Shown here: positions 1 through 64,000 of the stretch, in pieces
How positions within the stretch are numbered: position 1 is the stretch's first letter
Layout: each line of letters opens with the position of its first letter
Source: a virus
Strand: one strand, 5' to 3'
Length of the DNA stretch: 64,000 bases
IMG/VR virus record: IMGVR_UViG_3300044701_003563
Translations under genes and position numbers: made by a program
Notes under the pieces: model-generated
Database searches by the model: none
Seen by the model: the letters and a program-made list of their open reading frames with translations, nothing else
What the model was told of the DNA's origin: nothing

Positions 1-507
1 AATTCCATCCCCCTGAGCATAATATCTTGTTCTAGCATATTCATCTTTAACCAAACCAACTCTAAAGTCAAAACAATTAGTTTGATTTAAAATAATAAAT
101 TCACATGTACTATTATACTTACATTCTTCAAGAAAAGAGTGTATGGTGGCTTCTCCCGACCCATAAAAATTTTTCATTTTAATTGGAGAGGTATCATCTT
201 TTTGTACTATTCCTCTTTCAAAAAGTTTTCCATTTTTATCATTAGGTTTTCTTACTCTAAAGATATTTTGCTGACTTTTATATTCAATTGGCGATTTAAA
301 AAGTTTATAGTCTCTTCCATTTTCATCAATATGTTGCAAAGGTATTGAACAAAAATGAGAGAATGCTTTTTCTCTCATGGAAGAGACCAACATATTATCA
401 GATCTACTTTTAAATCCTATATCATTATGAATGTCCATACAAAATCCAACAAATGAGTCCCAATCACAATTATTTTGAATTAGATCGGCAATTTCTTCAA
501 GATTCAT
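1..507 (-). CDS. Hypothetical protein, possible PD-(D/E)xK nuclease fold; runs off the left window edge
   Basis: Manually translated open frame from ATG at 507 (MNLEEIADLIQNNCDWDSFVGFC...HIDENGRDYKLFKSPIEYKSQ...YAQGDGI) with no stop before position 1. It is absent from the ORF track and has an upstream sigma70 promoter. Confidence 0.8.
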   Translation of the reverse strand, partial: MNLEEIADLIQNNCDWDSFVGFCMDIHNDIGFKSRSDNMLVSSMREKAFSHFCSIPLQHIDENGRDYKLFKSPIEYKSQQNIFRVRKPNDKNGKLFERGIVQKDDTSPIKMKNFYGSGEATIHSFLEECKYNSTCEFIILNQTNCFDFRVGLVKDEYARTRYYAQGDGI

Positions 508-529
508 GGAGTTTGTAGTGGTTGACAGA

Positions 530-558
530 ACTGTAACCGATTATATCTAATTTGTCAA
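530..558 (-). promoter_or_regulatory. Sigma70-type early promoter
   Basis: TTGACA (558-553), 17-nt spacer, TACAGT (535-530), about 23 nt upstream of the ATG at 507. Confidence 0.6.
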
Positions 559-3500
559 TCCTCAATTTGAAAATCTTCTGCCCAGCACTCACCGTATCCA
601 TTTTTCTGGTCATCATATGGATAATGTTGCAATCCTTTACGGTTCCATTCCAGATCAATTCCTTCTCTGGGGAAAGACTTAAATGCTCTAGTAGTAACAT
701 TTTGACTAACTTGATGGGATTGATTCCATCCTCCGCAATTGTCATGTAAATATTTTTCAGGTTCAAGTAACATGATGTTGATTGTTTCATCAAATTTAGA
801 GCAATATCTTGCTCCAATATAAGTTTCATTTCTAACAAAGAAAGGATAATATTTGTGAAGATTTTCTTTTGATATTTTAATTTTATCAGAAAGACCATTA
901 TATTCTAATGGAATATCATACAATTCTTTTACATTACAACTTTTTCCCCAAAAAACATGATCTCTTGGATGAAACAAAAGATTTGGATATATTCCAGCAA
1001 CAAAAATCTGATCTTCAAATTCTCGATTATTCAACAGGTAATTGTACATATTATGCATACTTTCATCATAATATCTTTGATCGGTTCTCATTTTGGCGCA
1101 ATACTCAGTTGTAACTAATTCAAGTCCAGCATGAGCACTTGCTATTTGTAAATTTCTATTGTCAGTTCCTGGAATTGGTTTTTCTATTTCAACAATTTTA
1201 ACTCTATCATGATCAATAGATCCGTCATACTGTCCCTTCCAAGTAGAAAGAATTATATTATTAATAAAATCTAGTTTAAGGTATGAATTTATAATATTTG
1301 GAGTCTCTTCATCAAAATGCCCAGCAAGGACAATATCAATTTTTCCAATATCGTTATTTACACTATTGGTTTCTTCATTTTTATTTTTATTGCAGGAAAG
1401 ATTTTCCAGTATATCTCGATATTGCTCGGTAAAGAAGCACTCAATGTTCTTAAATTTTTCTAGTTCTTTTTCTACTTGAACTTTATATTCTTCTGGAATT
1501 TCATAATTATCTTTAATATCCATCAAAATATTATAAGATTCTTCAATTTTACCCCAATCCCAAGCAGCAAGTGCTTGCTCGTACATAATAGCAAATTTCC
1601 CAGGAAAATGAACATCCGTTTTAAAATTGGGAATAGAATCAAAACTGGAAAAATTTAAAGCTGTTGATGCGTAAATATAACAATCTTGCCAAAATCCTCT
1701 TTTTCTGCAGAAATTACTCAGATGATAATATGCTTCTGGTCTATGTGGTAATAATACCAATGCTTGTTGTAAAATTCCTTTTGCGGTCATATCTCTAGTT
1801 CCTTGCCTATCATAACAATAAGCACCATGAATTAAAGATTCATAAGCATAATGATCGTTTTCAAATCTTTCTGCTGCTCTTAAGAAGAAAGAAAGTGCAG
1901 CCGCATCTTGACCATGAACTTCATACCAAAGTCCAATTTTAAAATTAAGTTCTGGATTTTCAGTATCAGATGAATATTCAGTCAGCAATTCTTCAATATC
2001 CAGAACAATTTGAACATAGTTTTGATTTTTTACATGCACCATTGATTTTTCTCCTAAATTTTCTACTTTTTCAAATGCCCAATCATTTGCTGAAAGTGAT
2101 TTTACTTGTCTATATCCCATATTATACATCAAACTTTGAATTTTTTCAGCATTCTCATCCAAGTGAAGGTATTCAAATTCTACTTTTTTTATCAAATATT
2201 TTTCCCAATTAAAATTAAGTAATATATCCGATTCTAGACCTTCAATGTCCAATAATAACCAATCAATTTCTTTAAGATTGTATCTATCAAATAATTCTTC
2301 CAATGTAATACAGGAAATTTCAAAAGTTTCAATATTTCCATCCGTGAGGGAAGATCCAGGCCAATCAATACATTTTTGAATATGTTCTTTTTTGCAAGAT
2401 GCGATTTCGTAATTTGATTCTTCAGGATGATAATAAAAGGTTAGATGATCATGTTCATGCGATGGACTTTTTATTCCCAAATTTTCTACAAAAATATTAT
2501 TATATTTTTTATAGCATTCTTTTACAGAATCTATATGTATTTTATTTGCATCTACAAATAGTCCAAATTCTATTTCATTTTCTTTATAATTTAAAGACAA
2601 ATACTCATATAAATCATCATACCCTCTATTACAACCAATTTGAACTACTTTTAATTTTTTTAAATTATTTTTCCCAAAAATTAAATTTAAATTATTTTTT
2701 GAATTATTTTTCCACCAATTTAAATTGTAAGTATAGCTATCGAGATGATTTTCCTTAATACCACTATCTATTTCAGAAAACGTGGTCCCTAATTTAAGAT
2801 CTTCTAGAAATAAATTGACTGAATATACTTTACCATGTCCCCAGAATAAAACATTTTCTGGCATTGGATACCATCCAGTATCATAAACTTCCAAATTAAA
2901 TTCATTTTCTGAAACATAATATTGATCAATAATACGTTTTGCGTATTCTTTAGTGAGAATATAAGCAGTTACTGACCAATCGGTTTGCCATCTATTTTCA
3001 AATTTTAAATCTCTTTGTTCATCCCTAATACAATAAAGTTGAACGCAGTCAGCATCATCTGGAAGATTTTCAATGAACTCTTTCCAGGTAAAATCCCAAT
3101 ATTTTAAAGATTCCAAACTTAGATCATCTTCACAAAAGAATCCATATTTTTCATCAGATTCATCATACCATTTTTTAATCATTTTGATATGTGAAACTAC
3201 ACATCCTTTAGTCCCACTATCTAAAATATTAACTTGAGATCCAGTAACTATATCATTAGACTGATCAAATCTTTTAGATATTAATGGATTAAATTCAGTT
3301 ACTCCATTTTTTTTAAATTGTTCTATTAAATTTTTTTGCCTATCTTTACTTTCTTCAAGACTAATAAAATTTACTTTTGGAAAATCTTCAAGTTTTTTTA
3401 TATTATTTACTTTTTTTGCATGAAAATATCTCTCGGATATTTCTTCCAATTTCCATTCATGAATCCTTTTAATATAAAAATTATCAATTTTACCAATGTC

Positions 3501-4280
3501 ATTTTTATTCAATGACACATGAAGTGTAGACAAGACATAATCAACTTCCCACTCAAGTTGATCTTCTGAGTAAATTTCTTTAAGGTTATTATATATTTCT
3601 TCTCTAATGTAAGGTTGATCTACATGTCCTTTAAAATTTTCAACCCTTTTACTATCTGGATGGGGAATATGAATTATAGAATTATCAAAATCAATTTTTA
3701 CTTTTTTGAGTCCAGATAATTCCAATCTTTTAAATATTTCTTCATCTTCAAACGCATAATAGTTGTGCAATAACTCATTATACCCATTTATTTTATTAAA
3801 ATTTTCTTTCTTGGTAAAAAGAAGTCCAATCAAATACTTATAAAATGGAGAATATGATTTATCGTATAGGAGCAATCCTTCTCTCCCCAGTAACATGTAA
3901 TTATAATCTTCTGGAAATTGAGATTCATCAACAGCATGTTCATATTCTCCACAGACAAATTCATTATCTTTAGGGAAATATCTTTCAAAAAAATTATAAT
4001 ATGGATTTATTACATAATCACAATCAACTTTTAAAATATATTCTCCTGTAGCAAAATCAGCCGCAAGATTTAAAGGTTGAGGTTGATTAAAATATTTCTC
4101 ATCAGAGACTTTAATAATTTTTATTCTCGGATCATGGGAAAGTAAAAAATCAATTGATTCATCAGAATCCCAATCCACAATTATTATTTCTGTTATTTCT
4201 TTAAATTTAACCCAAGAATTTAAAGAAACCCGTAAAGCATCAATTCTATTTTTGCAAGAACAAATTAATGATACACTCAT
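555..4280 (-). CDS. Multidomain glycosyltransferase: GT2/GT7C-like + GT25 + FkbM methyltransferase + TPR + WavE-like
   Basis: EIIIVDWDS...LKVDCD...INGYNE..YAFEDEE (GT-A); FISLEESKDR...GCVVSH...CEDD...SVTAYIL (GT25); QIGCNRG...IDWLLLDIEGLE...FEY (FkbM); LLPHRPEAYYHLS (TPR); IILSTW...NRNLQIAS...AKMRTD...FHPRDHVFWG (WavE-like). Confidence 0.8.
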   Translation of the reverse strand: MSVSLICSCKNRIDALRVSLNSWVKFKEITEIIIVDWDSDESIDFLLSHDPRIKIIKVSDEKYFNQPQPLNLAADFATGEYILKVDCDYVINPYYNFFERYFPKDNEFVCGEYEHAVDESQFPEDYNYMLLGREGLLLYDKSYSPFYKYLIGLLFTKKENFNKINGYNELLHNYYAFEDEEIFKRLELSGLKKVKIDFDNSIIHIPHPDSKRVENFKGHVDQPYIREEIYNNLKEIYSEDQLEWEVDYVLSTLHVSLNKNDIGKIDNFYIKRIHEWKLEEISERYFHAKKVNNIKKLEDFPKVNFISLEESKDRQKNLIEQFKKNGVTEFNPLISKRFDQSNDIVTGSQVNILDSGTKGCVVSHIKMIKKWYDESDEKYGFFCEDDLSLESLKYWDFTWKEFIENLPDDADCVQLYCIRDEQRDLKFENRWQTDWSVTAYILTKEYAKRIIDQYYVSENEFNLEVYDTGWYPMPENVLFWGHGKVYSVNLFLEDLKLGTTFSEIDSGIKENHLDSYTYNLNWWKNNSKNNLNLIFGKNNLKKLKVVQIGCNRGYDDLYEYLSLNYKENEIEFGLFVDANKIHIDSVKECYKKYNNIFVENLGIKSPSHEHDHLTFYYHPEESNYEIASCKKEHIQKCIDWPGSSLTDGNIETFEISCITLEELFDRYNLKEIDWLLLDIEGLESDILLNFNWEKYLIKKVEFEYLHLDENAEKIQSLMYNMGYRQVKSLSANDWAFEKVENLGEKSMVHVKNQNYVQIVLDIEELLTEYSSDTENPELNFKIGLWYEVHGQDAAALSFFLRAAERFENDHYAYESLIHGAYCYDRQGTRDMTAKGILQQALVLLPHRPEAYYHLSNFCRKRGFWQDCYIYASTALNFSSFDSIPNFKTDVHFPGKFAIMYEQALAAWDWGKIEESYNILMDIKDNYEIPEEYKVQVEKELEKFKNIECFFTEQYRDILENLSCNKNKNEETNSVNNDIGKIDIVLAGHFDEETPNIINSYLKLDFINNIILSTWKGQYDGSIDHDRVKIVEIEKPIPGTDNRNLQIASAHAGLELVTTEYCAKMRTDQRYYDESMHNMYNYLLNNREFEDQIFVAGIYPNLLFHPRDHVFWGKSCNVKELYDIPLEYNGLSDKIKISKENLHKYYPFFVRNETYIGARYCSKFDETINIMLLEPEKYLHDNCGGWNQSHQVSQNVTTRAFKSFPREGIDLEWNRKGLQHYPYDDQKNGYGECWAEDFQIED

Positions 4281-4301
4281 AATGTCAAAACTATATTTTC
4301 T

Positions 4302-4778
4302 TTATTTAACCGATTTGAAAAACAATCTTTTGTAGTCGTTGCAAAAATCCGTGCAAATTCCTTTTGAATTTGTAAGATAACCATTACTTTCTTCAGAATG
4401 ATAAAAATCTGTAATTTCTGGAAGCACAATTATGGATTTATGATATGGTTTTTTGCCTGGATACACCCACCCTATTCCATGACTTGTGATTGTATATTGA
4501 TCATTTTCATGCCAAAAATAATTAAAAGATGTTTCAGAAAAAAAGTCAAGTGCTTGAACATTTTTACAATGAATCCAAAGATATTTTTTTCTTCGTATTA
4601 ACCAATCAAAAGTCACATGATGCTGAGGATTATCATGTCCAAGAAAAAGTCCGTTATCTTCTCTAATATCAATTTCCACATCAAATCCAGATTTAATGGC
4701 CTCATCAATATAGTCTAAACTATTTTCTCTCAATGGATTTGGTCCATCGAGATTTCCTCTATGTGCGATTATTTTCAT
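4302..4778 (-). CDS. Glycerophosphodiester phosphodiesterase (PLC-like) family protein
   Basis: IIAHRGN...ENS...GFDVEIDI...LGHD...WIHCKN...GICTD motifs. Confidence 0.8.
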   Translation of the reverse strand: MKIIAHRGNLDGPNPLRENSLDYIDEAIKSGFDVEIDIREDNGLFLGHDNPQHHVTFDWLIRRKKYLWIHCKNVQALDFFSETSFNYFWHENDQYTITSHGIGWVYPGKKPYHKSIIVLPEITDFYHSEESNGYLTNSKGICTDFCNDYKRLFFKSVK

Positions 4779-5101
4779 TTTTTTGTTAAGGAAATTTTAT
4801 CGTTTTGTATACCAGGAAGTTTCACACATACTATTTCACAATCTTCTAAAAATTCTGGATCTGCAATTTCAAAAGGGGTTAAAGTAAAAATATCTCCAGC
4901 ATTTAATTCCACTCCTTGAAGAATCATTCTACCACGAACCAACAAATTTATTTCTGTGACTTTTTCATGGTAATGAATATCCCATTGCTCACCCTTCGGA
5001 TGAGTTTTATAAGAAACTTCAACTGCATCAGTTTTATACGCACAATCAAAGTTTCCAATAAACCATCCACCAATCATTCTATCAAGTCTATCTAATTTCA
5101 T
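4775..5101 (-). CDS. Cupin-domain protein
   Basis: GWFIGNF...HYHEKVTEINLLVRGRM...GDIFTLTP cupin motif; translationally coupled to both neighbours. Confidence 0.75.
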   Translation of the reverse strand: MKLDRLDRMIGGWFIGNFDCAYKTDAVEVSYKTHPKGEQWDIHYHEKVTEINLLVRGRMILQGVELNAGDIFTLTPFEIADPEFLEDCEIVCVKLPGIQNDKISLTKK

Positions 5102-6216
5102 AGATTATATTTCTCCCAATCAACACTATCAAATCCAGAGTCAGTAATTAAATTAATTGCTACAGATCTATCGTTGTCTTCATCTTTGAGTTTATCATTG
5201 ATTAAAACTCTAACTCCACTAGAAACACCCATAATCAAATGATCCCAACATATTCCCAGAGATTTAAGATGATTCTCTGTCATTTCTCTGGCAGATTCTT
5301 TTCTAGCAGTTGTTAAAATAATTTTATATCCTTTAGAATCCCATTCATTAAATTTATTATTAACTCCAGGAAGAACTTCTGGATCAATTTGATTTAGATC
5401 ACTAAATTTATGACAGTGTTTTAACACTGTTCCATCCAAATCACAAAAAATTGTTTTTGGTTTATTTGTATAAAATTCCTTTAACTTTCCAAGATAAATT
5501 GAAACATCTTCGGGAGTTCCTAATGGAATATAACTATTTTTGGGAATAAAAAATGGAACAATAGAATAATTTCTTTCAATCAAATAATTATAAGTTTCTG
5601 AGATATAACATTCTGGAAGTCCACTTATTCTAAAATGTTTAAGTAAATTTTCAGAAGACTCTACAAAATCTTTTCCTCTTGCCCAATAATGTATTCCAAC
5701 AAGAGCATTATCACTAATTGGATCTTTTTCCACAATCTTTACAATTTTGCATCCATTAGTATAATTTTCTTTAATTTTAGCAAAACTATTTTTAGGATCT
5801 TTTGATTTAAATAATACAACTGCTCCATCTACGGAAAGATTGTCTGAGACTTCTTCCAAAAAAGCATTAGGATCCCAATCCATGAGTTGATCGCAATTCG
5901 TAATAATCAACTCTTCTTCATTATCAATTAAATGCTTTGCATAAAGACAAGTTTCACTGCATCCACTTGTAACATTATCAATGCGAATTTCTTCACAATT
6001 TGGATCTAATTTTTTAAGAATCTTTGTCAGTTCTTCATTGTATTGAGGATCTTCATAATTTCGGGTAATGAAAATATATCTTCCAGGAATACCAAGAGAT
6101 TCTACAGAATGTTCAATAAGAGTTTTTCCATTAACTTTAATCAAAGGTTTAGGTGTTTTAATTCCATTTTTAGAAAACCTACTACCAAGTCCCGCCATTG
6201 GGATAATGATATTCAT
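5098..6216 (-). CDS. Sugar/phospho-nucleotidyltransferase fused to a C-terminal HAD-family phosphatase
   Basis: IIIPMAGLGSRF...PKPLI...NCDQ...VEK...GTPED (NTP transferase), then IFCDLDGT...TTAR...INDK (HAD). ATG at 6216 has a GAGGA RBS. Confidence 0.85.
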   Translation of the reverse strand: MNIIIPMAGLGSRFSKNGIKTPKPLIKVNGKTLIEHSVESLGIPGRYIFITRNYEDPQYNEELTKILKKLDPNCEEIRIDNVTSGCSETCLYAKHLIDNEEELIITNCDQLMDWDPNAFLEEVSDNLSVDGAVVLFKSKDPKNSFAKIKENYTNGCKIVKIVEKDPISDNALVGIHYWARGKDFVESSENLLKHFRISGLPECYISETYNYLIERNYSIVPFFIPKNSYIPLGTPEDVSIYLGKLKEFYTNKPKTIFCDLDGTVLKHCHKFSDLNQIDPEVLPGVNNKFNEWDSKGYKIILTTARKESAREMTENHLKSLGICWDHLIMGVSSGVRVLINDKLKDEDNDRSVAINLITDSGFDSVDWEKYNL

Positions 6217-6218
6217 AA

Positions 6219-7214
6219 TCAATCCTCAAAAATATAATTTTTAACAAATTCCTTAGATGCTTTTAAAAGATATGATGCATTATCTTGAAATCCAAAAGTA
6301 ATTAGATAATCTTCTTTATATTCAGTCATTCCAACTGCAAATTCTATTTCCGCATTCAAAAATGAGAATCTTTTAGAAACTTTAACAATGTTCCAATCTT
6401 CATCAAAGACAACAAATCTATGTCTGTAAGTTCCATCTTTTCTATAATGAGGACTTTGAGTTAAAAATGTTTCATGTGTTAAACAAAATCTATGCTTTTC
6501 ATCAAACCTAAGAACTTGAGATCCTCCACGAAGATCAATACATCCAAGATCTTTCCAATGATGTGAGACAACTTTTTCTGTTTTTTTAGATTCTAAATCA
6601 TATTTTACAATTTCAGTTCCATTAGTCCACTTTAAGAAGTGATATGGCATATCGAGAATTGGCATCCAATTTTTCTCGCAATAAGAATCATCATTTCCAG
6701 GGGTAGGAATACGAATTTGATTTATTTCTTTTACATATCCATCACCAATCTCAAGTTCACATAGTTCCATTCTACCAATACCTGTGGTTTCTAAATCTCG
6801 TCTAACTCCACAAGTATAAAATTTTCCTTCCCATCTAAAAATACGAACATCTTCTAACCCAACAAAATCCCAAAGTTCTTTATTGGGAAATTTTGTCGTA
6901 TCAATATGATGGTATTTTTTGATTCTCATGTCCTCATCAAGTTCACACATAATATTCCATGTGCGAAGACGAAGATCATTTTCTGGATGAATATAAACTA
7001 AAGGACCCCAATGATGCTCAAACTTTTTTGTTTCTGAATGATATAATGTGTAATTAATATTTCTAAGATTTACCCAAATTTTATCCCCATCCACATAAAT
7101 TGAAGGGTTCATTAAAGCTGGACCCTTTAAATCTTTAGATGGAATAACAAGAGGATGAATACTTCCTCCATTTTGAATAGCAAGTTTTACCAGATTATTT
7201 GGATCTACAGTCAT
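6219..7214 (-). CDS. Five-bladed beta-propeller glycosidase/phosphorylase-like protein (GH130/GH43-like)
   Basis: MNPSI...GLEDVRIF...CEKNWMP...LRGGSQ...YRHRF...IEFAVG...FGFQD motif series. Confidence 0.65.
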   Translation of the reverse strand: MTVDPNNLVKLAIQNGGSIHPLVIPSKDLKGPALMNPSIYVDGDKIWVNLRNINYTLYHSETKKFEHHWGPLVYIHPENDLRLRTWNIMCELDEDMRIKKYHHIDTTKFPNKELWDFVGLEDVRIFRWEGKFYTCGVRRDLETTGIGRMELCELEIGDGYVKEINQIRIPTPGNDDSYCEKNWMPILDMPYHFLKWTNGTEIVKYDLESKKTEKVVSHHWKDLGCIDLRGGSQVLRFDEKHRFCLTHETFLTQSPHYRKDGTYRHRFVVFDEDWNIVKVSKRFSFLNAEIEFAVGMTEYKEDYLITFGFQDNASYLLKASKEFVKNYIFED

Positions 7215-7237
7215 GAATATCTCAAGTCAATTCGATA

Positions 7238-7244
7238 TATTTAG
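7238..7244 (-). promoter_or_regulatory. T4-type late promoter variant (CTAAATA)
   Basis: CTAAATA about 24 nt upstream of the 7214 ATG. Confidence 0.5.
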
Positions 7245-7253
7245 AATCTTATC

Positions 7254-7282
7254 AGTATAGTCGTTTTTATTTCAAAAAGCAA
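7254..7282 (-). promoter_or_regulatory. Sigma70-type promoter for the sugar-modification operon
   Basis: TTGCTT (7282-7277), 17 nt, TATACT (7259-7254). Confidence 0.5.
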
Positions 7283-7284
7283 GC

Positions 7285-7313
7285 TTGACTTAGGTTCAAT
7301 TTTTTGTTACAAT
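7285..7313 (+). promoter_or_regulatory. Sigma70-type promoter pointing antisense into the fibre operon
   Basis: TTGACT (7285-7290), 17 nt ending in TGn, TACAAT (7308-7313); no credible plus-strand gene downstream. Confidence 0.5.
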
Positions 7314-7350
7314 GTCCTTGTCAAGGATGATAGTTATATTAATAAAGTCT

Positions 7351-7905
7351 CTAAGATACTTCTCCCCAATTATAAGATTGGTAAGTATAAGGTTGTGGAG
7401 TTTGTGATATCCATTCAATTTCATTAACTTCAACATAGGATCTAGTAGCAGCTCCACCTCCAACACCTCCAGCAGTTTGTGCTACCAGCAATTCTACTCC
7501 AGAACCTGTTGCAAGACTTGGATTAATTGTACTTGCATTTACTTCAAGTACTGCTGTTACATTAGTTGCTCCAGTGTTTGTTGCCGATGCGGAAATATTT
7601 CTTGTTGTTCCATTTTCAAATAAAGTCAATGTTGCTGTTACGTTTTGACCTCCCGTTCCACTATTAGCTGCATTTCTTCTTCTAAAAGAACATCTGAATG
7701 TTTGAATTCCAACTAATCCAGGTCTATCGAAAGTTTGTGTTGGAGTTGGAAAGGACACGCGAACTTGAGTTTGTCCACCTCCATTTGCATCGAGATATAC
7801 TGTATCGGCACTACTTACACCATTATCAATATTACCAACAGTTACAGGTGCTGTATAATTTGCAGAAGCTAAAATTGCATCAGGAAATAAAGTTTGATAT
7901 GGCAT
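7351..7905 (-). CDS. Hypothetical virion protein (possible fibre tip)
   Basis: 184-aa G/T/N-rich beta-type ORF, last gene of the structural operon. Confidence 0.6.
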   Translation of the reverse strand: MPYQTLFPDAILASANYTAPVTVGNIDNGVSSADTVYLDANGGGQTQVRVSFPTPTQTFDRPGLVGIQTFRCSFRRRNAANSGTGGQNVTATLTLFENGTTRNISASATNTGATNVTAVLEVNASTINPSLATGSGVELLVAQTAGGVGGGAATRSYVEVNEIEWISQTPQPYTYQSYNWGEVS

Positions 7906-7907
7906 GA

Positions 7908-9371
7908 TTATCTAGATCTAAGTATTAGTGATAATGTGGCATTTACTGCAGATGTTGGAATTGTTGTTACTCTAAATCTTAATAAATCTCCTCTATTAAG
8001 TTGAGTTGTCCACCCAGTTAATGCAGTATTTGAAACAGCAATTGCTGAACTCAATGCTTGTCCACCATTGCTTATGTCTGCCCATGATGGTGTTGCTGCA
8101 AAAGTTGAACGTTCTACGATAATTGTCATGCTGTCAGATACCCCAGCAATTAATCTTGCTTCAATGATTGTGCAATCATTTGGTATTGAAAGAACAACCG
8201 TTGATCCACTTCCAATTGGATTTGAACCTCCATAAAATACAGCATTTACAACTCTTCTATTATCAACCCACTGCATAATTCCAGACGCATCTCTTTGGAG
8301 AATGTCATCTTGAATACCATCTGTTGCTGGTAAAGTTACTGTATAATCTGTAGTTGGGTTATTAAATTTAAAAGATGCAAACTGAGTGTTTCCACTATTT
8401 GCAAATCTGAAACTTTTATTTCCAGAAAGTGTTACATTGTTTGTTGGATCTAATACAATTTCACCAGATGTTACATTAACGAGATTTAAATCTGCACCCG
8501 TTGATCTTATTATTGGCTCGTTTCCTTGATAACCAACAGTTAATGTTACTGCATTAGTTGGATTTGAGATTGAAATGGCATTTGGGTTTCCAGCTAATGC
8601 AGTTGTTCTTATTAAAACACCTTCTCCTGTAGTGTTTGTTATAGGACCTACTGCCAATCTAGTGGTTACAGTTGCTATTCCAACAGTCGTCGTTGTTGGG
8701 CTTGTTTTATTTCCAACAAAAAGATTTCCAATTAATTCTATCGTATTGGTGTTATCATCAAAAATAAGATTTGTAGACCCTCCATGAAGTCCACCGTTAT
8801 TATATTGAATTGATCCGTCGGCTCCAGCAACACTATCAAACTCACCAAGAAGATCTGGAGCCCAATGAAGTGTATGCTCACCACTTACTGGATTTGTTAA
8901 TACTTTTAATACAGAACCTCCAAGTCCAACATGTTGAGGTAAATTATAAACTAAATTATTTACTCCATCTATATTTGAAGATGCTGAATGTTTGATCTGA
9001 GAATATAAATCAACACTATCTTTAAAAATTACACCACTTCCTGCGTTAAAATATACACTACTTCCATTTGTAGTAGCTGCAGCACCAGCAAAAACGCCAG
9101 AATTGTTGTATTGTAATTGAGTATTACTTCCAGATGCTGGAGTATCTGACCAGGAAAGAGTTCCAGATCCATCAGTTTTTAATACTTGATCTGAATTTCC
9201 ATCATTTAATGGTAGAGTTAATTGATAAGACGATGCTAATGTATCAGGGCATTTTATATCAACATAAGCACTTCTATCTCCATCTTGTAATCGAATTGTT
9301 GCACCTACACCAGATACTCCAGAAATAACTTCTGGATTTTTAAGTATTTGACCTCTTGATAATTCTGCCAT
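7908..9371 (-). CDS. Tail-fibre-like protein with C-terminal adaptor-like domain
   Basis: LTLP..DG..DQVLKTDGSGTLSW and QYNNSG fibre motifs; C-terminal ...RGDLLRFRV domain. Start placed at MAELSRG (TAATG overlap with the upstream stop). Confidence 0.75.
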   Translation of the reverse strand: MAELSRGQILKNPEVISGVSGVGATIRLQDGDRSAYVDIKCPDTLASSYQLTLPLNDGNSDQVLKTDGSGTLSWSDTPASGSNTQLQYNNSGVFAGAAATTNGSSVYFNAGSGVIFKDSVDLYSQIKHSASSNIDGVNNLVYNLPQHVGLGGSVLKVLTNPVSGEHTLHWAPDLLGEFDSVAGADGSIQYNNGGLHGGSTNLIFDDNTNTIELIGNLFVGNKTSPTTTTVGIATVTTRLAVGPITNTTGEGVLIRTTALAGNPNAISISNPTNAVTLTVGYQGNEPIIRSTGADLNLVNVTSGEIVLDPTNNVTLSGNKSFRFANSGNTQFASFKFNNPTTDYTVTLPATDGIQDDILQRDASGIMQWVDNRRVVNAVFYGGSNPIGSGSTVVLSIPNDCTIIEARLIAGVSDSMTIIVERSTFAATPSWADISNGGQALSSAIAVSNTALTGWTTQLNRGDLLRFRVTTIPTSAVNATLSLILRSR

Positions 9372-12346
9372 TATGCTTGTGCCTCCGTCCAACTAAGAGA
9401 GATATCAACAATAGCATTATCTGATGCGCCACCATCTGGGTTGTTTATAACCACTGCAAGAACTTCTGGACCATCTGGATATGTTCTATTTCCACCCAAT
9501 ATGCTATTTTGCAATTCTTTAATTCCAGTAAGGTCAAAAATTTTACTCTCATCAGATCTTAATTGGAATCTAAAAAGAATTTCACCATCTCTTGGAATAA
9601 GAGTTTCGGTAGTACTATATTGAACAAAAGATGGTTGATAATAATTATTTGTTCCAATTGTTACTCGATTTGCAGAAATCCAAGATGTATTTTCATATCC
9701 TGTAGAATTTAATATTCCAATAACTTCAATTGTTGTTGGTTGAATATTTCCTGTTCCAAGTTTTGAAGATACATATAAATTTCCAAACTTAATAAGAGAT
9801 CTATTAATTAGTTCCCTTTCTCCAAGATTGCCAATTAAAGTATCGGAAACTGAAGGAGCTGGTCTAAGTACTCCAACTAATACTTGTGCTCCACCAGCAA
9901 CATCAATTGTATTTCTCGTTAATGAAAATTGAATAGTAGGGTCCCCATCAAATCCTCCATCCATAATTACCGATGACCCCCAGTGAGTAATTGTTGGAGC
10001 ACAAGTAGTATTGATTAATATTACTGAACTATGTTCTGGATGATTCCATGATTGTAATCTTTTTCCTGCTTCAGCAATTCCACCAGGACCGTAAAATGTT
10101 CTTTCTGATCCACTTAAGAAAATACTATAGTTTGTAGAAGTTGTAACTCCAGTTAAAGTATTACCTGATTTTCCAGTGTAACTCATAATCTCATGAATAT
10201 AATTATCAGATCCACTAATTGTTTGTTTACTGGTGACTTCAACATATTCTGGATATCCAGGAAGTGGAGTTGGGAATTCATTAGCATCCTTCAAATTCAA
10301 AGTTGTAGTTGTAAATCCTGTCTGATTAGTTAATTTACTTCTTGCAGTATTATGAGACACTTCATATCTTGCTGGAAGATTTCCAGATCTCATGTATGCT
10401 TCTGTATTTTTATTATTATTTGCAATACGATGTGCAATAATCCATTCACCTAATGGACCACGAATAGCATAATCAATATATCCAGCACCATACCAAGAAT
10501 ATTGTATTCCAAACATCTGCATTTTTCTAAATGCGTCTCCATCAGTTTTTAAATTAAAATGAGATGGTCCTTTTCCATTTATAGTATCAAAGTTGAAATC
10601 TTCTTGCGGTACTCTTTTATCTTGTATTAAACATATTTTAGAACCTGAGAAAGAAGCTCCTCTATATGGAGGTGAAACATGGCACGTAGTATTACTTGAA
10701 ATTCCTACAACTTGATATCTCTGTCCTTTAATTTGTAAGGAATCTCCGACTATAAGTTGATCTGCAAATTTAGTGCCAATACCAAATATTTCTGTACTTC
10801 CAACATTCATGGATGCAAATCCAGATAATTGGTATGTTGATGACCTTTTAGCAATATAAATTTTTTGACCATCAAATTCCCAATACATTCCATTAAAATC
10901 ATCAAATATTCCAAGTCTTACTGCAGCTCCTGCCCATGTTGTAATTCCAACTTTTGAATCTACAGTAACTATTGATGTTCCAGCAATACCAGCAGCAGCA
11001 TCTACTATAATAGCCTTTTCACTGGTAATTCCAGAAACTGTATAATATTTGTTGATTAATGAGGAATCTCCAGAAGCAGTTGTACTAATTCCAATAAGTT
11101 TAATTCCTGCTCCAGTTTGTAATCCATGAAAATCTGAAGTTGTTATTTTTATCTGTGTTTTATTATTAATAATTTCCAAATCATCTACATCAAAAGATGG
11201 AGCAAGAAGTGCTCCAGTAGAGAAAAGAATTCCCTTTCCTGCTTGATATCTAAAATATCTTTTTGTTTGTCTTTTTGCTTCTAGTCCATGAACGGGCAAT
11301 AATGATCCAGTTTTTACTCCACCATCAAAAGGTGCATGTTCAAAGAAACTGTCATTTATTGCATAGACTGCTGTATTTGTTGTGTTTGGAACGTCCGTTA
11401 GAGTGTTTCCAGAATCATAATTAATTGATCTTCCGTCTACAACTTGACGAACATAAAATCTTCCTTCATGAGTTTGTCTTCCAGCTCTGTTATCTGCAAC
11501 TAAAATTGGAGAACCTGGAACTAAACCATGAAATCCAGAAAATGTAACGGTAACAATACCAGAAGTTGCTCCAGTTTGATAACTCGTAACTGGCAAAACC
11601 CCTCTTTCAAAAATTCCACCCTCTTTTGCTTGAGTATAATTGTTGAGTAAAGAAGATCCAACAGAGATTACTCCTTTTGCTCTATAAGATGAAGTTTTTG
11701 CTGTAACAGAATCTCCACTTTCAACAATAAAAAGTCCATCTGCAAGTGGATTTCCAGTTCCCCTTACAGATATAACTCCACCAGTAACAGGAACATCAGT
11801 TGATGCAACACCAGCATTATAAGTTACAGTAATCAATGAAAATGGAGAAACCCCATTTGAAACTATGTTATTAATATCTTGAGTTGGTTTTGGAAATTCA
11901 TAAAAAGAAGGAATATTTCTATTTAATCCTAAGTTATCCCATTTTGTTAATTGAATTCCATACTCAAAATCCGCGTCAATTAATGCTTCTGGACTAGAAA
12001 CTCTTTGCCTTTCTATAGAGTCTAAACCAAATTCTGGAGGTCTTGAAATAATTCCTCTTCTTTGATCTTCAACTACAACTTGCAATCTATCTTCCGCAGA
12101 CATCCCAGATGTATCCGCAAAAAAATTAAAAGTGCATGTCCCATCAATTGCTTCTGGGTAATCTTCATCCCCTAAATGATCATGTTCCCATGTTGCGCCT
12201 TTAGAGGGATCTGAAAAATTATAAATTATAACATTTCTTGTTGTATTAACAACTAAAAGTAAATCTTCAAGTTCAATATGTCCTGGAATCTTTAATGTTC
12301 CAGCAACAGGATCAAATTTATATAATTTTTCAAATCTTCTTGCCAT
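9371..12346 (-). CDS. Virion structural protein
   Basis: 991 aa; LIDADFEYG.Q.TKW, RQTKRYFRYQAGKG and WYGAG motifs of a cyanophage structural family, plus HGL..G repeats. Confidence 0.7.
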   Translation of the reverse strand: MARRFEKLYKFDPVAGTLKIPGHIELEDLLLVVNTTRNVIIYNFSDPSKGATWEHDHLGDEDYPEAIDGTCTFNFFADTSGMSAEDRLQVVVEDQRRGIISRPPEFGLDSIERQRVSSPEALIDADFEYGIQLTKWDNLGLNRNIPSFYEFPKPTQDINNIVSNGVSPFSLITVTYNAGVASTDVPVTGGVISVRGTGNPLADGLFIVESGDSVTAKTSSYRAKGVISVGSSLLNNYTQAKEGGIFERGVLPVTSYQTGATSGIVTVTFSGFHGLVPGSPILVADNRAGRQTHEGRFYVRQVVDGRSINYDSGNTLTDVPNTTNTAVYAINDSFFEHAPFDGGVKTGSLLPVHGLEAKRQTKRYFRYQAGKGILFSTGALLAPSFDVDDLEIINNKTQIKITTSDFHGLQTGAGIKLIGISTTASGDSSLINKYYTVSGITSEKAIIVDAAAGIAGTSIVTVDSKVGITTWAGAAVRLGIFDDFNGMYWEFDGQKIYIAKRSSTYQLSGFASMNVGSTEIFGIGTKFADQLIVGDSLQIKGQRYQVVGISSNTTCHVSPPYRGASFSGSKICLIQDKRVPQEDFNFDTINGKGPSHFNLKTDGDAFRKMQMFGIQYSWYGAGYIDYAIRGPLGEWIIAHRIANNNKNTEAYMRSGNLPARYEVSHNTARSKLTNQTGFTTTTLNLKDANEFPTPLPGYPEYVEVTSKQTISGSDNYIHEIMSYTGKSGNTLTGVTTSTNYSIFLSGSERTFYGPGGIAEAGKRLQSWNHPEHSSVILINTTCAPTITHWGSSVIMDGGFDGDPTIQFSLTRNTIDVAGGAQVLVGVLRPAPSVSDTLIGNLGERELINRSLIKFGNLYVSSKLGTGNIQPTTIEVIGILNSTGYENTSWISANRVTIGTNNYYQPSFVQYSTTETLIPRDGEILFRFQLRSDESKIFDLTGIKELQNSILGGNRTYPDGPEVLAVVINNPDGGASDNAIVDISLSWTEAQA

Positions 12347-12352
12347 TTTTAA

Positions 12353-15300
12353 TTATACTCCGAATATGATTGAATAAACTATAGAATCTGTAACTGTTCC
12401 AAATTGATTTATATTTGTTGGGGAATTTGTAGATTTAACAGCATACCCAAAGAAGGAATCTGTAACTTTTGGTGCCTCAACAAATGCGATAGTAATTGGG
12501 TCTGCTGCTTTATTATTTCCACCACCACCAATTTGATTGGTGTTAAATCCACGATTATTTGATGGATCTGGTTCTTGAATAATTCCACCGACAGAAAGTA
12601 TAAATCTTGCCAAACTGTCTATCTCATTATTTATGAATCGTGCAAGATTTCCAGATCCAACAGAATATCCTTGATTTGCAAATAATACTTTATCATATGG
12701 AGTAAATGTAGTTCTAGACCCATCAAACACCTCTTCAAATGCAATTATGACTGTTTGATCTGGAATTGATACTTGTTTTCCTTGTGTTCCTTGTAATCCC
12801 TGATTTCCTTGTGTTCCTTGTGTTCCCTGGAAATTGCTAAGTGCGCCTTGAAGACCTTGCAATCCTTGAACACCCTGGAGTCCTTGAGTTGCTTGAACTC
12901 CCTGATTTCCTTGTAAACCTTGAACACCTTGGACTCCCTGATTTCCTTGAAGACCTTGAACGCCTTGAACACCCTGATTTCCTTGTAATCCTTGGACACC
13001 TTGGACTCCCTGATTTCCTTGAAGACCTTGAACGCCTTGAACACCCTGATTTCCTTGTAATCCTTGGACACCTTGGACTCCCTGATTTCCTTGTAATCCT
13101 TGGACACCTTGGACACCTTGAACTCCTTGATTTCCTTGGAGACCTTGAACACCTTGGACACCTTGGACTCCCTGATTTCCTTGTAATCCTTGGACACCTT
13201 GGACACCTTGAACTCCTTGATTTCCTTGGAGCCCTTGGACACCTTGAACTCCTTGATTTCCTTGAAGACCTTGGACACCTTGGACTCCCTGATTTCCTTG
13301 AAGACCTTGAACACCTTGGAGACCTTGAACTCCCTGGAGACCTTGGACACCTTGGACACCCTGATTTCCTTGAAGACCTTGAACACCTTGATTACCTTGG
13401 AGACCTTGGACTCCCTGAACTCCTTGATTTCCTTGAACTCCCTGGAGACCTTGAACACCTTGGACACCCTGATTTCCTTGAAGACCTTGAACACCTTGGA
13501 CACCCTGATTTCCTTGAAGACCTTGAACACCTTGGACACCCTGATTTCCTTGGACACCTTGGACACCTTGATTTCCTTGGAGACCTTGAACTCCTTGAAC
13601 TCCTTGATTACCTTGGAGACCTTGGGTTCCTTGAACACCTTGAACTCCCTGATTTCCTTGGAGACCCTGAACACCTTGAACTCCTTGAACTCCTTGATTG
13701 CCTTGGAGACCTTGGGTTCCTTGAACACCTTGAACTCCTTGATTTCCTTGGAGACCTTGAACTCCTTGAACTCCCTGATTTCCTTGTAATCCCTGAGTTC
13801 CTTGAACTCCCTGATTTCCCTGGAGACCTTGGGTTCCTTGAACACCTTGAACTCCTTGATTTCCCTGGAGACCTTGGACACCTTGGACTCCCTGATTTCC
13901 TTGTAATCCTTGGACACCTTGGACTCCCTGATTTCCTTGTAATCCTTGGGCACCTTGGACTCCCTGATTTCCTTGTAATCCTTGGACACCTTGGACACCT
14001 TGGACTCCTTGATTGCCTTGGAGACCTTGGGTTCCTTGAACACCTTGAACTCCTTGATTTCCTTGGAGACCTTGAACTCCTTGAACTCCCTGATTTCCCT
14101 GGAGACCCTGAACACCTTGAACTCCCTGATTTCCTTGTAATCCCTGAGTTCCTTGAACTCCCTGATTTCCCTGGAGACCTTGTACACCCTGAGTTCCTTG
14201 AGCACCTTGGAAACCTTGAAGACCCTGTGTTCCTTGAACCCCTTGATTGCCTTGGAGACCCTGAGTTCCTTGAACACCTTGAACTCCCTGATTTCCTTGG
14301 AGACCTTGGACTCCTTGATTTCCCTGTAATCCTTGGACACCCTGAACGCCTTGGAAACCTTGAAGACCTTGTGTTCCTTGAACTCCCTGATTCCCCTGAA
14401 GTCCTTGTGTTCCTTGAACACCTTGGAAACCTTGAAGACCTTGTGTTCCTTGAACTCCCTGATTCCCCTGAAGTCCTTGTGTTCCTTGAACACCTTGGAA
14501 ACCTTGAAGACCTTGTGTTCCTTGAACTCCCTGATTTCCTTGAAGACCTTGAACTCCTTGGGTTCCTTGAGTTCCTTGGAAACCTTGGAGACCTTGAACA
14601 CCTTGAACACCTTGATTTCCTTGGAGACCTTGAACACCTTGGACACCTTGGAAACCTTGAAGACCTTGTATTCCTTGGACTCCCTGATTTCCTTGGAGAC
14701 CTTGAACACCTTGGACACCTTGGAAACCTTGAAGACCTTGTATTCCTTGGACTCCCTGATTTCCTTGGAGACCTTGAACACCTTGGACACCTTGGAAACC
14801 TTGAAGACCTTGTATTCCTTGGACTCCCTGATTTCCTTGAACTCCTTGATTACCTTGAAGTCCCTGAGTTCCCTGGACTCCTTGATTACCTTGAAGACCT
14901 TGAACTCCTTGATTACCTTGAAGACCTTGTGTTCCTTGTACTCCTTGATTACCTTGGAGTCCCTGAGTTCCTTGAACTCCTTGATTACCTTGGAGTCCCT
15001 GAGTTCCTTGAACTCCTTGATTACCTTGGAGTCCCTGATTTCCTTGAACTCCTTGATTTCCTTGTAAACCCTGAACACCTTGGGTTCCTTGATTGCCCTG
15101 AACTCCTTGATTGCCTTGAAGACCTTGGGTTCCTTGGACTCCTTGATTACCTTGAAGACCTTGTGTTCCTTGAACTCCTTGATTGCCTTGAAGACCTTGG
15201 GTTCCTTGAACTCCTTGATTTCCCTGAAGACCTTGGACTCCCTGGACTCCCTGATTGCCTTGGAGTCCCTGAGTTCCTTGAACTCCTTGATTTCCCTGAA

Positions 15301-16894
15301 GACCTTGGACTCCCTGGACTCCCTGATTGCCTTGGAGTCCCTGAGTTCCTTGAACTCCTTGATTTCCCTGAAGACCTTGGACTCCCTGGACTCCCTGATT
15401 GCCTTGGAGTCCCTGATTTCCTTGGAGACCTTGGACTCCCTGGACTCCCTGGACTCCCTGATTTCCTTGAAGACCTTGAACTCCTTGATTTCCCTGGAGA
15501 CCTTGGACTCCCTGGACTCCCTGGACTCCCTGATTTCCTTGAAGACCTTGAACTCCTTGATTTCCCTGAAGACCTTGTATTCCTTGAACTCCCTGATTTC
15601 CTTGGAAACCCTGAAGACCTTGTGTTCCCTGGACTCCTTGATTTCCCTGAAGACCTTGAACACCTTGATCTCCTTGCAATCCTTGAACTCCTTGAGTTCC
15701 CTGGTGTCCTTGAAGACCTTGAAGACCTTGAACACCTTGATCTCCTTGCAATCCTTGAACTCCTTGAGTTCCCTGGTGTCCTTGAAGACCTTGAAGACCT
15801 TGAACACCTTGATCTCCTTGCAATCCTTGAACTCCTTGAGTTCCCTGGTGTCCTTGAAGACCTTGAAGACCTTGAACTCCCTGATTTCCTTGGAAACCCT
15901 GAAGACCTTGTGTTCCCTGGACTCCTTGATTTCCCTGAAGACCTTGAACACCTTGATCTCCTTGCAATCCTTGAACTCCTTGAGTTCCCTGGTGTCCTTG
16001 AAGACCTTGAAGACCTTGAACTCCCTGATTACCTTGGAGACCTTGAACTCCTTGAACTCCTTGAGTTCCCTGGTGTCCTTGAAGACCTTGAAGACCTTGA
16101 ACTCCCTGATTTCCTTGCAATCCTTGAACTCCTTGAGTTCCCTGGTGTCCTTGAAGACCTTGAAGACCTTGAACTCCCTGATTACCTTGGAGACCTTGAA
16201 CTCCTTGAACACCCTGAGTTCCTTGAAAATTACTTAATGCGCCTTGAAGACCTTGAGTACCCTGAGTACCTTGTAAAGCAGTTTTCCAAGAAACAGTTCC
16301 ATCGCCATTTGAATAAAGAAGGTCATCTAAATTCCCACCAAATCCATCTTTATCGTATACTGTTCCGTCTAATTTCAAACTGCCAGCAACATGTAATTTG
16401 GAGTCGGAATATACAATAGTTGTTCCTATTCCTACAGAACCATTAATATATGCTCCACTATAAACTTGAAATAACTGATTTGGTGTTCCAGTTGTTACTC
16501 CAGTTCCTACTCCAATACTTACAGTTCCATTTAAAAATGTTGTAATTCCAGCAACAAATAAGGTTTGTGTCCTTAACTTTTGAATTGCAGCTTCATCAAC
16601 AATTTGCCCCCCAGTAATTTCTGTTGGACCTGCAAAAAATGTTCTTGCAGTAACTACCCCCGTAAAATATCCATCTCCATCGACCCATAAAGCAGCTCCC
16701 TGAGGAGTTTCTGTTCCTATTGCAACTGCATCTGAAAAATATCCTTTTCCTTCTACATGTAAATCTAATATTGCATTATTTGTTCCTACTCCAACTTTAC
16801 CAGCAGCAATCGACAGTACTGTTTCATTTTCCGTATATGAAACAATACCAATATTAACTCTGCGTTGACGATTGCTTAGGTAATTTTTTGCCAT
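12353..16894 (-). CDS. Giant collagen-like fibre protein (Gly-X-Gln)
   Basis: N-terminal VGIGT fibre repeats, 375 in-register G-X-Q triplets and a C-terminal domain ending SIVYSIIFGV. Confidence 0.9.
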   Translation of the reverse strand: MAKNYLSNRQRRVNIGIVSYTENETVLSIAAGKVGVGTNNAILDLHVEGKGYFSDAVAIGTETPQGAALWVDGDGYFTGVVTARTFFAGPTEITGGQIVDEAAIQKLRTQTLFVAGITTFLNGTVSIGVGTGVTTGTPNQLFQVYSGAYINGSVGIGTTIVYSDSKLHVAGSLKLDGTVYDKDGFGGNLDDLLYSNGDGTVSWKTALQGTQGTQGLQGALSNFQGTQGVQGVQGLQGNQGVQGLQGLQGHQGTQGVQGLQGNQGVQGLQGLQGHQGTQGVQGVQGLQGNQGVQGLQGLQGHQGTQGVQGLQGDQGVQGLQGNQGVQGTQGLQGFQGNQGVQGLQGLQGHQGTQGVQGLQGDQGVQGLQGLQGHQGTQGVQGLQGDQGVQGLQGLQGHQGTQGVQGLQGDQGVQGLQGNQGVQGTQGLQGFQGNQGVQGIQGLQGNQGVQGLQGNQGVQGVQGVQGLQGNQGVQGLQGNQGVQGVQGVQGLQGNQGLQGNQGVQGVQGLQGNQGVQGTQGLQGNQGVQGVQGLQGNQGVQGTQGLQGNQGVQGVQGLQGNQGVQGTQGLQGNQGVQGTQGLQGNQGVQGTQGLQGNQGVQGNQGTQGVQGLQGNQGVQGNQGLQGNQGVQGTQGLQGNQGVQGTQGLQGNQGVQGTQGLQGNQGVQGLQGNQGVQGTQGLQGNQGVQGNQGVQGIQGLQGFQGVQGVQGLQGNQGVQGIQGLQGFQGVQGVQGLQGNQGVQGIQGLQGFQGVQGVQGLQGNQGVQGVQGLQGFQGTQGTQGVQGLQGNQGVQGTQGLQGFQGVQGTQGLQGNQGVQGTQGLQGFQGVQGTQGLQGNQGVQGTQGLQGFQGVQGVQGLQGNQGVQGLQGNQGVQGVQGTQGLQGNQGVQGTQGLQGFQGAQGTQGVQGLQGNQGVQGTQGLQGNQGVQGVQGLQGNQGVQGVQGLQGNQGVQGVQGTQGLQGNQGVQGVQGVQGLQGNQGVQGAQGLQGNQGVQGVQGLQGNQGVQGVQGLQGNQGVQGVQGTQGLQGNQGVQGTQGLQGNQGVQGVQGLQGNQGVQGVQGTQGLQGNQGVQGVQGVQGLQGNQGVQGVQGTQGLQGNQGVQGVQGLQGNQGVQGVQGNQGVQGVQGLQGNQGVQGVQGLQGNQGVQGVQGLQGVQGNQGVQGVQGLQGNQGVQGLQGNQGVQGVQGLQGVQGLQGVQGLQGNQGVQGVQGLQGNQGVQGVQGLQGNQGVQGVQGVQGLQGNQGVQGVQGVQGLQGNQGVQGVQGVQGLQGNQGVQGVQGLQGNQGVQGVQGLQGNQGVQGVQGLQGNQGVQGVQGLQGNQGVQGVQGLQGNQGVQATQGLQGVQGLQGLQGALSNFQGTQGTQGNQGLQGTQGKQVSIPDQTVIIAFEEVFDGSRTTFTPYDKVLFANQGYSVGSGNLARFINNEIDSLARFILSVGGIIQEPDPSNNRGFNTNQIGGGGNNKAADPITIAFVEAPKVTDSFFGYAVKSTNSPTNINQFGTVTDSIVYSIIFGV
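12848..16222 (-). repeat. 9-bp tandem repeat array (GGN-NNN-CAR) with higher-order 72-bp units
   Basis: 3375 nt = 375 triplets between two GALSNFQ motifs; 72-bp blocks recur at 15661, 15733 and 15805. Confidence 0.95.
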
Positions 16895-16896
16895 TG

Positions 16897-17256
16897 TTAG
16901 TTAAGAGTTTCTAATATACTTCCTACAAATTTTAAATTAGTTCCAGAAACTATTCCCGCATTATTACTTGATGATATTACCAATCTATCTCCACTTTCTA
17001 AAATTAATTTTCCACCAAAAAGATTTAAAGTGTCTGTCCCAGAAACTGGATAACTTTTCATCAATTCAGTATCTACTGGAGATCCAGAAACTATTCTCCT
17101 ATGTAAAACAGTAACATCTTCAGAAACATTGCCAACATTTGTTACCTGCGCTAACAAAAAAACCCCAGTATATCCAATTGGAGCTGTGTAAACTTCTTGT
17201 TGTGTTGTCTGTAAAACTTTTGTTACAGTTTGGAATACATTAAGTGCTAATGCCAT
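16897..17256 (-). CDS. Small virion protein, paralog of 27321..27689
   Basis: MALALNVFQT...YTAPIG...QVTNV...GKLILESGD...SILETLN matches the second copy. Confidence 0.75.
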   Translation of the reverse strand: MALALNVFQTVTKVLQTTQQEVYTAPIGYTGVFLLAQVTNVGNVSEDVTVLHRRIVSGSPVDTELMKSYPVSGTDTLNLFGGKLILESGDRLVISSSNNAGIVSGTNLKFVGSILETLN

Positions 17257-17260
17257 TTCT

Positions 17261-20200
17261 TTAATCTCCTCCTAATGCTAGGATAAATGGTGTCATAGTT
17301 GCAAACAAACTCTTGGAATAAAAATCACCAGTAATAGATCCTGTAGTTTGATTAATAATTACACCGTCACCAATTTTAAAGTTTCCTGCTTGATCTGTGC
17401 TTGTGTAAACAACTAATCCACCATTACGAGCATCAGTTTCATTTTCTGGAATAGGAACTCCTCCCAATCTAGGCAAACATTTATCTATATCAATTCCCGT
17501 ACCAATATATTCAAGTGAATGTCCAGATGCCAATACTCTACTTTGTTTATAAAATGGAACTTCTGTTCCAACACCAACAAAATAAGGAACATTTTCTCCT
17601 ACAGTTATTGTTGTAATTCCTGAAGAAACTTCTGTTGCTTCAGTAATTACATAATAAGTTGGAGTAAGTTCTACTATTGCTGTAGCTGTATTTATTCCAC
17701 TTTGAGGTCCAGTAATTGTAATTTTTGGAGGAATCTTATATCCTCTTCCACTGGATACGAGTTCAATATTTGTTATTGATCCACTTCGTATTTCAGCAAC
17801 CGCTTGAGCTGGAATTCCCCATTCAACCTCTGGAGATTCAAAAGATAATGTTGGAGGTTCCGAATATCCACTTCCTGAATTTAAAATAATTACATTTTTT
17901 ACAGTATAATAAAGATCCTCAAAATAAACTACTTGTCCGTTGAAAGGTCTTATGACATCAATCTTTGCAGTTCCACCAGAAACATAATAGTGTTCAAATG
18001 GAGCAGTGCCAACATATGCTGAAAACACAGTACTTGCTGCAGATACTGATGGAAGAGGAGATATATTCAAATCTGCATTAAAAATTGCAGTTGTAACTAT
18101 TCCAACTAAATTATCAATATAAGATTTAACATTAGAGCAAGAGTTTTCACTATTATTACTCTGAGTAGTTGGATCTTCAATTAAATCAAAATTCTTCTTA
18201 TTCAACTGATTATTAATTGCAAGTTTCATGTAATCTCTTGCAGATTCAAAAGAAGTGATTGTTTGTGGTATTTCATTCTCAATGCTGTTATCGAGAGATC
18301 CATCCAAATTAAAATAAAATTTAGTTGCGTCAATTGTGTTCTCATTAGTATAATCTCTTACATCAAGAGATACATAATCAATTAAATAACCAATATCTCT
18401 ACGACACTTTGATAATCCTAAGGAATATATTCCTTCATTTATTGGTGGCAGTTCAGTAAGATCTGAGGAAACAATTACAGAAGTAACAATTCCAGTAAGA
18501 GTATCAATTGTATTTCTAACATTTGTACAAGATGTTGGATTTTTATTAGAAGTAGTTCCTATTCCTGGATTTGAATCTGTAGTGAGAGTAAGATCTTGTA
18601 TATTTAATTGATTAGTAATTGCTTTCTTTGAAAATTCAGATGCCTGCATGAATACATAAACAGATTCTGATTCTTCCCCGAGCAATGCCGTTGTTGCAGA
18701 ACCAACATTATTAAAATATTGCTTTGTAAACTCAGAAGCATAATAATTTCCGCCAACAAATAAATCAGTTGCGATTGCATCGACAAAATATCTCGTATCC
18801 CTTATGCACTTATTGGTTGTAGAAATTCCCAGGTTCTCATTGAATGTTGATAAGAATGCGGTTGTTCCAACTCCAATTACATTAGTGGATATTGCAACTA
18901 ATGTGTCTATATTATTTTGAACATCAATACAAGAATTTGCATTTCCTGATGGAAAAACTGGAATATCATTACCTGCTCCAAGATATTCTGCAGTTCCAGA
19001 AGATATTCCAATAGTTTTGATATTTAATTGATTTGTAACTGCTCTTTTAAATAGATCTCTTGCGGCATTAAATGCAGTTATTGATTGAGATTCTTCATTA
19101 ATCAATCCATTGGAAATTGGTTGACCAGTTTGAGCATCAAAATACTGTAATGTAAAATCTCTTGAATACTTATTTCCACCTGTAAATAAATCTGTTGCAA
19201 TTGCATCTATAAAATATCCAAGATCTCTCGCACATTTTAATCCTCCAGGAGAACTGGTTGTTCCTATTCCTGCTAAAGTATGAGGTAATACATTAGTACT
19301 ATCTTGAACATAATACCCAAAATTTTGTGGTGGAAGTGACAGTAAATTTCCATTATCAATTACCGAAGTTATGATTCCAACTAAGTTATCAATATTGGAA
19401 CGAACGTTTGCACATGAGTTTGGATTTGTGTTTGATCCAGTTAGTGGGTCTACAGTTATTGTTAAATCACTATAAGCAGCACCGACAAGAGTGTTGGTAA
19501 TAGCATCTTTCATCAACTGCTTTGCTTGTTCAAAAACATAAATGGATTCTGATTCTTCTCCAAGTAATCCATTATTTGTAGGATTTCCATCAGCATCAAA
19601 ATAAAATTTTGCAAATGCTATAGAATAACTATTACCACCTGTGAATATATCTGTCGAAACTGCATCAATGAATAAACCAGTATCTCTCTTACATTTATCC
19701 ATTACAGCAGCAAAGTCAGTCCCAGCAAATCCTGGATTATTGACTGCGGAAGTAAAAGCAATAGAAACTATTACGTCTTTATTATTTTGAATTAAACGAT
19801 ATGAATCTGCATATCTTGATCTTGCATTTGTTTGATTATCGCCTGGAAAATAAAAATCTGAATGAGCAATTGCTACAGCAGCAAGTGACTTATCAATAAT
19901 TTCTTGTCTATTCTTTTGAATTAAACCAGATCCATCATAAAATCTTGATCTCTCATTAGTTTCTGGTTCATCTGGAAAATAGAAGTCTGATGGAAATCCT
20001 ACTGCAAGTTTTGATGCTGCTTTGTCAGCAATTTCTCTTTGATTTTGCTTAATAAGACGATATGAATCATAATATCTAGATCTATCAGTTGTTTGCTCAT
20101 CTCCAGGTAAGTAAAAATCTGGATAATTTAATGCAATAGATGCTAGTGCCTTATCTTGAATTTCTTTCTTATTTGCTTGAATAGAATTATATGCATCATA

Positions 20201-21301
20201 ATATCTTCCAGGAGCAACAATAAACGGTTCAAATATGTACCCATAATTGCCCGTAGGATATTCAAGTTGTGTGATCCCTCCATCAGAACTGCAAGTAAAT
20301 GCAAGTCCCACAATTGAAACTCCAACACCTACTTTAAAATTGTGTTCTTGGTCCGTATATGCAGTTAAAATTCCAGTTGTATGATCATATATTGCATTCG
20401 TGATATTTAAAGTTGGTACAGTTAAATCAATTACAAATTGATCTGTACTTGTACCTCCCTCAACTATTGTTCCAGTGTATTTTTTTGGACCAACACCATC
20501 TGCAACTAAAGCATAATTTCCAAAAGAAGAGTTTGAGTTTGTTAGATCGCAAGCACCACCCGACCCACAAAAAACTGCTATGTCGTCACAAATTGTAAAT
20601 AAAGAAACTAGCTGAGCATACCCTTCATTTGTAATAGAAACTCCTATACCACCTTGATTATATTGAGTATATGAGTCAAGAACCATTGATTTTAAAGGTC
20701 CTATGGCATAAGTACCATCGACCTTCATTCCTATACTATTCGGAATAAAATTTGTGCAGTTTTGAATGTATGGAGATTGATTAAAATAACCTACCTTTTC
20801 TGGGTTAAACGTAAAAATTGCTTTTCCTGGATTTAAAGATCCAGTATATGACATCTCCGCAACATAATTTCCATTTGCAACATAAAATAAATCCTTATCT
20901 GGATTTAAAGGTGATACTGTAACTTCTCTTAAACTGTCTCCAACTACACTAACCTGACTTGGCAGTGCTATTGGATTGTCTTCCAAATAAATACCAGCAC
21001 TTACTTTTATAACCGTTCCAGTTTCTGATGCATCTACTGCAGATTTAATCGTTGCCTTTGCATCTCCAAGTTTTTTTCCAGTATTATTATCGTTTCCGTC
21101 CTTTGTTACGTATAAAATATTGGTTACTGTTGCACCAGCACCAATTCTAACTATATCGGGAACAAATCCTACTCTTTCTCTACGAGCATATAACTCAATA
21201 TCATTAGTATTTAAAGCCAATTCACCTAATTGGAGTTGTCCTAAACTTGGCTTACTCCCTGGTGTTGTTGATCGTTTAATACGAATTATTGGTCTTGTCA
21301 T
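17261..21301 (-). CDS. Large virion fibre protein: beta-helix scaffold with four phycobiliprotein-like helical repeats
   Basis: N-terminal IRIKRS...GELALN fibre anchor; YVTKDGND...TIKSA...SPYIQNCTNF...SNSSFG beta-helix; KCxRD x4; ends TPFILALGGD. Confidence 0.75.
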   Translation of the reverse strand: MTRPIIRIKRSTTPGSKPSLGQLQLGELALNTNDIELYARRERVGFVPDIVRIGAGATVTNILYVTKDGNDNNTGKKLGDAKATIKSAVDASETGTVIKVSAGIYLEDNPIALPSQVSVVGDSLREVTVSPLNPDKDLFYVANGNYVAEMSYTGSLNPGKAIFTFNPEKVGYFNQSPYIQNCTNFIPNSIGMKVDGTYAIGPLKSMVLDSYTQYNQGGIGVSITNEGYAQLVSLFTICDDIAVFCGSGGACDLTNSNSSFGNYALVADGVGPKKYTGTIVEGGTSTDQFVIDLTVPTLNITNAIYDHTTGILTAYTDQEHNFKVGVGVSIVGLAFTCSSDGGITQLEYPTGNYGYIFEPFIVAPGRYYDAYNSIQANKKEIQDKALASIALNYPDFYLPGDEQTTDRSRYYDSYRLIKQNQREIADKAASKLAVGFPSDFYFPDEPETNERSRFYDGSGLIQKNRQEIIDKSLAAVAIAHSDFYFPGDNQTNARSRYADSYRLIQNNKDVIVSIAFTSAVNNPGFAGTDFAAVMDKCKRDTGLFIDAVSTDIFTGGNSYSIAFAKFYFDADGNPTNNGLLGEESESIYVFEQAKQLMKDAITNTLVGAAYSDLTITVDPLTGSNTNPNSCANVRSNIDNLVGIITSVIDNGNLLSLPPQNFGYYVQDSTNVLPHTLAGIGTTSSPGGLKCARDLGYFIDAIATDLFTGGNKYSRDFTLQYFDAQTGQPISNGLINEESQSITAFNAARDLFKRAVTNQLNIKTIGISSGTAEYLGAGNDIPVFPSGNANSCIDVQNNIDTLVAISTNVIGVGTTAFLSTFNENLGISTTNKCIRDTRYFVDAIATDLFVGGNYYASEFTKQYFNNVGSATTALLGEESESVYVFMQASEFSKKAITNQLNIQDLTLTTDSNPGIGTTSNKNPTSCTNVRNTIDTLTGIVTSVIVSSDLTELPPINEGIYSLGLSKCRRDIGYLIDYVSLDVRDYTNENTIDATKFYFNLDGSLDNSIENEIPQTITSFESARDYMKLAINNQLNKKNFDLIEDPTTQSNNSENSCSNVKSYIDNLVGIVTTAIFNADLNISPLPSVSAASTVFSAYVGTAPFEHYYVSGGTAKIDVIRPFNGQVVYFEDLYYTVKNVIILNSGSGYSEPPTLSFESPEVEWGIPAQAVAEIRSGSITNIELVSSGRGYKIPPKITITGPQSGINTATAIVELTPTYYVITEATEVSSGITTITVGENVPYFVGVGTEVPFYKQSRVLASGHSLEYIGTGIDIDKCLPRLGGVPIPENETDARNGGLVVYTSTDQAGNFKIGDGVIINQTTGSITGDFYSKSLFATMTPFILALGGD

Positions 21302-21321
21302 TGAAGATAAGGTTCCCTAAG

Positions 21322-21345
21322 TCCCTATCGATAGGGAGTTTTTTT
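21322..21345 (+). terminator. Perfect 16-bp palindrome followed by a T-run (plus-strand terminator-like, or leader hairpin of the 21301 gene)
   Basis: TCCCTATCGATAGGGA at 21322-21337, then GTTTTTTT. Confidence 0.45.
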
Positions 21346-21353
21346 ATTATTTA

Positions 21354-21530
21354 TCAGAAATCATCAGATCCATTATCTACAGACGCAGTTGACTGTATGG
21401 ATCTTTGAAGATCTTCAACCTGTTTTTTTAATTGTGCAATCTGCGTTTCAAGCAGAACGTTTGCATTGAAAAGATCAAATGATCTTTGCTGATATACAGA
21501 AAGTAATGACTTATAATCTTCTTCTGTCAT
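21354..21530 (-). CDS. Small coiled-coil hypothetical protein (58 aa; below the ORF-track cutoff)
   Basis: MTEEDYKSLLSVYQQRSFDLFNANVLLETQIAQLKKQVEDLQRSIQSTASVDNGSDDF*, preceded by a perfect late promoter. Confidence 0.8.
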   Translation of the reverse strand: MTEEDYKSLLSVYQQRSFDLFNANVLLETQIAQLKKQVEDLQRSIQSTASVDNGSDDF

Positions 21531-21551
21531 GATATTATATAAACTCTGACC

Positions 21552-21559
21552 TATTTATA
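21552..21559 (-). promoter_or_regulatory. T4 late promoter
   Basis: Exact TATAAATA. Confidence 0.75.
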
Positions 21560-21560
21560 G

Positions 21561-22352
21561 TCAATAAAATCCACCGTCTATAGAAATATTTTCCAAATTT
21601 CTTTCTGAATTTGAACAAGAAATAACTTGAGATTCTCCAGAACAATCACTGAGCCATAAACCACTTATTACCATTGGTGCATAAACAACTGATGATGTAT
21701 CTATGATTGGATCTGTTGTTGCAGCACCAAATTCATTTGCTATAATGGAAACATTTGATGCTATTCCAATTCTACCAGTACTATCATCCCAAAAAATTCC
21801 AGATCTATATCTAGTATTTGATTTATAATAATTAAATAATACGCCCAAATCCCATGTGGTATTTGATGGGGAAATAGTTCCCAATCCTACATTAAAAATT
21901 CTTGCTTGAGTGTCAAAAATTTCTGTATTAAACTTTGAAGATGTTCCACCTACAGAAATATCTCCGTCTACTTCAATTTCTCCAGATAAAACTGGATCAA
22001 TAATTCTATTTGTCCAAAATAAATTTCCATCTCCATCAGTGGAAAGAATATAATCATTAATAGGAGCTGGTGGTAAATAATATCTAAAAGTAGACGGGAC
22101 ATTAGAGGGTGCTCTTAACCCAATAAAGTTTGCTCCGTTATCAGTATTTTCATATAAGTTTATTCCACCACCAGATCCAGAAGATTCCCTTCTCCAGTAT
22201 CTATCGGAACCAAAAAACCTATTTCCAAACAGAGTTCCATCAAATCCAATATAAAAGTCTCTAGTATCTGTAGTTACTCCAGGTTCTCCTAATGCCAATC
22301 CAGGAAGATCTGAATAAGCACCTCTTTTAAATTGAATTACTGGCAGTGGCAT
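21561..22352 (-). CDS. Short fibre-like virion protein
   Basis: N-terminal IQFKRG...LALGEPGVTTDT anchor-type motif; LPPAP..YILSTDGDGNLFW; ends IDGGFY. Confidence 0.65.
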   Translation of the reverse strand: MPLPVIQFKRGAYSDLPGLALGEPGVTTDTRDFYIGFDGTLFGNRFFGSDRYWRRESSGSGGGINLYENTDNGANFIGLRAPSNVPSTFRYYLPPAPINDYILSTDGDGNLFWTNRIIDPVLSGEIEVDGDISVGGTSSKFNTEIFDTQARIFNVGLGTISPSNTTWDLGVLFNYYKSNTRYRSGIFWDDSTGRIGIASNVSIIANEFGAATTDPIIDTSSVVYAPMVISGLWLSDCSGESQVISCSNSERNLENISIDGGFY

Positions 22353-22354
22353 AA

Positions 22355-22696
22355 TTAAAATCCTCCAGCATCGGTATCAATTCTATCGTCGAGATCTTGA
22401 TCCATACGATCGAGGAAGGAAGTTGCATAACCAACAAATCCAGGTTGTATTGTTTCTGTTTCTGCTGCAGCAGTGAACACTTTATCTGGATTAACAGCTT
22501 TCCATTTTCCAGTTGCAGCATTATACATTAAAACATATTGATCATTTGTATCTTCACCATCAAAATCTACTAAATCTGAAAATCTTGCTGGCACTCCTAC
22601 ACCCCCCGTTTGAACATTAACTTTAAATTTTTGTTCTGGTCCTATTTTGATGTTAAAACTTTGAGAATTTGTTTTTGTTACTTTAAAATCTGTCAT
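22355..22696 (-). CDS. Hypothetical virion protein
   Basis: SDLVDFD...YVLMYNAATGKWKA fibre motif; ends DAGGF. Confidence 0.6.
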   Translation of the reverse strand: MTDFKVTKTNSQSFNIKIGPEQKFKVNVQTGGVGVPARFSDLVDFDGEDTNDQYVLMYNAATGKWKAVNPDKVFTAAAETETIQPGFVGYATSFLDRMDQDLDDRIDTDAGGF

Positions 22697-23034
22697 AGTG
22701 ATGTACTATCGTTTACTATGATTGATCCTTCAACGACCTTAACAGTATAACCAGTATTTTGATCGACAAGAAAAACATCAAAATAATTTCTACCAGAAGA
22801 TAAATCAGCGGTATCAGTTCTCCCCATCGAGATTTTTACTGATGGAGAATTTACATTTCCAATTACTTCCGTGGTAAATGATTTTGATCTTATTGCTGTT
22901 GGATGCTTTCTAATTTTGGAAACTGCGTCATAATTAACTAAAGAAACAGGACCATTATCTGGTCCAGACACATTAAATGTAGCACTAAAATCAGTGCCTT
23001 TTTCCAAACTTATATTTACAACAGCAACTGACAT
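22693..23034 (-). CDS. Hypothetical virion protein (BppU-N/Ig-like)
   Basis: KGTDFSATF...GRNYFDV...VVEGSI. Confidence 0.55.
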   Translation of the reverse strand: MSVAVVNISLEKGTDFSATFNVSGPDNGPVSLVNYDAVSKIRKHPTAIRSKSFTTEVIGNVNSPSVKISMGRTDTADLSSGRNYFDVFLVDQNTGYTVKVVEGSIIVNDSTSL

Positions 23035-23053
23035 TGTTCTGAGATTTTAGAAC

Positions 23054-23061
23054 TATTTATA
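23054..23061 (-). promoter_or_regulatory. T4 late promoter
   Basis: Exact TATAAATA 20 nt upstream of the 23034 ATG. Confidence 0.75.
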
Positions 23062-23067
23062 ATTTAA

Positions 23068-24594
23068 TTATGGATATTGTCTCGTATTTATTCCAACTGC
23101 CGCTGGTAAATGTGGTAGTGTATTTGGAGGAATAAGTCCAAAAGTATCTGCCCAATTAACTAAAAGATTATAATATTGTCCAGGAGCAGTTCTAGCGGAG
23201 TTTGTCCAAACTGGCCATCCATTGTTTCTATTTTCAGTTATCGATGCATTTGGATTAAAATCATAATAATTAACTGTTACAGTCTGCCCATTTATAGTTT
23301 TTTGTTGAGTCGATAATCTTTGACCCCCATACTCCCTAACTATAAATTGATTTCTTGCAACAAAAAGAATTCTTACATGCCCACATCCACCGTTACCAGC
23401 AAAAGGAGTTTCAGTTCCAGCTTGTCCACTTGTCTGAGCAGCACCTCCTCCGCCACCATACAATCCACCATTAGGTCTTACCTCTGGAACTGAAAACTCA
23501 TTATCAACACTTCCATTAAATCCCCTTAAACCATTTCCATTTGAAAGATTTTTATAATTTTCATTAATAAGAGGATCTCCAAAAAATGCACCCGAAACGA
23601 AATAATCAGTATCTAATATAACTTCCGTTCCTGTTGCTCTACCATCAGCACCAAAAGAACCTCCCTGTCCACCTCCTCCAGTATTTCCAGAAGATAACGT
23701 TAAAACTCCACCATCTATAACAGATCCATTAAAGAAATAATATGCTTTTTTTCCATTTGGACCCACTCCCCAAAATACTCCTACACCACCTCCACCTCCT
23801 CCAGAGTCTGCTCCTCCACCACCACCCCACATTCCTCCACCACCACCTCCGCCTTGACCATCTTGAGATTCTTGAGTGCCAGCAGTTCCACCATTTCCTC
23901 CATTACCAAACCATCCTCCAGCACCTCCACCACCGCCATCTTGTCCACCACCAACTCCACCCTGAACACCACCATTACCACCATTACCACCTCCAATAGT
24001 TCCCCATGCAAATGTTCCAACTGCGGATCCAGTTCCACCTTGATTTCCAGATGTAATTGCTCTGGCATCTTGCTTAGGCAAAGCGGATTCATTAAATTGA
24101 GTCGTTCCATTCCTAGAATCAATTCTTATTGAATCTGTAACATAAAAATCTTGCCCCCCACCTTGAGCAAAAACAATTATTGTTCCTCCTATACCAGTTC
24201 TACCAGGAACACTTGCATTATTATCTGAAGCAATATAACTAGTTTGCCCAGGACGACCCCATGAAGCATCCCATCCAAGTTGATCAACAACTAAGGTGTG
24301 ATTGCCAGTTCCACCAACTCCAGCCTTTACTCTTAGAATTTCCCCAGGAACTACTGGCATACTATTAATCCAACGAAGTCCACCTCCTCCACCCCCAACA
24401 CCAGGAGTTTGATTGTTTCCTGCACGGCCACCTCCACCTCCACCAATACAAACTGCAGTTATACTTGTAATTCCAGCAGGAACCTGCCACAAATATTCCC
24501 TAGTTGAACAAGCAAAACTTACTTCACCTATAACTGGAAACTTTGTTGTGTCAAGTATATAATGAATTCCACCTTGAGCATCTGGACCTGGCAT
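23068..24594 (-). CDS. Glycine-rich virion protein (adhesin/fibre tip-like)
   Basis: WQVPAGITSITAVCIGGGGGG...VVPGE...GGGGG...GHVRI: polyglycine-sandwich phage adhesin pattern. Confidence 0.7.
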   Translation of the reverse strand: MPGPDAQGGIHYILDTTKFPVIGEVSFACSTREYLWQVPAGITSITAVCIGGGGGGRAGNNQTPGVGGGGGGLRWINSMPVVPGEILRVKAGVGGTGNHTLVVDQLGWDASWGRPGQTSYIASDNNASVPGRTGIGGTIIVFAQGGGQDFYVTDSIRIDSRNGTTQFNESALPKQDARAITSGNQGGTGSAVGTFAWGTIGGGNGGNGGVQGGVGGGQDGGGGGAGGWFGNGGNGGTAGTQESQDGQGGGGGGGMWGGGGGADSGGGGGGVGVFWGVGPNGKKAYYFFNGSVIDGGVLTLSSGNTGGGGQGGSFGADGRATGTEVILDTDYFVSGAFFGDPLINENYKNLSNGNGLRGFNGSVDNEFSVPEVRPNGGLYGGGGGAAQTSGQAGTETPFAGNGGCGHVRILFVARNQFIVREYGGQRLSTQQKTINGQTVTVNYYDFNPNASITENRNNGWPVWTNSARTAPGQYYNLLVNWADTFGLIPPNTLPHLPAAVGINTRQYP

Positions 24595-24618
24595 AAATTA
24601 ATTCCTCTTAAAATAATA

Positions 24619-27315
24619 TTATGGTGATACCTTAGAATAATAAACTATTGCTTTCAATCCCTTTCCTCCAGTTCCTATTCCAGTAATATCAAATCTTAAT
24701 TGATCATTTCTATTTAAAACTTGATTTGGGAATGTTGTTGGTGAATTTAAGAGAGTTGGGGTATTAACAAATCCAGTTTCACTTTGGTAGTTTCCTACTG
24801 CGATATTTGCTACTGTTGTCCGACTTGAGTATATACTTGTCCAAGAATTAAAGGAAGCTGGGCTAGCATTTCTATCTGCATATAAAACATCTACACTGGT
24901 AATTCCAACAACTGCAGCAGATGAAAGTGAAATTGTTGGTGGTTCTGTAATTCTACACTTAAATGGAACCCTAAATGTTACTACACTTGTTCCAATTCCA
25001 ATGTTTGTAAATTCATCTCCAAGTGCAACAATCAAAGATGTTTCAGAGTTTCCACCCTGAAGGCCCTGAACTCCTTGATTTCCTTGAACTCCCTGTAATC
25101 CTTGAAGTCCTTGTCTGCCTTGGGTTCCTTGAGCACCTACAAATGACACTACTAAATTAAATTGATCATTAAGAACGGGAGATCCATTAGAACTAATTTT
25201 CGTTACAAAATAACTTCTGAATGCTGCTCCATCAGTAATTCTATTGGTAACAAAGAATGAAGCAAAAGTATTAGAGTCTCCAATTTTTGTAAACGTAAAG
25301 ATAGCTTTTTGTGGATTATTTACAGCCTCAACGGCATCCAGTATCGATACAATTGAATTTCCTTCAAAATCAGTTTCGTCTATTGCAAACTGAGTAAAAG
25401 CTCCAGTCCAGGCAGTGCTAAGTCTAAAATATCCATTTCCAGTAGGATCTGCTATTGTCTGTACAGTATCATATAAGAATTTACCACCCAATTGTTTTGC
25501 TGCCGCAAGACCTTGAATTCCTTGAAGACCTTGAACACCTTGATTTCCTTGTCTTCCTTGAAGTCCTTGAATGCCTTGAACACCTTGAACACCTTGTCTA
25601 CCTTGTGTTCCTTGGAATCCTTGAGCACCTTGAGGACCTTGAAGACCTTGAAGACCTTGTATAGAAATATCTCCAACATTAACCCATGTTGTTCCATTGG
25701 CTTGCAATACCCAGACTTCATTGGTAACACTATCAACAACACCATTTCCTGGTTGAGCACCTGGAAAAGTAGCTGTTAAGTAAGTGGATGGATCTGGAGA
25801 CTGTGAGGAAATATTTGCGGCTGTTCCAATAATAATAATAGAAGTTCCAATTCTTCCTTGAATACCTTGATTTCCCTGAACACCTTGATTCCCCTGAACA
25901 CCTTGAAAACCTTGTGTTCCTTGTATTCCTTGTCTTCCTTGGAATCCCTGATTTCCTATAGTTCCTTGTGTTCCTTGTCTTCCTTGAACACCTTGAGTTC
26001 CTTGGAAGTTTCCAATTTGACCTTGAACTCCTTGAAGACCTTGCCTTCCTTGGAGACCTTGATTAAAACTTTGACCAGAAACGCCTTGATTTCCTTGCAG
26101 TCCTTGCAGTCCTTGAACGCCTTGTTCTCCTTGAAGACCTTGTAAAGATCCAGAAAGACCTTGAAGACCTTGGACACCTTGGAAATTACTTAGTGGACCT
26201 TGAACGCCTTGGGATCCTTGTGTTCCTTGAACACCTTGAGAAGTTCCTGAAAAACCTTGACTGCCTTGAATTCCTTGAACTCCTTGACCACCTTGCCTTC
26301 CCTGAAGACCTTGAACTCCTTGAACTCCTTGAGCACCTTGTCTACCTTGAGTTCCTTGGAAGTTTCCAATTTGTCCCTGAACGCCCTGTGTTCCTTGATT
26401 TCCTTGAGCACTTCCAGGAAATCCTTGGGCACCTTGAAAACCTTGATTACCCTGAATACCTTGCCTTCCCTGAAGACCTTGAACTCCTTGAACACCTTGA
26501 AGACCTTGCCTTCCTTGTGTTCCTTGGAAATTACTTAATGGACCCTGAACACCTTGAAGACCTTGAACACCTTGATCTCCTTTAAATACTGCTTGTCCAG
26601 ATATTCCCTGAAAACCTTGGTTGGACAATCCTTGCAATCCTTGCAATCCTTGTTGACCATTAACACCTTGGGTTCCTTGGAAATTACTTAAAGCTCCTTG
26701 AACACCTTGATCTCCTCTAATACCTTGATTTGCAATTCCTTGAACACCTTGGTATCCCTGAGATCCTATTGTCCCTTGGAATCCTTGAGTTCCTTGTGGT
26801 CCTTGAACTCCTTGATTTCCCTGAAGACCTTGAAGACCTTGAGTACCTTGTCCACTTGCTGTTCCCTGAGTTCCTTGGAAATTGCTAAGTGCTCCTTGCA
26901 GTCCTTGAGTTCCTTGTCTCCCTTGATTTCCCTGAAGACCTTGAGTTCCCTGTCTCCCTTGGGTTCCTTGGAAATTACTCAAGGCACCCTGTAGACCCTG
27001 CATACCTTGGGTGCCTTGATTGCCTTGCATACCTTGAGAACCCTGAGTTCCCTGCAGACCTTGAATGCCGTCAGTATCCAAATCAAATGGATCGATCCAA
27101 TATCTTCTCGGATCTCCAGGTCTAGCTGCTAAAACATAAGTTGATCTTGGAAGTCCCAATCCTGGCGGATTATTACCAGTAGATGCGATACCAACCGAAG
27201 GATCACCAAGATGAGGTTCAACCTGATCTAATCCAATGTAACTATATCTATCACTGGTAATTCCAGTTGCATCTCTTCTGAGAGATCTTCCTGTGTTGTA
27301 TCTATTTCTTGTCAT
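24619..27315 (-). CDS. Collagen-like fibre protein (interrupted Gly-X-Gln)
   Basis: Three GXQ segments separated by globular knobs; repeated G(A/P)LSNFQ and GQIGNFQ interruptions; C-terminal ...RNDQLRFDI domain. Confidence 0.85.
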   Translation of the reverse strand: MTRNRYNTGRSLRRDATGITSDRYSYIGLDQVEPHLGDPSVGIASTGNNPPGLGLPRSTYVLAARPGDPRRYWIDPFDLDTDGIQGLQGTQGSQGMQGNQGTQGMQGLQGALSNFQGTQGRQGTQGLQGNQGRQGTQGLQGALSNFQGTQGTASGQGTQGLQGLQGNQGVQGPQGTQGFQGTIGSQGYQGVQGIANQGIRGDQGVQGALSNFQGTQGVNGQQGLQGLQGLSNQGFQGISGQAVFKGDQGVQGLQGVQGPLSNFQGTQGRQGLQGVQGVQGLQGRQGIQGNQGFQGAQGFPGSAQGNQGTQGVQGQIGNFQGTQGRQGAQGVQGVQGLQGRQGGQGVQGIQGSQGFSGTSQGVQGTQGSQGVQGPLSNFQGVQGLQGLSGSLQGLQGEQGVQGLQGLQGNQGVSGQSFNQGLQGRQGLQGVQGQIGNFQGTQGVQGRQGTQGTIGNQGFQGRQGIQGTQGFQGVQGNQGVQGNQGIQGRIGTSIIIIGTAANISSQSPDPSTYLTATFPGAQPGNGVVDSVTNEVWVLQANGTTWVNVGDISIQGLQGLQGPQGAQGFQGTQGRQGVQGVQGIQGLQGRQGNQGVQGLQGIQGLAAAKQLGGKFLYDTVQTIADPTGNGYFRLSTAWTGAFTQFAIDETDFEGNSIVSILDAVEAVNNPQKAIFTFTKIGDSNTFASFFVTNRITDGAAFRSYFVTKISSNGSPVLNDQFNLVVSFVGAQGTQGRQGLQGLQGVQGNQGVQGLQGGNSETSLIVALGDEFTNIGIGTSVVTFRVPFKCRITEPPTISLSSAAVVGITSVDVLYADRNASPASFNSWTSIYSSRTTVANIAVGNYQSETGFVNTPTLLNSPTTFPNQVLNRNDQLRFDITGIGTGGKGLKAIVYYSKVSP

Positions 27316-27320
27316 TTATC

Positions 27321-27689
27321 TTACTGTTTTGCAGTTTCTAATACACTTAAAACGGACTCAAGTTTCCAATTTTCCGATGCGGAAATGAAAAGAACATCAC
27401 CAGTTTCCAAAGCAAGTCTTCCATCACCAACAATATTATATCCATCATTTGGAGGAATAATTACTCCATTTGATAATTTAAAGCTGACAACTCCAGTCAC
27501 TGGATCTGGATCCCTTGCATGTAAAGCAGTTATACTTGATATTCCAACAGAATTTCCCGTAGAAACATTGGTAATTTGCCAATTAATAATAATACTAGCA
27601 ACACCAATAGGACAAGTATAAATTCCAACATTATTTGTTGTAACTCTTGTTCTAATTGTTCTAAATTTATTAAGTGCAATTGCTGCCAT
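27321..27689 (-). CDS. Small virion protein, paralog of 16897..17256
   Basis: MAAIALNKFRT...YTCPIG...QITNV...GRLALETGD...SVLETAKQ. Confidence 0.75.
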   Translation of the reverse strand: MAAIALNKFRTIRTRVTTNNVGIYTCPIGVASIIINWQITNVSTGNSVGISSITALHARDPDPVTGVVSFKLSNGVIIPPNDGYNIVGDGRLALETGDVLFISASENWKLESVLSVLETAKQ

Positions 27690-27691
27690 TT

Positions 27692-30600
27692 TTACTTACC
27701 TAATGCGATGATGAGTGGTGTTACTGTTTGCAATAGACTTTGACTGAATGCCCTTCCACTAATTGTTCCAGTTAACTGATTAATGGTCAAATCAGTTCCA
27801 ATTCTAAAGTTACCTGCTTGATTTGTACTTGTAAATACAACTTGTCCTCCATTCAATTTCACAACTTCATTTTCGGCAATTGTCACACCCCCAAGTGCAG
27901 GTTTTGCTTTATTAATGTCTGTTCCTGCTCCAACCCATTCAAAAGAAATTGTTGTTGCAATTTGCAAACTTAGTCTAGAAAAATATACAGTAGTATCTTC
28001 TTCTATTGTATTATTTAGATTCTGCGTAAGAACAACTGTTGATATTCCAGTAATTCCATTATTCCACGGAATAGTGGCAGACTCTACAAAATAATATATA
28101 GGTTCCATTTCAGCTTGAGCTATTGCTTGTGTTCCCCCAGCAAATGGGGGATCAATAGTTACTATAGGAACATTTCTATACTGACTTCCTTCACTAATAA
28201 CATCAATTGAAGTTATTGCTCCCGTTACAGGATCTACGTTTACACTTCCTTCAGCACGAATTCCTCTTGCATTTTCGGGAGGAAGTTCAATAGAAACATT
28301 TGGGGGAACTAAAGCACTGTATCCACTTCCACCATCAATAACATTTAATCTCTTAACACTCTTGAACAATTCACCAAAATAAAGTGCTTGTCCATCATAT
28401 GGTCTATATGTACCTACCCCAGCAATAATTACTCTATCTTGTTCAACTTCTGCCCTTTCATCAACAAAACCTGTCATGTGATAAATTGATTTTGTATTTG
28501 CATCACCAACACCACTGGAATATAATCCATAATTTCCAAAAGAAGCATTAGAGTTTGTAAGGTCACACTGTCCACCAGATCCAGTGAAAATTGCAATATC
28601 ATCACAGATAGTAAAGATAGAAACTAACTGAGAATAACCGCCATTAGTAATAGAAACGCCTATGCCACCTTGATTATATTGAGTATATGAGTCAACACTC
28701 ATTGTTCCAGTTACGCCAATATCATCTTCATATCCAGGTTCTGCATCAAATCCATCAACTTTCATTCCTATACTGTTACCGACAAAATTAGTGCAATTTC
28801 TGATATAAGGTCCTTGTGTAATTGGCCCAACACCTGGGGAATATGGAGGAATTATATAACCATCTCCAATATAAGTATGAGGTATTGTTGAAATTCCAAC
28901 ATCTAAAGTGAAAGTTGAACTCTTTCTTTGTGTTACATTTCTAACTGTTCCGCCAGAAACATATGTGTGTGGGAAAGGTCCTACCCCAGTATTAATTGTG
29001 AGATCATTTCCATTAACTCCATAAACTTTAAATACATAACCAAATTTTCCAGATGGATAAATTGGTGTTGTTTGAGCACCACTGGCACAAGTAAATTCAA
29101 AATCTCTTATTTCTATTAAATCATCAACAGAAACTGAAAAATTTGGATCAGTTACTGTAATTGTTGTTACTCCTGTTGTATGAGTATATTGACAATTTGT
29201 GGCATTATATAATCTATCGGAAATAATATCTACAACTTTAAAATCATTTCCATAAAACTTTCCGCCGAATTCAGTTTGAATAGATTCTGATGGGAAAGTT
29301 GCTGTAATCGTTGGACCCCCACTGCTGCAAGAATAAGTAAGATCACGAATAGTTACAATATCTTCTCTTGAAACATAAGCTCCTGGGGCGGTAATTGTAA
29401 CAATTCCAGAAGTATGGTCATATGGAGCACTGGTTATGTTAAACGTCCTATCAATTACATAACCATCTCTTTCATAAGTATGAGGTAATGTAGAAACTCC
29501 AACATTTAATGTATAGTCATCCCCATTTACATCATCAATATAAAATCTATATCCATAAAATCCTGAAGGAAATACTGATTCGGAAACTGGACCTCCAGAA
29601 GAACATGAAAATACTAAATCCTTTATTTCTATTCTGTCGCCCTTTCTTGCATTTAATCCAGGTACGGTCACTATAACTTTACCAAATACCTCGTCATAAG
29701 TAGCACCAGATACAAACTTAACATTACTAAATGGGATACCTTCCCCTCTATTTCCTGGGAATGACGTAGTAATTCCTGAAGTTTGTCCATATCCAATTAT
29801 TGTAGTTACAACACCTACCAAATTTCTAATTGTAGAAACTACATTTTTGCAACCAGCAATAGATTCGTTTACTCCTTGGGGGAAAAATTCCTCACAACCC
29901 AGAGAAGGATCTTTTTGAATAGCAGCATCTTTTACTTGAGTAAAAGATTTAGTAAATTGTGATCTTCTTTCAATTGTTCCAGATGAATAGGGCCATTCTG
30001 TAATCGTGCTCCATCCTACAGATCCAGCTTCCGCACTACCATCTCCAGAATGATAATGTGCAATTGTGGATGGACCTACCAAAACTTCAAATGTGTTTGG
30101 ATTTGCAGAGAAAAATGCATTATCTTGTGGAAGTCTAAATACGCAGAAAATATTTCCATAATATTTTCCACCATATTCAGTTTGTGCTTCCTCTGATGGA
30201 AAATATGCAGTTGAAAAACCAGGACCACTTCCGCAACCAAATATTAAATTCTCAAAATAAATTGGATCTCCTGGTCTTATATCAGCATCTTCTACTGTAA
30301 CATCATTCCCATTTTGATCTTGAATGAAAACCGTTGCAAATCCGCATTCATTATCATACAAAACATTACTAACAACAAGTTTTCCATATGTAGAAATTCC
30401 TGCTGCTCTAGAACTTAAATATGAAAAATTGTTATTATTAATAATTGATCTTGCAATTAAAAATGAATGTTCTAAGGTTGCTACTGTTTGCTCGACCTCT
30501 TGTGGATTTTTAAGAATTTGTGGAATTAAATTCCAGTCATCATCATAATAAGCACTTCCTGCGTTTATTGCCTCACTATTTCCACCTCTAGTTAAATCAT

Positions 30601-32197
30601 GTACTATCCTTTTCCATACATCCTTAATATCATCTCTGCAATCTTGTTCTACATCAAGATTAACTCCAAAAGTTGTAGTAATCCCAGAAAGATATGTTAA
30701 TCCATTGGAACTTATGTATTGTTGATATAACGTATTTGTAACAATACCAATATTGGTTTTAACGTCATCTATGGTAAGTGTGCAATTTCCAGGAAGTGGA
30801 TCGTAACTTAAGTCCTGATATACCCCTCTAGATCCATATGCATTGCTATTTGCAAATGTCGTAGTTCCAAATCCAACTGCTGCTGGGGATGTTGCCCAAT
30901 CAATGTTATTAACGACATGAGTTGCTATTCCAGCAGCAAAACTTAAAGCATCTACAGTAGCTTTTAAAATACTATTGTTATTAGTATCATTGCCAGTAAT
31001 GTGAAGAAGAGCACCAGCATCACTGAAATATGTTCTAGCAGCACCTATTGATTTTTTATTACTTCCAGATTTTAAATCATTAACTAAAGATTTTAATATA
31101 TCTTTAACATCATCTTCACAATTTACTGGGGCAGTTGGAACGCCATTGACCGAAATAACGAATGGTTGACCATTACTTCCAAGATATCCAAGGGTTCCTA
31201 CATTTCTAGCAGTTAAAAATCCTACAGTTTCTGCAGCAATATAATCAATATTTGCTTCTATTTTTTTAGCAGCATCTTGTGCAAGATGATCTCCAGCATA
31301 ACCACTATATCCACTATGCAGCCAAGCAACAGATTCATTTGCAAGAAAGTCTAGATTAAATCTAAGCATTCTTGCGGCATCAAAATATCGATCTTCCTTT
31401 GTGCCCAAAAGTTTTTCAAGAGATACCATTGCAGCTCCATCTCTTGCGTTTTTTCCTATAAAACTTAAATCAGTTATATGGCAACCATTGTTGACATAAA
31501 ACATATCCTTTTCAGGAAATTTTGGTGTTATTACAACGTTTCTTAGTTCAGTTCCTTCTACAGCAACAAGTTCATTTAAAACTATTGGATTTTCTTCAAC
31601 ATAAATCCCAGGATATACTTTAATAGTATCTCTTGTTAAAGCAACAGATGCTGCACTTTTAATAGTTGCCTTCGCATCTGCTTCACTCAGCCCACTATTT
31701 GCATCATCACCATTTGTAGTAACAAATACTGTTTTACCTACTGGCGCAAAAGATTGAATTGTTACAATACCTTTTCCAGGTACTTGCGTTTCATCAATAC
31801 TAATTCCAGGTCCTGCAACAATTTGAGTTACAATACCAACAAGTCCTGATCCATCACCAGCATATTTTCCAACAGTAAGAGTATCTCCAACTGTAAGATC
31901 ATTAGAAATTAAGGCGCTATTTGATACTGATAGGTTTCCAATAGTTGCGCCAGTTAAACTTGCAGATCCTGCAGAAAGAGATCCAAATAAACCAGAAGAT
32001 GAATCAACATTTCCAGCAGATAACGTTTGCGAAACCGTTAAATTTGGATTTATTATTGCATCGCCTAAAACATGAAAAGATGCTAAAGGTTGAGTTAAAC
32101 CTATTCCAACTCTTTGAGTATCAATGTCAGCATAAATTAAATTGGTATTTACCTCAAGACCATTTCTAACAACAAAGTTTTTATTGACTGAGGCCAT
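27692..32197 (-). CDS. Large virion protein, paralog of 17261..21301, with two phycobiliprotein-like repeats
   Basis: KNFVVRNGLEV N-terminus; same beta-helix motifs (GPYIRNCTNF, DSYTQYNQGGIGVSITN); CEDD and CRDD repeats; ends TPLIIALGK. Confidence 0.75.
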   Translation of the reverse strand: MASVNKNFVVRNGLEVNTNLIYADIDTQRVGIGLTQPLASFHVLGDAIINPNLTVSQTLSAGNVDSSSGLFGSLSAGSASLTGATIGNLSVSNSALISNDLTVGDTLTVGKYAGDGSGLVGIVTQIVAGPGISIDETQVPGKGIVTIQSFAPVGKTVFVTTNGDDANSGLSEADAKATIKSAASVALTRDTIKVYPGIYVEENPIVLNELVAVEGTELRNVVITPKFPEKDMFYVNNGCHITDLSFIGKNARDGAAMVSLEKLLGTKEDRYFDAARMLRFNLDFLANESVAWLHSGYSGYAGDHLAQDAAKKIEANIDYIAAETVGFLTARNVGTLGYLGSNGQPFVISVNGVPTAPVNCEDDVKDILKSLVNDLKSGSNKKSIGAARTYFSDAGALLHITGNDTNNNSILKATVDALSFAAGIATHVVNNIDWATSPAAVGFGTTTFANSNAYGSRGVYQDLSYDPLPGNCTLTIDDVKTNIGIVTNTLYQQYISSNGLTYLSGITTTFGVNLDVEQDCRDDIKDVWKRIVHDLTRGGNSEAINAGSAYYDDDWNLIPQILKNPQEVEQTVATLEHSFLIARSIINNNNFSYLSSRAAGISTYGKLVVSNVLYDNECGFATVFIQDQNGNDVTVEDADIRPGDPIYFENLIFGCGSGPGFSTAYFPSEEAQTEYGGKYYGNIFCVFRLPQDNAFFSANPNTFEVLVGPSTIAHYHSGDGSAEAGSVGWSTITEWPYSSGTIERRSQFTKSFTQVKDAAIQKDPSLGCEEFFPQGVNESIAGCKNVVSTIRNLVGVVTTIIGYGQTSGITTSFPGNRGEGIPFSNVKFVSGATYDEVFGKVIVTVPGLNARKGDRIEIKDLVFSCSSGGPVSESVFPSGFYGYRFYIDDVNGDDYTLNVGVSTLPHTYERDGYVIDRTFNITSAPYDHTSGIVTITAPGAYVSREDIVTIRDLTYSCSSGGPTITATFPSESIQTEFGGKFYGNDFKVVDIISDRLYNATNCQYTHTTGVTTITVTDPNFSVSVDDLIEIRDFEFTCASGAQTTPIYPSGKFGYVFKVYGVNGNDLTINTGVGPFPHTYVSGGTVRNVTQRKSSTFTLDVGISTIPHTYIGDGYIIPPYSPGVGPITQGPYIRNCTNFVGNSIGMKVDGFDAEPGYEDDIGVTGTMSVDSYTQYNQGGIGVSITNGGYSQLVSIFTICDDIAIFTGSGGQCDLTNSNASFGNYGLYSSGVGDANTKSIYHMTGFVDERAEVEQDRVIIAGVGTYRPYDGQALYFGELFKSVKRLNVIDGGSGYSALVPPNVSIELPPENARGIRAEGSVNVDPVTGAITSIDVISEGSQYRNVPIVTIDPPFAGGTQAIAQAEMEPIYYFVESATIPWNNGITGISTVVLTQNLNNTIEEDTTVYFSRLSLQIATTISFEWVGAGTDINKAKPALGGVTIAENEVVKLNGGQVVFTSTNQAGNFRIGTDLTINQLTGTISGRAFSQSLLQTVTPLIIALGK

Positions 32198-32227
32198 GGG
32201 TTTCCCTATCCACCCTTCTTTTATTCT

Positions 32228-32238
32228 TATTTATTTAT
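32228..32238 (-). promoter_or_regulatory. Late-promoter-like ATAAATA (tandem)
   Basis: ATAAATAAATA in the intergenic gap upstream of 32197. Confidence 0.5.
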
Positions 32239-32243
32239 CATAG

Positions 32244-35200
32244 TTATGGATTTGATTTTTGCTGAGTTGCGTCTGATATAACTTTAGCAATTAATTTTGC
32301 CAATCCAACTCTGTTATCGACTGGATCTTTTCCACCTGGAATCAACTTATATGCTTCCCCCTCAATACTTAAAAGTGACCTAGTTACGTTTTGTATATCT
32401 CCCTCACCAGTTCCAGTTGATGGTGCATTTCCATCTACATCAACGGAAGCATAAATTACTGGATATCCCACCCTAGACCAAGTATTTGAATTTCCATACA
32501 ATTCTGAACGATTTGCAGTTGTCCATGGAGATAAAGCAATGCTTGTGTTTGGAACATATGCTTCAGCAAAATAATCAATTAATTTTTTGCCATTAGGCAT
32601 AATTGTTGATGGAGTTAACCCGATTCCTGTGGAAACATCCTCTAATTGGAATGAAAAAGTTGTGGCATTTCTTACTCTATAAGAAGTATATGCTATTCCA
32701 GTTCCCTCTTCAACGTATGTAGTTGTATTAAATAATCTATTTAATCTAATAGTGACTATTTCCCCGTTTACAAATGGATGATTATCAGATCTAACGGTCA
32801 AAACTGATTTATCATTTATGATTATTGCTTTATACCCAGAAGGAAGATCATCGGAAATAGAAGCAGTTATTGTGTTATCCGTTTGAATAACTATTTGATC
32901 TATTCTACTTCCAAAAGCAAATCCAGGATTATTAGTTGCAAATGGAGGGATGAATTGTTGTGTACCTTCGTCAACTAAATCAAAACCACTATCGGTAGAA
33001 GAATTAGTATTAGCACGAATAACATTCAATGATTTATTAATTAATCTATAATCTAAATATGGAACACCTAAATTTGGATTACTTCTTCTTGAGGTTATAA
33101 AATATAAGTTGTCATTGGCCACAATATTTGAAAATACGGATTGATCAAATGCATCATTATCAAATATAATTGTAGCAATCCCACTCTTTCCACCCGTATC
33201 ATATAATATAGATGCTTCAAAGTTTGTTGCTGCCAAATCTCTATGTCCTATAGAAGAAGTGCTATAGAAAAATAGTTCTTGAATCTCTGCTTTCTTCTCA
33301 ATGTCTCCATAAGTATAAACTTTATCAATTTTAACAACGCCACCTTTATTTGCTTCTGCCAATGTAAGCATATCATGAGTTTGACTTAACAACCCTTGAT
33401 TTGGTGGTGGCCCAGAATCATTAACATTATCCCACACTTTTTCTAATCCAAATGGCCTAGATCTTCTAGAAATTCCTCCATCCAAATAAATTGTGGATAA
33501 TCCAGAGTTTACCAATGGGGCACTATCTCTTGATATTCCTCTAAATGTAAATCCAGTTCCAGAAATACTTCCACCAGAAATTACTTGTTCTATATAAATT
33601 AAAAGATCATTTCTAAGAGTATTTGTAGTTCCATCTCCAGATTGTCCCCCAAGAAGATTTCCAGGTATTCTAATAACATCATTTACATTATATAAAGATC
33701 CACCACTTAATAACTCAACTGTAGAATAAGTTGTAACCCCAGCAGTTCTTATTCCCCCTCTAACAATTCTGAATTGAGATCCAGAACCTGTTCCAGTTAT
33801 AATAGAAGCTGTTTTTGCAGATTCATAATCGAGACTTGAATCTGGAACAGAGATTGTGGGATTAGATGTTTGTCTTAAAATTGATAAGTTTGTGGATTGA
33901 ATTCCTCCATTTACATCAACAGATCCAATTTTTACTAATGCATCATTACGAGTTCCAGTTGTTCCACCAAGATTTGACCCAGGAATTAGATAAAGTTCAT
34001 TTGTTTTATAATTTGAACCAGTGGAAACTATTGATTGAATTGTATAACTAGAAGTTATGCCAGTTGCATTCCTACGAATTATTAAAGAAGCAGCGGCATT
34101 ACTATTTCCATTTGAAAGACCTATTCTTTGATTATAAAGTAAAGTTCCAGAAATCTTATAATCTGGCCTACCATTCAATGTAATTGGAGATGGATATGGG
34201 CCATTCATTCTAAATACTGTAGAAGTTGGTGCATTTAATACTGTCCTATTCCCATTAAATCCAGAAAGTGAAGAATTAGTAATTGTAACTCCATCTCCTT
34301 GATCCAATAAATGTTGCTGATATACAAAAGATCCATCGAAAGAAAATGTTGACGTAACTATTGGACCTCTATCAAAAATGACATAATATCCTTCAGTATC
34401 TATAGTTGTATAAGAAATAGATCCAGAAGGATTTTGTGTTCCAGAAAGTGCAAAATTTTCAGTGTCTAATATTTCTGAAATAAAGTAAGTTCCTCCAAAA
34501 TCACTCTGCAAAGTAATATTTCCAGTTATAATATCCACCTGAGTTGTACCGACATTTGCAGCAGTAAATCCATGCCCTCCATTTACACGAACAATTCTAT
34601 CAGAATTTGCTAATCCAACTACTCCATTTACATCTCCATTTGGAGAATAATCATTTGGATTTATTGTTGATGGTGATATTAATTCTAAACTATTTGAAGA
34701 AGTATATTTTGCATTATAATCTCCATCAAAATTATCAGTTCCAGTGATATTAATTGATATAATATCCCCAAATATTAATGGAAGATCAAATGTTAAATTT
34801 GAAAATTCTATAGAATTAAATCTAATTATTGCTGGAGAATTTCTAAGTCCAGCAGTATAACCAAGACCAGAATTATTCTCAACAGTAGAATAATTAGAAG
34901 GATTGATTGCTTCTTGAAGACCTACTCTTGTTAATCCTCCAGTATCAGTCCTCCAAGCAATTGTATATGGACCAGGAAGAGATAATTGTTGGGAAGATGC
35001 TGTATCAGTTCCATCATTATTTACAATATCAATTTGAGAACCAACTGCAAAAGAACTTGGAATTATATTTGAAAATGTTGCTATTGCTGGATAATTTTGA
35101 TAACCAACCAATCCAACAGTGGATGTTATTGTAAAGTTTGTAGAAGCAGTACTTACGGTATTACTAATATTAAATAAATTTGCGTCTACTGTAGTAACAG

Positions 35201-38200
35201 TATATAGTTTATTATCAAATCCTGTTGAAGTATTTTGAATTTTTATTGATTGCCCATCGATTAAACCATGTGCGGTGCCTGTTCTAATTCTTACACTAGA
35301 TCCAACTAATCCAGCAATTGATCCAGAACCTTCATTAATTCCAGTAAATGATACTGGATCGGTACGTGTAATTCCAAAAGTTGTGCTAGTATATCTTTTA
35401 ACAGTATAAGTTCCATTAAATGTGGTTGAATTTTGAATTCGTACTTGATCTCCAGTTTTGAAGTCTACATCAGTCCCTCCCACAACTCTTGGAGTTCCAT
35501 TATATGTAACTGTTGGTCCAGCATTTTTTAATGTAATTAATCCATTTGGATCAATTGTGGAATTCGATATTTCTGTGTAACTAGTTGGGTTTGTTTTACC
35601 ATTAAGAGTAAATCTATCATTATCTATTTTTGTAATTGTATAAGAACCATTAAAATTAGCAGTTCCTTCTATTTGAACACTTTGATCTGTTGTAAAGGGA
35701 TGATTTGTTGATGTGACAGTTGCTGGATAATTTTCCAATCCAGCAATTCCTCCCGTTGCATTTGCATTCGTAAAATCATCAGTGTATTGAGTCGAATTCG
35801 TACTGTTTAATATAAATTGAGTTGGAGAAACGTAAGTTATTGTGAATGTATTATTAAATATTCCTAAATTTCCAGTTGTATTTTCAATTTGAACAGAATC
35901 TCCATTAATAAAAGGATGATTTGAACTTGTAGTTACAACAGCATTTGCTCTCAATCCAAGAATACCACTGTTTCCTCTAAGACCAAAGTTTGTACTGGAA
36001 GTTGATGATGACGAACTTGATGGAATTGCAATGAGACCTGTATCGTTTCCAAAATTTGATTGAATTGTAAATAAATTGTCTGCAATTAAAGCATTTCCAT
36101 TTTGATCTAAAACATTTTGTATTCCAACAGTTGATCCAACAGGAATAGAATTTGCTCCAGAACTTACAGTAATATAATAATTTGCACCAATTAAACCAAT
36201 TGTTCCCCCAGCTCCTGGATTACTATAGTCTGCAGGATTGAGTCCATTATCTGTCAATAATATACTTGTTGGAGATATAACTCTGGCATTTCTTGCCGTA
36301 TTCGTGTTTAATGCAGTTTTTCCAGTGTCTTGCAATTTAACTTGAATGTTTGATCCATTGGGTCCAAAATACGGAGACGGGAAAGAATAACTATTCGTAA
36401 ATGATATAACTGGACCTATTCCTCTAACACCTATTCCTCCAGATGTATCACGTAATGCAAAATTAGTAGAGCTATTTGATGTAGAATTTAAACTAAGTAT
36501 ATTTCCATTTACATTATTAATAGTATATGTTCCATTAAAATTAGTAGTACCATAAATGTCAATTGATGCTCCATTGACAAAAGTATATCCAGATGGAGTT
36601 ATTGTTCCATGAGTTACTTTCAATGAATCTCCAACCAATCCAACTATTGTATTAGAATTTGCATTTGAAGAACTTACATATTCATTTGGATTTGGTGTAG
36701 TTTGATTTCTAAAACTATCAGAACCGAGAAGAATTCTTGTACTATCTAGAATTCTTGCGTTTGTATATGTTTTATTGAAGAACGAAGATGGAGAATCTTG
36801 AATTTTTATAGAAATTAAACTTCCTACTGATCCAAAAGAAGACGTAGATGTTACCGTAGCAATTCCAGAAATTGTATGAATGCCTATTTTGCCAGAAGAA
36901 CCCTGTAAAGCAAGTGTCGATGGCGTTTGATTTTCTTTAAGAATAAATGCATAAGGTTCCGTAAATGAAGATTTAATTCCAGAAATTACATATGCATCGT
37001 TATAAATTGCTGATTCTCCAGTGACTCCAAATACTGTAATTGCCATTCCAACTGACAATTTATATTCAGTAATTGACTGAGAAGCAGTGCCAGAAAGATT
37101 AAAAGTATTTCCAAAATTTGTAATTAAATCTGCTGCTGTAGATACAATGCCAGTTACAGAATCGGCAAGTCTAAAAGTATTAATTCCTGCCTGTGCTACT
37201 TGCCAAATTTTATTATAGACACTATTTTCATTTCCACTTATTGAAACTAATTGTCCATTGCTAAATCCATGAGAAGGTGCGTCTACAATTGGAATTAATT
37301 TGTTGACTATGTAATAACTTCCAGACGCATTTCCAAAAGCAACACTTCCACCTTGACTTGCAAATTCAAAAGAAAATCTATCTTGACCAATGCCAGCATC
37401 TTGTACACTTGTAACTGTAAGTCCATATCCCGTATTTGTATAATCAAACACAGTTCCAGTACCAAAAATATAAACAATATCACCATTTTGTAAATAATTA
37501 TCAAGATTTAAACCTGAACCATTCCCTAAAATTGTAACTAAATAACTAGCAGTTACTCCGTTATTATTAAATTGATTAAAACCTTGTGATGAATTAAGTA
37601 AATATGGATTTACATTATCTGGAGATACTTCTCTTAAATTATAAGCAATACTTGTAATTCCAACATTTCTGAATGTTACTGGTACTACTAATTCCAATTC
37701 TGATTGGTTATATCCTACAGTTGACCCAGATCCTATAGTCGTTGCTGCAAATAATTCAGTTCTTCCAGTATTATCAATTTTAATTTGAGTTGGACTTTCT
37801 ACAGATTTTACAGTAAAAGTTGAATTCCAATCTGAATCTGTTGTTCCTCTTATAATTATAGAATCTCCAGTTATAAAAGTATGATCTGCTGATGTTTGTA
37901 ATAATGCATCAGAACCAAGTCCAACATTATTATTAACCCCATTATCCAATTGAGTAATAATTAATTTTGCAGGTAAAGGATTCTGTACTGGCCCTGCACC
38001 AAGACCTGGAGCAGAAACTTCTATCTCATAATCACTCAATACATTAATAATAGAAAGACTTTGATTATCTAAAGCAGGTTCTCCAGTTCCTGCTACAAGA
38101 ACTTTTCCCCCAATCCCAATATTTCCAGGTAATGCTGCACCTGAAGGATTGAGAGTAATAAGACATTGATCATTTGCTGGATCATACTCAACTATAGTAT

Positions 38201-41168
38201 ATGCATCTGGATATGTAATAAAGGAAATTGCAAATGCTGTATATCCAATACTTACAATGTTTGGTGCAGTATATCCAATACTTACTACACTAGTACTTGT
38301 AAATCCAATATTTGTAATCGTAGATGTCGTGTAAGCAATTCCTGCAACATTTCCATGGGTGAATCCAGCTCCTGTAACAGAAAGTATAGTATATCCTATT
38401 CCAACTATATTGGAGGTAGAGTATGCAATACCCGTAGTGCTAGAAGTGATATTAGTATATGCAATTCCAGAAATATTAAATGAACTTTGAGCTAATCCTA
38501 TTATATTTCCAGTTGTATATGCAATACCAGTAATTCTTGCAGTTGTGTACCCTATTCCTAAACTAGTTCCTTTTCTATAATATACTGAACTTATATCAAT
38601 AGGTTCATATGAAAAAGTTGCAGTTTTTGGATAATATGCATTTAAAGGTACTTGATAGTCTATGTAATTTGTGGGCGTTCCCGATACCGAATAAGTATCT
38701 ATTATACCACCCGACAATACATTAGTTACTGTAATTGTTATATTATTTGCCGATGTTCCATCCAATTCCGTTCCAGATATTAATAATTTATCCCCATTTT
38801 CATAATTTGTTCCACCATTAAGTAAAGTTAAGGAATAATTATTATTATTGAATTCATTTTTTCTTACAGTAAATGTGGCATTTGTAGTCGTTCTTTCTGC
38901 AAAATTATCACTCAATAAAGCAGTTACAGTATATTCTAAAGGTTGCACACTTGTAATTCCAACTACAAGATTATTTTCTATATTATCTTCTCCCAAAGAA
39001 GATGCAGAAATTGTAAATTTATCTCCAATTCTGTAATCAGTTCCAGCAAATCCTGGTCTCACTTGTATGATGTATCTATCGTTTAATTTATCAATTTTAA
39101 AAGATGCTCCAGTTCCAACAGTTGTATCTTCAGTAACCGTATTGTTTTGTCTTGTAAATCCAGAAGTGGAATCAGTTATTGAATACTCTATTGATTTAAA
39201 ATAATTTGCGAATCTCCAAGTAGAAGGTGGATTTTGTGATGTTGTAAAAGTATAGGAATATTTTGATAGATTTGCATATATGTATTCTTGCCCTGCCTTT
39301 TTTACAAATACGGCATCATATCCATCATTGGATTCATATCCACTAATTCCGATAACTCTAAGATTTCTATATTGTACTTCTTCTTCTATCGTTCTTGTTA
39401 CTGTTTGAATTGGTGGTCTAAAGAATAAAGATCCTTCTTCCCAAACTTCCCGTCCTCCAAAGAAATATCCAGATCCGTTAAGAACGTAAGAATTTTCTTT
39501 AGATCCAGTTCCAGAAGCAGAATTAACGTCAAATAATAATCTAACAAAACTTGGATTTATTAAAGAAGTACTAAAATTTAAACTTCCGTCAGGAGTAAAG
39601 TTATTTGTTCCAACATTGGGATTGCCTAATATTAATCTGAATGGATAATATCTTCCTGAAGTAAAGTTTAAATTAGCAGATGTGACCGAAAAAACATCAT
39701 TTAAATCACTATCTGGATTCTGTAGTAAATTATCTCTTGTGCCAGAGTTATCTGGGCAAGTAATTGTAGAATTTGATACTGTATATCCACTATAAACTTT
39801 AGAATCTGGACCAAATCCGTCAATTCCTGTTGCATCGGATCCAATCCAAAAACAGCTAGTTCCAGTTGATTGAATTCTAAAGGTGAATGATCCCGATATC
39901 TGAGGAGCAAAGTATCCAACTATCATTATAGTATAATTGGATATATCAGATCTTAATCGATCAATTTCAAAAATTGGTCCCCAAAATCCACCCTTTTGAA
40001 TCGTAGAACTTAAATTTTGGGTTGCTGGTGTTATCTGAGAATTTGGAATTTCAATACCTGCATAAGATGGATCTGTATTAAGAACAGCAGTTCCTCCTCC
40101 AGTATATCCTTCATAAATGATTTTGGGTTGACCTCCCAAATCAGCTGCTGCAGTTGCTGTTGAATTGGGAGTTCCATTAATAAACCAGTTCATACCTGGA
40201 GCGTCTTCAAATTCTCCAGTTGTAGTATTACCTAATGGAAGTGGAATAGCTTTATTAGTAAACCAACTTTCAATAGAAGACTCTGGATCTGGAGAATCTG
40301 GATCGTCTAAAAAATATCCTCTATATCTTCTAACATAAAATCCAGAGGAATTGTATTTATATTTGTCAGTTGTATAACCAACATTATTTTTAGTAGATAT
40401 TCCAATACCTATTAAATTTGAAGCGGTATTTTCTTGTTCATTAGATGCAGCAATTACATATGTCGGTAAATTTCTTCTAATTGGAGTATTTAAAAATTGA
40501 CCAATATATGAAGTATTTACAGATCCTTCTGTTATATTATTAACAGAAGCATTATTGGATCCACTATAATAAAAAGACCAAATATTTCCGTGAACGTCTT
40601 CACTATACTGTCCTGGATTATCTATAGTATCAAACGAACTAAATCTTGTTGCTGTTGACTCACTTGAAACTTTTGATGCTATATTATATCTTAATGATCC
40701 AAGGTTAAAAACGCCCTCATCACTATTAATATATTGATTTTTCCAAAGGTTTTTAAAACTTCTTTCGTTGAAATAATTTGAATCGGCTACAATAAAATGA
40801 TTTGGAAAAGTCGTAGTTTCCGTGTTTAGAGTTAAAGATTGTGTAAAAGATTTTGATCTAAATGTTTGATCAATATACGTATATAAATTTGGTGATGATT
40901 GAAACTGAGCTCCTACTTTTAATGTATATAAGTCATTCTGAAGAGTTGATGGAAATATTCCATCATAAAACATAGAAACAGTTGATCCTACTGAAATATT
41001 TCCACCTGGACTAGTTCTGGGACTAGTATAATTACTAACTCCAGAGGAATCCAAATTCATTGAATAGGAAACATCAGTAAAAAATACTATGTTTACTCCT
41101 TCAGAAAATAAATTTCCTCTGAATAAAATAGGTGATAAATTGGCAACAGAAGAACCGTAAAAGGCCAT
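32244..41168 (-). CDS. Giant 2974-aa virion protein: split vWA-like domain, PA14 domain and many small beta-repeat domains
   Basis: VFFTDVSYSM (MIDAS DxSxS); IVGYFAP..SGSFTFRIQS...YYPFRLILGN (PA14); repeated H(G/P)F..GD.V.I.G...FNG.YT units; C-terminal LTLAEANKGG. Confidence 0.7.
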   Translation of the reverse strand: MAFYGSSVANLSPILFRGNLFSEGVNIVFFTDVSYSMNLDSSGVSNYTSPRTSPGGNISVGSTVSMFYDGIFPSTLQNDLYTLKVGAQFQSSPNLYTYIDQTFRSKSFTQSLTLNTETTTFPNHFIVADSNYFNERSFKNLWKNQYINSDEGVFNLGSLRYNIASKVSSESTATRFSSFDTIDNPGQYSEDVHGNIWSFYYSGSNNASVNNITEGSVNTSYIGQFLNTPIRRNLPTYVIAASNEQENTASNLIGIGISTKNNVGYTTDKYKYNSSGFYVRRYRGYFLDDPDSPDPESSIESWFTNKAIPLPLGNTTTGEFEDAPGMNWFINGTPNSTATAAADLGGQPKIIYEGYTGGGTAVLNTDPSYAGIEIPNSQITPATQNLSSTIQKGGFWGPIFEIDRLRSDISNYTIMIVGYFAPQISGSFTFRIQSTGTSCFWIGSDATGIDGFGPDSKVYSGYTVSNSTITCPDNSGTRDNLLQNPDSDLNDVFSVTSANLNFTSGRYYPFRLILGNPNVGTNNFTPDGSLNFSTSLINPSFVRLLFDVNSASGTGSKENSYVLNGSGYFFGGREVWEEGSLFFRPPIQTVTRTIEEEVQYRNLRVIGISGYESNDGYDAVFVKKAGQEYIYANLSKYSYTFTTSQNPPSTWRFANYFKSIEYSITDSTSGFTRQNNTVTEDTTVGTGASFKIDKLNDRYIIQVRPGFAGTDYRIGDKFTISASSLGEDNIENNLVVGITSVQPLEYTVTALLSDNFAERTTTNATFTVRKNEFNNNNYSLTLLNGGTNYENGDKLLISGTELDGTSANNITITVTNVLSGGIIDTYSVSGTPTNYIDYQVPLNAYYPKTATFSYEPIDISSVYYRKGTSLGIGYTTARITGIAYTTGNIIGLAQSSFNISGIAYTNITSSTTGIAYSTSNIVGIGYTILSVTGAGFTHGNVAGIAYTTSTITNIGFTSTSVVSIGYTAPNIVSIGYTAFAISFITYPDAYTIVEYDPANDQCLITLNPSGAALPGNIGIGGKVLVAGTGEPALDNQSLSIINVLSDYEIEVSAPGLGAGPVQNPLPAKLIITQLDNGVNNNVGLGSDALLQTSADHTFITGDSIIIRGTTDSDWNSTFTVKSVESPTQIKIDNTGRTELFAATTIGSGSTVGYNQSELELVVPVTFRNVGITSIAYNLREVSPDNVNPYLLNSSQGFNQFNNNGVTASYLVTILGNGSGLNLDNYLQNGDIVYIFGTGTVFDYTNTGYGLTVTSVQDAGIGQDRFSFEFASQGGSVAFGNASGSYYIVNKLIPIVDAPSHGFSNGQLVSISGNENSVYNKIWQVAQAGINTFRLADSVTGIVSTAADLITNFGNTFNLSGTASQSITEYKLSVGMAITVFGVTGESAIYNDAYVISGIKSSFTEPYAFILKENQTPSTLALQGSSGKIGIHTISGIATVTSTSSFGSVGSLISIKIQDSPSSFFNKTYTNARILDSTRILLGSDSFRNQTTPNPNEYVSSSNANSNTIVGLVGDSLKVTHGTITPSGYTFVNGASIDIYGTTNFNGTYTINNVNGNILSLNSTSNSSTNFALRDTSGGIGVRGIGPVISFTNSYSFPSPYFGPNGSNIQVKLQDTGKTALNTNTARNARVISPTSILLTDNGLNPADYSNPGAGGTIGLIGANYYITVSSGANSIPVGSTVGIQNVLDQNGNALIADNLFTIQSNFGNDTGLIAIPSSSSSSTSSTNFGLRGNSGILGLRANAVVTTSSNHPFINGDSVQIENTTGNLGIFNNTFTITYVSPTQFILNSTNSTQYTDDFTNANATGGIAGLENYPATVTSTNHPFTTDQSVQIEGTANFNGSYTITKIDNDRFTLNGKTNPTSYTEISNSTIDPNGLITLKNAGPTVTYNGTPRVVGGTDVDFKTGDQVRIQNSTTFNGTYTVKRYTSTTFGITRTDPVSFTGINEGSGSIAGLVGSSVRIRTGTAHGLIDGQSIKIQNTSTGFDNKLYTVTTVDANLFNISNTVSTASTNFTITSTVGLVGYQNYPAIATFSNIIPSSFAVGSQIDIVNNDGTDTASSQQLSLPGPYTIAWRTDTGGLTRVGLQEAINPSNYSTVENNSGLGYTAGLRNSPAIIRFNSIEFSNLTFDLPLIFGDIISINITGTDNFDGDYNAKYTSSNSLELISPSTINPNDYSPNGDVNGVVGLANSDRIVRVNGGHGFTAANVGTTQVDIITGNITLQSDFGGTYFISEILDTENFALSGTQNPSGSISYTTIDTEGYYVIFDRGPIVTSTFSFDGSFVYQQHLLDQGDGVTITNSSLSGFNGNRTVLNAPTSTVFRMNGPYPSPITLNGRPDYKISGTLLYNQRIGLSNGNSNAAASLIIRRNATGITSSYTIQSIVSTGSNYKTNELYLIPGSNLGGTTGTRNDALVKIGSVDVNGGIQSTNLSILRQTSNPTISVPDSSLDYESAKTASIITGTGSGSQFRIVRGGIRTAGVTTYSTVELLSGGSLYNVNDVIRIPGNLLGGQSGDGTTNTLRNDLLIYIEQVISGGSISGTGFTFRGISRDSAPLVNSGLSTIYLDGGISRRSRPFGLEKVWDNVNDSGPPPNQGLLSQTHDMLTLAEANKGGVVKIDKVYTYGDIEKKAEIQELFFYSTSSIGHRDLAATNFEASILYDTGGKSGIATIIFDNDAFDQSVFSNIVANDNLYFITSRRSNPNLGVPYLDYRLINKSLNVIRANTNSSTDSGFDLVDEGTQQFIPPFATNNPGFAFGSRIDQIVIQTDNTITASISDDLPSGYKAIIINDKSVLTVRSDNHPFVNGEIVTIRLNRLFNTTTYVEEGTGIAYTSYRVRNATTFSFQLEDVSTGIGLTPSTIMPNGKKLIDYFAEAYVPNTSIALSPWTTANRSELYGNSNTWSRVGYPVIYASVDVDGNAPSTGTGEGDIQNVTRSLLSIEGEAYKLIPGGKDPVDNRVGLAKLIAKVISDATQQKSNP

Positions 41169-41204
41169 TTTATTATTTCTTTTATAATATATATTTTACT
41201 TTTA

Positions 41205-44200
41205 TTATGATGTAGAATACTGACCGTATACTCCCAAAACATAAGAAGAACTTGATGTAAATGATCCAGAAGCATCACAGAAGAAAGTAAATCCTATAAT
41301 ATAAGAATCTGAAACACTTACTGAAGTAGGAGGTATATTTCCGTTCAGCCATCTCAAGTTTGATGCTGGAATGATGGTCGAATTTATTTGAAGTTTTGTT
41401 ATCAAATTGCTAGTCCCACTTACATTAAGAACGACAGTATAGTTGTATGTTCTATTTGGAGTAGTTGGAACTGATGTTATATTTAGGGTATCAACAGAAC
41501 CTATCGTTCCATCCACTCTGAATATTGGTCCATTAGCAAATGAAACTGATATTACGTTTGAAACTGTGCTGGATGTTGTATTAACAACATCGGAGATTTG
41601 GAAGAATGTGGAAATGCCAGTTACCTGATCTCCTGCCTTATTGAAAGGATTATACCCCAATCTTGCGGGTATATTTGTGTAGAAAGATCCTGGTCTTCCT
41701 GTTCCAGTTCCATCGCCAGGACCATCTAGTAATCCAGTAGAAATTCCAGCAATATATACCTGATTAGATGCATTTGTAATTCTGGATGGAATAGACGCAT
41801 TAGTATTTAAATCTTCAGGTTGTTCTCCCTGAACTCTTGAAGCATTTAAATTAGAAACTAAAACACTACTAGAAACTGTAAAGGGTGGTGTTGATCCATC
41901 ATTAACAGTAGATCTAAATCTTGTAGATTCGACAACATCTCTTGCTACAATTCCACCGTATACATTAAATGTTGTAGTTGCAGAACCTACTATTAAATCT
42001 GCAACTCTGTTTATTCCTGCATACCATATATATCCGAAACTATTGACATTTTGAGGAACACTCCACCATAAAACATTATTATTTCTTCCTACGGCATAGT
42101 TTGTAGCACTTGAAGTTAATTTTTGGTCATAGATTATTCTTGTTCCATTACTTCTAACTGCAAAAATTGGATCCCCAAGTCCCTGATTTGGAGCTGTTCC
42201 AGGAAGTTCTGTGCCAGTACCAAAATTAATTGGGAAAACGGGTGATTGGAATTTAATGGTTGCAATACCAACAGAGTTTAGGTCCTGTCCATATTCCGAA
42301 ATAACTTTAACACCAAATCCTAAAGATGAACCAACAAAGTTAATAACCTCTTTAGTTGCAAATGCTGGAGCGCCAGATGGAGTGAGAGTTGGAAAATATT
42401 CACCAAAATCGTTTCCAGTAACAATACCTACTTTGTTGGCAGCTCCTTGAGTTAATGCAAATGTAACTGTTGTTATTCCCGTTGATTCATTATATTGCTG
42501 CGTAATGTTTACATTATTGCCAGATTCAAATCTAAGAATTCTGGTTAATTCAGCATCAACTAATGCAGAGGATGTTACATCAACGCCATACAAACTGTCA
42601 TTTATCCATCCATATTCTTGCCATTTTATTTGATTATCTGTAGGATCTGTGGCATATACCCACCCAACATTACCTCCAATCTGAGGAAGTGCATTTAAAA
42701 CTCTATCTCCAACGTTTGCTGCAGTTGTTGGTCTTGTTGTCGATATTCCAATTTCTCTGGAAATATCCAAATCACCTCTAATATTCAGTTTTCTCAATTC
42801 TAATCCATTCTCTGAAGTGGAAGTTATCTTCTCATTAAATATTGTTGGACCATTAAATTCGGAAATAAGATTTGATTCTTTTCCTCCATTAACTTTAATA
42901 GATCTGTTTACAACAATTTCTTCTGGTGTAGTTATATTATATCCACCTTCAGAAGTTAATTCTAGAGGTTCTTCTCCAGTTACTGTTGGGATAGGAGACT
43001 CAAAAATCTGATCCTTTCCAGTACTTGTTAATTTTCTGTTATTATTATAAAAATCTCCATCACTATTCATTGCTGAATATAAGATAGTTCCTCCATCAAT
43101 TTTGGTGGATTGGGACAATATTACTTCTTGAGGACTTAATACTCTATCTTGTCTTTCGGGCAATGCAGTTGAATAATTACCTGGACCAAATCCAAGATAT
43201 TCAAAAGTATGTCCAGATGCACGAATAATTGAATTTCTTCTAAACTCGATTGGGAATACTTTAATTTTTTGAACTGTAGAATTCCTTTGATGAGTTTCTC
43301 TTTTAGTTCCAAGTAAAGCTCTAATAACACTAATACTATTACTTGTAACTCTTTGAGATATTCTCATTATCTCATTGTTAACCAATAAATAATCGCCAAG
43401 TTTTAATTCACTAATTAAAGTTGAGTTATATAAAACAAGAGGAGTGGAGTCACTGGAAGTGTTATTAAGTTGAGTACCTACATATCCAGTAAATTTATCA
43501 TAAATATACTTCAATCTTCCAGATGAGTATTCATCTCTTAAATTAATATCCCCTCCACTTGCAGCATAATTTACTGGAATTGCTTTAATAGTTCCACTAG
43601 TCGATTGTGAAGAATTTGATTTTCCTACATTAATTCTTACACTTAATTGACTATTAACTCTAGTTACAACAAAGTTTTTATCATTATAAAAACTATTAGT
43701 AGCTCCATAAAGTGATATTGTTGATCCAGATTTAAATGGATGTGTTGTAGTAAAACCAACAGTTCCTACACCACTAATTCGATCATAAGAGATCGAATTT
43801 ACATTTAACGCAGTTCCAGAAATATTTCCAATGGCATTATCAGATGCATCTCCAATTGAAGGTAAAACTTGAGTTAAAGTTTTTTGGGATTCCACTTCAA
43901 TTTGTTTGGGGAATCCAGTTTTAACAGAAGTAACAATATAATTACCATTATATTGATCATAAGTTTTTGATACTGATTTTACTGACGAAACATTAATTAC
44001 AATTCCTTGCGAATTATTAATATTTGATACCGTAAACAATGCTGAATTTGAATTTGTCCATGATGCACCTGTAGATAATCCTACAGCAGATAATGTGTTT
44101 CCTATTCCGTATGCACTTCCGCCATCTAATATAGTAACAGAATTTACAACCCCACTTGCATTAATATTAACAATTGCTGTTGCCTTTGTTCCCGTAGTTG

Positions 44201-47200
44201 AACCAGCGAATCCAACTAAAGAAATATTATAATATGTTCCAGGAACATAATTTTGTCCAGAATTGGTAATTGATACTTCTAGAATAGAATTTAAATTATG
44301 CTCTCTTGATGTATAAATTGTGTGTGAAGTTCCAGAGGAAGAACCGATATCGAAAATGTCAAACCCAAATTTAAGGTCTTGTAGATTTTTATAAAGTGTT
44401 TCTTTTGTTATGCTATTCTGGGGATCATTTATTGAAACTTGTCCGATAGGATCTGGCAATGCATAACAGAAAGATTCAGTTGGGTCTGAATTTGGATTAT
44501 CTCTATTTAATTGTGGGTAAAGATTTTGAATTGGTTGAGAGAATGATAACTCAGTAAATGGAGATACTGAAGGTGAATTGGAAGAATTTGTTAAGGTTAT
44601 ATGATAAATTCCATCTTGCCTGTCTTTTTCATAAGGTTGTATTTCTTCACTTCTAAAAATTTGATATGTATTTTTTAATTTTCTATTTACATATCTTGGT
44701 AAAGATTCTGGATCTCTTGTATTAATATTGTTATCAAATAACCCAGGATTAACTGGCAAAAGATAAGAAAATTCTCTAGAACTACTTACATCAATTACTT
44801 CAAATGTTCCATTATATCCTTTATTAAATTCTCCTTCAGGATTGTTGTCGGTAATAATATTATAAATTGAAACTTGAGAACCTTCGTTTAAGTTGTGGGG
44901 GAGTTCGGTCGTGACTGTAACAGTGTTAGATACCCAAACTGCATTTGAAATATATCTAAGATTTCTTAATTCAGTGGGGTTTGTCAAAGTTACCGATGCT
45001 TGTGGAAAATATTTTGATAATTCTACAACATCTGATGCATTTGTTGATGATGAATCTTGTAAAATATATCCATCCAAAGGAGGTCTAGAAGTAAATGTAC
45101 TGTCTTTTGGAAGAACATATCTAAATTTATAAATTTTATCATCATTAGACCTTTTATCTGGAGTTCTTTTTATAAAAGTTCTGGAAGAAACTACTTCTGG
45201 GAATGGTCCAGATGGATATAAGGACTGATATTTAGTAAAGACTGTGTTAGTCAATGGATTACATAAAATATACCACCCAGCTGTTTTTCCTCCTAAAGAT
45301 ACAACAGCAGATGAGTCAAATTTTAATGGACTTCCAGGATCATTTGGTTTTTTGTCTGTAACTCTACTAATAACATCTATTATTCCACCTTTATTATTAA
45401 AGACTACTTGCTCAGCACCATTAATAGCATCTTGTTGATTTGATGATAATTTGATAGTTCTTAATGAGTCATTAATTACATAATAAGTTTTTCCAGGGGA
45501 AATGCCATCTGGAAGTGATCCACTCTTTGGCACTAATGTAACAGATTCTCCTGGTCTAAATGAATGTTCAGAAATAAATTCTATTGTATTATTTACGATA
45601 GAATTGATGCCAACATTGCTTTGTCCTACTCTGTATGTTTTTTCTGCAACAATATTGAAAAGATCTGGATTGGCAGTAGTACTTTGAGTATCACCCATAA
45701 CAACGTCTGCGGTGAAAATACCCAGACCAGATGAAGGATCATTTATTTGAAGGTATAATTTTTCATTTTTTGAAGCACCAAATCTATATCCATTTAAAAT
45801 ATAATCTGGTGGGCTATTGATATCATTCTCATTGTAAATATACAATCTAGATGCGTTGTTGATTGTACGAGTTAATTGAACGTCTATAGGAACATACTCA
45901 AGAGTTTGCTCTTCAGAATCTATTTCTTTTGGTGCTACAATATGAGTAATATAACCGCAATCATCTCTTATGAAAGATGAATCTCTAAATCCGTTTGAGA
46001 CTAAAGATTTGGCTCCAAAGTTGGAGTTTGAGTTTGTAATTGAATGATCACCACCAGATTCTGCTAAGAAATGATTTGCAAAACCAATAGCAAATACAGA
46101 AACTAACTGTAAGAAAGCATTATTAGATGCTTTAATGTGATAGTTTTCATATGAAGGTTTAAATCTAGATAAGGAATTTGTATGTCCATTTGGTTCATTT
46201 GAAATATAAATTCCCTGTGCTTTATCATATCTTACGAAAGCTCTATCATCTTTTTGAAGTCCAATTCCAGTGAACTGTGCAACAACCATGCTTTGGAATC
46301 CTGTGGCATTTTTTCCATCGGCATGTAATCCACACATTCCATATACTGATCTAAGAGAACAGTTAAAAATATATGGAGATGCTGAACTTACAGTATCTAC
46401 AGTAATACTTACTCTTGCATTTGATGCATTGGGGTTTATTTGCTCTGGTACTGTTGCAACAATATATTTAAATGTTTGATTATCTACAACTTCAGAAACA
46501 GCATATTGTCCATTATAACCAGGCTCAGTAACTCCACTAATTTGTATAGCAGTATCTACACTTAATTCATTTACTTCTCTATCTAAAGTAACAGTAATTT
46601 CAGTTGTTCCTACTATTCCATTTCCAGATCTTATTTGACTTATTCCTACTTCAGATCCTCTAGAACCAACCACTCGGAATTCATCAACAACTGGTTCAAT
46701 ATCAACATCTGATGGATAGTCTGGGGATATTGTTCTACCTGCGCCATATCCTAATCCAATTTTTTCATAATACATTTGTAGATCAGTTCGATCTGTAGAA
46801 TATGTTAAAAAGTCATCTTCAATTTTAACCGAATTTATTCCATCCGCATATTCAAATACTGTTAATTTGTGGTGAGAGAAGTTTGGTACAGTTTGATTTC
46901 CAGTATAATCCGAAAAAATTAATCCATTAGGATCTCCATCTAAAACAGTAAACTGCCAAAAATAACAACCACCAGTTACTCTGAAAAGAGCAGTTCTTTC
47001 AATCTCATTATTTTCTGGATTTGGAACATATAGGGGACGAATTTTAGTTTTTCTAAGATCTAATCCCACAATAGATGTACCTCTTGGTACAATAACTCCA
47101 CCATAAACACTGTTAAATTTATAGAGATCATTTACTGAATCTAAAATATCAAAATTACTTTCAAAATCTAACTCTAAACTTGCATTGATATTTACCAATC

Positions 47201-47495
47201 CACTTCTGGTAGAAAATAAACTTGATCCAGTTGGTATATATCCTGGCCTGTTATCAATATAATGATCTCCTGGATATAACAAGATTGTAGTTTTTAAAAA
47301 TCTATCGTTTTTCTTTCCTCTTTGATAAGAAAATCTAGCTGCCTCAAGAAGTGCCCTTTGGATAGTTTTAAAGGGTCTAGTTAAAGAATTGCCCTGATTT
47401 TCTACACTATCTGTAGAGTCTAAACTATTTGGATCTACATAAATGATATTTCCCTTTACATTCTTCAGAAAATTGCTTAATCTAGAGAGACCCAT
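41205..47495 (-). CDS. Large virion structural protein (2096 aa, beta-helix family)
   Basis: MGLSRLSNFLKN...RPFKTIQRALLEAAR...SIVGLDLRKT...SASPYIFNCSLRS...SNSNFG: conserved cyanomyovirus structural family, distantly related to 17261 and 27692. Confidence 0.8.
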   Translation of the reverse strand: MGLSRLSNFLKNVKGNIIYVDPNSLDSTDSVENQGNSLTRPFKTIQRALLEAARFSYQRGKKNDRFLKTTILLYPGDHYIDNRPGYIPTGSSLFSTRSGLVNINASLELDFESNFDILDSVNDLYKFNSVYGGVIVPRGTSIVGLDLRKTKIRPLYVPNPENNEIERTALFRVTGGCYFWQFTVLDGDPNGLIFSDYTGNQTVPNFSHHKLTVFEYADGINSVKIEDDFLTYSTDRTDLQMYYEKIGLGYGAGRTISPDYPSDVDIEPVVDEFRVVGSRGSEVGISQIRSGNGIVGTTEITVTLDREVNELSVDTAIQISGVTEPGYNGQYAVSEVVDNQTFKYIVATVPEQINPNASNARVSITVDTVSSASPYIFNCSLRSVYGMCGLHADGKNATGFQSMVVAQFTGIGLQKDDRAFVRYDKAQGIYISNEPNGHTNSLSRFKPSYENYHIKASNNAFLQLVSVFAIGFANHFLAESGGDHSITNSNSNFGAKSLVSNGFRDSSFIRDDCGYITHIVAPKEIDSEEQTLEYVPIDVQLTRTINNASRLYIYNENDINSPPDYILNGYRFGASKNEKLYLQINDPSSGLGIFTADVVMGDTQSTTANPDLFNIVAEKTYRVGQSNVGINSIVNNTIEFISEHSFRPGESVTLVPKSGSLPDGISPGKTYYVINDSLRTIKLSSNQQDAINGAEQVVFNNKGGIIDVISRVTDKKPNDPGSPLKFDSSAVVSLGGKTAGWYILCNPLTNTVFTKYQSLYPSGPFPEVVSSRTFIKRTPDKRSNDDKIYKFRYVLPKDSTFTSRPPLDGYILQDSSSTNASDVVELSKYFPQASVTLTNPTELRNLRYISNAVWVSNTVTVTTELPHNLNEGSQVSIYNIITDNNPEGEFNKGYNGTFEVIDVSSSREFSYLLPVNPGLFDNNINTRDPESLPRYVNRKLKNTYQIFRSEEIQPYEKDRQDGIYHITLTNSSNSPSVSPFTELSFSQPIQNLYPQLNRDNPNSDPTESFCYALPDPIGQVSINDPQNSITKETLYKNLQDLKFGFDIFDIGSSSGTSHTIYTSREHNLNSILEVSITNSGQNYVPGTYYNISLVGFAGSTTGTKATAIVNINASGVVNSVTILDGGSAYGIGNTLSAVGLSTGASWTNSNSALFTVSNINNSQGIVINVSSVKSVSKTYDQYNGNYIVTSVKTGFPKQIEVESQKTLTQVLPSIGDASDNAIGNISGTALNVNSISYDRISGVGTVGFTTTHPFKSGSTISLYGATNSFYNDKNFVVTRVNSQLSVRINVGKSNSSQSTSGTIKAIPVNYAASGGDINLRDEYSSGRLKYIYDKFTGYVGTQLNNTSSDSTPLVLYNSTLISELKLGDYLLVNNEIMRISQRVTSNSISVIRALLGTKRETHQRNSTVQKIKVFPIEFRRNSIIRASGHTFEYLGFGPGNYSTALPERQDRVLSPQEVILSQSTKIDGGTILYSAMNSDGDFYNNNRKLTSTGKDQIFESPIPTVTGEEPLELTSEGGYNITTPEEIVVNRSIKVNGGKESNLISEFNGPTIFNEKITSTSENGLELRKLNIRGDLDISREIGISTTRPTTAANVGDRVLNALPQIGGNVGWVYATDPTDNQIKWQEYGWINDSLYGVDVTSSALVDAELTRILRFESGNNVNITQQYNESTGITTVTFALTQGAANKVGIVTGNDFGEYFPTLTPSGAPAFATKEVINFVGSSLGFGVKVISEYGQDLNSVGIATIKFQSPVFPINFGTGTELPGTAPNQGLGDPIFAVRSNGTRIIYDQKLTSSATNYAVGRNNNVLWWSVPQNVNSFGYIWYAGINRVADLIVGSATTTFNVYGGIVARDVVESTRFRSTVNDGSTPPFTVSSSVLVSNLNASRVQGEQPEDLNTNASIPSRITNASNQVYIAGISTGLLDGPGDGTGTGRPGSFYTNIPARLGYNPFNKAGDQVTGISTFFQISDVVNTTSSTVSNVISVSFANGPIFRVDGTIGSVDTLNITSVPTTPNRTYNYTVVLNVSGTSNLITKLQINSTIIPASNLRWLNGNIPPTSVSVSDSYIIGFTFFCDASGSFTSSSSYVLGVYGQYSTS

Positions 47496-47525
47496 TTTAT
47501 TAACGTACTTGTTTTCGTTACTGAT

Positions 47526-47532
47526 TATTTAG
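47526..47532 (-). promoter_or_regulatory. Late promoter variant CTAAATA
   Basis: About 30 nt upstream of the 47495 ATG. Confidence 0.55.
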
Positions 47533-47558
47533 TCGAAAACAAAATAGAAATTTATTTT

Positions 47559-47717
47559 TTATTTTATTAAATACTCTACGGTGTCAGCAATGTCTTGCAT
47601 TGCTAATCTAAGATCTTCTCTTTGCCCAGTTTCTTGTTTACAGATTGGTCTTCTATCATCAACAAGAGACCATCTCCACAAGTTCATATCTTTACAGTGC
47701 CAGAGATTAATTTTCAT
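47559..47717 (-). CDS. Small hypothetical protein (52 aa)
   Basis: MKINLWHCKDMNLWRWSLVDDRRPICKQETGQRED...; start moved to 47717 because the longer ORF overlaps tRNA-Pro. Confidence 0.7.
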   Translation of the reverse strand: MKINLWHCKDMNLWRWSLVDDRRPICKQETGQREDLRLAMQDIADTVEYLIK

Positions 47718-47734
47718 TTGATGATAGATTTTAT

Positions 47735-47811
<77 letters not shown>

Positions 47812-47886
47812 TGGAGCCCCCTATCGGATTTGAACCGATGACCAACGGTTTACAAAACCGTTGCTCTACCACTGAGCTAAAGAGGC
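47812..47886 (-). tRNA. trnT: tRNA-Thr(TGT), CCA encoded
   Basis: GCCTCTT acceptor, ACGGT-TTTGTAA-ACCGT anticodon arm, GGTTCAAATCC, ends CTCCA. Confidence 0.95.
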
Positions 47887-47890
47887 AATT

Positions 47891-47964
47891 GGGGGCGTCC
47901 GTATAAACTGGACCTTTTGTACTCCCCCTTTGTCTTAGGAGATTGCAACCGATTTCTCAGTTAC
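47891..47964 (-). ncRNA. Putative structured leader/small RNA ahead of tRNA-Thr
   Basis: GUAACUGA-GAAA-UCGGUUGC GNRA hairpin at the predicted start site, then a GGGGG...GUCC-loop-GGAC-G-CCCCC stem. Confidence 0.4.
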
Positions 47965-47970
47965 TTGTAT

Positions 47971-47999
47971 ACTATAAGACACTTGTGGTTTTTTGTCAA
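47971..47999 (-). promoter_or_regulatory. Sigma70-type early promoter
   Basis: TTGACA, 17 nt, TATAGT. Confidence 0.75.
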
Positions 48000-48003
48000 G
48001 TCC

Positions 48004-48288
48004 TCAATCTTTTGGAACGAGGTCTGGGTAATCAACTTCAATTGGAAATAAACATGGGTGTGCTTCTTCTGCTATTAAATATGAAGAAGACATATAAAGA
48101 TCATGTGGTGTGAATACTTTATATTTATTAGCTTCCATCTCTAAAGTTGGATCCCAAAGAGAGATTTCTGGAATATCATCGAATGTATAAGGATAGTTTT
48201 CAATAAAATACATTTTAACAACGTATTTTTTTGATCCAGGTTCTTGTGGATCATACCAGCAAAAACAAGTACTTACTCGGTATATCAT
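48004..48288 (-). CDS. Hypothetical protein
   Basis: 94-aa ORF (VKMYFI...PYTFDD...SSYLIAEEAHPCLF) downstream of a perfect late promoter. Confidence 0.75.
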   Translation of the reverse strand: MIYRVSTCFCWYDPQEPGSKKYVVKMYFIENYPYTFDDIPEISLWDPTLEMEANKYKVFTPHDLYMSSSYLIAEEAHPCLFPIEVDYPDLVPKD

Positions 48289-48312
48289 AAGATTCTTGGA
48301 TCTTATTTTAAG

Positions 48313-48320
48313 TATTTATA
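48313..48320 (-). promoter_or_regulatory. T4 late promoter
   Basis: Exact TATAAATA immediately 3' of tRNA-Leu(TAA). Confidence 0.7.
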
Positions 48321-48321
48321 G

Positions 48322-48404
48322 TAGGACGAGGGGGACTTGAACCCCCACAGGCAATGCCCGACAGATTTTAAGTCTGGTGTGTCTACCGATTCCACCACCG
48401 TCCC
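48322..48404 (-). tRNA. trnL: tRNA-Leu(TAA)
   Basis: GGGACGG acceptor, CAGA-CTTAAAA-TCTG anticodon arm, long variable arm, GGTTCAAGTCC. Confidence 0.93.
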
Positions 48405-48408
48405 GAGG

Positions 48409-48480
48409 TGCTTCTGCAGGGACTTGAACCCCGTTCACTCCGTTATAAGCAGAGGGCCTTAACCTATAGGCGACAGAAGC
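48409..48480 (-). tRNA. trnI: tRNA-Ile(TAT)
   Basis: GCTTCTG/CAGAAGC acceptor, CTCTG-CTTATAA-CGGAG anticodon arm, GGTTCAAGTCC. Confidence 0.85.
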
Positions 48481-48497
48481 ATTTCTCGTATATGACA

Positions 48498-48526
48498 ATC
48501 ATAGCAGGTCTTGCTTTGATTGTCAA
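48498..48526 (-). promoter_or_regulatory. Sigma70-type early promoter
   Basis: TTGACA, 17 nt, TATGAT, just upstream of tRNA-Ile(TAT). Confidence 0.75.
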
Positions 48527-48527
48527 G

Positions 48528-48608
48528 TGCCCCTAGTCAGATTTGAACTGACAAACCCGTAGGCGGTTGATTTTGAGTCAACTGTGTTTACCGTTTCACC
48601 ACAGGGGC
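48528..48608 (-). tRNA. trnL: tRNA-Leu(CAA)
   Basis: GCCCCTG acceptor, GTTGA-CTCAAAA-TCAAC anticodon arm, variable arm, AGTTCAAATCT. Confidence 0.93.
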
Positions 48609-48684
48609 TGGTGCTCCTTGAGGGGATCGAACCCACCTGATACCGATTATGAGTCGGGTGCTTTCACCAGATAGCTAAAGGAGC
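48609..48684 (-). tRNA. tRNA(CAT): elongator Met or lysidine-type Ile2; CCA encoded
   Basis: GCTCCTT/AAGGAGC acceptor (G1-C72, so not an initiator), CCGA-CTCATAA-TCGG anticodon arm, GGTTCGATCCC, ACCA end. Confidence 0.9.
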
Positions 48685-48687
48685 AAG

Positions 48688-48708
48688 AATACTCGGAAAC
48701 CGAGTATT
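48688..48708. other. Perfect 9-bp stem hairpin between a CDS and tRNA(CAT)
   Basis: AATACTCGG-AAA-CCGAGTATT. Confidence 0.6.
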
Positions 48709-48713
48709 TAAAT

Positions 48714-48905
48714 TCAACTTGAGTAAGTGGGAGGATTATACTTCAAGTATTCAAAGAAAGTTAATTTCATTTCTTTTTGAGTCATACCGCAATGTTTTGC
48801 TGCAGCAGGAAGAGTCATTTTGCAATTGAATAATGCTTCGTTTGCTTCTCTTACATTTTCTGGAGTTGTCTTTGTTGGGATTTCTTTAAGTTCTTTGTAA
48901 TTCAT
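48714..48905 (-). CDS. Small hypothetical protein, possible HTH
   Basis: MTLPAAAKHCGMTQKEMK resembles a helix-turn-helix. Confidence 0.7.
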   Translation of the reverse strand: MNYKELKEIPTKTTPENVREANEALFNCKMTLPAAAKHCGMTQKEMKLTFFEYLKYNPPTYSS

Positions 48906-49070
48906 TCAGTCAATAAAACCTTGAATTTGTTTCAGCTTTGCATGTGCAATGCATTCTACCATAGTCCAGTATGCTTCACCACTTAGAGGGAAATTTTCCT
49001 GTGTGAAGTGTGCTGCTACGTCTTCTTGCATTGCGACAAGATCATTGCTGACTTCTCTATCCACTTGCAT
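48906..49070 (-). CDS. Small hypothetical early protein (54 aa)
   Basis: MQVDREVSNDLVAMQEDVAAHF...SGEAYWTMVECIA; start moved to 49070 because a promoter lies in the upstream extension. Confidence 0.7.
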   Translation of the reverse strand: MQVDREVSNDLVAMQEDVAAHFTQENFPLSGEAYWTMVECIAHAKLKQIQGFID

Positions 49071-49101
49071 TGAGGGGGGTCCGTCAGTTGAGTACCTACA
49101 T

Positions 49102-49130
49102 ATTGTACTACACCCCTTGCCCGTCGTCAA
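49102..49130 (-). promoter_or_regulatory. Sigma70-type early promoter
   Basis: TTGACG, 17 nt, TACAAT. Confidence 0.7.
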
Positions 49131-49135
49131 GCCCC

Positions 49136-49972
49136 ATGAAAGTTGCGTTGATCCTTACTGGACATATGAGAGACTGGGAAGATTTTTTCCCAACTATTAA
49201 ACAGGAAATACTTGATAGATACAATCCCGATGTATATATCTCATCATTTAATCATAATTTGGATAGTATAAGAGAATATGACACTGAAGAAGGTCATATT
49301 ATTGATGATCGAAAGGATGATTTGGAATATTTTAATATAGCAAAAATCTTGGAATATTATAAACCAAAAAAATATATTTTTAGAGATGATAATTATCAGT
49401 TAGATTTTAAGTTTAACACCATTTCCATTGAAAGAATTCCTAGAGAGTGGGCAGAAAGAAATATTTTAAGTTGGCATACAGTATATCTCTCCCTTGAATT
49501 AATAAATTTGGAAGATTATGATATTATTATTAGAGCTAGGCCAGATGTATATGTTAGAAATATAAAATTGTATAGAAACGAAAACTTAGTAATACCAGAT
49601 TTATGCGTAGATCCAGGTCCATGTACAATAAATGAAGGATTATATCCAGATTTCGCATATGGAAATTCAAAATATATGCAAAAATATCTTGCAACTTACG
49701 AAAAGTTACAAGAAATGCATTCAAAGGGGTTGACTGATATTTCGGTAAGAGAAATGACCCTAATGGATTATGTCAAAAAATATATTGGTTTGGATAATAT
49801 TTGCATGGATCCCGAAATAGAATGGAGATATAAAGATACCGAATGGTCAACCCAATTAAGAGAGATGCAATTTATGACTCAAATGGACAATCCATTGGGA
49901 TGGTTTGAACATGGGCAAATTACTCAGGAAGAACTTGATTTTATAATGAAAGCCACTGAGACGGGTGAGTAG
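49136..49972 (+). CDS. Putative glycosyltransferase-like protein; only plus-strand gene
   Basis: MKVALILTGHMR...DVYISS...YDIIIRARPD...PDFAYGNS pattern; normal phage codon usage; ATG at 49136. Confidence 0.65.
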   Translation: MKVALILTGHMRDWEDFFPTIKQEILDRYNPDVYISSFNHNLDSIREYDTEEGHIIDDRKDDLEYFNIAKILEYYKPKKYIFRDDNYQLDFKFNTISIERIPREWAERNILSWHTVYLSLELINLEDYDIIIRARPDVYVRNIKLYRNENLVIPDLCVDPGPCTINEGLYPDFAYGNSKYMQKYLATYEKLQEMHSKGLTDISVREMTLMDYVKKYIGLDNICMDPEIEWRYKDTEWSTQLREMQFMTQMDNPLGWFEHGQITQEELDFIMKATETGE

Positions 49973-50624
49973 ATCCTTGATGATGATAGAAAGAATCTTC
50001 AGATAAAGTTATTCTAATATCTCCAGCAACAACAATTCGTTCATCTGCTCTATCAATATATTGTTGAGTGAAGTGTCCAATATTGCTTGGAAAAATTACA
50101 ACAGTTCCTTCAACAGGAGTAATCGTATAGACACTACAATTGTATCTATTATATTGCTTAATTAAATTATGCTTTTCTGCAGTTTCAAAAAGTCCACGTA
50201 TGCATTCATTTTTATTATCTCCCTGAACAGAAACGCAAAATTTATCTGAAGTTGGATCTGTTTTGAGATAATAAACAAAACTTAAATTCGATTCGTTATG
50301 CGTATGTGGGGATACTGATGGAGTTTCATTATCTCCATGATAACCTACCCAAGTTTTGACTACATGGTAAGATAATTTTGAATGATCAACTGAGAGTGTA
50401 TCAAAATAACCATCAACATTCCTTTTCAATTCGGAAAAAAAATCGGAATAGTTTTCATTCAAATGTGCAAAAATTTTACCAGAGCATTCTGGACTTTCAT
50501 GTACATATCCATTAAACCAATAATCACGAAGTTCATCAAGATATTTTTCTTTAAATTCTTTGTGTGTTCTAATTGTACCTTGATAAACAATTAGAGGACA
50601 TACCTCATGAATTGTATTCTCCAT
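49941..50624 (-). CDS. 2OG-Fe(II) oxygenase (TIGR02466-like)
   Basis: PHTH..SNLSFVYYL...PVEGTVVIFPSNIGH...RIVVAGDI. Confidence 0.8.
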   Translation of the reverse strand: MENTIHEVCPLIVYQGTIRTHKEFKEKYLDELRDYWFNGYVHESPECSGKIFAHLNENYSDFFSELKRNVDGYFDTLSVDHSKLSYHVVKTWVGYHGDNETPSVSPHTHNESNLSFVYYLKTDPTSDKFCVSVQGDNKNECIRGLFETAEKHNLIKQYNRYNCSVYTITPVEGTVVIFPSNIGHFTQQYIDRADERIVVAGDIRITLSEDSFYHHQGSTHPSQWLSL

Positions 50625-51267
50625 CAAATATCAGACCTTCATTAATAGTACTACCACTATTATCTCCTGGATATGCCATTGGCGTCAACCCCTCATATTC
50701 TGAAATATTTTTCTCAACATCAATTCGTTCTGCCATAATTTGATAGTAACAATTTATTGGTCCGCCCAAATTATTTTTAACAATTACTCTTGTTCCCCAT
50801 TGGACTGCTTCAACAAATAATTCTTGATATACACCAATCGGTGTTAAAGTAACATTTATAGTATCTAAATTAACTAATTTTGGCCAATAGTCGGGAAGTT
50901 TAATAACATTTCCTTCTGCCAATTTTCCTTTAATATAAACATCAGCATCTGGACCTTCTAAACATACATGCCTTAATCTATGCCCATCTCTTGTTGGATG
51001 GGGAATATCAAAACTTTTTTTAGCATTCCAAACGCAAGATCTTGATGATAATGTCCCACCACATCCATCAGTCCATCTCAAATCATTAACGAAAACTCTA
51101 TCATGATAATATAATTGGCACCCATTGAAAACATCAAAACTTCTATTGTCATCCCCCGTATATGGAAGTAGAGGTCTTATAAAACTTCCATATGGTATTG
51201 CCCATATTTGTTTTGGTCTGCAGTTCGGTTTTGCAACCGTTCTTGGAGTCATATTTGTTCCAGCCAT
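50605..51267 (-). CDS. Baseplate/spike-associated hypothetical protein, paralog of 51270..52088
   Basis: C-terminal KSFDIPHP...RLRHVCLEGP..DVYIKGK...LPDYW..LV....I.VTLTPIG domain. Confidence 0.65.
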   Translation of the reverse strand: MAGTNMTPRTVAKPNCRPKQIWAIPYGSFIRPLLPYTGDDNRSFDVFNGCQLYYHDRVFVNDLRWTDGCGGTLSSRSCVWNAKKSFDIPHPTRDGHRLRHVCLEGPDADVYIKGKLAEGNVIKLPDYWPKLVNLDTINVTLTPIGVYQELFVEAVQWGTRVIVKNNLGGPINCYYQIMAERIDVEKNISEYEGLTPMAYPGDNSGSTINEGLIFDGEYNS

Positions 51268-51269
51268 AA

Positions 51270-52088
51270 TTATGCCCTCTTAAGATTAGTTGTTTGATCT
51301 TCACGTTGGTCGTAATTCCATCCAACAATAGAATATTCTGTATTGTCTCCTGGATAATCTTGGGGATTAAATCCTTTATATTCGGGGATTAATTTATCAC
51401 CATCTTTTCTTTCACCATAAATGTGATAGAAGCAATTGATTGGCATACCTCCTTTTGATTGAAGATACACTTTATTCTCATCGATTCTTTTTACGATTAC
51501 ATCTTGATGGGCACCGATTGGAGTCAAATTTACAGTGATTGTTGTGTGATCAACTAACCCCCTCCAATATTCTGGTAATTCAATGTAATCTTTACTTGCA
51601 ACTTTTCCTCTAATATAAACATCATTACTTGGACCTTCTGGGCAAGTATGTCTCAATCTCCATCCATTTTTTGTTGGATGTTTAATATCAAAATTCTTTT
51701 TCAACGATAGAATGTGAGCACCGCACCTAGAAACAACTTCTCCCTGTGCTACTATATTAAATCCAGCACAAACATTTCCAGCTACATCAACGTTGCCAAA
51801 AAAACCAGAATTTCCAATAGTTGCTAAAGAATATGGATTATTCAATGCTGGTCCACCCCAACATAAAGCACCTGGGGCAAAAGTAGGTGGAGAATCTAAA
51901 TTTGTATTTGGACCAATCATTACAGTTGCCCAAACATTTGGCCAAATAAAAGGATTTCCAAATACAGACGGACCCTCAATAAAACTAGAACCTCTAATTC
52001 TTGCTGGTCCCAACAATAAAGCTGGGGGATATCCAGCTCCCACATTCAATTGATGGGATGCTGTAATATCGTCTACTGCGTATGCCAT
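51270..52088 (-). CDS. Baseplate/spike-associated hypothetical protein
   Basis: KNFDIKHP...RLRHTCPEGP..DVYIRGK...LPEYW..LV domain shared with the neighbouring gene. Confidence 0.65.
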   Translation of the reverse strand: MAYAVDDITASHQLNVGAGYPPALLLGPARIRGSSFIEGPSVFGNPFIWPNVWATVMIGPNTNLDSPPTFAPGALCWGGPALNNPYSLATIGNSGFFGNVDVAGNVCAGFNIVAQGEVVSRCGAHILSLKKNFDIKHPTKNGWRLRHTCPEGPSNDVYIRGKVASKDYIELPEYWRGLVDHTTITVNLTPIGAHQDVIVKRIDENKVYLQSKGGMPINCFYHIYGERKDGDKLIPEYKGFNPQDYPGDNTEYSIVGWNYDQREDQTTNLKRA

Positions 52089-52091
52089 AAA

Positions 52092-52769
52092 TTAACCAAA
52101 ATAATTTTGCTTAAGTAACATTGTTAAAGTTGTAACTGGATTCAATTTATCAGGTTTAAATTGACATCCAGCTGTTAATCCAGATACGAAATTTCCAATA
52201 AAATTTAATGAAGTATTTGATGCTATATTAATAGATTTGGGGCAAAATATTGTTATTCCCTTTTGAGCCTTAACATCAAAGTTTCCAGTTTTAATATTTA
52301 CCGATTCATTTGAATCAAGATTTATTGTTCCTCTTGTCAGATCTGGTCCTTCTGCTCTTATATCTATGTCCATTGCAGACATACGAATTCTGCCCTTAGG
52401 AGCACGAATAATTATATCTCCATTTTCTGCCAGTAAGAAAAATCCAACTCCAGGCCAATCCCCACCTACAGCACTTGCACCAATTTTTCCAGCATGATCT
52501 GAAGCACACCAAATTTGATATGGACCAGGAGAACGATTTGATGTCCATCCTGGCCTTGCCCCGTCATTATCCATTGTCATATAATGCCTAGAGTCATGTG
52601 CTTGAAGCATCACCCCAGAAGTTACGTCAGCATCAACTTTACTTCCACTTGCCAAATGGAGATGTCCAAATTCTATTTGACCATTTTTATTTCCATATAC
52701 TAAATGATTCTGATTTGTTTTAGCTCCACTTTGAGATGTTTTCTTTTGCTCATTAATTTTTTTTGTCAT
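52092..52769 (-). CDS. Hypothetical protein, gp5 C-terminal beta-helix/needle-like
   Basis: AENGDIIIRAPKGRIRMSAMDIDIRA...INLDSNESVNIKT periodic beta strands; directly follows gp5. Confidence 0.55.
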   Translation of the reverse strand: MTKKINEQKKTSQSGAKTNQNHLVYGNKNGQIEFGHLHLASGSKVDADVTSGVMLQAHDSRHYMTMDNDGARPGWTSNRSPGPYQIWCASDHAGKIGASAVGGDWPGVGFFLLAENGDIIIRAPKGRIRMSAMDIDIRAEGPDLTRGTINLDSNESVNIKTGNFDVKAQKGITIFCPKSINIASNTSLNFIGNFVSGLTAGCQFKPDKLNPVTTLTMLLKQNYFG

Positions 52770-55700
52770 TAAGGTCTCCTAGAAATTTTTCCTACACAAT
52801 CTATAATTTGGATCAAAGACACATTGGGATCTGTTCCAATTCTTTCGTCAGTTAATTCATTTAGATCATTACCAATTCTCTTAACTCCAAATATTGGCTT
52901 AATAACTGCATTAATTCCAGTATTGGATCTAATAAAGATTTTAGGTACACTTGTAAATCCTATTCCTGGATTTACAATATTTACCGATTCAAGTCTTCCA
53001 AACTTATCATATTTCGGTTCTAATATAGAACCAGAATTTGGTTGCAATTCAATTTTATCATTTGCTGAATAATTAATTCCAGGATTTGCTATTAAAACAT
53101 CATTTAATATCAAAACGACAGGATAAGATCCATCACTAGAAGATGGATTAGTGATTTGATTACTTAAATCAACTATATTTGTATTTGGTGTAGTTATCAG
53201 TCCATTGTTTTGGATTGTTATCCCCGTTTCTTGTCCAAATCCAGTTAATGATTGAAGTTCATTGCCTTCATTATCATATACTCCAGCAAGTGTTCCTGTT
53301 GGTAAATATGCCACATTTCCAACAAGAACAGGAATTGTAGTATTTGGTGGATAAACACTATATCCACTATTTTCATCGAATATTATTGTATCTTCTGGAT
53401 TTGAAAACTTAACCCCATCGGCATAAATGGATCCATCTGGTGCTGGCAAATAACCAACTCCAGGATCTATAACAACAACTTCCTGGATCGGAGAACCATC
53501 TGGACCAGAAAAAGTTCCTGGAACACTTACTCCACCAGCAGATGATCCCAAATCTTCTGCTGATCTTATTACGCCCGCATTAGAATTTAATGGGACTCCA
53601 TTTGCGACTGCAGGAGAATTTAAAGAATTTGCTCCTGCGACTAAAGGTATTCCAGAATTTCCACTACAGACATTTATTCCAGCAACTTGTACAGGATATC
53701 CCCCAGAAGTTGCTAAATTGCCAGTGCATTGTAAATCTACTCTAAGTATAGTTCCGCCATTTCCACCGACTGTGGCGAGTTCTCCATTTAAAATGACGGG
53801 AACCCCATTTACAGTGACTGGAGATCCAGAGGTGGCTCCAATTTTTACAAATGATACTGCTGTTATATTTCCATTTGGTGTTGTTATTGACCCAGTTCCA
53901 TCTGGATTAGATTCAATTTTAGTTCCATTTGGCAATGTAGTAATATTTTTTCCAAATTGATCTTCAGAATTTGGAGAATTATTTAACAAATTTGAGATAT
54001 TTTTTACGTCGGCAGTAAATATTCCCTCACCAACAAATCTACTGTTTATAACCTGACCAGTTCCTTTGAAAGAACCTTGACCAGAACCAACTAATAAAGT
54101 ATCGAATCCACTAAAGGATCCACCTAAACTAAAATCTTGACCCAAATTAGTTTTTCCATTTAATGTTCCATTGCCTTTGAAAGATCCATTTTCATATGTG
54201 CCTCTTCCATTAAATTCTCCAGTATATGGACCTTGCAAAATAACAATATTTTCTACGCCTTCAAATAATGGTATATCTACACTTGCTATTATATTTTGAT
54301 TGTTTGTCAGTCCTTGAAGTTGAGATCCTCCATTACCTCCAACATTAACTGGTGTTCCTCCAGTTCCACCGAGAACTAAAGGTCCAGCATTTGTAATGAC
54401 TGGAGTTCCATCACCACCTACAAATAATGAAAACCCAGTTCCTCCATCAGTCACAGGTCTTTGATTATATGTTAATGGATTTCCCCCAGATCCCCCAACG
54501 GTAATAGGAGTTCCGCCATTTCCCCCAACATTTACTGGGACATTTGAATATGTTAAAGGTTCTCCAGTCCCTAAAGGAGTTGCTCCAGATGGAGGTGAAA
54601 TTGGATTTACTGTAAAAGTTGGCAGGGTTGATTTTGAATTTATCTTTAAAGGAACATCCCTTACAGTAGGTTCTGTTTGTGTATTTGCAGAATCTGGATT
54701 TCTACTAGTTTCTCCACCAGTTCCTCCAAAAAACGTATTATCATTCTCTAATCTTGCATATAAAACGGTTCCACTTCCAGGACCATCATCACTTAATACT
54801 ACAGTTGGTGATGATGTATATCCTGTTCCCCCATCAATAATATCTACTCCCAATATTTCTCCCTGTGGGCTAATAATTGGATTTCCAATCGCACCAATTC
54901 CACCACCACCTATAAACTTAACTTTTGGTGGTTTTGCTTTCTTTGGTTTTTTGGAGTTTGCAAGACATGCTGATACACCACCAGTTACTCCACCACTAAA
55001 TGCGTTTAATTGTATTATGTTACTTAGATTTGGTATGCTAATATTACTAGATGAATCACCATACCAAAAACTCCAACCATCTCCAGCACTACAATCAGCA
55101 TCTTCATCACAAGTCAAAAATGCAATGATTCCCAAAATCGAACTCAGTGCATTAAATATTCCACTCATTATTCCACTAAGGCCCCCCAAAATAGATCCCA
55201 AAACATCACCTATTTGAGAAAGAGCATTTGCTATTGGGCCCAATATTCCGCCCAATAAACTTCCCATAAATGACTCAATTAAACATTGTGCGGTATCCAT
55301 GGCCTTGCCAAGAAGACCATTTAAGAGTTTAAATACTGCACCCAAAAGACCTTTAATTATCTTATTAAAAACACATGCTAAGATATCAACAACTACTTGA
55401 GCACCTTCATTAGCTGCTGGTGTTAAGTTTGGGGGAAGATTTGCTTGGATTAAAATTAAAGTTTTATTGAGAATATTTTCTGCAAATCCTCTCATTTTAT
55501 CAATAATGCCTTTCATGAGATCAGTTACTAATAATGCGACATCTTCGATAAGTGAATTGATGCCATTTATTACATCAGAAACTGCTCCAGCAAAAGTATC
55601 TGCAGCTGCTTTTATCTTATTAATAAGTGCCTGAACATCCTTTATAACTTTTTGAATTGCAGAAAGAGCACCTCCCGATTTTGCATCACATGCATATGTT

Positions 55701-56308
55701 TTTGGAAGATAATGAGTTCGTTGTTCTTTTAAAATGTCAATATCTCTAACATCCAATACATAATTTCCTCCAGCAGATTCACTAAAAGGAACTCCCGCGT
55801 CTGGACCTTCTCCTAATAAATTTTTAGTGGCAACATCATCGGATCCATTTCTTCCAACAAATCCAGTTCTTGAGAAAAATCCTTTATCTGGATCTCCACC
55901 AAAAAGTCTTGTCTGTGCATGATTTGGCAGCAATCCAAATATAATGGGCTCTGTTGCTTCTACACCATCTTTGTAAAAACCAAATACATAATTTCCTTGT
56001 CTTAAATTTGGAGTTTGGACAGACCCCCCATGACCACTTCCAGCAGTTACTGGAAGTGAGACTTCTGCCATATAAAGCTCTTCATCTGGAGTTCCTTTTT
56101 CTTTATCCTCCAAATCTCTACCAAAAATTCTTACTTTATACCTATATCCATAACCTTGAAAATCATCTCTAGATCTAAGGCTATGTTTTCCATCTTCTCT
56201 AGCAAGATTCTCAACCCATGTAGATTCGTCAACTATTTGACCAAACCACATGTAAGTCAAATTCACTCCACTTGAATCGGAATTAAATAAAGTTCCTTGT
56301 CCTGACAT
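52769..56308 (-). CDS. gp5: Baseplate hub subunit gp5-like (OB fold), extended
   Basis: WFGQIVD...YRYKVRIFG...LPVTAGSG...QGNYVFGFYKDG...PIIFG N-terminal OB fold; ends IQIIDCVG. Confidence 0.75.
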   Translation of the reverse strand: MSGQGTLFNSDSSGVNLTYMWFGQIVDESTWVENLAREDGKHSLRSRDDFQGYGYRYKVRIFGRDLEDKEKGTPDEELYMAEVSLPVTAGSGHGGSVQTPNLRQGNYVFGFYKDGVEATEPIIFGLLPNHAQTRLFGGDPDKGFFSRTGFVGRNGSDDVATKNLLGEGPDAGVPFSESAGGNYVLDVRDIDILKEQRTHYLPKTYACDAKSGGALSAIQKVIKDVQALINKIKAAADTFAGAVSDVINGINSLIEDVALLVTDLMKGIIDKMRGFAENILNKTLILIQANLPPNLTPAANEGAQVVVDILACVFNKIIKGLLGAVFKLLNGLLGKAMDTAQCLIESFMGSLLGGILGPIANALSQIGDVLGSILGGLSGIMSGIFNALSSILGIIAFLTCDEDADCSAGDGWSFWYGDSSSNISIPNLSNIIQLNAFSGGVTGGVSACLANSKKPKKAKPPKVKFIGGGGIGAIGNPIISPQGEILGVDIIDGGTGYTSSPTVVLSDDGPGSGTVLYARLENDNTFFGGTGGETSRNPDSANTQTEPTVRDVPLKINSKSTLPTFTVNPISPPSGATPLGTGEPLTYSNVPVNVGGNGGTPITVGGSGGNPLTYNQRPVTDGGTGFSLFVGGDGTPVITNAGPLVLGGTGGTPVNVGGNGGSQLQGLTNNQNIIASVDIPLFEGVENIVILQGPYTGEFNGRGTYENGSFKGNGTLNGKTNLGQDFSLGGSFSGFDTLLVGSGQGSFKGTGQVINSRFVGEGIFTADVKNISNLLNNSPNSEDQFGKNITTLPNGTKIESNPDGTGSITTPNGNITAVSFVKIGATSGSPVTVNGVPVILNGELATVGGNGGTILRVDLQCTGNLATSGGYPVQVAGINVCSGNSGIPLVAGANSLNSPAVANGVPLNSNAGVIRSAEDLGSSAGGVSVPGTFSGPDGSPIQEVVVIDPGVGYLPAPDGSIYADGVKFSNPEDTIIFDENSGYSVYPPNTTIPVLVGNVAYLPTGTLAGVYDNEGNELQSLTGFGQETGITIQNNGLITTPNTNIVDLSNQITNPSSSDGSYPVVLILNDVLIANPGINYSANDKIELQPNSGSILEPKYDKFGRLESVNIVNPGIGFTSVPKIFIRSNTGINAVIKPIFGVKRIGNDLNELTDERIGTDPNVSLIQIIDCVGKISRRP

Positions 56309-56313
56309 AAAGA

Positions 56314-56526
56314 TTAATCTTCGTAAATTCTACACTCTAAAGCATCTGGATTTGAATCACAATATAATTCAAGAGATGATGGATCGTGATGATCTTCTGG
56401 ATGTCTTTCATGATACATCTCTAATTGCTCCAATTCACCTTCAATATGCCTGCGAGTTTGAGGTGAAGTCGTGGGATTATCAAGAATATCTTTGTCTACT
56501 TCAATGTGCTTTTCTATGCTTTCCAT
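56314..56526 (-). CDS. cp12: CP12 Calvin-cycle inhibitor (auxiliary metabolic gene)
   Basis: C-terminal LELYCDSNPDALECRIYED; N-terminal SIEKHI...SPQTRRHIEGELEQL typical of phage/picocyanobacterial CP12. Confidence 0.95.
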   Translation of the reverse strand: MESIEKHIEVDKDILDNPTTSPQTRRHIEGELEQLEMYHERHPEDHHDPSSLELYCDSNPDALECRIYED

Positions 56527-56544
56527 AAGATTCCTCCTTAGTTA

Positions 56545-57885
56545 CTATTTTCTGTAAATTGTATCTCTAACTAAATGCAAACCCGTCCACGATCCCTTAT
56601 CTGTAATTCTATGACAAAGATCCATTATCATATATAGTCCACTTTTATTCTTACTTGGCCTTTGTGTTTTTGAATCCCCAATTTCTGGGAAATCGCAAAA
56701 AATCATATCTCCCACATGTAAAGTCAAATCTATTGCTATAGTTATATCTAATCTTATCGTTCCTAATTGATTATATCTATTTGTTGACTGCCTCAATATT
56801 TCATCCATGTCGAAATTAATTTCTTTGGATTCTTTTTTCTGTTCCCCCCAAGTCCTTCCCGTTGGCAAAGTTCCAGTATCAAACATTTTACTAGAATATC
56901 TTGTAACATTATTTTGGAAATTTATATCAGTTGCAATTTTCCAAAATTCTTTACCACCATTATTAACTATAAGATTTTGTGCCTTGTAATCGAAATCATC
57001 CTTTGAATATTTGTTCTTAAAAGGTTCAAAAGTTTCTAAATTACGTTTAAATAAAGATCCAGAAACTAAATGATCATCTAAATCTATACTTGTTTTCTCT
57101 ACGTGATTGATAATTTTTGCATCATATCCATTAGGAATTTCATTCGTATTTGATAAAATAAATTTCTTCACTGGAGCCTGAGAAAATAATATGTCTACGG
57201 ATTTAAAATAATATCCTCCAGCATTACGAACATTATCATTAGCAATTTCATAAAATAAATATCCCGCCAATATTCCTTGCCCTCCAATTCCTTCAGGGAC
57301 AGTTCTTTTACATAACCAAGTTACTTTATGAAATGGCTTTTCATTCCCACCTAAAAAATTAAAATCATTTTTTGACGCATCTGTGTATATTGATTTTTTT
57401 GTTCCTAATACATCTTTCAGAATCGTAAATACATTATCAGATATTTTTCGTTCATATTTTTTTACAACTCTTTTATCAATTAAATGATTATCCATAGATT
57501 CTTTTGAATAAAACCATGTATTAACAGAAGTCATAGTTGTACTTCCACCATTCATGGCTTCTCTAGAATTATTAGAAGTTCTTAATTGATAGTCACCTTT
57601 AAAAATTAATTTTATAATTTTACCATCTAAAAATTGCCTTACTACAAGTTCAGTTTTTTCCCCAACACTGTTATTGAATCCAGATTCACTTAATGCCTTC
57701 CCCCCACCATAACCAGTATCAATATATGCTACATTAACTCTAACTGTGCTATCAAGCAAACTTTCATATATTGCTAAGGAAATTACTCCTTCTCTAATGT
57801 CTACACTTTTTCCAGAATAATTTGAAGTTATATCAAATACATCTATTTGACATTCTCCACCCTGAGCAGCTGCATTTACTCCCAT
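56545..57885 (-). CDS. Baseplate hub/tail protein (gp27-like position)
   Basis: IYESLL...GYLFYE...YYFKSVD...LHVGDMI...SGLYMIMDLCHRI...LVRD hub-protein motifs; lies between the tape-measure-like gene and gp5. Confidence 0.6.
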   Translation of the reverse strand: MGVNAAAQGGECQIDVFDITSNYSGKSVDIREGVISLAIYESLLDSTVRVNVAYIDTGYGGGKALSESGFNNSVGEKTELVVRQFLDGKIIKLIFKGDYQLRTSNNSREAMNGGSTTMTSVNTWFYSKESMDNHLIDKRVVKKYERKISDNVFTILKDVLGTKKSIYTDASKNDFNFLGGNEKPFHKVTWLCKRTVPEGIGGQGILAGYLFYEIANDNVRNAGGYYFKSVDILFSQAPVKKFILSNTNEIPNGYDAKIINHVEKTSIDLDDHLVSGSLFKRNLETFEPFKNKYSKDDFDYKAQNLIVNNGGKEFWKIATDINFQNNVTRYSSKMFDTGTLPTGRTWGEQKKESKEINFDMDEILRQSTNRYNQLGTIRLDITIAIDLTLHVGDMIFCDFPEIGDSKTQRPSKNKSGLYMIMDLCHRITDKGSWTGLHLVRDTIYRK

Positions 57886-57886
57886 T

Positions 57887-60800
57887 TTACTGTCTTCTTA
57901 AATTATAAGAGTTGTCTGTTTGTTCAGGTTTTGCTCCTGATGATACTTTCATTTGCCCTCTAGAAGTATTCTGCTGTGGGACTGTAATATATTTAATCTT
58001 TTCTTGATAATATACTGTTCCAGATTCAAATGGATTTTCATAGTCTGCAAATTTATTTATTTGCTTTTCTTTAATATTAGATGATCCTATTTGACCACCA
58101 CCCTGCGCCTTTACAATTTTTGGTTTGCCCGATGGTTTTGCTGCAGATGGTTTTTTGGATTTATTTCCAAATCCGAAGAAAGATGAAACCGATGAAGCAA
58201 TGCTAGAAACAAGATTTCCTCCTGCCTTTTGTGCTTTAGCAATAGGACTTTTCTTTTCTTCTTTTGCTTTTTTCTTTGCAATTTCTGCTTGTGCTTTTTT
58301 CTCTTCCCTTCTTCTTGCAGTTATTCTTGCACCTTCACCACCTAATAAAGAATTAACAAACTTGTCAAAAATTGGACCAGGATCACCACCATCAACTGCA
58401 TTAACATGGAAAGATACGTGATCATAGACACCACCCTGCATACTGTCACTAGATCCAGAAGCACCCTGCCATCCAACAACTGTTCCTGCTGGGATTTTTT
58501 CACCATTTTTAAATTTCTTAAATGGTTTATTTCCATGTCCCATCATAACTTCAAACATTTTTCCAGTTCTTGGGTCCTTATAAAAATAAGATCCAACATT
58601 TCCAAATCCAGCAGAACCTTCTGCACCTTTATAAACTCTTCTTTGAGTGCCATCAACATCTATAGATTTCCTTCCAGCATTTCTTCCTCCTGGAATTTTA
58701 TCTAAGTAGACCAATTCATATGGGAAAGAAATTTCTACACCTCTATTTCCATATGGCCCACTCTTATCATTATCGCCAAAGCTTTTTCCAATTTCACCTC
58801 TTCTTCCAAACAATTCAAGGTCAGCACCAGTATCTTGACCATCGGTATTTGGAACTCCTAATCTTCCATATCTTTTATCCTTTGTTGATCCTGCAATCTG
58901 CTGATCCTTTTCAATGTCACCAGGATCTCCACCAGCTTCTGTGGGTCTTTCTCCATCCTTTGATTTTTCATCTCTTTCAAGTTTTGCTATTGCATTTGGA
59001 CTTGCATCAAATCCTTGCAACCTGCCACTTTTTCCAGTTCTTATAATTTTTGCTTCGTCACTTCTTCTCCATTGATTAATTCCCTTATCATGGCGTCCCA
59101 ATCTATTTTCAATATAATCAGCGAGTTCAGTGTAATCTCCTTTAGCCAATCCAGATTTAACTCTTTCAGAAACACCAGATGGAAGGCTTCCATAATTAAA
59201 TGCTATTGACATAAGAGGAATTCTAACATGTGCTGGAAGTTTATCTAAAGATTCTTTGCCCAATTGTTGAACAACTCTATCTTTATGCCTTTCCATATCA
59301 TGTTTTTTCAATGCATATGCTTGCTCTTTTGTAATTTTATCCCCTGCCTTTACTGGTCTTCCATTTATTTTTGTAGCACCAAATCCAATTGTCGGAACCC
59401 CCCATCCATAAATTGCATCTGGATATGCTTCAAGTCTAAGACCTTCATAACTTCCAAGTATATCTAAAGTTAAATCTTCTTCACCTTTTGATCCTGGTTT
59501 TGATTTTGATGGTTTTCCAGGTATCAATGTCTCAGTTGGCTCTGCTTCAATGTCTACTGGATCATTCCCAGGAGGGGCACCACCTCCCCCTCCACCACCA
59601 GAAGGGGCACCACCTCCCCCTCCACCACCACTTCCGCCTCCCCGAGAAGGAGACGTACTGTAATCAGTTACAGAATCAATTGTAGAGTCTGAAGACATTG
59701 TTGCTAAAGTATCTCCCCCAGAATCTTTATCATCACCTTTATAATCAAAGTGACCTCCATGAGATCCTGGGTAATCATTAACTATCCAACCATATGTCTT
59801 TCCATGTCTTCTCATCCATGGTTCTGATGTTCCATGAATATCTAAAGCGTTCCCTCCAAGATGATTTGAATTTGGAACTCCACCAACTTTCCTATTATGA
59901 GCAACACTTCTTTTTCCACTTGCAACGTCAGATCCCTTTACAGCACCTTTTGAGTCCTGCATCATTTCACCAAATGCTTTTATTCCACCCTTAGAAAGAA
60001 TTAAAGGTCTTCCATTACCATCAGTAACTCCTTTAATTGCAAATCCTCTTCCCGTTTGGGGGTGACTTGCTGGGATTACTTTTACTCTTTGATTCTTATC
60101 ATCTTCTTTTTCATCTTCCTTCTCATCTTCTTTTTCTGCCTTTGATTCTTCATTTTTGATAGCTAACTCAAGATTTGACGATGTTTCTTTTGATGAACTT
60201 GGATTGGAAGAATCAATTTCTTCTGCATGTTTTTCATCTGGATAATGCTGACTTAAATATGCTCCTCCTCTTGTTGTTTCTTGTATCCTTGAGATTAAAT
60301 CTGGAGCGATTTTATTTAGAGAAATTTTATTTTCAATTGAGTTAAGGGATTTAAAAAAATCAATTCCCAAAAGATTAACACTATCTTTATCTACGACAAA
60401 CTCACCTTCATGAAGTTGATAAGTTCCTTCCTTGGAAACAAAACTACCATGGAATGCAGATTTTAAAATATTAGTTGGATTTATTAATTTGTTATCTTGA
60501 TATGCTTGGAAATGCAAATGAGTTTGCATAAAATCAGGAGCGGATCCCAGTGGTATCAACTTACCAAGTTTTTGACCCGATTGGACTGTATCTCCTGGTT
60601 TTAATCCAGGTGTCATGTGCAAGTATGTTACTTTTAATCCACCTCCATGATCAATCGATAAGTTTGATGTATATCCAGACCTTTGATATGGATAATCTGG
60701 GGTAGAATTAATTACTTTTCCAGATCTATATGCAACTACTGGTATTTTAGGATCACCATAAGGTGGATTTTCAACAACATCAACTCCAGCATGTGGTCCA

Positions 60801-63800
60801 TAAGATCTTGGTGCTCCCCATACTTGCCCAGAATCAGTTCCTACCCTTCCCTTAGGAAGTGGAAATGTTTTAGGTCCAGAAGGTTTATTTGATTTATCAC
60901 CTGCATCAGCGTTGGATTCGGGTTTTTGGGGTTTTCCTGGTTTTATAGTTACATTTACTCCAAGAGATGGAACCTCAGCAACTGGTGGATTTTTTCTTCC
61001 GTATGCTATCGCAGCTGGTCCAGCAAAATAACCAAATCTGTGTCCATGTCTTACTATAAAACTATGTCCAGAAGAGGGCATACCAATACTTGTTGCCCAA
61101 AAATCTGTTCTTCCACCAATAAATTCTTTTGCAGATTGCTGCAATCCTGGATTCTTTATATTTTTAGATGCTTCTTCTACTATTTTTTTACCTCTTCCTT
61201 TACCATTTTTATGAGACTCTACGGCTTTTATAGCACTTTCTTTATCAACAATTGCTGCCCATAATGCTGGGTTACTTTCATGAACAGGTGAATACTGTTT
61301 TGGTGCTATAATATGTCCTTTAATAGTATTAGAAGATTGCCCAAAATTTAATTTTGATAATAATCTGTTATAAATTGACTGAGCAACATCTGCTTGTCCT
61401 TGAGGATTTCCATTTTCAAGAGAAGCAATAGCAGCAAGAGCCCAAAAATCTGCTCCACCACCAGATACTTCAACACCTCTAGATCCAGCTCCAGCTCCAG
61501 ATTTAATATCACCAACAACTTCTGTCGCCGATGCTAAAGACATCTCTCGTAAAGTAGCACCGCTTGAGGTTACTTTAGTAGTTCCAGTAGAAGAATCTGT
61601 GGATGATCCTTTCTTTAATTGTTTAAAGTATCCTTTTATCATCTTGCGGAGTTTATTTCCTCCACTATTGTTTTGGTCAGATTGTTGAAGTTTATCTAAA
61701 TCCCATCTCTGTGGTTTTCCAGAAAGAATTCCAGTACTAGTTCCAAATCTTTCCCATTCTCCATGAGTTCTTACATTAGAATCAATTGTAGATTCGTCCC
61801 ATCCCCAAGCAACTGCTAATCTTGCTGCTTCAAGTGCCATAGCACTTACTTGGGCAGATGTTGGGGGGTACTTTCCAAAATTATTTGGGCCCGTCCCTTC
61901 TCCACCCATTGCAGCAATAGAAAGACCTACCGAATTTGTATTTCCTCCTCCAGTATGCGTTCCCTTATCTTCACCATAAGGTGTGTATCTAACAGCACGA
62001 CCATCCCCCAAAAATGTAGTGTGATAATTACTAAATGGAGTAGAATACGATCCTGCGGTCCAATGTAAAAATATTTTTCTACTTTTATTTCCTTTGCCGC
62101 CATTAAATCCAGATGTTGTTTTTACAGGAGCTCCTCCAGGTTGTCCATGGGGAGTATCATCGTAATTACCACCAGAATCATCTCCAGGTGTTACTTCAGC
62201 ACCTCCACCAAAATTTGGATCACTTCCTCCACCACTACTTCCACCTCTAGAGTCATCAACACTTTTTTTAGAAATAGAAATTTTTGATCTTAAAATTTCT
62301 TTTCTAATATCAGTTAATGCATCATTTGCACCCTTTTCCATTATAACTGACAAAGTATCTGAAACTTCCTCTACAGACTTTTCAGTAAATCTTATGTTTG
62401 TAAAATCTTGATTTACAGTTTCTGCAATTCCACCTGTTGCCAATCTCTGAACTTCTCCACCCACATCTGAAACAAGATTCAAAGATTTTGTAGTTGATAA
62501 TTTTTGAGCTAGAAAAACAAGTCCTTTAGAAATTCTTGAATAAAAAGATTTGTCTGGTTTTTGTCCCATCGCAATATCAACTGAGATGCCCATCAATTCA
62601 CCTACAAATGGAATTTTTTTGAAAGTAGATGAAGTATCTTTTAATGATTTTAAAGCACCACCAGATGGTCCATCTATAGTTGGCTCAGATTCTTGTGTTT
62701 GTTGAGGTTGTTCTTTACTTCCCCAAGTAAAAGGATTCCACCAAACCATTTGATTGTTTGATTTAATACCTTCAGTACTTCCTCCCCCAGTACCTTTCCC
62801 TGCTCCAGTTGGATCTGGGAAAAGTTTTGATATTTCATTATAACCACCAACATCTTTTCCTACTTGTGTTTCTTGTGGTTTTTGTCTTGTCGGTCTTATA
62901 ACTCCACCGTTCTCATACTTTCTAATTATTCCACCAAGACTGTATCCAGCATTTGGAATTGTTGGTTCCTTTGGAACTGCTTTATTTGCCCCAGTAGCTT
63001 TATCTGCAATACCACTTGCTGCCCATGCACCTGCACCAGCACCTATTGCCCCGCCTATTATACCACCTAAAACAGTTCCAAGACCTGGAATAATACTTCC
63101 TATTGCTGCTCCAACGACTGCCCCACCTTTGGCACCAGCAAGTGCTCCACCAACTCCAGCAGCAGTTCCAACTCCAGCTTGTAAATTACTTTGTCCAGAT
63201 GCTTTTCTGCTGGTAAAATCCCATGCTGCCATTGCTACAGCAGCAATTGGTCCAGCAGCTTTACCTAAAAACTTTCCAGCTCCCTTTACAAATTGCCCAC
63301 CACCTTTTCCACCTACCTTTATCGCAAGTCTCGTAAGTGCTCTTCCACCACCCCTGGCAAAAATTCCTCCAGTTGCTTTATTTGCAAAAGATGAAACGCC
63401 TTTTGTTAACCTTTGAGCAACTTTTCCTCCTCCCTTTCCTCCTAGTTTTATTGCTATTCTTTTTATTGATCTACCGACTCCTCCCTTAAGAACACCCTTT
63501 GCCCCTCTCGCTGCTTGAGCACCTCCTTTTCCTTTGTTGCCTTTTTTAAGAAAATCAAAAATATCAAATCCCATATCACCAGCAAGCATTGCTGCCAATA
63601 TGGTAAGATCAATCATCCTATTAAATTTCTTCTCAAAGTCTTGAATTTCTTTATCAGTTCTTGCTCCCGATATTACTGCTAATGTTTTTGTTAAACCATT
63701 AACTAACCTTATTCCACCAGCTACAAATTTAGTTAAAATATTTGCCAGTCCGCCAAAGACTTCCATGGCAAAATATGCTACTTGCATAATCTTGCCAAAA

Positions 63801-64000
63801 GTTTTTATAAGTGCGGGAACTAATGGAATAATTTTATCATATAACCAACCCAATGTAGTGAAGAAAATAAATCTCTTTACTATATCAAAAAGTGAAGTTT
63901 TTGGTAAAGATTTAGAGAGATTTTCTTTTACATCAAACTTTTTGGGGGATTCTAATTTTTCTTCTTGCGATTTAAATCTTTCCCTTTCAGCATCCGTTCT
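57887..64000 (-). CDS. Tape-measure/hub-like protein with six peptidoglycan-hydrolase-like domains; 5'-truncated by the window
   Basis: Frame stays open from 64000 (RTDAERERFKSQEEKLE...). Gly/Ala hydrophobic segment, then amidase, SleB-like, M23, M15, GH24 and a second M23-like motif set. Confidence 0.8.
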   Translation of the reverse strand, partial: RTDAERERFKSQEEKLESPKKFDVKENLSKSLPKTSLFDIVKRFIFFTTLGWLYDKIIPLVPALIKTFGKIMQVAYFAMEVFGGLANILTKFVAGGIRLVNGLTKTLAVISGARTDKEIQDFEKKFNRMIDLTILAAMLAGDMGFDIFDFLKKGNKGKGGAQAARGAKGVLKGGVGRSIKRIAIKLGGKGGGKVAQRLTKGVSSFANKATGGIFARGGGRALTRLAIKVGGKGGGQFVKGAGKFLGKAAGPIAAVAMAAWDFTSRKASGQSNLQAGVGTAAGVGGALAGAKGGAVVGAAIGSIIPGLGTVLGGIIGGAIGAGAGAWAASGIADKATGANKAVPKEPTIPNAGYSLGGIIRKYENGGVIRPTRQKPQETQVGKDVGGYNEISKLFPDPTGAGKGTGGGSTEGIKSNNQMVWWNPFTWGSKEQPQQTQESEPTIDGPSGGALKSLKDTSSTFKKIPFVGELMGISVDIAMGQKPDKSFYSRISKGLVFLAQKLSTTKSLNLVSDVGGEVQRLATGGIAETVNQDFTNIRFTEKSVEEVSDTLSVIMEKGANDALTDIRKEILRSKISISKKSVDDSRGGSSGGGSDPNFGGGAEVTPGDDSGGNYDDTPHGQPGGAPVKTTSGFNGGKGNKSRKIFLHWTAGSYSTPFSNYHTTFLGDGRAVRYTPYGEDKGTHTGGGNTNSVGLSIAAMGGEGTGPNNFGKYPPTSAQVSAMALEAARLAVAWGWDESTIDSNVRTHGEWERFGTSTGILSGKPQRWDLDKLQQSDQNNSGGNKLRKMIKGYFKQLKKGSSTDSSTGTTKVTSSGATLREMSLASATEVVGDIKSGAGAGSRGVEVSGGGADFWALAAIASLENGNPQGQADVAQSIYNRLLSKLNFGQSSNTIKGHIIAPKQYSPVHESNPALWAAIVDKESAIKAVESHKNGKGRGKKIVEEASKNIKNPGLQQSAKEFIGGRTDFWATSIGMPSSGHSFIVRHGHRFGYFAGPAAIAYGRKNPPVAEVPSLGVNVTIKPGKPQKPESNADAGDKSNKPSGPKTFPLPKGRVGTDSGQVWGAPRSYGPHAGVDVVENPPYGDPKIPVVAYRSGKVINSTPDYPYQRSGYTSNLSIDHGGGLKVTYLHMTPGLKPGDTVQSGQKLGKLIPLGSAPDFMQTHLHFQAYQDNKLINPTNILKSAFHGSFVSKEGTYQLHEGEFVVDKDSVNLLGIDFFKSLNSIENKISLNKIAPDLISRIQETTRGGAYLSQHYPDEKHAEEIDSSNPSSSKETSSNLELAIKNEESKAEKEDEKEDEKEDDKNQRVKVIPASHPQTGRGFAIKGVTDGNGRPLILSKGGIKAFGEMMQDSKGAVKGSDVASGKRSVAHNRKVGGVPNSNHLGGNALDIHGTSEPWMRRHGKTYGWIVNDYPGSHGGHFDYKGDDKDSGGDTLATMSSDSTIDSVTDYSTSPSRGGGSGGGGGGGAPSGGGGGGGAPPGNDPVDIEAEPTETLIPGKPSKSKPGSKGEEDLTLDILGSYEGLRLEAYPDAIYGWGVPTIGFGATKINGRPVKAGDKITKEQAYALKKHDMERHKDRVVQQLGKESLDKLPAHVRIPLMSIAFNYGSLPSGVSERVKSGLAKGDYTELADYIENRLGRHDKGINQWRRSDEAKIIRTGKSGRLQGFDASPNAIAKLERDEKSKDGERPTEAGGDPGDIEKDQQIAGSTKDKRYGRLGVPNTDGQDTGADLELFGRRGEIGKSFGDNDKSGPYGNRGVEISFPYELVYLDKIPGGRNAGRKSIDVDGTQRRVYKGAEGSAGFGNVGSYFYKDPRTGKMFEVMMGHGNKPFKKFKNGEKIPAGTVVGWQGASGSSDSMQGGVYDHVSFHVNAVDGGDPGPIFDKFVNSLLGGEGARITARRREEKKAQAEIAKKKAKEEKKSPIAKAQKAGGNLVSSIASSVSSFFGFGNKSKKPSAAKPSGKPKIVKAQGGGQIGSSNIKEKQINKFADYENPFESGTVYYQEKIKYITVPQQNTSRGQMKVSSGAKPEQTDNSYNLRRQ
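59574..59630. repeat. 30-bp-period tandem repeat encoding a GGGGGGAP linker
   Basis: GGGGCACCACCTCCCCCTCCACCACCA occurs twice, 30 nt apart. Confidence 0.8.

What the first reader, a model, noticed from the sequence alone, without database searches (positions are those of the whole stretch)
18080..20206. Phycobiliprotein-like domains with both bilin-attachment-like cysteines inside a phage virion protein
Seen: the 1346-aa protein has four repeats, KCKRDTGLFIDAVSTDIFTGG, KCARDLGYFIDAIATDLFTGG, KCIRDTRYFVDAIATDLFVGG and KCRRDIGYLIDYVSLD (Cys537/690/832/966). Each is followed by an amphipathic helix (e.g. SITAFNAARDLFKRA) and a second Cys helix (SCANVRSNIDNLVGII, SCIDV, SCTNV, SCSNV). Four RYYDA/RYADSYRLIQNNKDVIV-type helices precede them. 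Known: the alpha-phycocyanin chromophore site reads KCARDIGYYLR..TY.L.AGG (Cys84-x-Arg86-Asp87). Beta-phycocyanin has an N-terminal RLDAVNRITSNASTIV helix and a second bilin site, DCSAL.SE...YFD (Cys153/155). All of these landmarks occur here in the same order. Some cyanomyoviruses also encode bilin enzymes (Ho1, PcyA/PebS) and CpeT-like lyases; none are in this window. Inference: the virion may display globin-fold phycobiliprotein-derived domains, possibly chromophorylated. They could serve light-dependent adsorption, photoprotection or host mimicry, and could be a phage-encoded lyase substrate.
Basis: partly seen in the sequence, partly recalled or inferred. Interest (0 to 1): 0.93.

Follow-up and report, generated by a model that had tools for sequence, protein, structure and literature searches.

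The report
Nested phycobiliprotein domains in cyanophage fibre
A tail-fibre protein of a virus of cyanobacteria contains four domains, nested inside one another, that are true relatives of the host's light-harvesting pigment proteins and keep the residues of both pigment-attachment sites, so it can now be tested whether the virus particle carries pigment and senses light; pigment binding itself is not shown.

Summary
ORF 17261-21301 (-), 1346 aa, has four RYxD helix repeats, then four KCxRD units that each carry a second Cys.

These are real phycobiliprotein (PBP) relatives:
- Homologs pass Pfam PF00502.
- Two separate pieces match 30 real PBPs collinearly (hhalign P about 1e-5 each).
- The AF2 model matches PBP beta chains at Z 15-17.

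The architecture is nested. Each RYxD repeat supplies helices A-B and each KCxRD unit supplies helices E-H. Repeat k pairs with unit n+1-k. Evidence:
- Repeat and unit order is a balanced-bracket word in all 134 proteins with equal counts.
- A split-chain model scores 0.81 against 0.00 for controls.

The domains are beta-type. The near-invariant residues are those that hold the two bilins in CpcB/CpeB: Asp39, Cys82-Arg84-Asp85 and Cys153.

In a 17-phage panel, the units co-occur with the T-type lyase gene cpeT. That gene lies just upstream of the fibre gene in S-PM2 and Syn1. Phages that adsorb only in light have the units; P-SSM2 and P-SSP7 lack them.

Bilin attachment is untested; I put it at about 0.45-0.5.

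I found no paper on this. The scan's notes list the same family in eight other genomes.

The parts
17261..21301 (-). Whole gene: 1346-aa tail-fibre / baseplate-attached protein (P0001)
   Evidence: Open frame. PHROG tail-fibre, short-tail-fibre and virion-structural families, E 1e-182 to 1e-33. The homolog in phage B3 is annotated as a tail fibre protein.
20213..21301 (-). N-terminal domain, aa 1-363: right-handed beta-helix, tailspike-like
   Evidence: AF2 is confident for aa 1-200 only. The best Foldseek matches are phage 7-7-1 tail fibres (E 7.8e-4) and polysaccharide lyases, at low TM. Homologs P0063 and P0115 carry PF07602.
20081..20212 (-). A-B helix repeat 1 (aa 364-407, RYYD); partner of E-H unit 4, the outermost shell
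   Evidence: hhalign of the repeats against PBPs: P 8.7e-6, columns 37-76. Split-chain contacts link aa 374-380 with 971-978 and 1024-1028.
19949..20080 (-). A-B helix repeat 2 (aa 408-451, RYYD); partner of E-H unit 3
   Evidence: Split-chain contacts link aa 413-428 with 836-848 and 887-890.
19820..19948 (-). A-B helix repeat 3 (aa 452-494, RFYD); partner of E-H unit 2
   Evidence: Split-chain contacts link aa 459 and 468 with 706 and 750.
19715..19819 (-). A-B helix repeat 4 (aa 495-529, RYAD); contiguous with E-H unit 1, the innermost complete domain
   Evidence: VIA aligns model 133-290 (aa 492-649) to PBP beta chains 32-172, Z 15-17, rmsd 2.0-2.5 A.
19343..19714 (-). E-H unit 1 (aa 530-653): KCKRD (Cys537) and SCANV (Cys630)
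   Evidence: hhalign puts KCKRD on Cys82-x-Arg-Asp. Cys630 corresponds to beta-153/158.
18863..19255 (-). E-H unit 2 (aa 683-813): KCARD (Cys690) and SCIDV (Cys791)
   Evidence: phmmer aligns aa 677-716 to alpha-phycocyanin residues 70-110.
18458..18826 (-). E-H unit 3 (aa 826-948): KCIRD (Cys832) and SCTNV (Cys925)
18068..18427 (-). E-H unit 4 (aa 959-1078): KCRRD (Cys966) and SCSNV (Cys1055)
17264..18067 (-). C-terminal domain, aa 1079-1346, shared with the paralogue at 27692-32197
   Evidence: PHROG 17885 and 3442 match the C-termini of both proteins. The array-less homologs in P-SSM5 (617 aa) and S-SRM01 (619 aa) have room for only the N- and C-terminal parts.

Best explanation
The gene encodes a tail-fibre or baseplate-attached protein of a T4-like cyanophage (family Kyanoviridae). 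Its nearest isolates are freshwater and estuarine Synechococcus phages.

Between an N-terminal beta-helix domain and a C-terminal domain lies a rod of four globin-fold domains that descend from a beta-type phycobiliprotein (CpcB/CpeB-like). The four domains are nested. On the way out, the chain lays down helices A-B of domains 4, 3, 2 and 1 (the four RYxD repeats). On the way back, it lays down helices E-H of domains 1, 2, 3 and 4 (the four KCxRD units). The array is therefore a hairpin insert, and its two ends meet at its base.

Each domain keeps the residues that hold the two bilins of a beta subunit: Cys82-Arg84-Asp85, and Asp39 with Cys153.

My best reading is that bilins are attached covalently to these cysteines in the infected cell. 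Host lyases would do this and, where present, the phage T-type lyase CpeT. The fibre would then act as a light-responsive element in adsorption.

How firm each step is:
- Supported by sequence statistics and structure prediction, not by experiment: homology to PBPs, about 0.97.
- Supported by domain-order counts and a split-chain model, not by experiment: nested topology, about 0.9.
- Inferred: covalent bilin, about 0.45-0.5.
- Inferred: light-gated adsorption, about 0.3.
For: Homology to phycobiliproteins:
- Six homologs score 26.5-39.1 bits on PF00502, over the 22.2-bit cut-off.
- The only PDB hits of the family profile are PBPs.
- hhalign against 30 real PBPs: complete unit P 2e-5, A-B repeats P 8.7e-6, E-H units P 2.1e-5, collinear.
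- The AF2 model (pLDDT 82.5, pTM 0.83) matches beta chains at VIA Z 15-17, rmsd 2-4 A, 133-158 residues aligned. Foldseek gives prob 1.00 and TM 0.58-0.74.

Nested topology:
- A-B and E-H counts are equal in 112 of 120 homologs. The clearly truncated proteins are among the exceptions.
- The order of the two elements is a balanced-bracket word in 134 of 134 proteins with equal counts, and in 13 of 13 distinct patterns, where 2.4 are expected by chance.
- In a split-chain model, aa 362-493 against aa 655-1080 scores ipSAE 0.81. The best of 3 controls scores 0.00, the runs share at least 83% of contacts, and partner pLDDT is at least 76. On calibration that mark was reached by 58 of 80 solved complexes and 2 of 110 mismatched pairs; these counts hold only roughly here because my own alignment was used. 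The lowest-error contacts pair repeat 1 with unit 4, repeat 2 with unit 3, and repeat 3 with unit 2. This pass may owe something to likeness to solved PBP folds.
- Array-less homologs exist.

Bilin-site residues:
- Cys537-type 99%, Arg 99%, Asp 99% and the second Cys 100% of 485 unique units.
- The RYxD Asp is kept in 100% of 446 unique repeats. It falls on the column that is Asp39 only in CpcB/CpeB.
- The second Cys falls on beta-Cys153.

Linkage to the lyase gene:
- 17-phage panel: units and cpeT together in 11, units alone in 2, neither in 4, cpeT alone in 0. Fisher p is 0.006, or 0.022 with same-species records merged.
- cpeT lies 0.7-1.5 kb upstream of the unit-bearing giant fibre gene, on the same strand, in S-PM2 and Syn1. 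By coordinates this also holds in S-RSM4 and S-CAM1.

Phenotype:
- P-HM1 and P-HM2 do not adsorb in the dark. Adsorption of S-PM2 is light-dependent and independent of host photosynthesis. P-SSM2 and P-SSP7 adsorb in the dark (PMC6628666).
- The first three phages carry units and cpeT; the last two carry neither.
Against: - No bilin attachment has been measured, here or in any paper I could find.
- This record (61% complete) and its nearest isolate B3 have no cpeT. ACG-2014d has none either.
- P-SSM2 and P-SSM5 carry a bilin reductase and heme oxygenase but no unit. The phage bilin genes are therefore not explained by the fibre alone.
- The units of P-SSM4 have lost the Cys, so the fold can serve without it.
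- The B-E loop, which in PBPs carries Arg77 and Arg78, is 9 residues shorter in the contiguous unit. There are no dedicated X-Y helices.
- Two invariant cysteines per domain in an extracellular protein could instead form disulfides between shells or subunits.
- The phenotype match rests on four independent phages. The co-occurrence test is not corrected for phylogeny; among myoviruses only, with species merged, p = 0.066.
Confidence: 0.45

Rival explanations
1. Pigment-free structural rod. The domains descend from a host phycobiliprotein but now serve only as a rigid, extensible spacer in fibres and baseplate proteins. The conserved Cys, Arg and Asp have been taken over for folding, for packing between shells, or for disulfides that form after lysis.
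For: - The module varies freely in number, from 1 to 34 per protein, as a length-setting building block would.
- P-SSM4 units lack the Cys.
- B3, ACG-2014d and this record have no cpeT.
- Both cysteines of each unit lie in the modelled interface with the A-B chain.
- I found no report of pigmented cyanophage particles.
Against: - The residues that are 97-100% conserved are the bilin ligands of both beta-subunit sites. A pure scaffold at 13-20% identity to PBPs has no evident need for them.
- In real beta subunits, positions 82 and 153 each carry their own bilin and are far apart (established structures, from memory). A disulfide within one domain is therefore unlikely.
- The cpeT adjacency and co-occurrence would be coincidences.
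Confidence: 0.4
2. Intracellular role before assembly. The many PBP-like domains act inside the infected cell as a sink or decoy for host bilins, lyases, NblA or linker proteins, and their presence in the virion is incidental.
For: - Cyanophages carry other genes aimed at the phycobilisome, such as nblA and cpeT (abstract; PMC2984593).
- The bilin-site residues are kept.
Against: - The domains sit inside late structural proteins with tail-fibre and baseplate parts, not in small early proteins.
- The nested rod architecture and its variable length point to a structural part of the particle.
- They lack the X-Y helices that PBPs use to pair and to enter discs.
Confidence: 0.07
3. Chance or convergent likeness: an unrelated helical bundle that happens to contain a KCxRD string.
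For: - The single-sequence scores are weak: PF00502 at 20.9 bits, below its cut-off, and PDB phmmer at E 0.28.
- Helical folds often give middling Z scores (note).
Against: - Two independent segments match the right, successive parts of the PBP profile, each at P about 1e-5.
- Homologs pass the Pfam cut-off.
- Z 15-17 over 133-158 of about 172-177 residues, at rmsd down to 2.0 A. Among the listed rows, every VIA match and every Foldseek hit with TM over 0.5 is a PBP; the non-PBP Foldseek rows have TM about 0.1.
Confidence: 0.02

Closest known systems
Phycobiliprotein beta subunits (CpcB, CpeB, cryptophyte beta chains; Pfam PF00502)
   Same: - Same globin-type fold with helices A, B, E, F', G and H (Z 15-17).
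- Same Cys82-x-Arg-Asp motif in helix E.
- The beta-only Asp39 column and a long G-H loop ending in a Cys at the beta-153/158 position.
- The NGL motif after helix F'.
   Different: - 13-20% identity.
- No dedicated X-Y helices, and no sign of alpha/beta pairing or disc assembly.
- The B-E loop is shortened in the contiguous unit.
- The domains are part of a 1346-aa virion protein and are split and nested.
- Bilin attachment is not shown.
ApcE (core-membrane linker) phycobiliprotein domain with its PB-loop
   Same: It is a natural PBP domain interrupted by a large insert between helices B and E. In four cyanobacterial genomes PF00502 matches ApcE in two pieces, positions 2-54 and 67/68-154, with about 66 aa between them in one case. 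The phage domains are opened at this same loop.
   Different: In ApcE the insert is a loop in a single domain. Here the insert is another whole PBP domain, recursively, up to many levels.
Phage T-type bilin lyase CpeT (PF06206) and host CpcT/CpeT
   Same: T-type lyases serve the beta-153/155 cysteine (established knowledge). The phage gene sits just upstream of the unit-bearing fibre gene in S-PM2 and Syn1, and co-occurs with the units.
   Different: It is not part of this window or record. Its action on these domains is a hypothesis.
T4-type baseplate and short-tail-fibre proteins (gp7-, gp10- and gp12-like) and beta-helix tailspikes
   Same: - PHROG tail-fibre and baseplate-wedge families match.
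- Homologous modules sit in proteins annotated gp7, short tail fibre and tail protein.
- The N-terminal domain is a beta-helix.
   Different: I found no report of a globin-fold or PBP-like module in T4-type fibres or baseplate proteins (literature searches).

Membership tests
Phycobiliprotein family (Pfam PF00502) | Sequence match to the family profile at or above its curated cut-off | tested here: inconclusive
   This protein scores 20.9 bits against a 22.2-bit cut-off. Six homologs of the same family score 26.5-39.1 bits. hhalign against 30 real PBPs gives P 2e-5 for the complete unit, 8.7e-6 for helices A-B and 2.1e-5 for helices E-H.
Phycobiliprotein family (Pfam PF00502) | Globin-type fold with helices A, B, E, F', G and H | tested here: met
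   AF2 model aa 492-649 against beta chains 32-172/177: VIA Z 15-17, rmsd 2.0-4.1 A, 133-158 residues aligned. Foldseek gives prob 1.00 and TM 0.58-0.74.
Phycobiliprotein family (Pfam PF00502) | Cys82/84 with Arg and Asp two and three residues on, in helix E (main bilin site) | tested here: met
   KCxRD aligns on aClRD. Cys, Arg and Asp are each kept in 99% of 485 unique units.
Beta-type phycobiliproteins (CpcB/CpeB) | Second bilin site: Asp39 in helix A/B and Cys153/155/158 in the G-H loop | tested here: met
   The Asp of RYxD (100% of 446 repeats) falls on the column that is Asp only in CpcB/CpeB. The second Cys (100%) falls on beta-153/158, both by the ends of the VIA ranges (model 290 = chain 172 or 177) and by a low-confidence hhalign tail.
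Phycobiliprotein family (Pfam PF00502) | N-terminal X-Y helix hairpin that pairs alpha with beta | tested here: inconclusive
   There are no dedicated X-Y helices. In some VIA alignments the place of chain residues 1-32 is taken by the preceding A-B repeat (model 106-133).
Phycobiliprotein family (Pfam PF00502) | Covalently bound bilin | not testable with these tools
   This needs co-expression with bilin synthesis genes and lyases, or mass spectrometry of virions.
Phycobiliprotein family (Pfam PF00502) | Assembly into (alpha-beta)3 discs and phycobilisomes with linkers | not tested
   Not expected for a domain buried in a virion protein. No test was run.
Phage tail fibre / tailspike proteins | Homology to virion fibre or baseplate families, and a place in a fibre gene cluster | tested here: met
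   PHROG tail-fibre and short-tail-fibre families at E 1e-182 to 1e-33. Neighbours are collagen-like fibres, an Mtd_N-type protein and an LtfC-like protein. The N-terminal beta-helix resembles phage 7-7-1 tail fibres at E 7.8e-4.

The most novel reading that the evidence does not exclude
The cyanophage particle carries covalently bound bilins on nested phycobiliprotein domains of its fibres and baseplate. The phage lyase CpeT has these domains, not host antenna proteins, as its natural substrate. Light absorbed by the fibre gates adsorption. That would make this a virion-borne photoreceptor and would explain the light-dependent adsorption of S-PM2 and P-HM1/2.
Probability: 0.3. Interest if true: 0.95.

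Novelty: new variant of a known kind. Interest (0 to 1): 0.86.

Why it matters
Two old puzzles in cyanophage biology become directly testable.

First, some cyanomyoviruses attach to cells only in the light, independently of host photosynthesis. The published guess is 'light-sensitive receptors or tail fibres' (PMC6628666).

Second, these phages carry a bilin lyase gene, and some carry bilin synthesis genes, even when the host has no phycobilisome. The benefit is called unclear in PMC2984593.

A fibre built from pigment-protein domains that keep both attachment sites offers one concrete answer to both. The family is large:
- 895 clusters at 50% identity.
- Matches in 397 phage records, against about 423 records that carry psbD.

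Apart from pigment, the recursive domain-in-domain architecture is an unusual way to build a rod. Its two ends come out together, so it can be inserted into or removed from a fibre without breaking the fibre.

Tried and rejected
- Single-sequence searches were too weak to decide (Pfam below cut-off; PDB phmmer E 0.28). I moved to profiles and models.
- The window's own record has no bilin reductase, CpeT or heme oxygenase. It is only 61% complete, so this shows little.
- It also lacks gp23 and gp20, so I could not use them as markers.
- Sampling IMG/VR by psbD gave mostly short fragments and was dropped.
- A simple 'equal counts per A-run/E-run block' test failed on the wider set (56 equal, 78 unequal), for two reasons. 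Truly nested patterns are not simple blocks, and a separate tandem class has few detectable A-B repeats. I replaced it with the balanced-bracket test.
- Mapping which repeat and which unit are 'extra' in 5+5 proteins could not tell antiparallel from parallel pairing. The split-chain model settled that.
- The N-terminal model is poor beyond residue 200.
- Literature searches returned no paper on these domains: 'phycobiliprotein-like' with cyanophage, PF00502 with phage, and 'phycocyanin-like' with phage gave no hits; the tail-fibre and virion/globin searches gave 2 and 9 papers, none judged relevant from title and abstract.

Full report
**What is there.** The finding lies in one open frame, window 17261-21301 on the minus strand, 1346 aa.
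KCxRD occurs at Cys537, 690, 832 and 966.
- A second Cys sits in an S-C-x-[ND]-V helix start at 630, 791, 925 and 1055.
- Four R[YF][YA]D helices start at 366, 409, 453 and 496.
- The protein belongs to phage tail-fibre, short-tail-fibre and virion-structural PHROGs. It lies among collagen-like fibre genes and other fibre-type genes.
- The record is a 128-kb fragment (61% complete) of a cyanomyovirus that carries psbA and psbD.
- The nearest isolates are the freshwater/estuarine phages B3 and S-SRM01.

**Is the likeness to phycobiliproteins real?** Yes.
- On this protein alone the signal is marginal: PF00502 at 20.9 bits against a 22.2-bit cut-off, and alpha-phycocyanin as the only PDB hit at E 0.28.
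- Many of the 511 homologs carry a precomputed PF00502 hit. Six that I rescanned score 26.5-39.1 bits.
- A profile of 55 homologs finds eight PDB sequences at E < 1, and all are phycobiliproteins.
- I fetched 30 true phycobiliproteins from five cyanobacterial genomes and ran profile-profile alignments.
  - The complete unit aligns at P 2e-5, with KCKRD on the Cys82-x-Arg-Asp motif.
  - The 44-aa RYxD repeats alone align to columns 37-76 (helices A-B and the following loop) at P 8.7e-6.
  - The KCxRD units alone align to columns 80-147 (helices E to G) at P 2.1e-5.
  - These are two independent pieces falling on successive parts of one fold.
- AlphaFold2 on aa 360-1085 gave pLDDT 82.5 and pTM 0.83.
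- Foldseek's only hits with TM over 0.5 are phycoerythrin and phycocyanin beta chains (prob 1.00, TM 0.58-0.74).
- VIA-align gives Z 15-17, rmsd 2.0-4.1 A and 133-158 aligned residues. Model 133-290 (aa 492-649) matches chain 32-172/177.

**Architecture.** The structural match shows that the last RYxD repeat supplies helices A and B. The KCxRD helix is helix E and the second-Cys helix is helix H. Only the fourth repeat plus the first unit are contiguous. The other three repeats and three units must pair across the sequence. Four lines of evidence show they pair in nested, antiparallel order.
- Among 120 homologs, the number of repeats equals the number of units in 112: 4/4, 5/5, 3/3, 6/6 and 7/7. 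The clearly truncated proteins are among the exceptions.
- Over 266 proteins, write A for a repeat and E for a unit. The order is a balanced-bracket word in all 134 proteins with equal counts, and in all 13 distinct patterns (2.4 expected by chance). These include non-trivial patterns such as AAEAAAEEEE and A10-E7-A2-E5. The same block structure is seen in B3, S-CAM1, Syn1, S-PM2 and S-RSM4.
- I ran a split-chain prediction (ESMFold2) of aa 362-493 against aa 655-1080.
  - It scored ipSAE 0.81 (runs 0.83, 0.81, 0.69) against 0.00 for the best of three controls. At least 83% of contacts were shared between runs, and partner pLDDT was at least 76.
  - In the tool's calibration the mark was reached by 58 of 80 solved complexes and 2 of 110 mismatched pairs. 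These counts hold only roughly here, because my own alignment was used.
  - The lowest-error contacts join aa 374-380 to 971-1028, aa 413-428 to 836-890, and aa 459/468 to 706/750. That pairs repeat 1 with unit 4, repeat 2 with unit 3, and repeat 3 with unit 2.
  - Because these are pieces of a known fold, the pass may owe something to memory of solved structures. It shows the pairing, not an affinity.
- The P0001 homologs in P-SSM5 (617 aa) and S-SRM01 (619 aa) have no array, and neither genome has any unit. In P-SSM5 the match covers only the N- and C-terminal parts of P0001. This is what a hairpin insert whose ends meet would allow.

The opened loop, between helices B and E, is the same loop that carries the PB-loop insert of ApcE. 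PF00502 matches ApcE in two pieces, positions 2-54 and 68-154.

**Which kind of phycobiliprotein, and what is conserved.** The domains are beta-like.
- The best structural matches are beta chains.
- The invariant Asp of RYxD (100% of 446 unique repeats; Arg 97%, Asn 100%) falls on the alignment column that is Asp39 in every CpcB/CpeB. That column is Glu or Gln in alpha subunits and Arg or Lys in allophycocyanins.
- Like beta subunits, the units have a long G-H loop that ends in a Cys. By the ends of the VIA ranges (model 290 = residue 172 in phycocyanin beta, 177 in phycoerythrin beta), Cys630 falls on residue 153 or 158. A beta-only hhalign puts it on Cys153 in its low-confidence tail.
- In 485 unique units the first Cys, the Arg and the Asp are each 99% conserved, and the second Cys is 100% conserved.
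- From established C-phycocyanin structures (my knowledge, not a tool result), Asp85/87 and Asp39 bind the pyrrole nitrogens of the bilins at beta-82/84 and beta-153/155. The most conserved polar residues of the phage domain are therefore the ligands of both beta-subunit bilin sites.
- In more distant units the Cys and Asp persist while the Arg varies (CKTD, CxDD). The units of P-SSM4 have lost the Cys.

**Links to bilin attachment and to light.** None of this is in the window itself: the record has no bilin reductase, CpeT or heme oxygenase.
Units and cpeT occur together in 11 and units alone in 2 (B3 and ACG-2014d). Neither is present in 4, and cpeT alone in none.
- Fisher p is 0.006, or 0.022 with same-species records merged, or 0.066 for myoviruses only. 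It is not corrected for phylogeny. 'Only with CpeT' is therefore wrong, but the association is suggestive.
- In S-PM2 and Syn1 the gene order is a conserved small gene, cpeT, a 2OG-Fe(II) oxygenase, the giant unit-bearing 'short tail fibre', then gp12, all on one strand. By coordinates the same closeness holds in S-RSM4 and S-CAM1. T-type lyases serve the beta-153/155 cysteine (established knowledge).
- For phenotype, PMC6628666 reports that P-HM1 and P-HM2 do not adsorb in the dark. It reports that P-SSM2 and P-SSP7 do. It also reports that the light dependence of S-PM2 does not rely on host photosynthesis and might lie in receptors or tail fibres.
- I predicted that the first group would carry units and the second would not, and then checked. 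P-HM1 and P-HM2 have three units each plus cpeT, and S-PM2 has nine plus cpeT. P-SSM2 and P-SSP7 have none. This is four independent phages, so it is a lead and not proof.
- Against a simple story, bilin reductase and heme oxygenase occur only in the Prochlorococcus phages of the panel. These include P-SSM2 and P-SSM5, which have no units.

**Verdict.**
- Homology to beta-type phycobiliproteins and the nested architecture are well supported.
- Covalent bilin and light sensing are inferences that I put at roughly 0.45-0.5 and 0.3.
- The main rival is a pigment-free rod whose cysteines serve packing or disulfides. I could not measure Cys-Cys distances. In real beta subunits the two positions carry separate, distant bilins, which argues against a disulfide within one domain.

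**Novelty.**
- The family is large: 895 clusters at 50% identity, with up to 34 units in one protein. Matches to P0001 occur in 397 phage records, against about 423 records with psbD.
- I found no paper that describes it.
- The scan's own notes report the same family in eight other genomes. My results agree with them on fold, beta type and nesting. They correct one claim.

Noticed in passing
window 27692-32197 (-): A 1501-aa paralogue shares P0001's C-terminal domain and has two or three divergent PBP-like units. Their motifs are NCEDD (about aa 360) and DCRDD (about aa 520) instead of KCxRD, and they have their own second-Cys helices. The same CxDD variant occurs in S-RSM4, S-PM2 and Syn1.
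   Followed up: partly
proteins P0128-P0162 (metagenomic giants): 86 giant proteins carry 8-34 E-type units but few or no detectable A-B repeats, at a spacing of about 190 aa. They look like a plain tandem class beside the nested class, possibly with diverged A-B helices.
   Followed up: partly
HQ632825.1 (P-SSM5) 122648-125654; locus L198: The array-less homolog of this protein (PRTG_00154, 617 aa) lies about 550 bp downstream of the phage heme oxygenase gene on the same strand, with one small ORF between them.
   Followed up: no
NC_006820.1 (S-PM2) 163952-177267, locus L217; NC_015288.1 (Syn1) 19938-33236, locus L218: A 2OG-Fe(II) oxygenase gene sits between cpeT and the giant unit-bearing fibre gene in both phages. 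A protein-modifying role on the fibre is conceivable but untested.
   Followed up: no
NC_006820.1 (S-PM2) 168556-173383, locus L217: The RefSeq record lists 16 tRNA features inside the giant fibre ORF, yet the frame is open over 3792 aa there. This looks like a coordinate error in that record.
   Followed up: no
window 12353-16894 (-) and 24619-27315 (-): Two collagen-like fibre proteins (1513 and 898 aa) match dozens of tail-fibre PHROGs. The local G+C rises to 45% against about 33% elsewhere, and long spurious ORFs appear on both strands over the repeats.
   Followed up: no
window 21561-23034 (-) and 23068-24594 (-): Small genes upstream of P0001 carry fibre-type signatures: an Mtd_N N-terminal motif (26.7 bits), an LtfC-like beta-sandwich (weak) and a glycine-rich domain. 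Together with P0001 they form a receptor-binding gene cluster.
   Followed up: no
panel of 17 phage genomes (W01-W17): Bilin reductase (PF05996) and heme oxygenase (PF01126) occur only in the Prochlorococcus-infecting phages of the panel and in none of the Synechococcus phages.
   Followed up: partly

What the first reader, a model, noticed from the sequence alone, without database searches (positions are those of the whole stretch)
18040..20410. Matryoshka domain nesting: N1-N2-N3-N4-C4-C3-C2-C1
Seen: four tandem ~43-aa N-terminal helices (RYYDAYN, RYYDSYR, RFYDGSG, RYADSYR, the first three ending DFY(L/F)P) come first, then four ~135-150-aa C-terminal halves. The whole block splits a small beta domain (ITNAIYDHTTG...GYIFEP / VFSAYVGTAPFEHYYVSGG) that is seen intact in the 27692 paralog. 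Inference: each domain copy was inserted into the same loop of the previous one. The chain therefore goes out and returns, forming a rigid side-arm whose length depends on copy number. Profile searches would miss all but the innermost copy, which may be why these domains go unannotated.
Basis: partly seen in the sequence, partly recalled or inferred. Interest (0 to 1): 0.8.

Follow-up and report, generated by a model that had tools for sequence, protein, structure and literature searches.

The report
Self-nested phycobiliprotein-like domains in cyanophage fibre
A tail-fibre-like protein of a T4-like cyanophage carries four copies of a pigment-protein-type (globin-fold) domain inserted one inside the next like Russian dolls, an unusual way to build a projecting arm whose length changes in matched steps, and every copy keeps the residues that hold pigment in real phycobiliproteins.

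Summary
Gene 17261-21301 (minus strand, 1346 aa) has four ~43-aa N units and then four ~130-150-aa C units. The whole block sits in a loop of a small beta domain that is uninterrupted in the paralog at 27692-32197.

The repeated domain is phycobiliprotein-like (globin fold). N units are helices A-B. C units are helices E-H and begin with the Cys-x-Arg-Asp bilin-site motif.

In the AlphaFold2 models, N4+C1 superposes on phycobiliprotein beta chains (Z 15-17). N1+C4 (full model) and N2+C3 (model without C4) each superpose on whole globin chains. N3+C2 follows by elimination.

Among 121 close homologs, 114 have balanced-bracket architectures with two to six levels. More distant relatives reach ten levels, or form plain tandem arrays of up to about 34 complete domains.

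Shown: the architecture. Inferred: how it arose, that the arm is rigid, and what it does. Bilin binding is untested.

No paper describing this was found. The closest published case is the six-level nested Si3 insertion of cyanobacterial RNA polymerase. Earlier notes of this scan report the same architecture in at least 22 other genomes.

The parts
17261..21301 (-). Tail-fibre-like gene (P0001, 1346 aa). It has a conserved N-terminal region, a beta-helix-like part, the split beta domain with the nested array, and a conserved C-terminal part.
   Evidence: ORF and translation. PHROG tail-fibre families 17885, 4527 and 5342. Homologs are annotated as tail fibre proteins in Synechococcus and Prochlorococcus myophages.
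20207..20434 (-). N-terminal part of the host beta domain (residues 290-365).
   Evidence: Aligns to P0002 988-1059, E 6e-12. Strands at model residues 11-72.
20078..20206 (-). N1 (residues 366-408): helices A-B of the outermost domain. Pairs with C4.
   Evidence: Two helices at model 77-103. Globin chains align over model 73..788.
19946..20077 (-). N2 (residues 409-452): helices A-B of level 2. Pairs with C3.
   Evidence: Unit HMM. 1ith_B aligns over 40..579 of the truncated model.
19817..19945 (-). N3 (residues 453-495): helices A-B of level 3. Pairs with C2 by elimination.
   Evidence: Unit HMM. Covariation at predicted contact columns is highest with C2 in two of three settings.
19712..19816 (-). 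N4 (residues 496-530): helices A-B of the innermost domain, contiguous with C1.
   Evidence: Phycobiliprotein chains align over model 204..360, Z 15-17.
19253..19711 (-). C1 (residues 531-683): helices E-H of the innermost domain. Cys537 lies in CKRD; the second Cys is at 630.
18827..19252 (-). C2 (residues 684-825): helices E-H of level 3. Cys690 lies in CARD; the second Cys is at 791.
   Evidence: HMMER aligns this site to the Cys84 site of phycocyanin alpha. Both cysteines are invariant in 77 homologs.
18425..18826 (-). C3 (residues 826-959): helices E-H of level 2. Cys832 lies in CIRD; the second Cys is at 925.
18038..18424 (-). C4 (residues 960-1088): helices E-H of the outermost domain. 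Cys966 lies in CRRD; the second Cys is at 1055.
17963..18037 (-). Returning strand of the host beta domain (residues 1089-1113).
   Evidence: Aligns to P0002 1071-1086. Strand at model 801-807. Model range 4..811 aligns to a contiguous stretch of 4hiz_A.
29765..31390 (-). Paralog P0002 residues about 270-811: a two-level nest of the same domain (CxDD instead of CxRD). Its outer C half appears to be interrupted again by a beta-domain copy.
   Evidence: Domain HMM hits at 270-300, 307-495, 494-593 and 753-811. A beta-domain copy lies at 603-723.

Best explanation
The block is a four-level, self-nested array of phycobiliprotein-like (globin-fold) domains. It is inserted into a loop of a small beta domain in a cyanomyovirus tail-fibre-like protein.

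Each domain is cut at the same place, the loop between helix B and helix E, just before the Cys-x-Arg-Asp motif. The next copy sits in that cut. The chain therefore writes helices A-B four times on the way out (N1-N4). It turns at the contiguous innermost domain (N4+C1) and writes helices E-H four times on the way back (C1-C4). The pairing is N1-C4, N2-C3, N3-C2 and N4-C1. Both ends of the insert meet at the host beta domain.

Most likely function (inferred): a projecting arm on the fibre, whose length is set in whole-domain steps by the number of levels, with the sequence-distinct innermost domain at its tip.

The near-universal Cys-x-Arg-Asp motif suggests that each domain also binds a ligand, possibly a bilin. 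This is not shown.
For: Units and order.

Domain identity:
- The only PDB sequence hits are phycobiliproteins, aligned at the Cys84 site.
- Close homologs pass the Pfam PF00502 cut-off (25.8-36.3 bits against 22.2). In five of six the best stretch covers the innermost N plus the start of C1, profile positions 26-108.
- The AF2 model has pLDDT 82 and pTM 0.81.
- Phycobiliprotein beta chains align with Z 15-17, rmsd 2-3 A and 132-157 residues on model 176/204..360, which is N4+C1.

Outer pairs in the models:
- 1it2_A (Z 6.7, 132 of 146 aligned), 3wct_C (Z 6.1, 129 of 150) and 1ith_B (Z 5.8, 132 of 141) span model 73..788, which is N1+C4.
- In the model without C4, 1ith_B moves to 40..579, which is N2+C3 (Z 6.0, 133 of 141).
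- These Z values equal those the same globins give on the contiguous inner domain.

Same cut point at every level: N hits end at domain-HMM columns 29-36 and C-only hits start at columns 21-37, mostly 32-37.

Copy number: 114 of 121 close homologs are balanced-bracket words. The counts are N4C4 x77, N3C3+N2C2 x17, N3C3 x8, N5C5 x7, N6C6 x3 and N4C4+N3C3 x2.

Independent sequence statistics:
- A coupling model trained on contiguous domains from other proteins ranks the nested pairing 1st of 24 (four levels), 1st of 6 (three levels) and 1st of 120 (five levels). It is the best pairing in 47 of 79 single proteins, where about 3 are expected by chance.
- Within-family covariation at predicted contact columns, minus background, ranks nesting 1st, 1st and 2nd of 24 (ranks computed by hand from the printed matrices).

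Insertion into the beta domain.
Against: - No coordinates or contact map could be read. Pairing rests on the first and last aligned residues of structural alignments to predicted models.
- The globin matches to the outer domains have only Z about 6.
- N3-C2 rests on elimination plus weak covariation.
- The coupling-model signal disappears when training uses only tandem-type proteins, and the positive control N4-C1 is then lost too. It may therefore partly reflect unit types rather than contacts.
- Similarity trees of middle units agree with nesting in only 6 of 10 deeper nests.
- P0035 has four N and five C units.
- Rigidity, arm length and function were not measured.
Confidence: 0.78

Rival explanations
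1. The order of the sequence is nested, but in the assembled (probably oligomeric) fibre the halves complement between chains by domain swapping. N units of one chain would complete C units of a neighbouring chain.
For: Fibre proteins are usually trimers (general knowledge). Only monomer models were made. The complex predictor was closed.
Against: The monomer models are confident (pTM 0.81 and 0.85) and close every domain within one chain. The short native-like B-E loop joins N4 and C1 in one chain. Both ends of the insert return to one beta domain.
Confidence: 0.08
2. The units are not nested. The N helices form a separate helical stalk, or they pair with C units in parallel (N1-C1 ... N4-C4) or crossed order.
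For: Identity patterns between unit classes correlate better under parallel mapping at four levels, because N4 and C4 are both outliers. Trees of middle units favour parallel mapping in 4 of 10 cases.
Against: N4+C1 is one contiguous phycobiliprotein-like domain, which excludes parallel order. N1+C4 and N2+C3 superpose on whole globins. Nesting scores better than N1-C1 plus N4-C4 in 79 of 79 proteins, and better than the crossed middle in 62 of 79.
Confidence: 0.04
3. The main role of the array is not spacing. Each domain would be a bilin-binding, pigment-carrying or light-sensing module, and nesting would only be a way of packing several of them onto the fibre.
For: Cys-x-Arg-Asp is kept in 96-100% of the 716 complete contiguous domain copies, including relatives at about 30% identity: Cys 97%, Arg 94%, Asp 99% in tandem-type proteins. 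That cysteine has no conserved partner in most of the family, so a disulfide does not explain it. By alignment ranges, the second cysteine of this subfamily falls where beta-Cys153/155 lies (inference). ApcE's bilin-binding domain is among the best structural matches (Z 13.5-14.1).
Against: There is no chromophore evidence of any kind. The 128-kb record (61% complete) holds no CpeT, bilin reductase or haem oxygenase gene. The paralog has CxDD instead of CxRD. A shared fold and motif do not show function.
Confidence: 0.3
4. History rather than structure: the array did not grow by inserting whole domains into loops. It grew by separate tandem expansions (unequal crossing-over) of the N array and the C array, with selection restoring equal numbers.
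For: The extra units in five- and six-level relatives look like hybrids or period-2 repeats of the middle units in both arrays. P0035 (N4C5) looks like an unbalanced intermediate.
Against: The same unit orders also arise if a closed inner nest is copied into the innermost loop. In P0008 the most similar N pair (N2/N4, 84%) matches the most similar C pair (C3/C5, 79%) only under nested pairing, as expected if partners are copied together.
Confidence: 0.4

Closest known systems
Si3 insertion of cyanobacterial RNA polymerase beta' (RpoC2): recursively nested sandwich-barrel hybrid motifs
   Same: One small domain type is inserted repeatedly into a loop of its own kind, so the chain runs out and back. 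A 2026 survey of 2.7 million domains describes it as a six-level nested architecture and its example of greatest complexity (PMC13114784). The structure is in PMC10895346 (listed, not read).
   Different: The fold here is helical (globin type), not a beta barrel. The host is a phage fibre protein, not a polymerase. The number of levels varies between close relatives (two to six) and reaches ten in relative P0123.
Phycobiliprotein subunits (Pfam PF00502: phycocyanin, phycoerythrin, allophycocyanin)
   Same: The globin-type fold matches (Z 15-17). The Cys-x-Arg-Asp motif at the start of helix E aligns on the Cys84 bilin site. A second cysteine lies just before helix H. Homologs pass the Pfam cut-off.
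   Different: There is no separate X-Y hairpin. The domains are part of a virion protein and are self-nested or in long tandem arrays. No evidence exists for a chromophore or for alpha-beta or trimer assembly. P0001 itself scores 20.9 bits, below the 22.2 cut-off.
ApcE (core-membrane linker) alpha-allophycocyanin-like domain with its PB-loop
   Same: A phycobiliprotein-type domain that tolerates an extra loop of 50-70 residues inside the domain (PMC11789067). It is a strong structural match to the innermost domain (4xxi_A Z 13.5-14.1). That the PB-loop lies between helices B and E is my recollection and was not checked here.
   Different: The ApcE insert is an unstructured loop, not another copy of the domain, and there is a single level.
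Neighbouring giant protein of the same phage (window about 34125-38630) with a deeply nested beta-barrel array
   Different: It has a different fold and a different depth. I did not re-test it.

Membership tests
Phycobiliprotein family (Pfam PF00502) | Sequence match to the family profile above the curated cut-off | tested here: inconclusive
   P0001 scores 20.9 bits against a cut-off of 22.2. Six close homologs score 25.8-36.3 bits. A profile of 77 homologs finds only phycobiliproteins in the PDB, at E 0.016-0.73.
Phycobiliprotein family (Pfam PF00502) | Globin-type fold with helices A, B, E, F, G and H | tested here: met
   In the AF2 model, beta chains align with Z 15-17, rmsd 1.9-3.9 A and 131-157 residues. 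The result holds without the Foldseek prefilter.
Phycobiliprotein family (Pfam PF00502) | Bilin-site residues Cys84, Arg86 and Asp87 at the start of helix E | tested here: met
   CKRD, CARD, CIRD and CRRD occur at residues 537, 690, 832 and 966 and align on the phycocyanin alpha site. The cysteines and aspartates are invariant in 77 homologs, and the arginines are invariant or at least 90% conserved. The motif is 94-100% conserved in 716 domain copies.
Phycobiliprotein family (Pfam PF00502) | Covalently bound bilin chromophore | not testable with these tools
   This needs expression with bilin synthesis genes and lyases, or virion mass spectrometry.
Phycobiliprotein family (Pfam PF00502) | N-terminal X-Y helical hairpin and alpha-beta / trimer assembly | tested here: inconclusive
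   Each unit has only helices A-B before the cut. In some alignments a helix of the preceding N unit lies where X/Y lie (model range starts at 175-179).
Recursively self-nested domain arrays (type case: RpoC2 Si3) | Discontinuous domains whose two parts flank another copy of the same domain, at three or more levels | tested here: met
   The order is N1-N4 then C1-C4. N4+C1, N1+C4 and N2+C3 each form one globin-like unit in the models.
Recursively self-nested domain arrays (type case: RpoC2 Si3) | Same insertion point at every level | tested here: met
   N hits end at domain-HMM columns 29-36 and C-only hits begin at columns 21-37, mostly 32-37.
Recursively self-nested domain arrays (type case: RpoC2 Si3) | Halves gained and lost in matched pairs among relatives | tested here: met
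   114 of 121 close homologs are balanced at two to six levels. The distant set is noisy: 24 of 56 nest-type proteins are balanced at the strict threshold, and about 13 more have one surplus C together with a sub-threshold N-like hit just upstream.
T4-like cyanophage tail-fibre / baseplate-associated fibre proteins | Match to phage tail-fibre families and a fibre-gene neighbourhood | tested here: met
   PHROG 17885 scores E 9e-182. 397 phage records hold a match, and all but one are cyanophage or marine-virus records. The neighbours are collagen-like fibres, an LtfC-like assembly protein and an Mtd_N-like protein.

The most novel reading that the evidence does not exclude
Each nested domain carries a covalently attached bilin at its conserved Cys-x-Arg-Asp site, and in this subfamily a second one at the cysteine before helix H. 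The virion fibre would then bear a stack of four to eight pigments per chain and act as a light-absorbing or light-sensing arm. This would give a direct structural reason for cyanophage-encoded bilin synthesis and lyase genes, and for light-dependent adsorption. Both of those links come from my own knowledge and from leads in earlier scan notes, and were not tested here.
Probability: 0.3. Interest if true: 0.95.

Novelty: new variant of a known kind. Interest (0 to 1): 0.7.

Why it matters
- Protein architecture: recursive self-insertion is regarded as a rare extreme, and six levels in RpoC2 is the published showcase. Here the same principle is used with a helical fold in phage fibres. Depth varies between close relatives and reaches ten in a relative. 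That makes it a natural system for studying how such proteins fold and evolve.
- Annotation: it explains why these large fibre regions stay unannotated. Profiles see only the contiguous innermost copy.
- Phage biology: the domain is a relative of the host's light-harvesting proteins and keeps the pigment-site residues in hundreds of diverged copies. Whether cyanophage particles carry pigment is therefore now directly testable.

Tried and rejected
- Reading a contact map: model coordinates are not exposed, so alignment ranges were used instead.
- Deletion test: a model without C4 kept N1 almost as confident as before (block means 87/88/84/67 against 81/94/94/80). pLDDT therefore did not reveal an orphan. 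The same model later gave the N2+C3 globin match.
- Foldseek on the whole 811-residue model: no hit at E <= 0.001. Phycoerythrin beta chains appeared only at E about 0.07-0.15, although with probability 1.0.
- Mapping unit types between three-, four-, five- and six-level proteins: the outcome is symmetric under nested and parallel pairing, so it does not discriminate.
- Mantel-type comparison of the N and C identity matrices of middle units: mixed, with nested better in 6 of 10.
- Coupling model trained on tandem-type proteins only: no power, and the positive control failed. Scrambled training gave scattered ranks.
- Bilin genes in the phage record: none found for PF06206, PF05996 or PF01126. 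The record is only 61% complete, so this says little.
- Literature searches for phycobiliprotein-like domains or nested domains in cyanophage fibres: nothing relevant.
- Names for distant giant relatives: none given by the sources.
Full report
**Gene and context.** The finding lies in one ORF, 17261-21301 on the minus strand (P0001, 1346 aa). PHROG tail-fibre families match it strongly (phrog_17885, E 9e-182). tblastn finds relatives in 397 phage records, and all but one are cyanophage or marine-virus records. Most are annotated as tail fibre, short tail fibre or baseplate wedge proteins. The neighbours are fibre-type genes:
- two Gly-X-Gln collagen-like proteins;
- an LtfC-like assembly protein;
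- an Mtd_N-like protein;
- a second large paralog, P0002, at 27692-32197.

The record is a 128-kb virus contig judged 61% complete.

**Observation.**
- N units start at residues 366, 409, 453 and 496.
- C units carry CxRD at residues 537, 690, 832 and 966.
- C1 vs C4, the most distant C pair, is 43% identical with E 1e-21.
- N1 vs N4 gives E 2e-06.
- The flanks of the block are the two parts of a beta domain that is uninterrupted in P0002. There the parts are 11 residues apart; here they are about 735 apart.

**What the domain is.** The only PDB sequence hits of P0001 and of N4+C1 are phycocyanin alpha chains. They align exactly at the bilin-binding Cys84 site, with motif K-C-A-R-D. A profile of 77 homologs again finds only phycobiliproteins, at E 0.016-0.73. 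P0001 is just under the Pfam PF00502 cut-off (20.9 vs 22.2 bits). Six close homologs pass it. In five of them the best stretch runs from the innermost N unit into C1, at profile positions 26-108.

An AlphaFold2 model of residues 290-1100, built with 76 homologs, has pLDDT 82 and pTM 0.81. Each N unit is two helices and each C unit is four. Phycobiliprotein beta chains superpose on model 176/204..360, which is N4+C1, with Z 15-17, rmsd 2-3 A and 132-157 residues. A search without the Foldseek prefilter agrees and adds the ApcE bilin-binding domain (Z 13.5). So N units are helices A-B and C units are helices E-H of a phycobiliprotein-type globin fold.

**Is it nested?** Coordinates are not exposed, so I used the aligned ranges of structural alignments.
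- In the full model, three haemoglobin chains align best not to the contiguous inner domain but across model 73/74..785-788. They are 1it2_A (Z 6.7, 132 of 146 residues), 3wct_C (Z 6.1, 129 of 150) and 1ith_B (Z 5.8, 132 of 141).
- A compact 140-150-residue globin aligned at 3.7-4.0 A can span that range only if N1 (model 77-103) packs with C4 (model 672-786) as helices A-B pack with E-H.
- I then modelled N1-N4 plus C1-C3, leaving out C4 (pLDDT 82, pTM 0.85). In that model 1ith_B aligns across 40..579, which is N2+C3 (Z 6.0, 133 of 141).
- The Z values are modest, but they equal what the same globins give on the contiguous inner domain. For example, 1it2_A gives Z 6.6 at 128..287.
- With N4-C1, N1-C4 and N2-C3 placed, N3-C2 follows by elimination.
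- The split beta domain (model 4..811) superposes on a contiguous 67-residue stretch of phi92 endosialidase, so the insert's ends meet.
- Caveats: these are predicted models, and a range gives only the first and last aligned residue.

**Copy number.** HMMs of the two unit types were run on 121 proteins: the window's two paralogs and 119 homologs from the search. The architectures are:

| Architecture | Proteins |
|---|---|
| N4C4 | 77 |
| N3C3+N2C2 | 17 |
| N3C3 | 8 |
| N5C5 | 7 |
| N6C6 | 3 |
| N4C4+N3C3 | 2 |

In total 114 of 121 are balanced-bracket words. Among the exceptions:
- P0033, P0036, P0115 and P0026 are truncated.
- The paralog P0002 has diverged N units that the narrow HMM misses. 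A later domain HMM reads it as a two-level nest.
- P0062 is a branched case.
- P0035 appears to be truly N4C5, and its fifth C unit lacks the cysteine.

Every level is cut at the same point. N hits end at domain-HMM columns 29-36, and C-only hits begin at columns 21-37, mostly 32-37.

**Wider family.** N4+C1 finds 580 cluster representatives (clusters at 50% identity). Two designs occur:
- plain tandem arrays of complete contiguous domains, up to about 34 per protein in giants of 2000-6400 aa;
- nested arrays, up to ten levels with a fork (P0123, N10C7N2C5).

A tandem-type protein hits only cyanophage and marine-virus records in the phage collection. The distant set is noisy: 24 of 56 nest-type proteins are balanced at the strict threshold. 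About 13 more have one surplus C together with a sub-threshold N-like hit just upstream. That would fit an outer domain hosting two inserts, but it is not secure.

**Independent sequence tests of pairing.** A mean-field coupling model was trained on 573 contiguous domains from the distant set, with no close-family sequences.
- Its top N-C couplings form an antiparallel helix-helix ladder (columns 17/42-43, 13/47, 10/50, 7/50).
- When close-family units are scored in all pairings, nesting ranks 1st of 24 (four levels), 1st of 6 (three levels) and 1st of 120 (five levels).
- Nesting is the single best pairing in 47 of 79 proteins, where about 3 are expected by chance. It beats the crossed middle in 62 of 79.
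- Caveat: with tandem-type training only, the signal and the positive control both vanish, and scrambled training gives scattered ranks. Part of the signal may reflect unit types rather than contacts.
- Within-family mutual information at predicted contact columns, minus background, is highest on or near the anti-diagonal. From the printed matrices, I computed by hand that nesting ranks 1st, 1st and 2nd of 24 for three settings.
- Similarity trees of the middle units are mixed: 6 of 10 favour nesting. In P0008 the closest N pair (N2/N4, 84%) corresponds to the closest C pair (C3/C5, 79%) only under nested pairing.

**How it probably works.**
- Shown: the chain goes out through four A-B hairpins, turns at a contiguous domain and returns through four E-H bundles. 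The number of levels changes in matched steps among relatives.
- Inferred: this forms an arm projecting from the beta domain, with a length set by the number of levels and the sequence-distinct innermost domain at the tip. For example, the innermost pair has Trp at column 21 with Leu at column 97, where the outer pairs have Leu and Tyr. Rigidity is suggested only by the high pTM.
- History is open. The unit types in five- and six-level relatives fit either copying a closed inner nest into the innermost loop, or two matched array expansions. P0035 may be an unbalanced intermediate.

**Pigment question.** Cys-x-Arg-Asp is kept in 96-100% of the 716 complete contiguous domain copies, including tandem-type relatives at about 30% identity. 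The second cysteine is invariant in the close family. It is present in only 29% of the domains from distant nest-bearing proteins and is not among the common residues in tandem-type ones. A disulfide therefore cannot explain the first cysteine. By range arithmetic on the C-phycocyanin beta alignments (model 204..360 to chain 33..172), the second cysteine (model 341) falls at about chain residue 153. To my knowledge that is the second bilin site of beta subunits, so this is an inference. No bilin synthesis or lyase gene is in the incomplete record. Bilin binding is plausible but untested.

**Comparison with what is known.** The closest published architecture is the Si3 insertion of cyanobacterial RpoC2. 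A 2026 survey presents it as a six-level recursive insertion and the most complex case among 2.7 million domains (PMC13114784). ApcE shows that a phycobiliprotein-type domain tolerates a 50-70-residue loop insert (PMC11789067). I found no paper describing phycobiliprotein-like or nested domains in cyanophage fibres.

Earlier notes of this scan report the same architecture in at least 22 other genomes, and a nested beta-barrel array in the neighbouring gene. I treated those as leads. One of their claims, co-occurrence with CpeT, could not be confirmed on this incomplete record.

**Verdict.** It is a new variant of a known kind (recursive domain nesting), built from a host-related pigment-protein fold.

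Noticed in passing
window 29765-31390 (P0002 residues about 270-811): The paralog's two-level nest seems to carry a further insertion. The outer C half matches the domain HMM at 494-593 (columns 15-109) and again at 753-811 (columns 106-160). A copy of the small beta domain lies between them (603-723). The beta domain and the globin domain would then host each other in the two paralogs. Its motif is CxDD rather than CxRD.
   Followed up: partly
relative P0123 (2927 aa, metagenomic): The architecture is N10 C7 N2 C5, a balanced word ten levels deep in which the three outer levels hold a seven-level and a two-level nest side by side. This is deeper than the six levels published for RpoC2 Si3.
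   Followed up: partly
relative P0035 (1920 aa): It has four N units but five C units. The last C unit has lost the cysteine (K-F-H-E-D in place of K-C-x-R-D). This may be an unbalanced intermediate of array expansion, or a decaying unit.
   Followed up: partly
relatives P0130, P0136, P0140, P0143 and others: These giant proteins of 2000-6400 aa hold 15-34 complete, contiguous copies of the same domain in plain tandem. Cys-x-Arg-Asp is kept in nearly every copy, but the second cysteine is not. A tandem-type member (P0184) hits only cyanophage and marine-virus records.
   Followed up: partly
window 16897-17256 and 27321-27689 (minus strand): Two small paralogous proteins of 119 and 122 aa (phrog_1276, unknown function). 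Each lies directly after one of the two large fibre paralogs and before a collagen-like fibre gene, forming a repeated three-gene module.
   Followed up: no
window 21561-22352 and 22693-23034 (minus strand): A 263-aa protein has a Major tropism determinant N-terminal domain (PF18454, 26.7 bits, just over the cut-off). A 113-aa protein is an LtfC-like / L-shaped tail fibre assembly protein. Both lie between the two fibre modules.
   Followed up: no
relatives such as P0128, P0134, P0142, P0162, P0170: A recurrent pattern, N1C1 followed by N(k)C(k+1), has a sub-threshold N-like hit just upstream. It would be balanced if an outer domain hosts a single domain and a nest side by side, as a forked arm.
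   Followed up: partly

Follow-up and report, generated by a model that had tools for sequence, protein, structure and literature searches.

A giant tail protein of a T4-like cyanophage whose barrel domains may be completed by a distant run of decapeptide strands

In the viral protein P0001 a run of ten-residue strands is followed by a long array of small beta domains, and the question that this locus raises is whether the run is an element of its own or whether its strands belong to the domains downstream. P0001 is encoded in a stretch of 64,000 nucleotides (IMG/VR virus record IMGVR_UViG_3300044701_003563), the whole of which we refer to as the window. The gene sits between tail-fibre genes, its neighbours coding for tail-fibre and gp5-like baseplate hub proteins, and its product is a tail-module protein of a T4-like cyanophage. 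Here we argue, at a probability of roughly 60%, that P0001 may be a fold-back rod of FCCH-type barrels in which the first strand (beta0) is split from each core, and we give the same figure to a nesting at least four levels deep.

Layout of the run and the array

The whole ORF and the parts that precede the array are as follows, with coordinates of the window and residues of P0001.

32244..41168, minus strand: P0001, a giant protein of 2974 aa in the tail-fibre/baseplate module
39600..39935, minus strand: putative PA14/GLEYA lectin-like domain (residues 412-523), from Pfam
38583..39101, minus strand: two 'A' repeats before the run (residues 690-862), from the family consensus
38574..38657, minus strand: degenerate strand-like segments LNAYY, TFSYE and SSVYY before unit 1 (residues 838-865)
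38208..38573, minus strand: run of 12 decapeptides, u1-u12, the proposed beta0 strands (residues 866-987)

The lectin-like domain scores 31 bits against the GLEYA model, above the Pfam cut-off of 26.2, and 18.2 bits against PA14, below the cut-off of 24. The same Pfam search of P0001 returned no trimerisation or chaperone domain; PHROGs holds no family for the protein, and neither megablast nor tblastn matched it to any of 50,697 phage records.

The run consists of 12 units of 10 residues, one of them extended to 12, with the motif xxIxGIAYT. Eight motif matches follow in succession at a spacing of 9-12 residues, where 2000 shuffles of P0001 yield at most 2 in succession. A tandem-repeat search at the DNA level found nothing in the run, thus the periodicity is maintained at the protein level. 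No other part of P0001 is as conserved as the run, which keeps its register in all 25 full-length relatives. The sequence-only reading had counted about 13 such strands at approximately 38210-38600; the run is real, whereas the count comes to 12 clear units plus at most three degenerate ones upstream, where residues 838-865 bear an aromatic residue every 8-10 positions and are of low confidence in the AlphaFold2 models. A search of the ESM Atlas with the run gave no usable match.

Two assignments of the run to known repeat families were considered and rejected. It resembles the repeats of DotG/IcmE (PDB 7muc sequence; PF25296 'Decapeptide') at a phmmer E-value of 2.5e-7, both having a period of 10, the pattern [AG]-[YF]-[ST] and a hydrophobic residue five positions on. 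Membership was dismissed on sub-threshold scores (13.1 bits for P0001 and 33 bits for its relative P0015, against a PF25296 gathering threshold of 45 bits) and on a different motif, the published DotG motif being [KR]xAG[FY][STND]xxx[LI]. The resemblance probably goes no further than periodicity and composition. A pentapeptide-repeat (Rfr) fold had been prompted by the A.ITG/IAYTT pattern, and no pentapeptide-repeat protein occurs among the structural matches, the low-confidence solenoid drawn for the run being aligned to LRR proteins instead.

The array and the parts that follow it are these, where barrel and strand roles come from the predicted models.

37905..38207, minus strand: D1, predicted contiguous six-stranded FCCH-type barrel and proposed hairpin tip (residues 988-1088)
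37698..37904, minus strand: D2 core of five cis strands, predicted to be completed by u12 (residues 1089-1157)
37638..37697, minus strand: cis strands LELVV, FRNVG and ITSIAY, the last predicted as beta0 of D4 (residues 1158-1177)
37293..37637, minus strand: D3 core, a predicted contiguous barrel nested in D4 (residues 1178-1292)
37083..37292, minus strand: D4 core, from profile match and structural alignment (residues 1293-1362)
34140..37082, minus strand: D5-D17 cores, proposed partners of u11...u1, from profile matches (residues 1363-2343)
33369..34121, minus strand: two 'A' repeats after the array (residues 2350-2600), from the family consensus and BLASTP
32580..32807, minus strand: D18, a single FCCH-like domain towards the C-terminus, from a profile match (residues 2788-2863)

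A jackhmmer profile finds 15-16 significant copies of the domain at residues 1089-2343 and one at 2790-2863, and with the divergent D1 included the block holds 17 head-to-tail domains of about 70 residues (988-2343). The domains announced by the sequence-only reading therefore exist, at 17 in the block rather than about 14. They start at the ATVT..H(G/P)F stage and finish in G.(I/V)GL just as it described. It had also pointed to intact copies elsewhere in the window, and this did not hold, as the profile matches no other ORF there; copies with a cis first strand are found only inside P0001 (D1 and the D3-D4 pair).

The domains are predicted to be barrels of the FCCH type, the FCCH being a six-stranded closed barrel (PMC13576161). 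The models give them the same small barrel as the FCCH of Uba1, Uba6 and Uba7 (PDB 2v31, 6dc6, 7sol, 9qic; PF16190), and an HG(F/L)..GD.V motif is present in both. On the AlphaFold2 models D1, D2 with u12, and D4 with its cis strand superpose on the whole Uba1/Uba6 FCCH at Z 7.8-9.4 and rmsd 2.2-3.1, with 72-80 residues aligned and identity up to 21%. Taken separately, D1 (model residues 134-219) reaches Z 8.5-9.4 against Uba6/Uba1, D2 with u12 Z 7.8-8.5, and D4 with its cis strand Z 9.0-9.4 (rmsd 2.2-2.5, 76-78 aligned, 20-21% identity). Unlike the Uba proteins P0001 has no E1 context, and its score on Pfam E1_FCCH (PF16190) is 10.6 bits against a gathering threshold of 29.5; single copies match weakly in 3 of 16 cases (best copy E 7e-4). 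The relative P0003 scores 25.2 bits, and precomputed PF16190 matches list P0003 and another relative, P0040, together with P0175 and P0176, which carry the same domain and no run.

The fold is shared as well, at Z 7.9-8.8, with barrels of other phage tail proteins: the beta-barrel of phage endosialidases (PDB 4hiz, 1v0e, 3gvj; PF12195; Z 8.8 for D1) and the FCCH-like domains that decorate the tail-tube proteins of siphophages (PDB 9n71; PMC13576161). One domain copy of P0001 matches PF12195 at E 0.014. Whereas the endosialidase and tail-tube barrels are single contiguous decoration domains, P0001 carries 18 copies in a single chain, and most of these lack a first strand of their own. A profile of 16 copies searched against PDB sequences gave only chance matches to antibody light chains, and a Foldseek search with the multi-domain model of 736 residues returned nothing but long alignments without meaning (TM at most 0.12).

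Nesting of the barrels in the predicted models

The FCCH is a domain inserted in another domain, so its two ends lie together, and the endosialidase barrel is also an inserted domain. In the Uba1 FCCH beta0 directly precedes beta1, whereas the standard copies of P0001, as modelled, have no cis beta0 and receive it from 100-600 residues upstream. DSSP on the AlphaFold2 models assigns six cis strands to D1 and five to D2, D4, D6 and D7. Only in D1 is beta0 contiguous with beta1; the aligned range begins 100-130 residues upstream of the core for D2 and D4 and about 570 residues upstream for D7.

Two AlphaFold2 models of the run were made from an input alignment of 26 sequences, one with D1-D7 and one with D1-D2 only, and contacts between units and barrels were deduced from the residues at which structural alignments begin and end rather than from coordinates. 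In one model the Uba1 FCCH (yeast 179-261, human 215-297) aligns, with 72-78 residues, to residues 120/121..302/303, which correspond to u12 plus D2, and in the other the same match covers 122/123..301/302. The complete D1 is nested between u12 and the D2 core in both models, and the Uba1 FCCH aligns alternatively to D1 (134-219) or to u12 plus D2. We treat the completion of D2 by u12 around a nested D1 as predicted. A second nest is predicted for D3 inside D4: Uba1/Uba6 FCCH aligns to 310/311..512/513, that is, to a cis strand plus D4 spanning D3, and D3 itself (model 332..438, 95 residues aligned, Z 8.6) lies between 311-322 and the D4 core. This cis strand is decapeptide-like. When a decapeptide profile was run over the 2835 windows outside the run, the top window was NVGITSIAYN at 4.3 SD above the mean, and it is this strand that serves D4 as beta0 in the model. 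Hence, in the predicted models, a complete inner domain lies between two segments of an outer domain.

Further pairings appear in reverse order. The range 88-92..729-736 (65-77 aligned) links u9 to D7, and 112..577 links u11 to D5, skipping D3-D4; we infer both pairings from such aligned ranges, and a few alignment rows (123..562-567) are ambiguous as to pairing. The ordering of the units follows the domains supplied: with D1-D2 alone u12 is ordered, at pLDDT 70-90, but u9-u11 stay disordered at 36-43, whereas with D1-D7 all of u9-u12 are ordered (71-89). The idea of the sequence-only reading that the decapeptides are missing first strands paired in reverse thus gains predictions for the innermost four of the 12 units, and its proposal to model the run with subsets of domains yielded u9-D7, u11-D5 and u12-D2. 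Its depth of about 13 goes beyond what these predictions support. Nor do the counts as they stand support one strand for each domain, as 12 units face 17 domains and D1 and the D3-D4 pair complete themselves.

The main rival reading takes the run as an independent element, either a beta-solenoid, a beta-meander or an oligomerisation/attachment segment of a trimeric fibre, with the barrels as stable five-stranded beads and the docking of u9-u12 as an AlphaFold2 artefact. Autonomous domains beside a separate run were in fact our initial reading, based on the low pLDDT of u1-u8, on arrays that lack a run and on unequal counts of units and domains; it was dropped after the second model and the aligned ranges, and although it remains the main rival we now find it rather unlikely. 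In its favour, both models leave u1-u8 at pLDDT 29-46 and draw them, with low confidence, as a solenoid with about 20 residues to the coil that aligns to LRR proteins (Z 6.3-7.9, 110-120 aligned), D6 and D7 reach pLDDT of about 90 in the D1-D7 model, and the run resembles the 10-residue DotG repeats. The docking may simply come from AlphaFold2 closing a six-stranded barrel that it has learned with whatever beta0-like strand is free. An independent run leaves unexplained why the ordering of u9-u11 depends on the presence of D3-D7, why a whole Uba1 FCCH falls on u12 plus D2 across D1 in two models, and why the top decapeptide-like strand outside the run is used in the same manner by D4.

Strand and domain numbers among relatives

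If the strands serve the domains, the two might be expected to change together, and the sequence-only reading had suggested looking for such co-variation. The clearest case is that of the sister proteins P0008 and P0013, between which there are only two indels of 15 residues or more. One adds 20 residues in the run near u8-u10, which equals two decapeptides, and the other adds 156 residues as a D7/D8-like pair adjoining D7, which equals two domains. An independent run offers no explanation for this match. The extra D7/D8-like pair is present in all 14-unit proteins, and this state may have a single origin, so the co-variation rests on few independent events. The extra pair is apparently common to P0008 and P0015 (a score of 174 for 08b vs 15b), and where the run gap falls in the 14-unit proteins is ambiguous by one unit, so that the comparison of mirror positions in two 14-unit lineages is weaker than it first appeared.

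Across the family the numbers of units and domains are 6/7, 12/13, 12/15, 12/17 and 14/19, the first belonging to short relatives of about 1600 residues and the second to P0031 and P0025. Such inequality speaks for an independent run. When D1 and the D3-D4 pair are subtracted the numbers become 6/6, 12/12, 12/14, 12/14 and 14/16, and P0001 then has 14 candidate cores (17 minus D1, D3 and D4) for its 12 units. The absence of D3-D4 from some relatives agrees with the proposal that the run skips this pair: P0004-6 lack exactly D3 and D4, and P0010/11 lack 253-263 residues that include D3-D4, yet all keep 12 units. P0031 lacks D7-D8 and still has 12 units, which counts against the pairing. The co-variation holds for the sisters, with a difference of two units and two domains. 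Across the family, run length and domain number show no significant rank correlation (rho 0.14, -0.06); run length against array span gives rho 0.49 over sequences that are not independent.

The same domain occurs widely, in 2282 proteins at E at most 0.001 with 2-20 copies each. Tandem arrays of this sequence family in phages and metagenomes, for example in P0035, P0060 and P0100, differ from P0001 in lacking the decapeptide run in 143 of the 146 best-scoring proteins outside the first set of 26 relatives. This count of at least 143 proteins, a lower bound, is a further point for an independent run, and in some of the proteins concerned domain copies cover 75-88% of the length. In run-less arrays a strand such as ITGITKAN or VVSAITIAT immediately precedes beta1 in many copies. 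Compared with the decapeptide, 17% of the stretches upstream of run-less domains score above the random 95th percentile, against 11% in a within-domain control, a likeness so modest that it weighs against the fold-back reading.

A fold-back rod and what it would mean

Taken together, the evidence suggests the following arrangement for the fold-back rod. The 12 decapeptides would be the beta0 strands of the barrels, and the chain would run outward along this decapeptide spine and turn at D1, which alone among the barrels of the main nest has its own beta0 beside it. It would then return as a string of five-stranded cores, each gaining its sixth strand from one decapeptide with the order reversed, namely u12 with D2, u11 with D5, presumably u10 with D6, u9 with D7 and so outward. 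The D3-D4 pair, set within the array, would form a small nest of this kind by itself. Neighbouring barrels would be tied twice, through the spine and through the domain chain, turning beads on a string into a stiff rod. The N-terminal part, with the PA14/GLEYA-like domain and two 'A' repeats, would meet the C-terminal part, with its own two 'A' repeats and the C-terminal domain, at one end. Similar repeats on both flanks of run and array are expected for a fold-back, and the 'A' pairs on the 5' side of the run and the 3' side of the array (consensus ..Y..GD...I.G..L.G....N......V) match each other by BLASTP at E 0.004.

The pairing of u1-u8, the shape of the rod, its length (each barrel adding about 3 nm) and a function in the phage tail as the shaft of a fibre or adhesin are extrapolations. 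In the fullest form all 12 (to about 15) strands would be used, giving an FCCH nest of at least 12 levels and a monomeric, doubly tied rod of about 40 nm with its termini together, which would lengthen and shorten in evolution through matched indels in its spine and its domain string; this is a tentative extension to which we give somewhat less than an even chance. If true, a nest of that depth would far exceed any recursive domain insertion known to us.

A mixed arrangement is much less probable, in which the inner few units complete barrels of their own chain and the outer units donate to another copy or to another virion protein, so that a dimer, trimer or polymer with swapped strands results. 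In its favour, no partner is modelled for the outer eight units, candidate cores outnumber clear units in most family members and phage fibres are usually oligomers; against it, no other ORF of the window has this domain and the co-varying indels lie in one chain.

Discontinuous domains and single domain insertions are common, and we are aware of no natural protein that nests one small barrel in copies of itself over many levels, its first strands all aligned as a spine. In chaperone-usher pili, donor-strand complementation draws the donor strand from the next subunit. P0001 would share with them an incomplete beta domain completed by a sequence-distant strand, and would differ in that the donor is proposed to come from the same chain and in nested order. 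If the fold-back rod is true, strand complementation can act within one chain at long range, and a string of small domains has a simple route to a rod, since every junction would be tied twice. For annotation, it warns that a short beta motif repeated at regular intervals upstream of an array of domains may belong to those domains. It would also pose a folding problem, as the outermost barrel could close only after about 1400 residues have been made; since the short relatives of about 1600 residues carry only 6 strands and 7 barrels, the question can be tested.

A minor observation concerns D18, which contains the sequence GTGIAYT.

Setting and layout of the giant protein

The window is a tail/baseplate module from a T4-like myovirus in which every gene lies on the minus strand, and relatives of its hub protein occur mainly in Synechococcus and Prochlorococcus phages. 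Neighbours of the gene encoding the giant protein P0001 include a gp5-like baseplate hub, tail-fibre proteins and collagen-like fibres. The following features of P0001 are considered here:

32244-41168 (-), ORF of P0001, 2974 residues
38208-38573 (-), decapeptide run, residues 866-987, 12 units, motif xxIxGIAYT
38583-39101 (-) and 33369-34121 (-), A-type repeats, ..Y..GD...I.G..LGG....ND......V...G.I

The sole Pfam domain above threshold in P0001 is a GLEYA/PA14 lectin-like domain (residues 412-523); faint matches to "Decapeptide" (916-978) and E1_FCCH (1742-1795) stay below it. The ORF sits between two giant ORFs, 41205-47495 (-) and 27692-32197 (-), of 2096 and 1501 aa, which strongly match tail-fibre PHROGs (phrog_529, phrog_17885), yet P0001 itself found no family in PHROGs and no match in DNA and protein searches of 50,697 phage records. 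A large protein collection yielded 25 full-length relatives (2629-3357 aa) and one fragment, to which three short relatives of some 1600-1700 aa were added afterwards.

The decapeptide run is the most conserved part of P0001 and stays in register across all relatives aligned, mostly with 12 units and in four relatives with 14; the sequence-only reading had recognized it but counted about 13 strands. Its units are ten residues long, except one of twelve, and consecutive motif matches at 9-12-residue spacing number eight in P0001 against at most two in 2000 shuffles. No tandem repeat was found at the DNA level, and at most three degenerate strand-like segments lie upstream. A 105-aa antisense ORF over the run (38166-38483, +) most likely arises as a side effect of the periodicity in the codons.

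Downstream, an iterated profile search detected 15-16 significant copies of a domain of about 70 residues within 1089-2343 and one more at 2790-2863. Adding a divergent first domain (988-1088) gives 17 domains in the block, D1-D17 in chain order, rather than the approximately 14 first proposed. Standard copies begin at ATVT..H(G/P)F..GD.V.I.G..FNG.YT and end in G.(I/V)GL, just as originally described, and neighbouring copies are linked by about four residues. Intact versions had also been reported elsewhere in the window; however, the domain profile matched no other ORF there. The lone eighteenth FCCH-like domain near the C-terminus, D18 (residues 2788-2863; 32580-32807, -), contains GTGIAYT, which scores second among the decapeptide-profile windows outside the run, and a KAIIIND strand appears to sit directly before its second strand.

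Two A-type repeats stand just ahead of the run and two just past the barrel array, consistent with a chain doubling back to its starting point. This symmetric arrangement is conserved across the P0001 family.

Barrel fold and nesting in the predicted models

In the AlphaFold2 models, the decapeptides are best interpreted as first strands displaced from FCCH-type barrels and P0001 as a fold-back nest, predicted for four levels of a main nest and a separate two-level nest. Model 1 covers residues 855-1590 (26-row alignment, mean pLDDT 70.6) and model 2 residues 855-1160, both numbered from the construct start. Structural alignment groups the domains with the FCCH of ubiquitin-activating enzymes: Uba6/Uba1 FCCH gave Z 9.0-9.4 (rmsd 2.2-2.5, 76-78 residues aligned, at most 21% identity), isolated mouse FCCH (2v31) Z 8.5, an endosialidase barrel Z 8.8 and the outer domain of a phage tail-tube protein Z 8.2-8.8. 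FCCH is a closed barrel of six strands, and FCCH-like decoration domains are known on phage tail tubes (PMC13576161). By DSSP of model 1, D1 has six strands in cis, and D2, D4, D6 and D7 have five.

All pairings were read from alignment ranges, which record just where an alignment starts and ends. A single Uba1 FCCH of about 82 residues fits model 2 in two ways, at 134-219 (D1) or at 120/121..302/303 with only 72-78 residues aligned; because D1 fills 134-219, the second fit must consist of unit 12 (124-131) and the D2 core (about 232-303). In D2, unit 12 is thus predicted to replace the first FCCH strand, with D1 inserted in the first turn, and model 1 agrees in many alignment rows (122/123..301/302). 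The top matches of all, to Uba6/Uba1, span model residues 310/311..512/513 with 76-78 aligned, modelled as the D4 core joined by a strand at protein residues 1165-1176, the two enclosing a contiguous D3 (332..438, 95 residues aligned). When the decapeptide profile was run over the whole of P0001, NVGITSIAYN (1168) had the highest score of the 2835 windows lying outside the run (4.3 SD over the mean), and it is the very strand aligned with the D4 core.

In a construct with only D1 and D2, just unit 12 is ordered (pLDDT 70-90), units 9-11 having pLDDT 36-43; with D1-D7, units 9-12 are all ordered (71-89). Rows at 88-92..729-736 (65-77 aligned) link D7, the construct's last domain, with unit 9, a row at 112..577 joins unit 11 to D5, and rows with a single target domain from 123 to about 562 appear to set D5 against the u12-D2 barrel; therefore the order of units and domains is reversed, with D3-D4 skipped. 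Structure prediction of the strands fused to domain subsets, as had been suggested, gave reverse-order pairing for the inner units; against nesting, the outer eight were drawn only as a low-confidence solenoid aligning to LRR proteins. The nesting idea of the sequence-only reading, in which the short repeats are the missing first strands of nested domains, is probably right in kind, with pairing of all twelve strands a possibility.

We initially read the domains as autonomous and the run as separate, from the pLDDT of u1-u8 (29-40) and of D6/D7 (about 90), the run-less arrays and the missing correlation of counts; this was dropped in view of the fold alignments, the u12-D2 and D3-D4 nests, the context dependence and the comparative data. 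Against nesting it counts that any suitable strand may be enough for AlphaFold2 to close a barrel it already knows, and that the run resembles DotG 10-residue repeats in sequence (E 2.5e-7); the Pfam score of the run is far below threshold. The literature searches turned up no account of such a nested array. A rod is a candidate shape of the protein, and its putative function is that of a fibre or adhesin shaft.

Relatives and run-less arrays

In three relatives (P0004-6) precisely D3 and D4 are missing while the 12 units remain, and P0010/11 keep 12 units with 253-263 residues missing at the D3-D4 region, which agrees with D3-D4 as a self-contained nest, as modelled. P0008 (14 units) and P0013 (12 units) group as sisters when a tree is built from the N-terminal part outside the repeats, and their only indels of at least 15 residues are +20 within the run, around units 8-10, and +156 adjoining D7, the latter a D7/D8-like domain pair. 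To within one unit, this is where the modelled register, which pairs u9 with D7, would place the change. Strand and domain number, whose co-variation had been proposed as a check, change together in these paired indels, but run length and domain number are uncorrelated over the family.

P0015-17 likewise have 14 units and an extra domain pair; since the pair seems common to them and P0008, the combination may have arisen once and spread by descent or recombination. In the short relatives, 6 units accompany 7 domains; P0031 and P0025 combine 12 units with 13 domains and lack D3, D4, D7 and D8. Excluding D1 and the D3-D4 pair, units and cores number 6/6, 12/12, 12/14 and 14/16, a close but not exact match; the difference could be made up by degenerate units preceding unit 1 and by cis strands that D15 and D17 may contain. 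The D7-D8 pair is present in 0, 1 or 2 copies among P0008, P0013, P0015 and P0031. Between P0008 and P0013, D2 and D4 are much less similar than later domains, which suggests mosaic exchange within the gene.

The domain family comprises 2282 proteins at E <= 0.001, each with 2-20 tandem copies, and the run is absent from 143 of the 146 best-scoring proteins outside the first set of 26 relatives; this wide occurrence of run-less arrays counts against nesting. In some of them domain copies cover 75-88% of the length. Many run-less copies carry a strand such as ITGITKAN directly ahead of the second strand, as does the Uba1 sequence; over all such copies, this stretch bears only a modest likeness to the decapeptide.

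The run-less arrays P0035, P0060 and P0100, which are metagenome representatives, show several periods of about 60, 72 and 84 residues. With the shortest period, a GGVVT strand continues straight into the ITT..H.F strand of the next copy, a pattern by which neighbouring barrels may share or swap strands, and barrels seem to be joined in more than one manner within the domain family.
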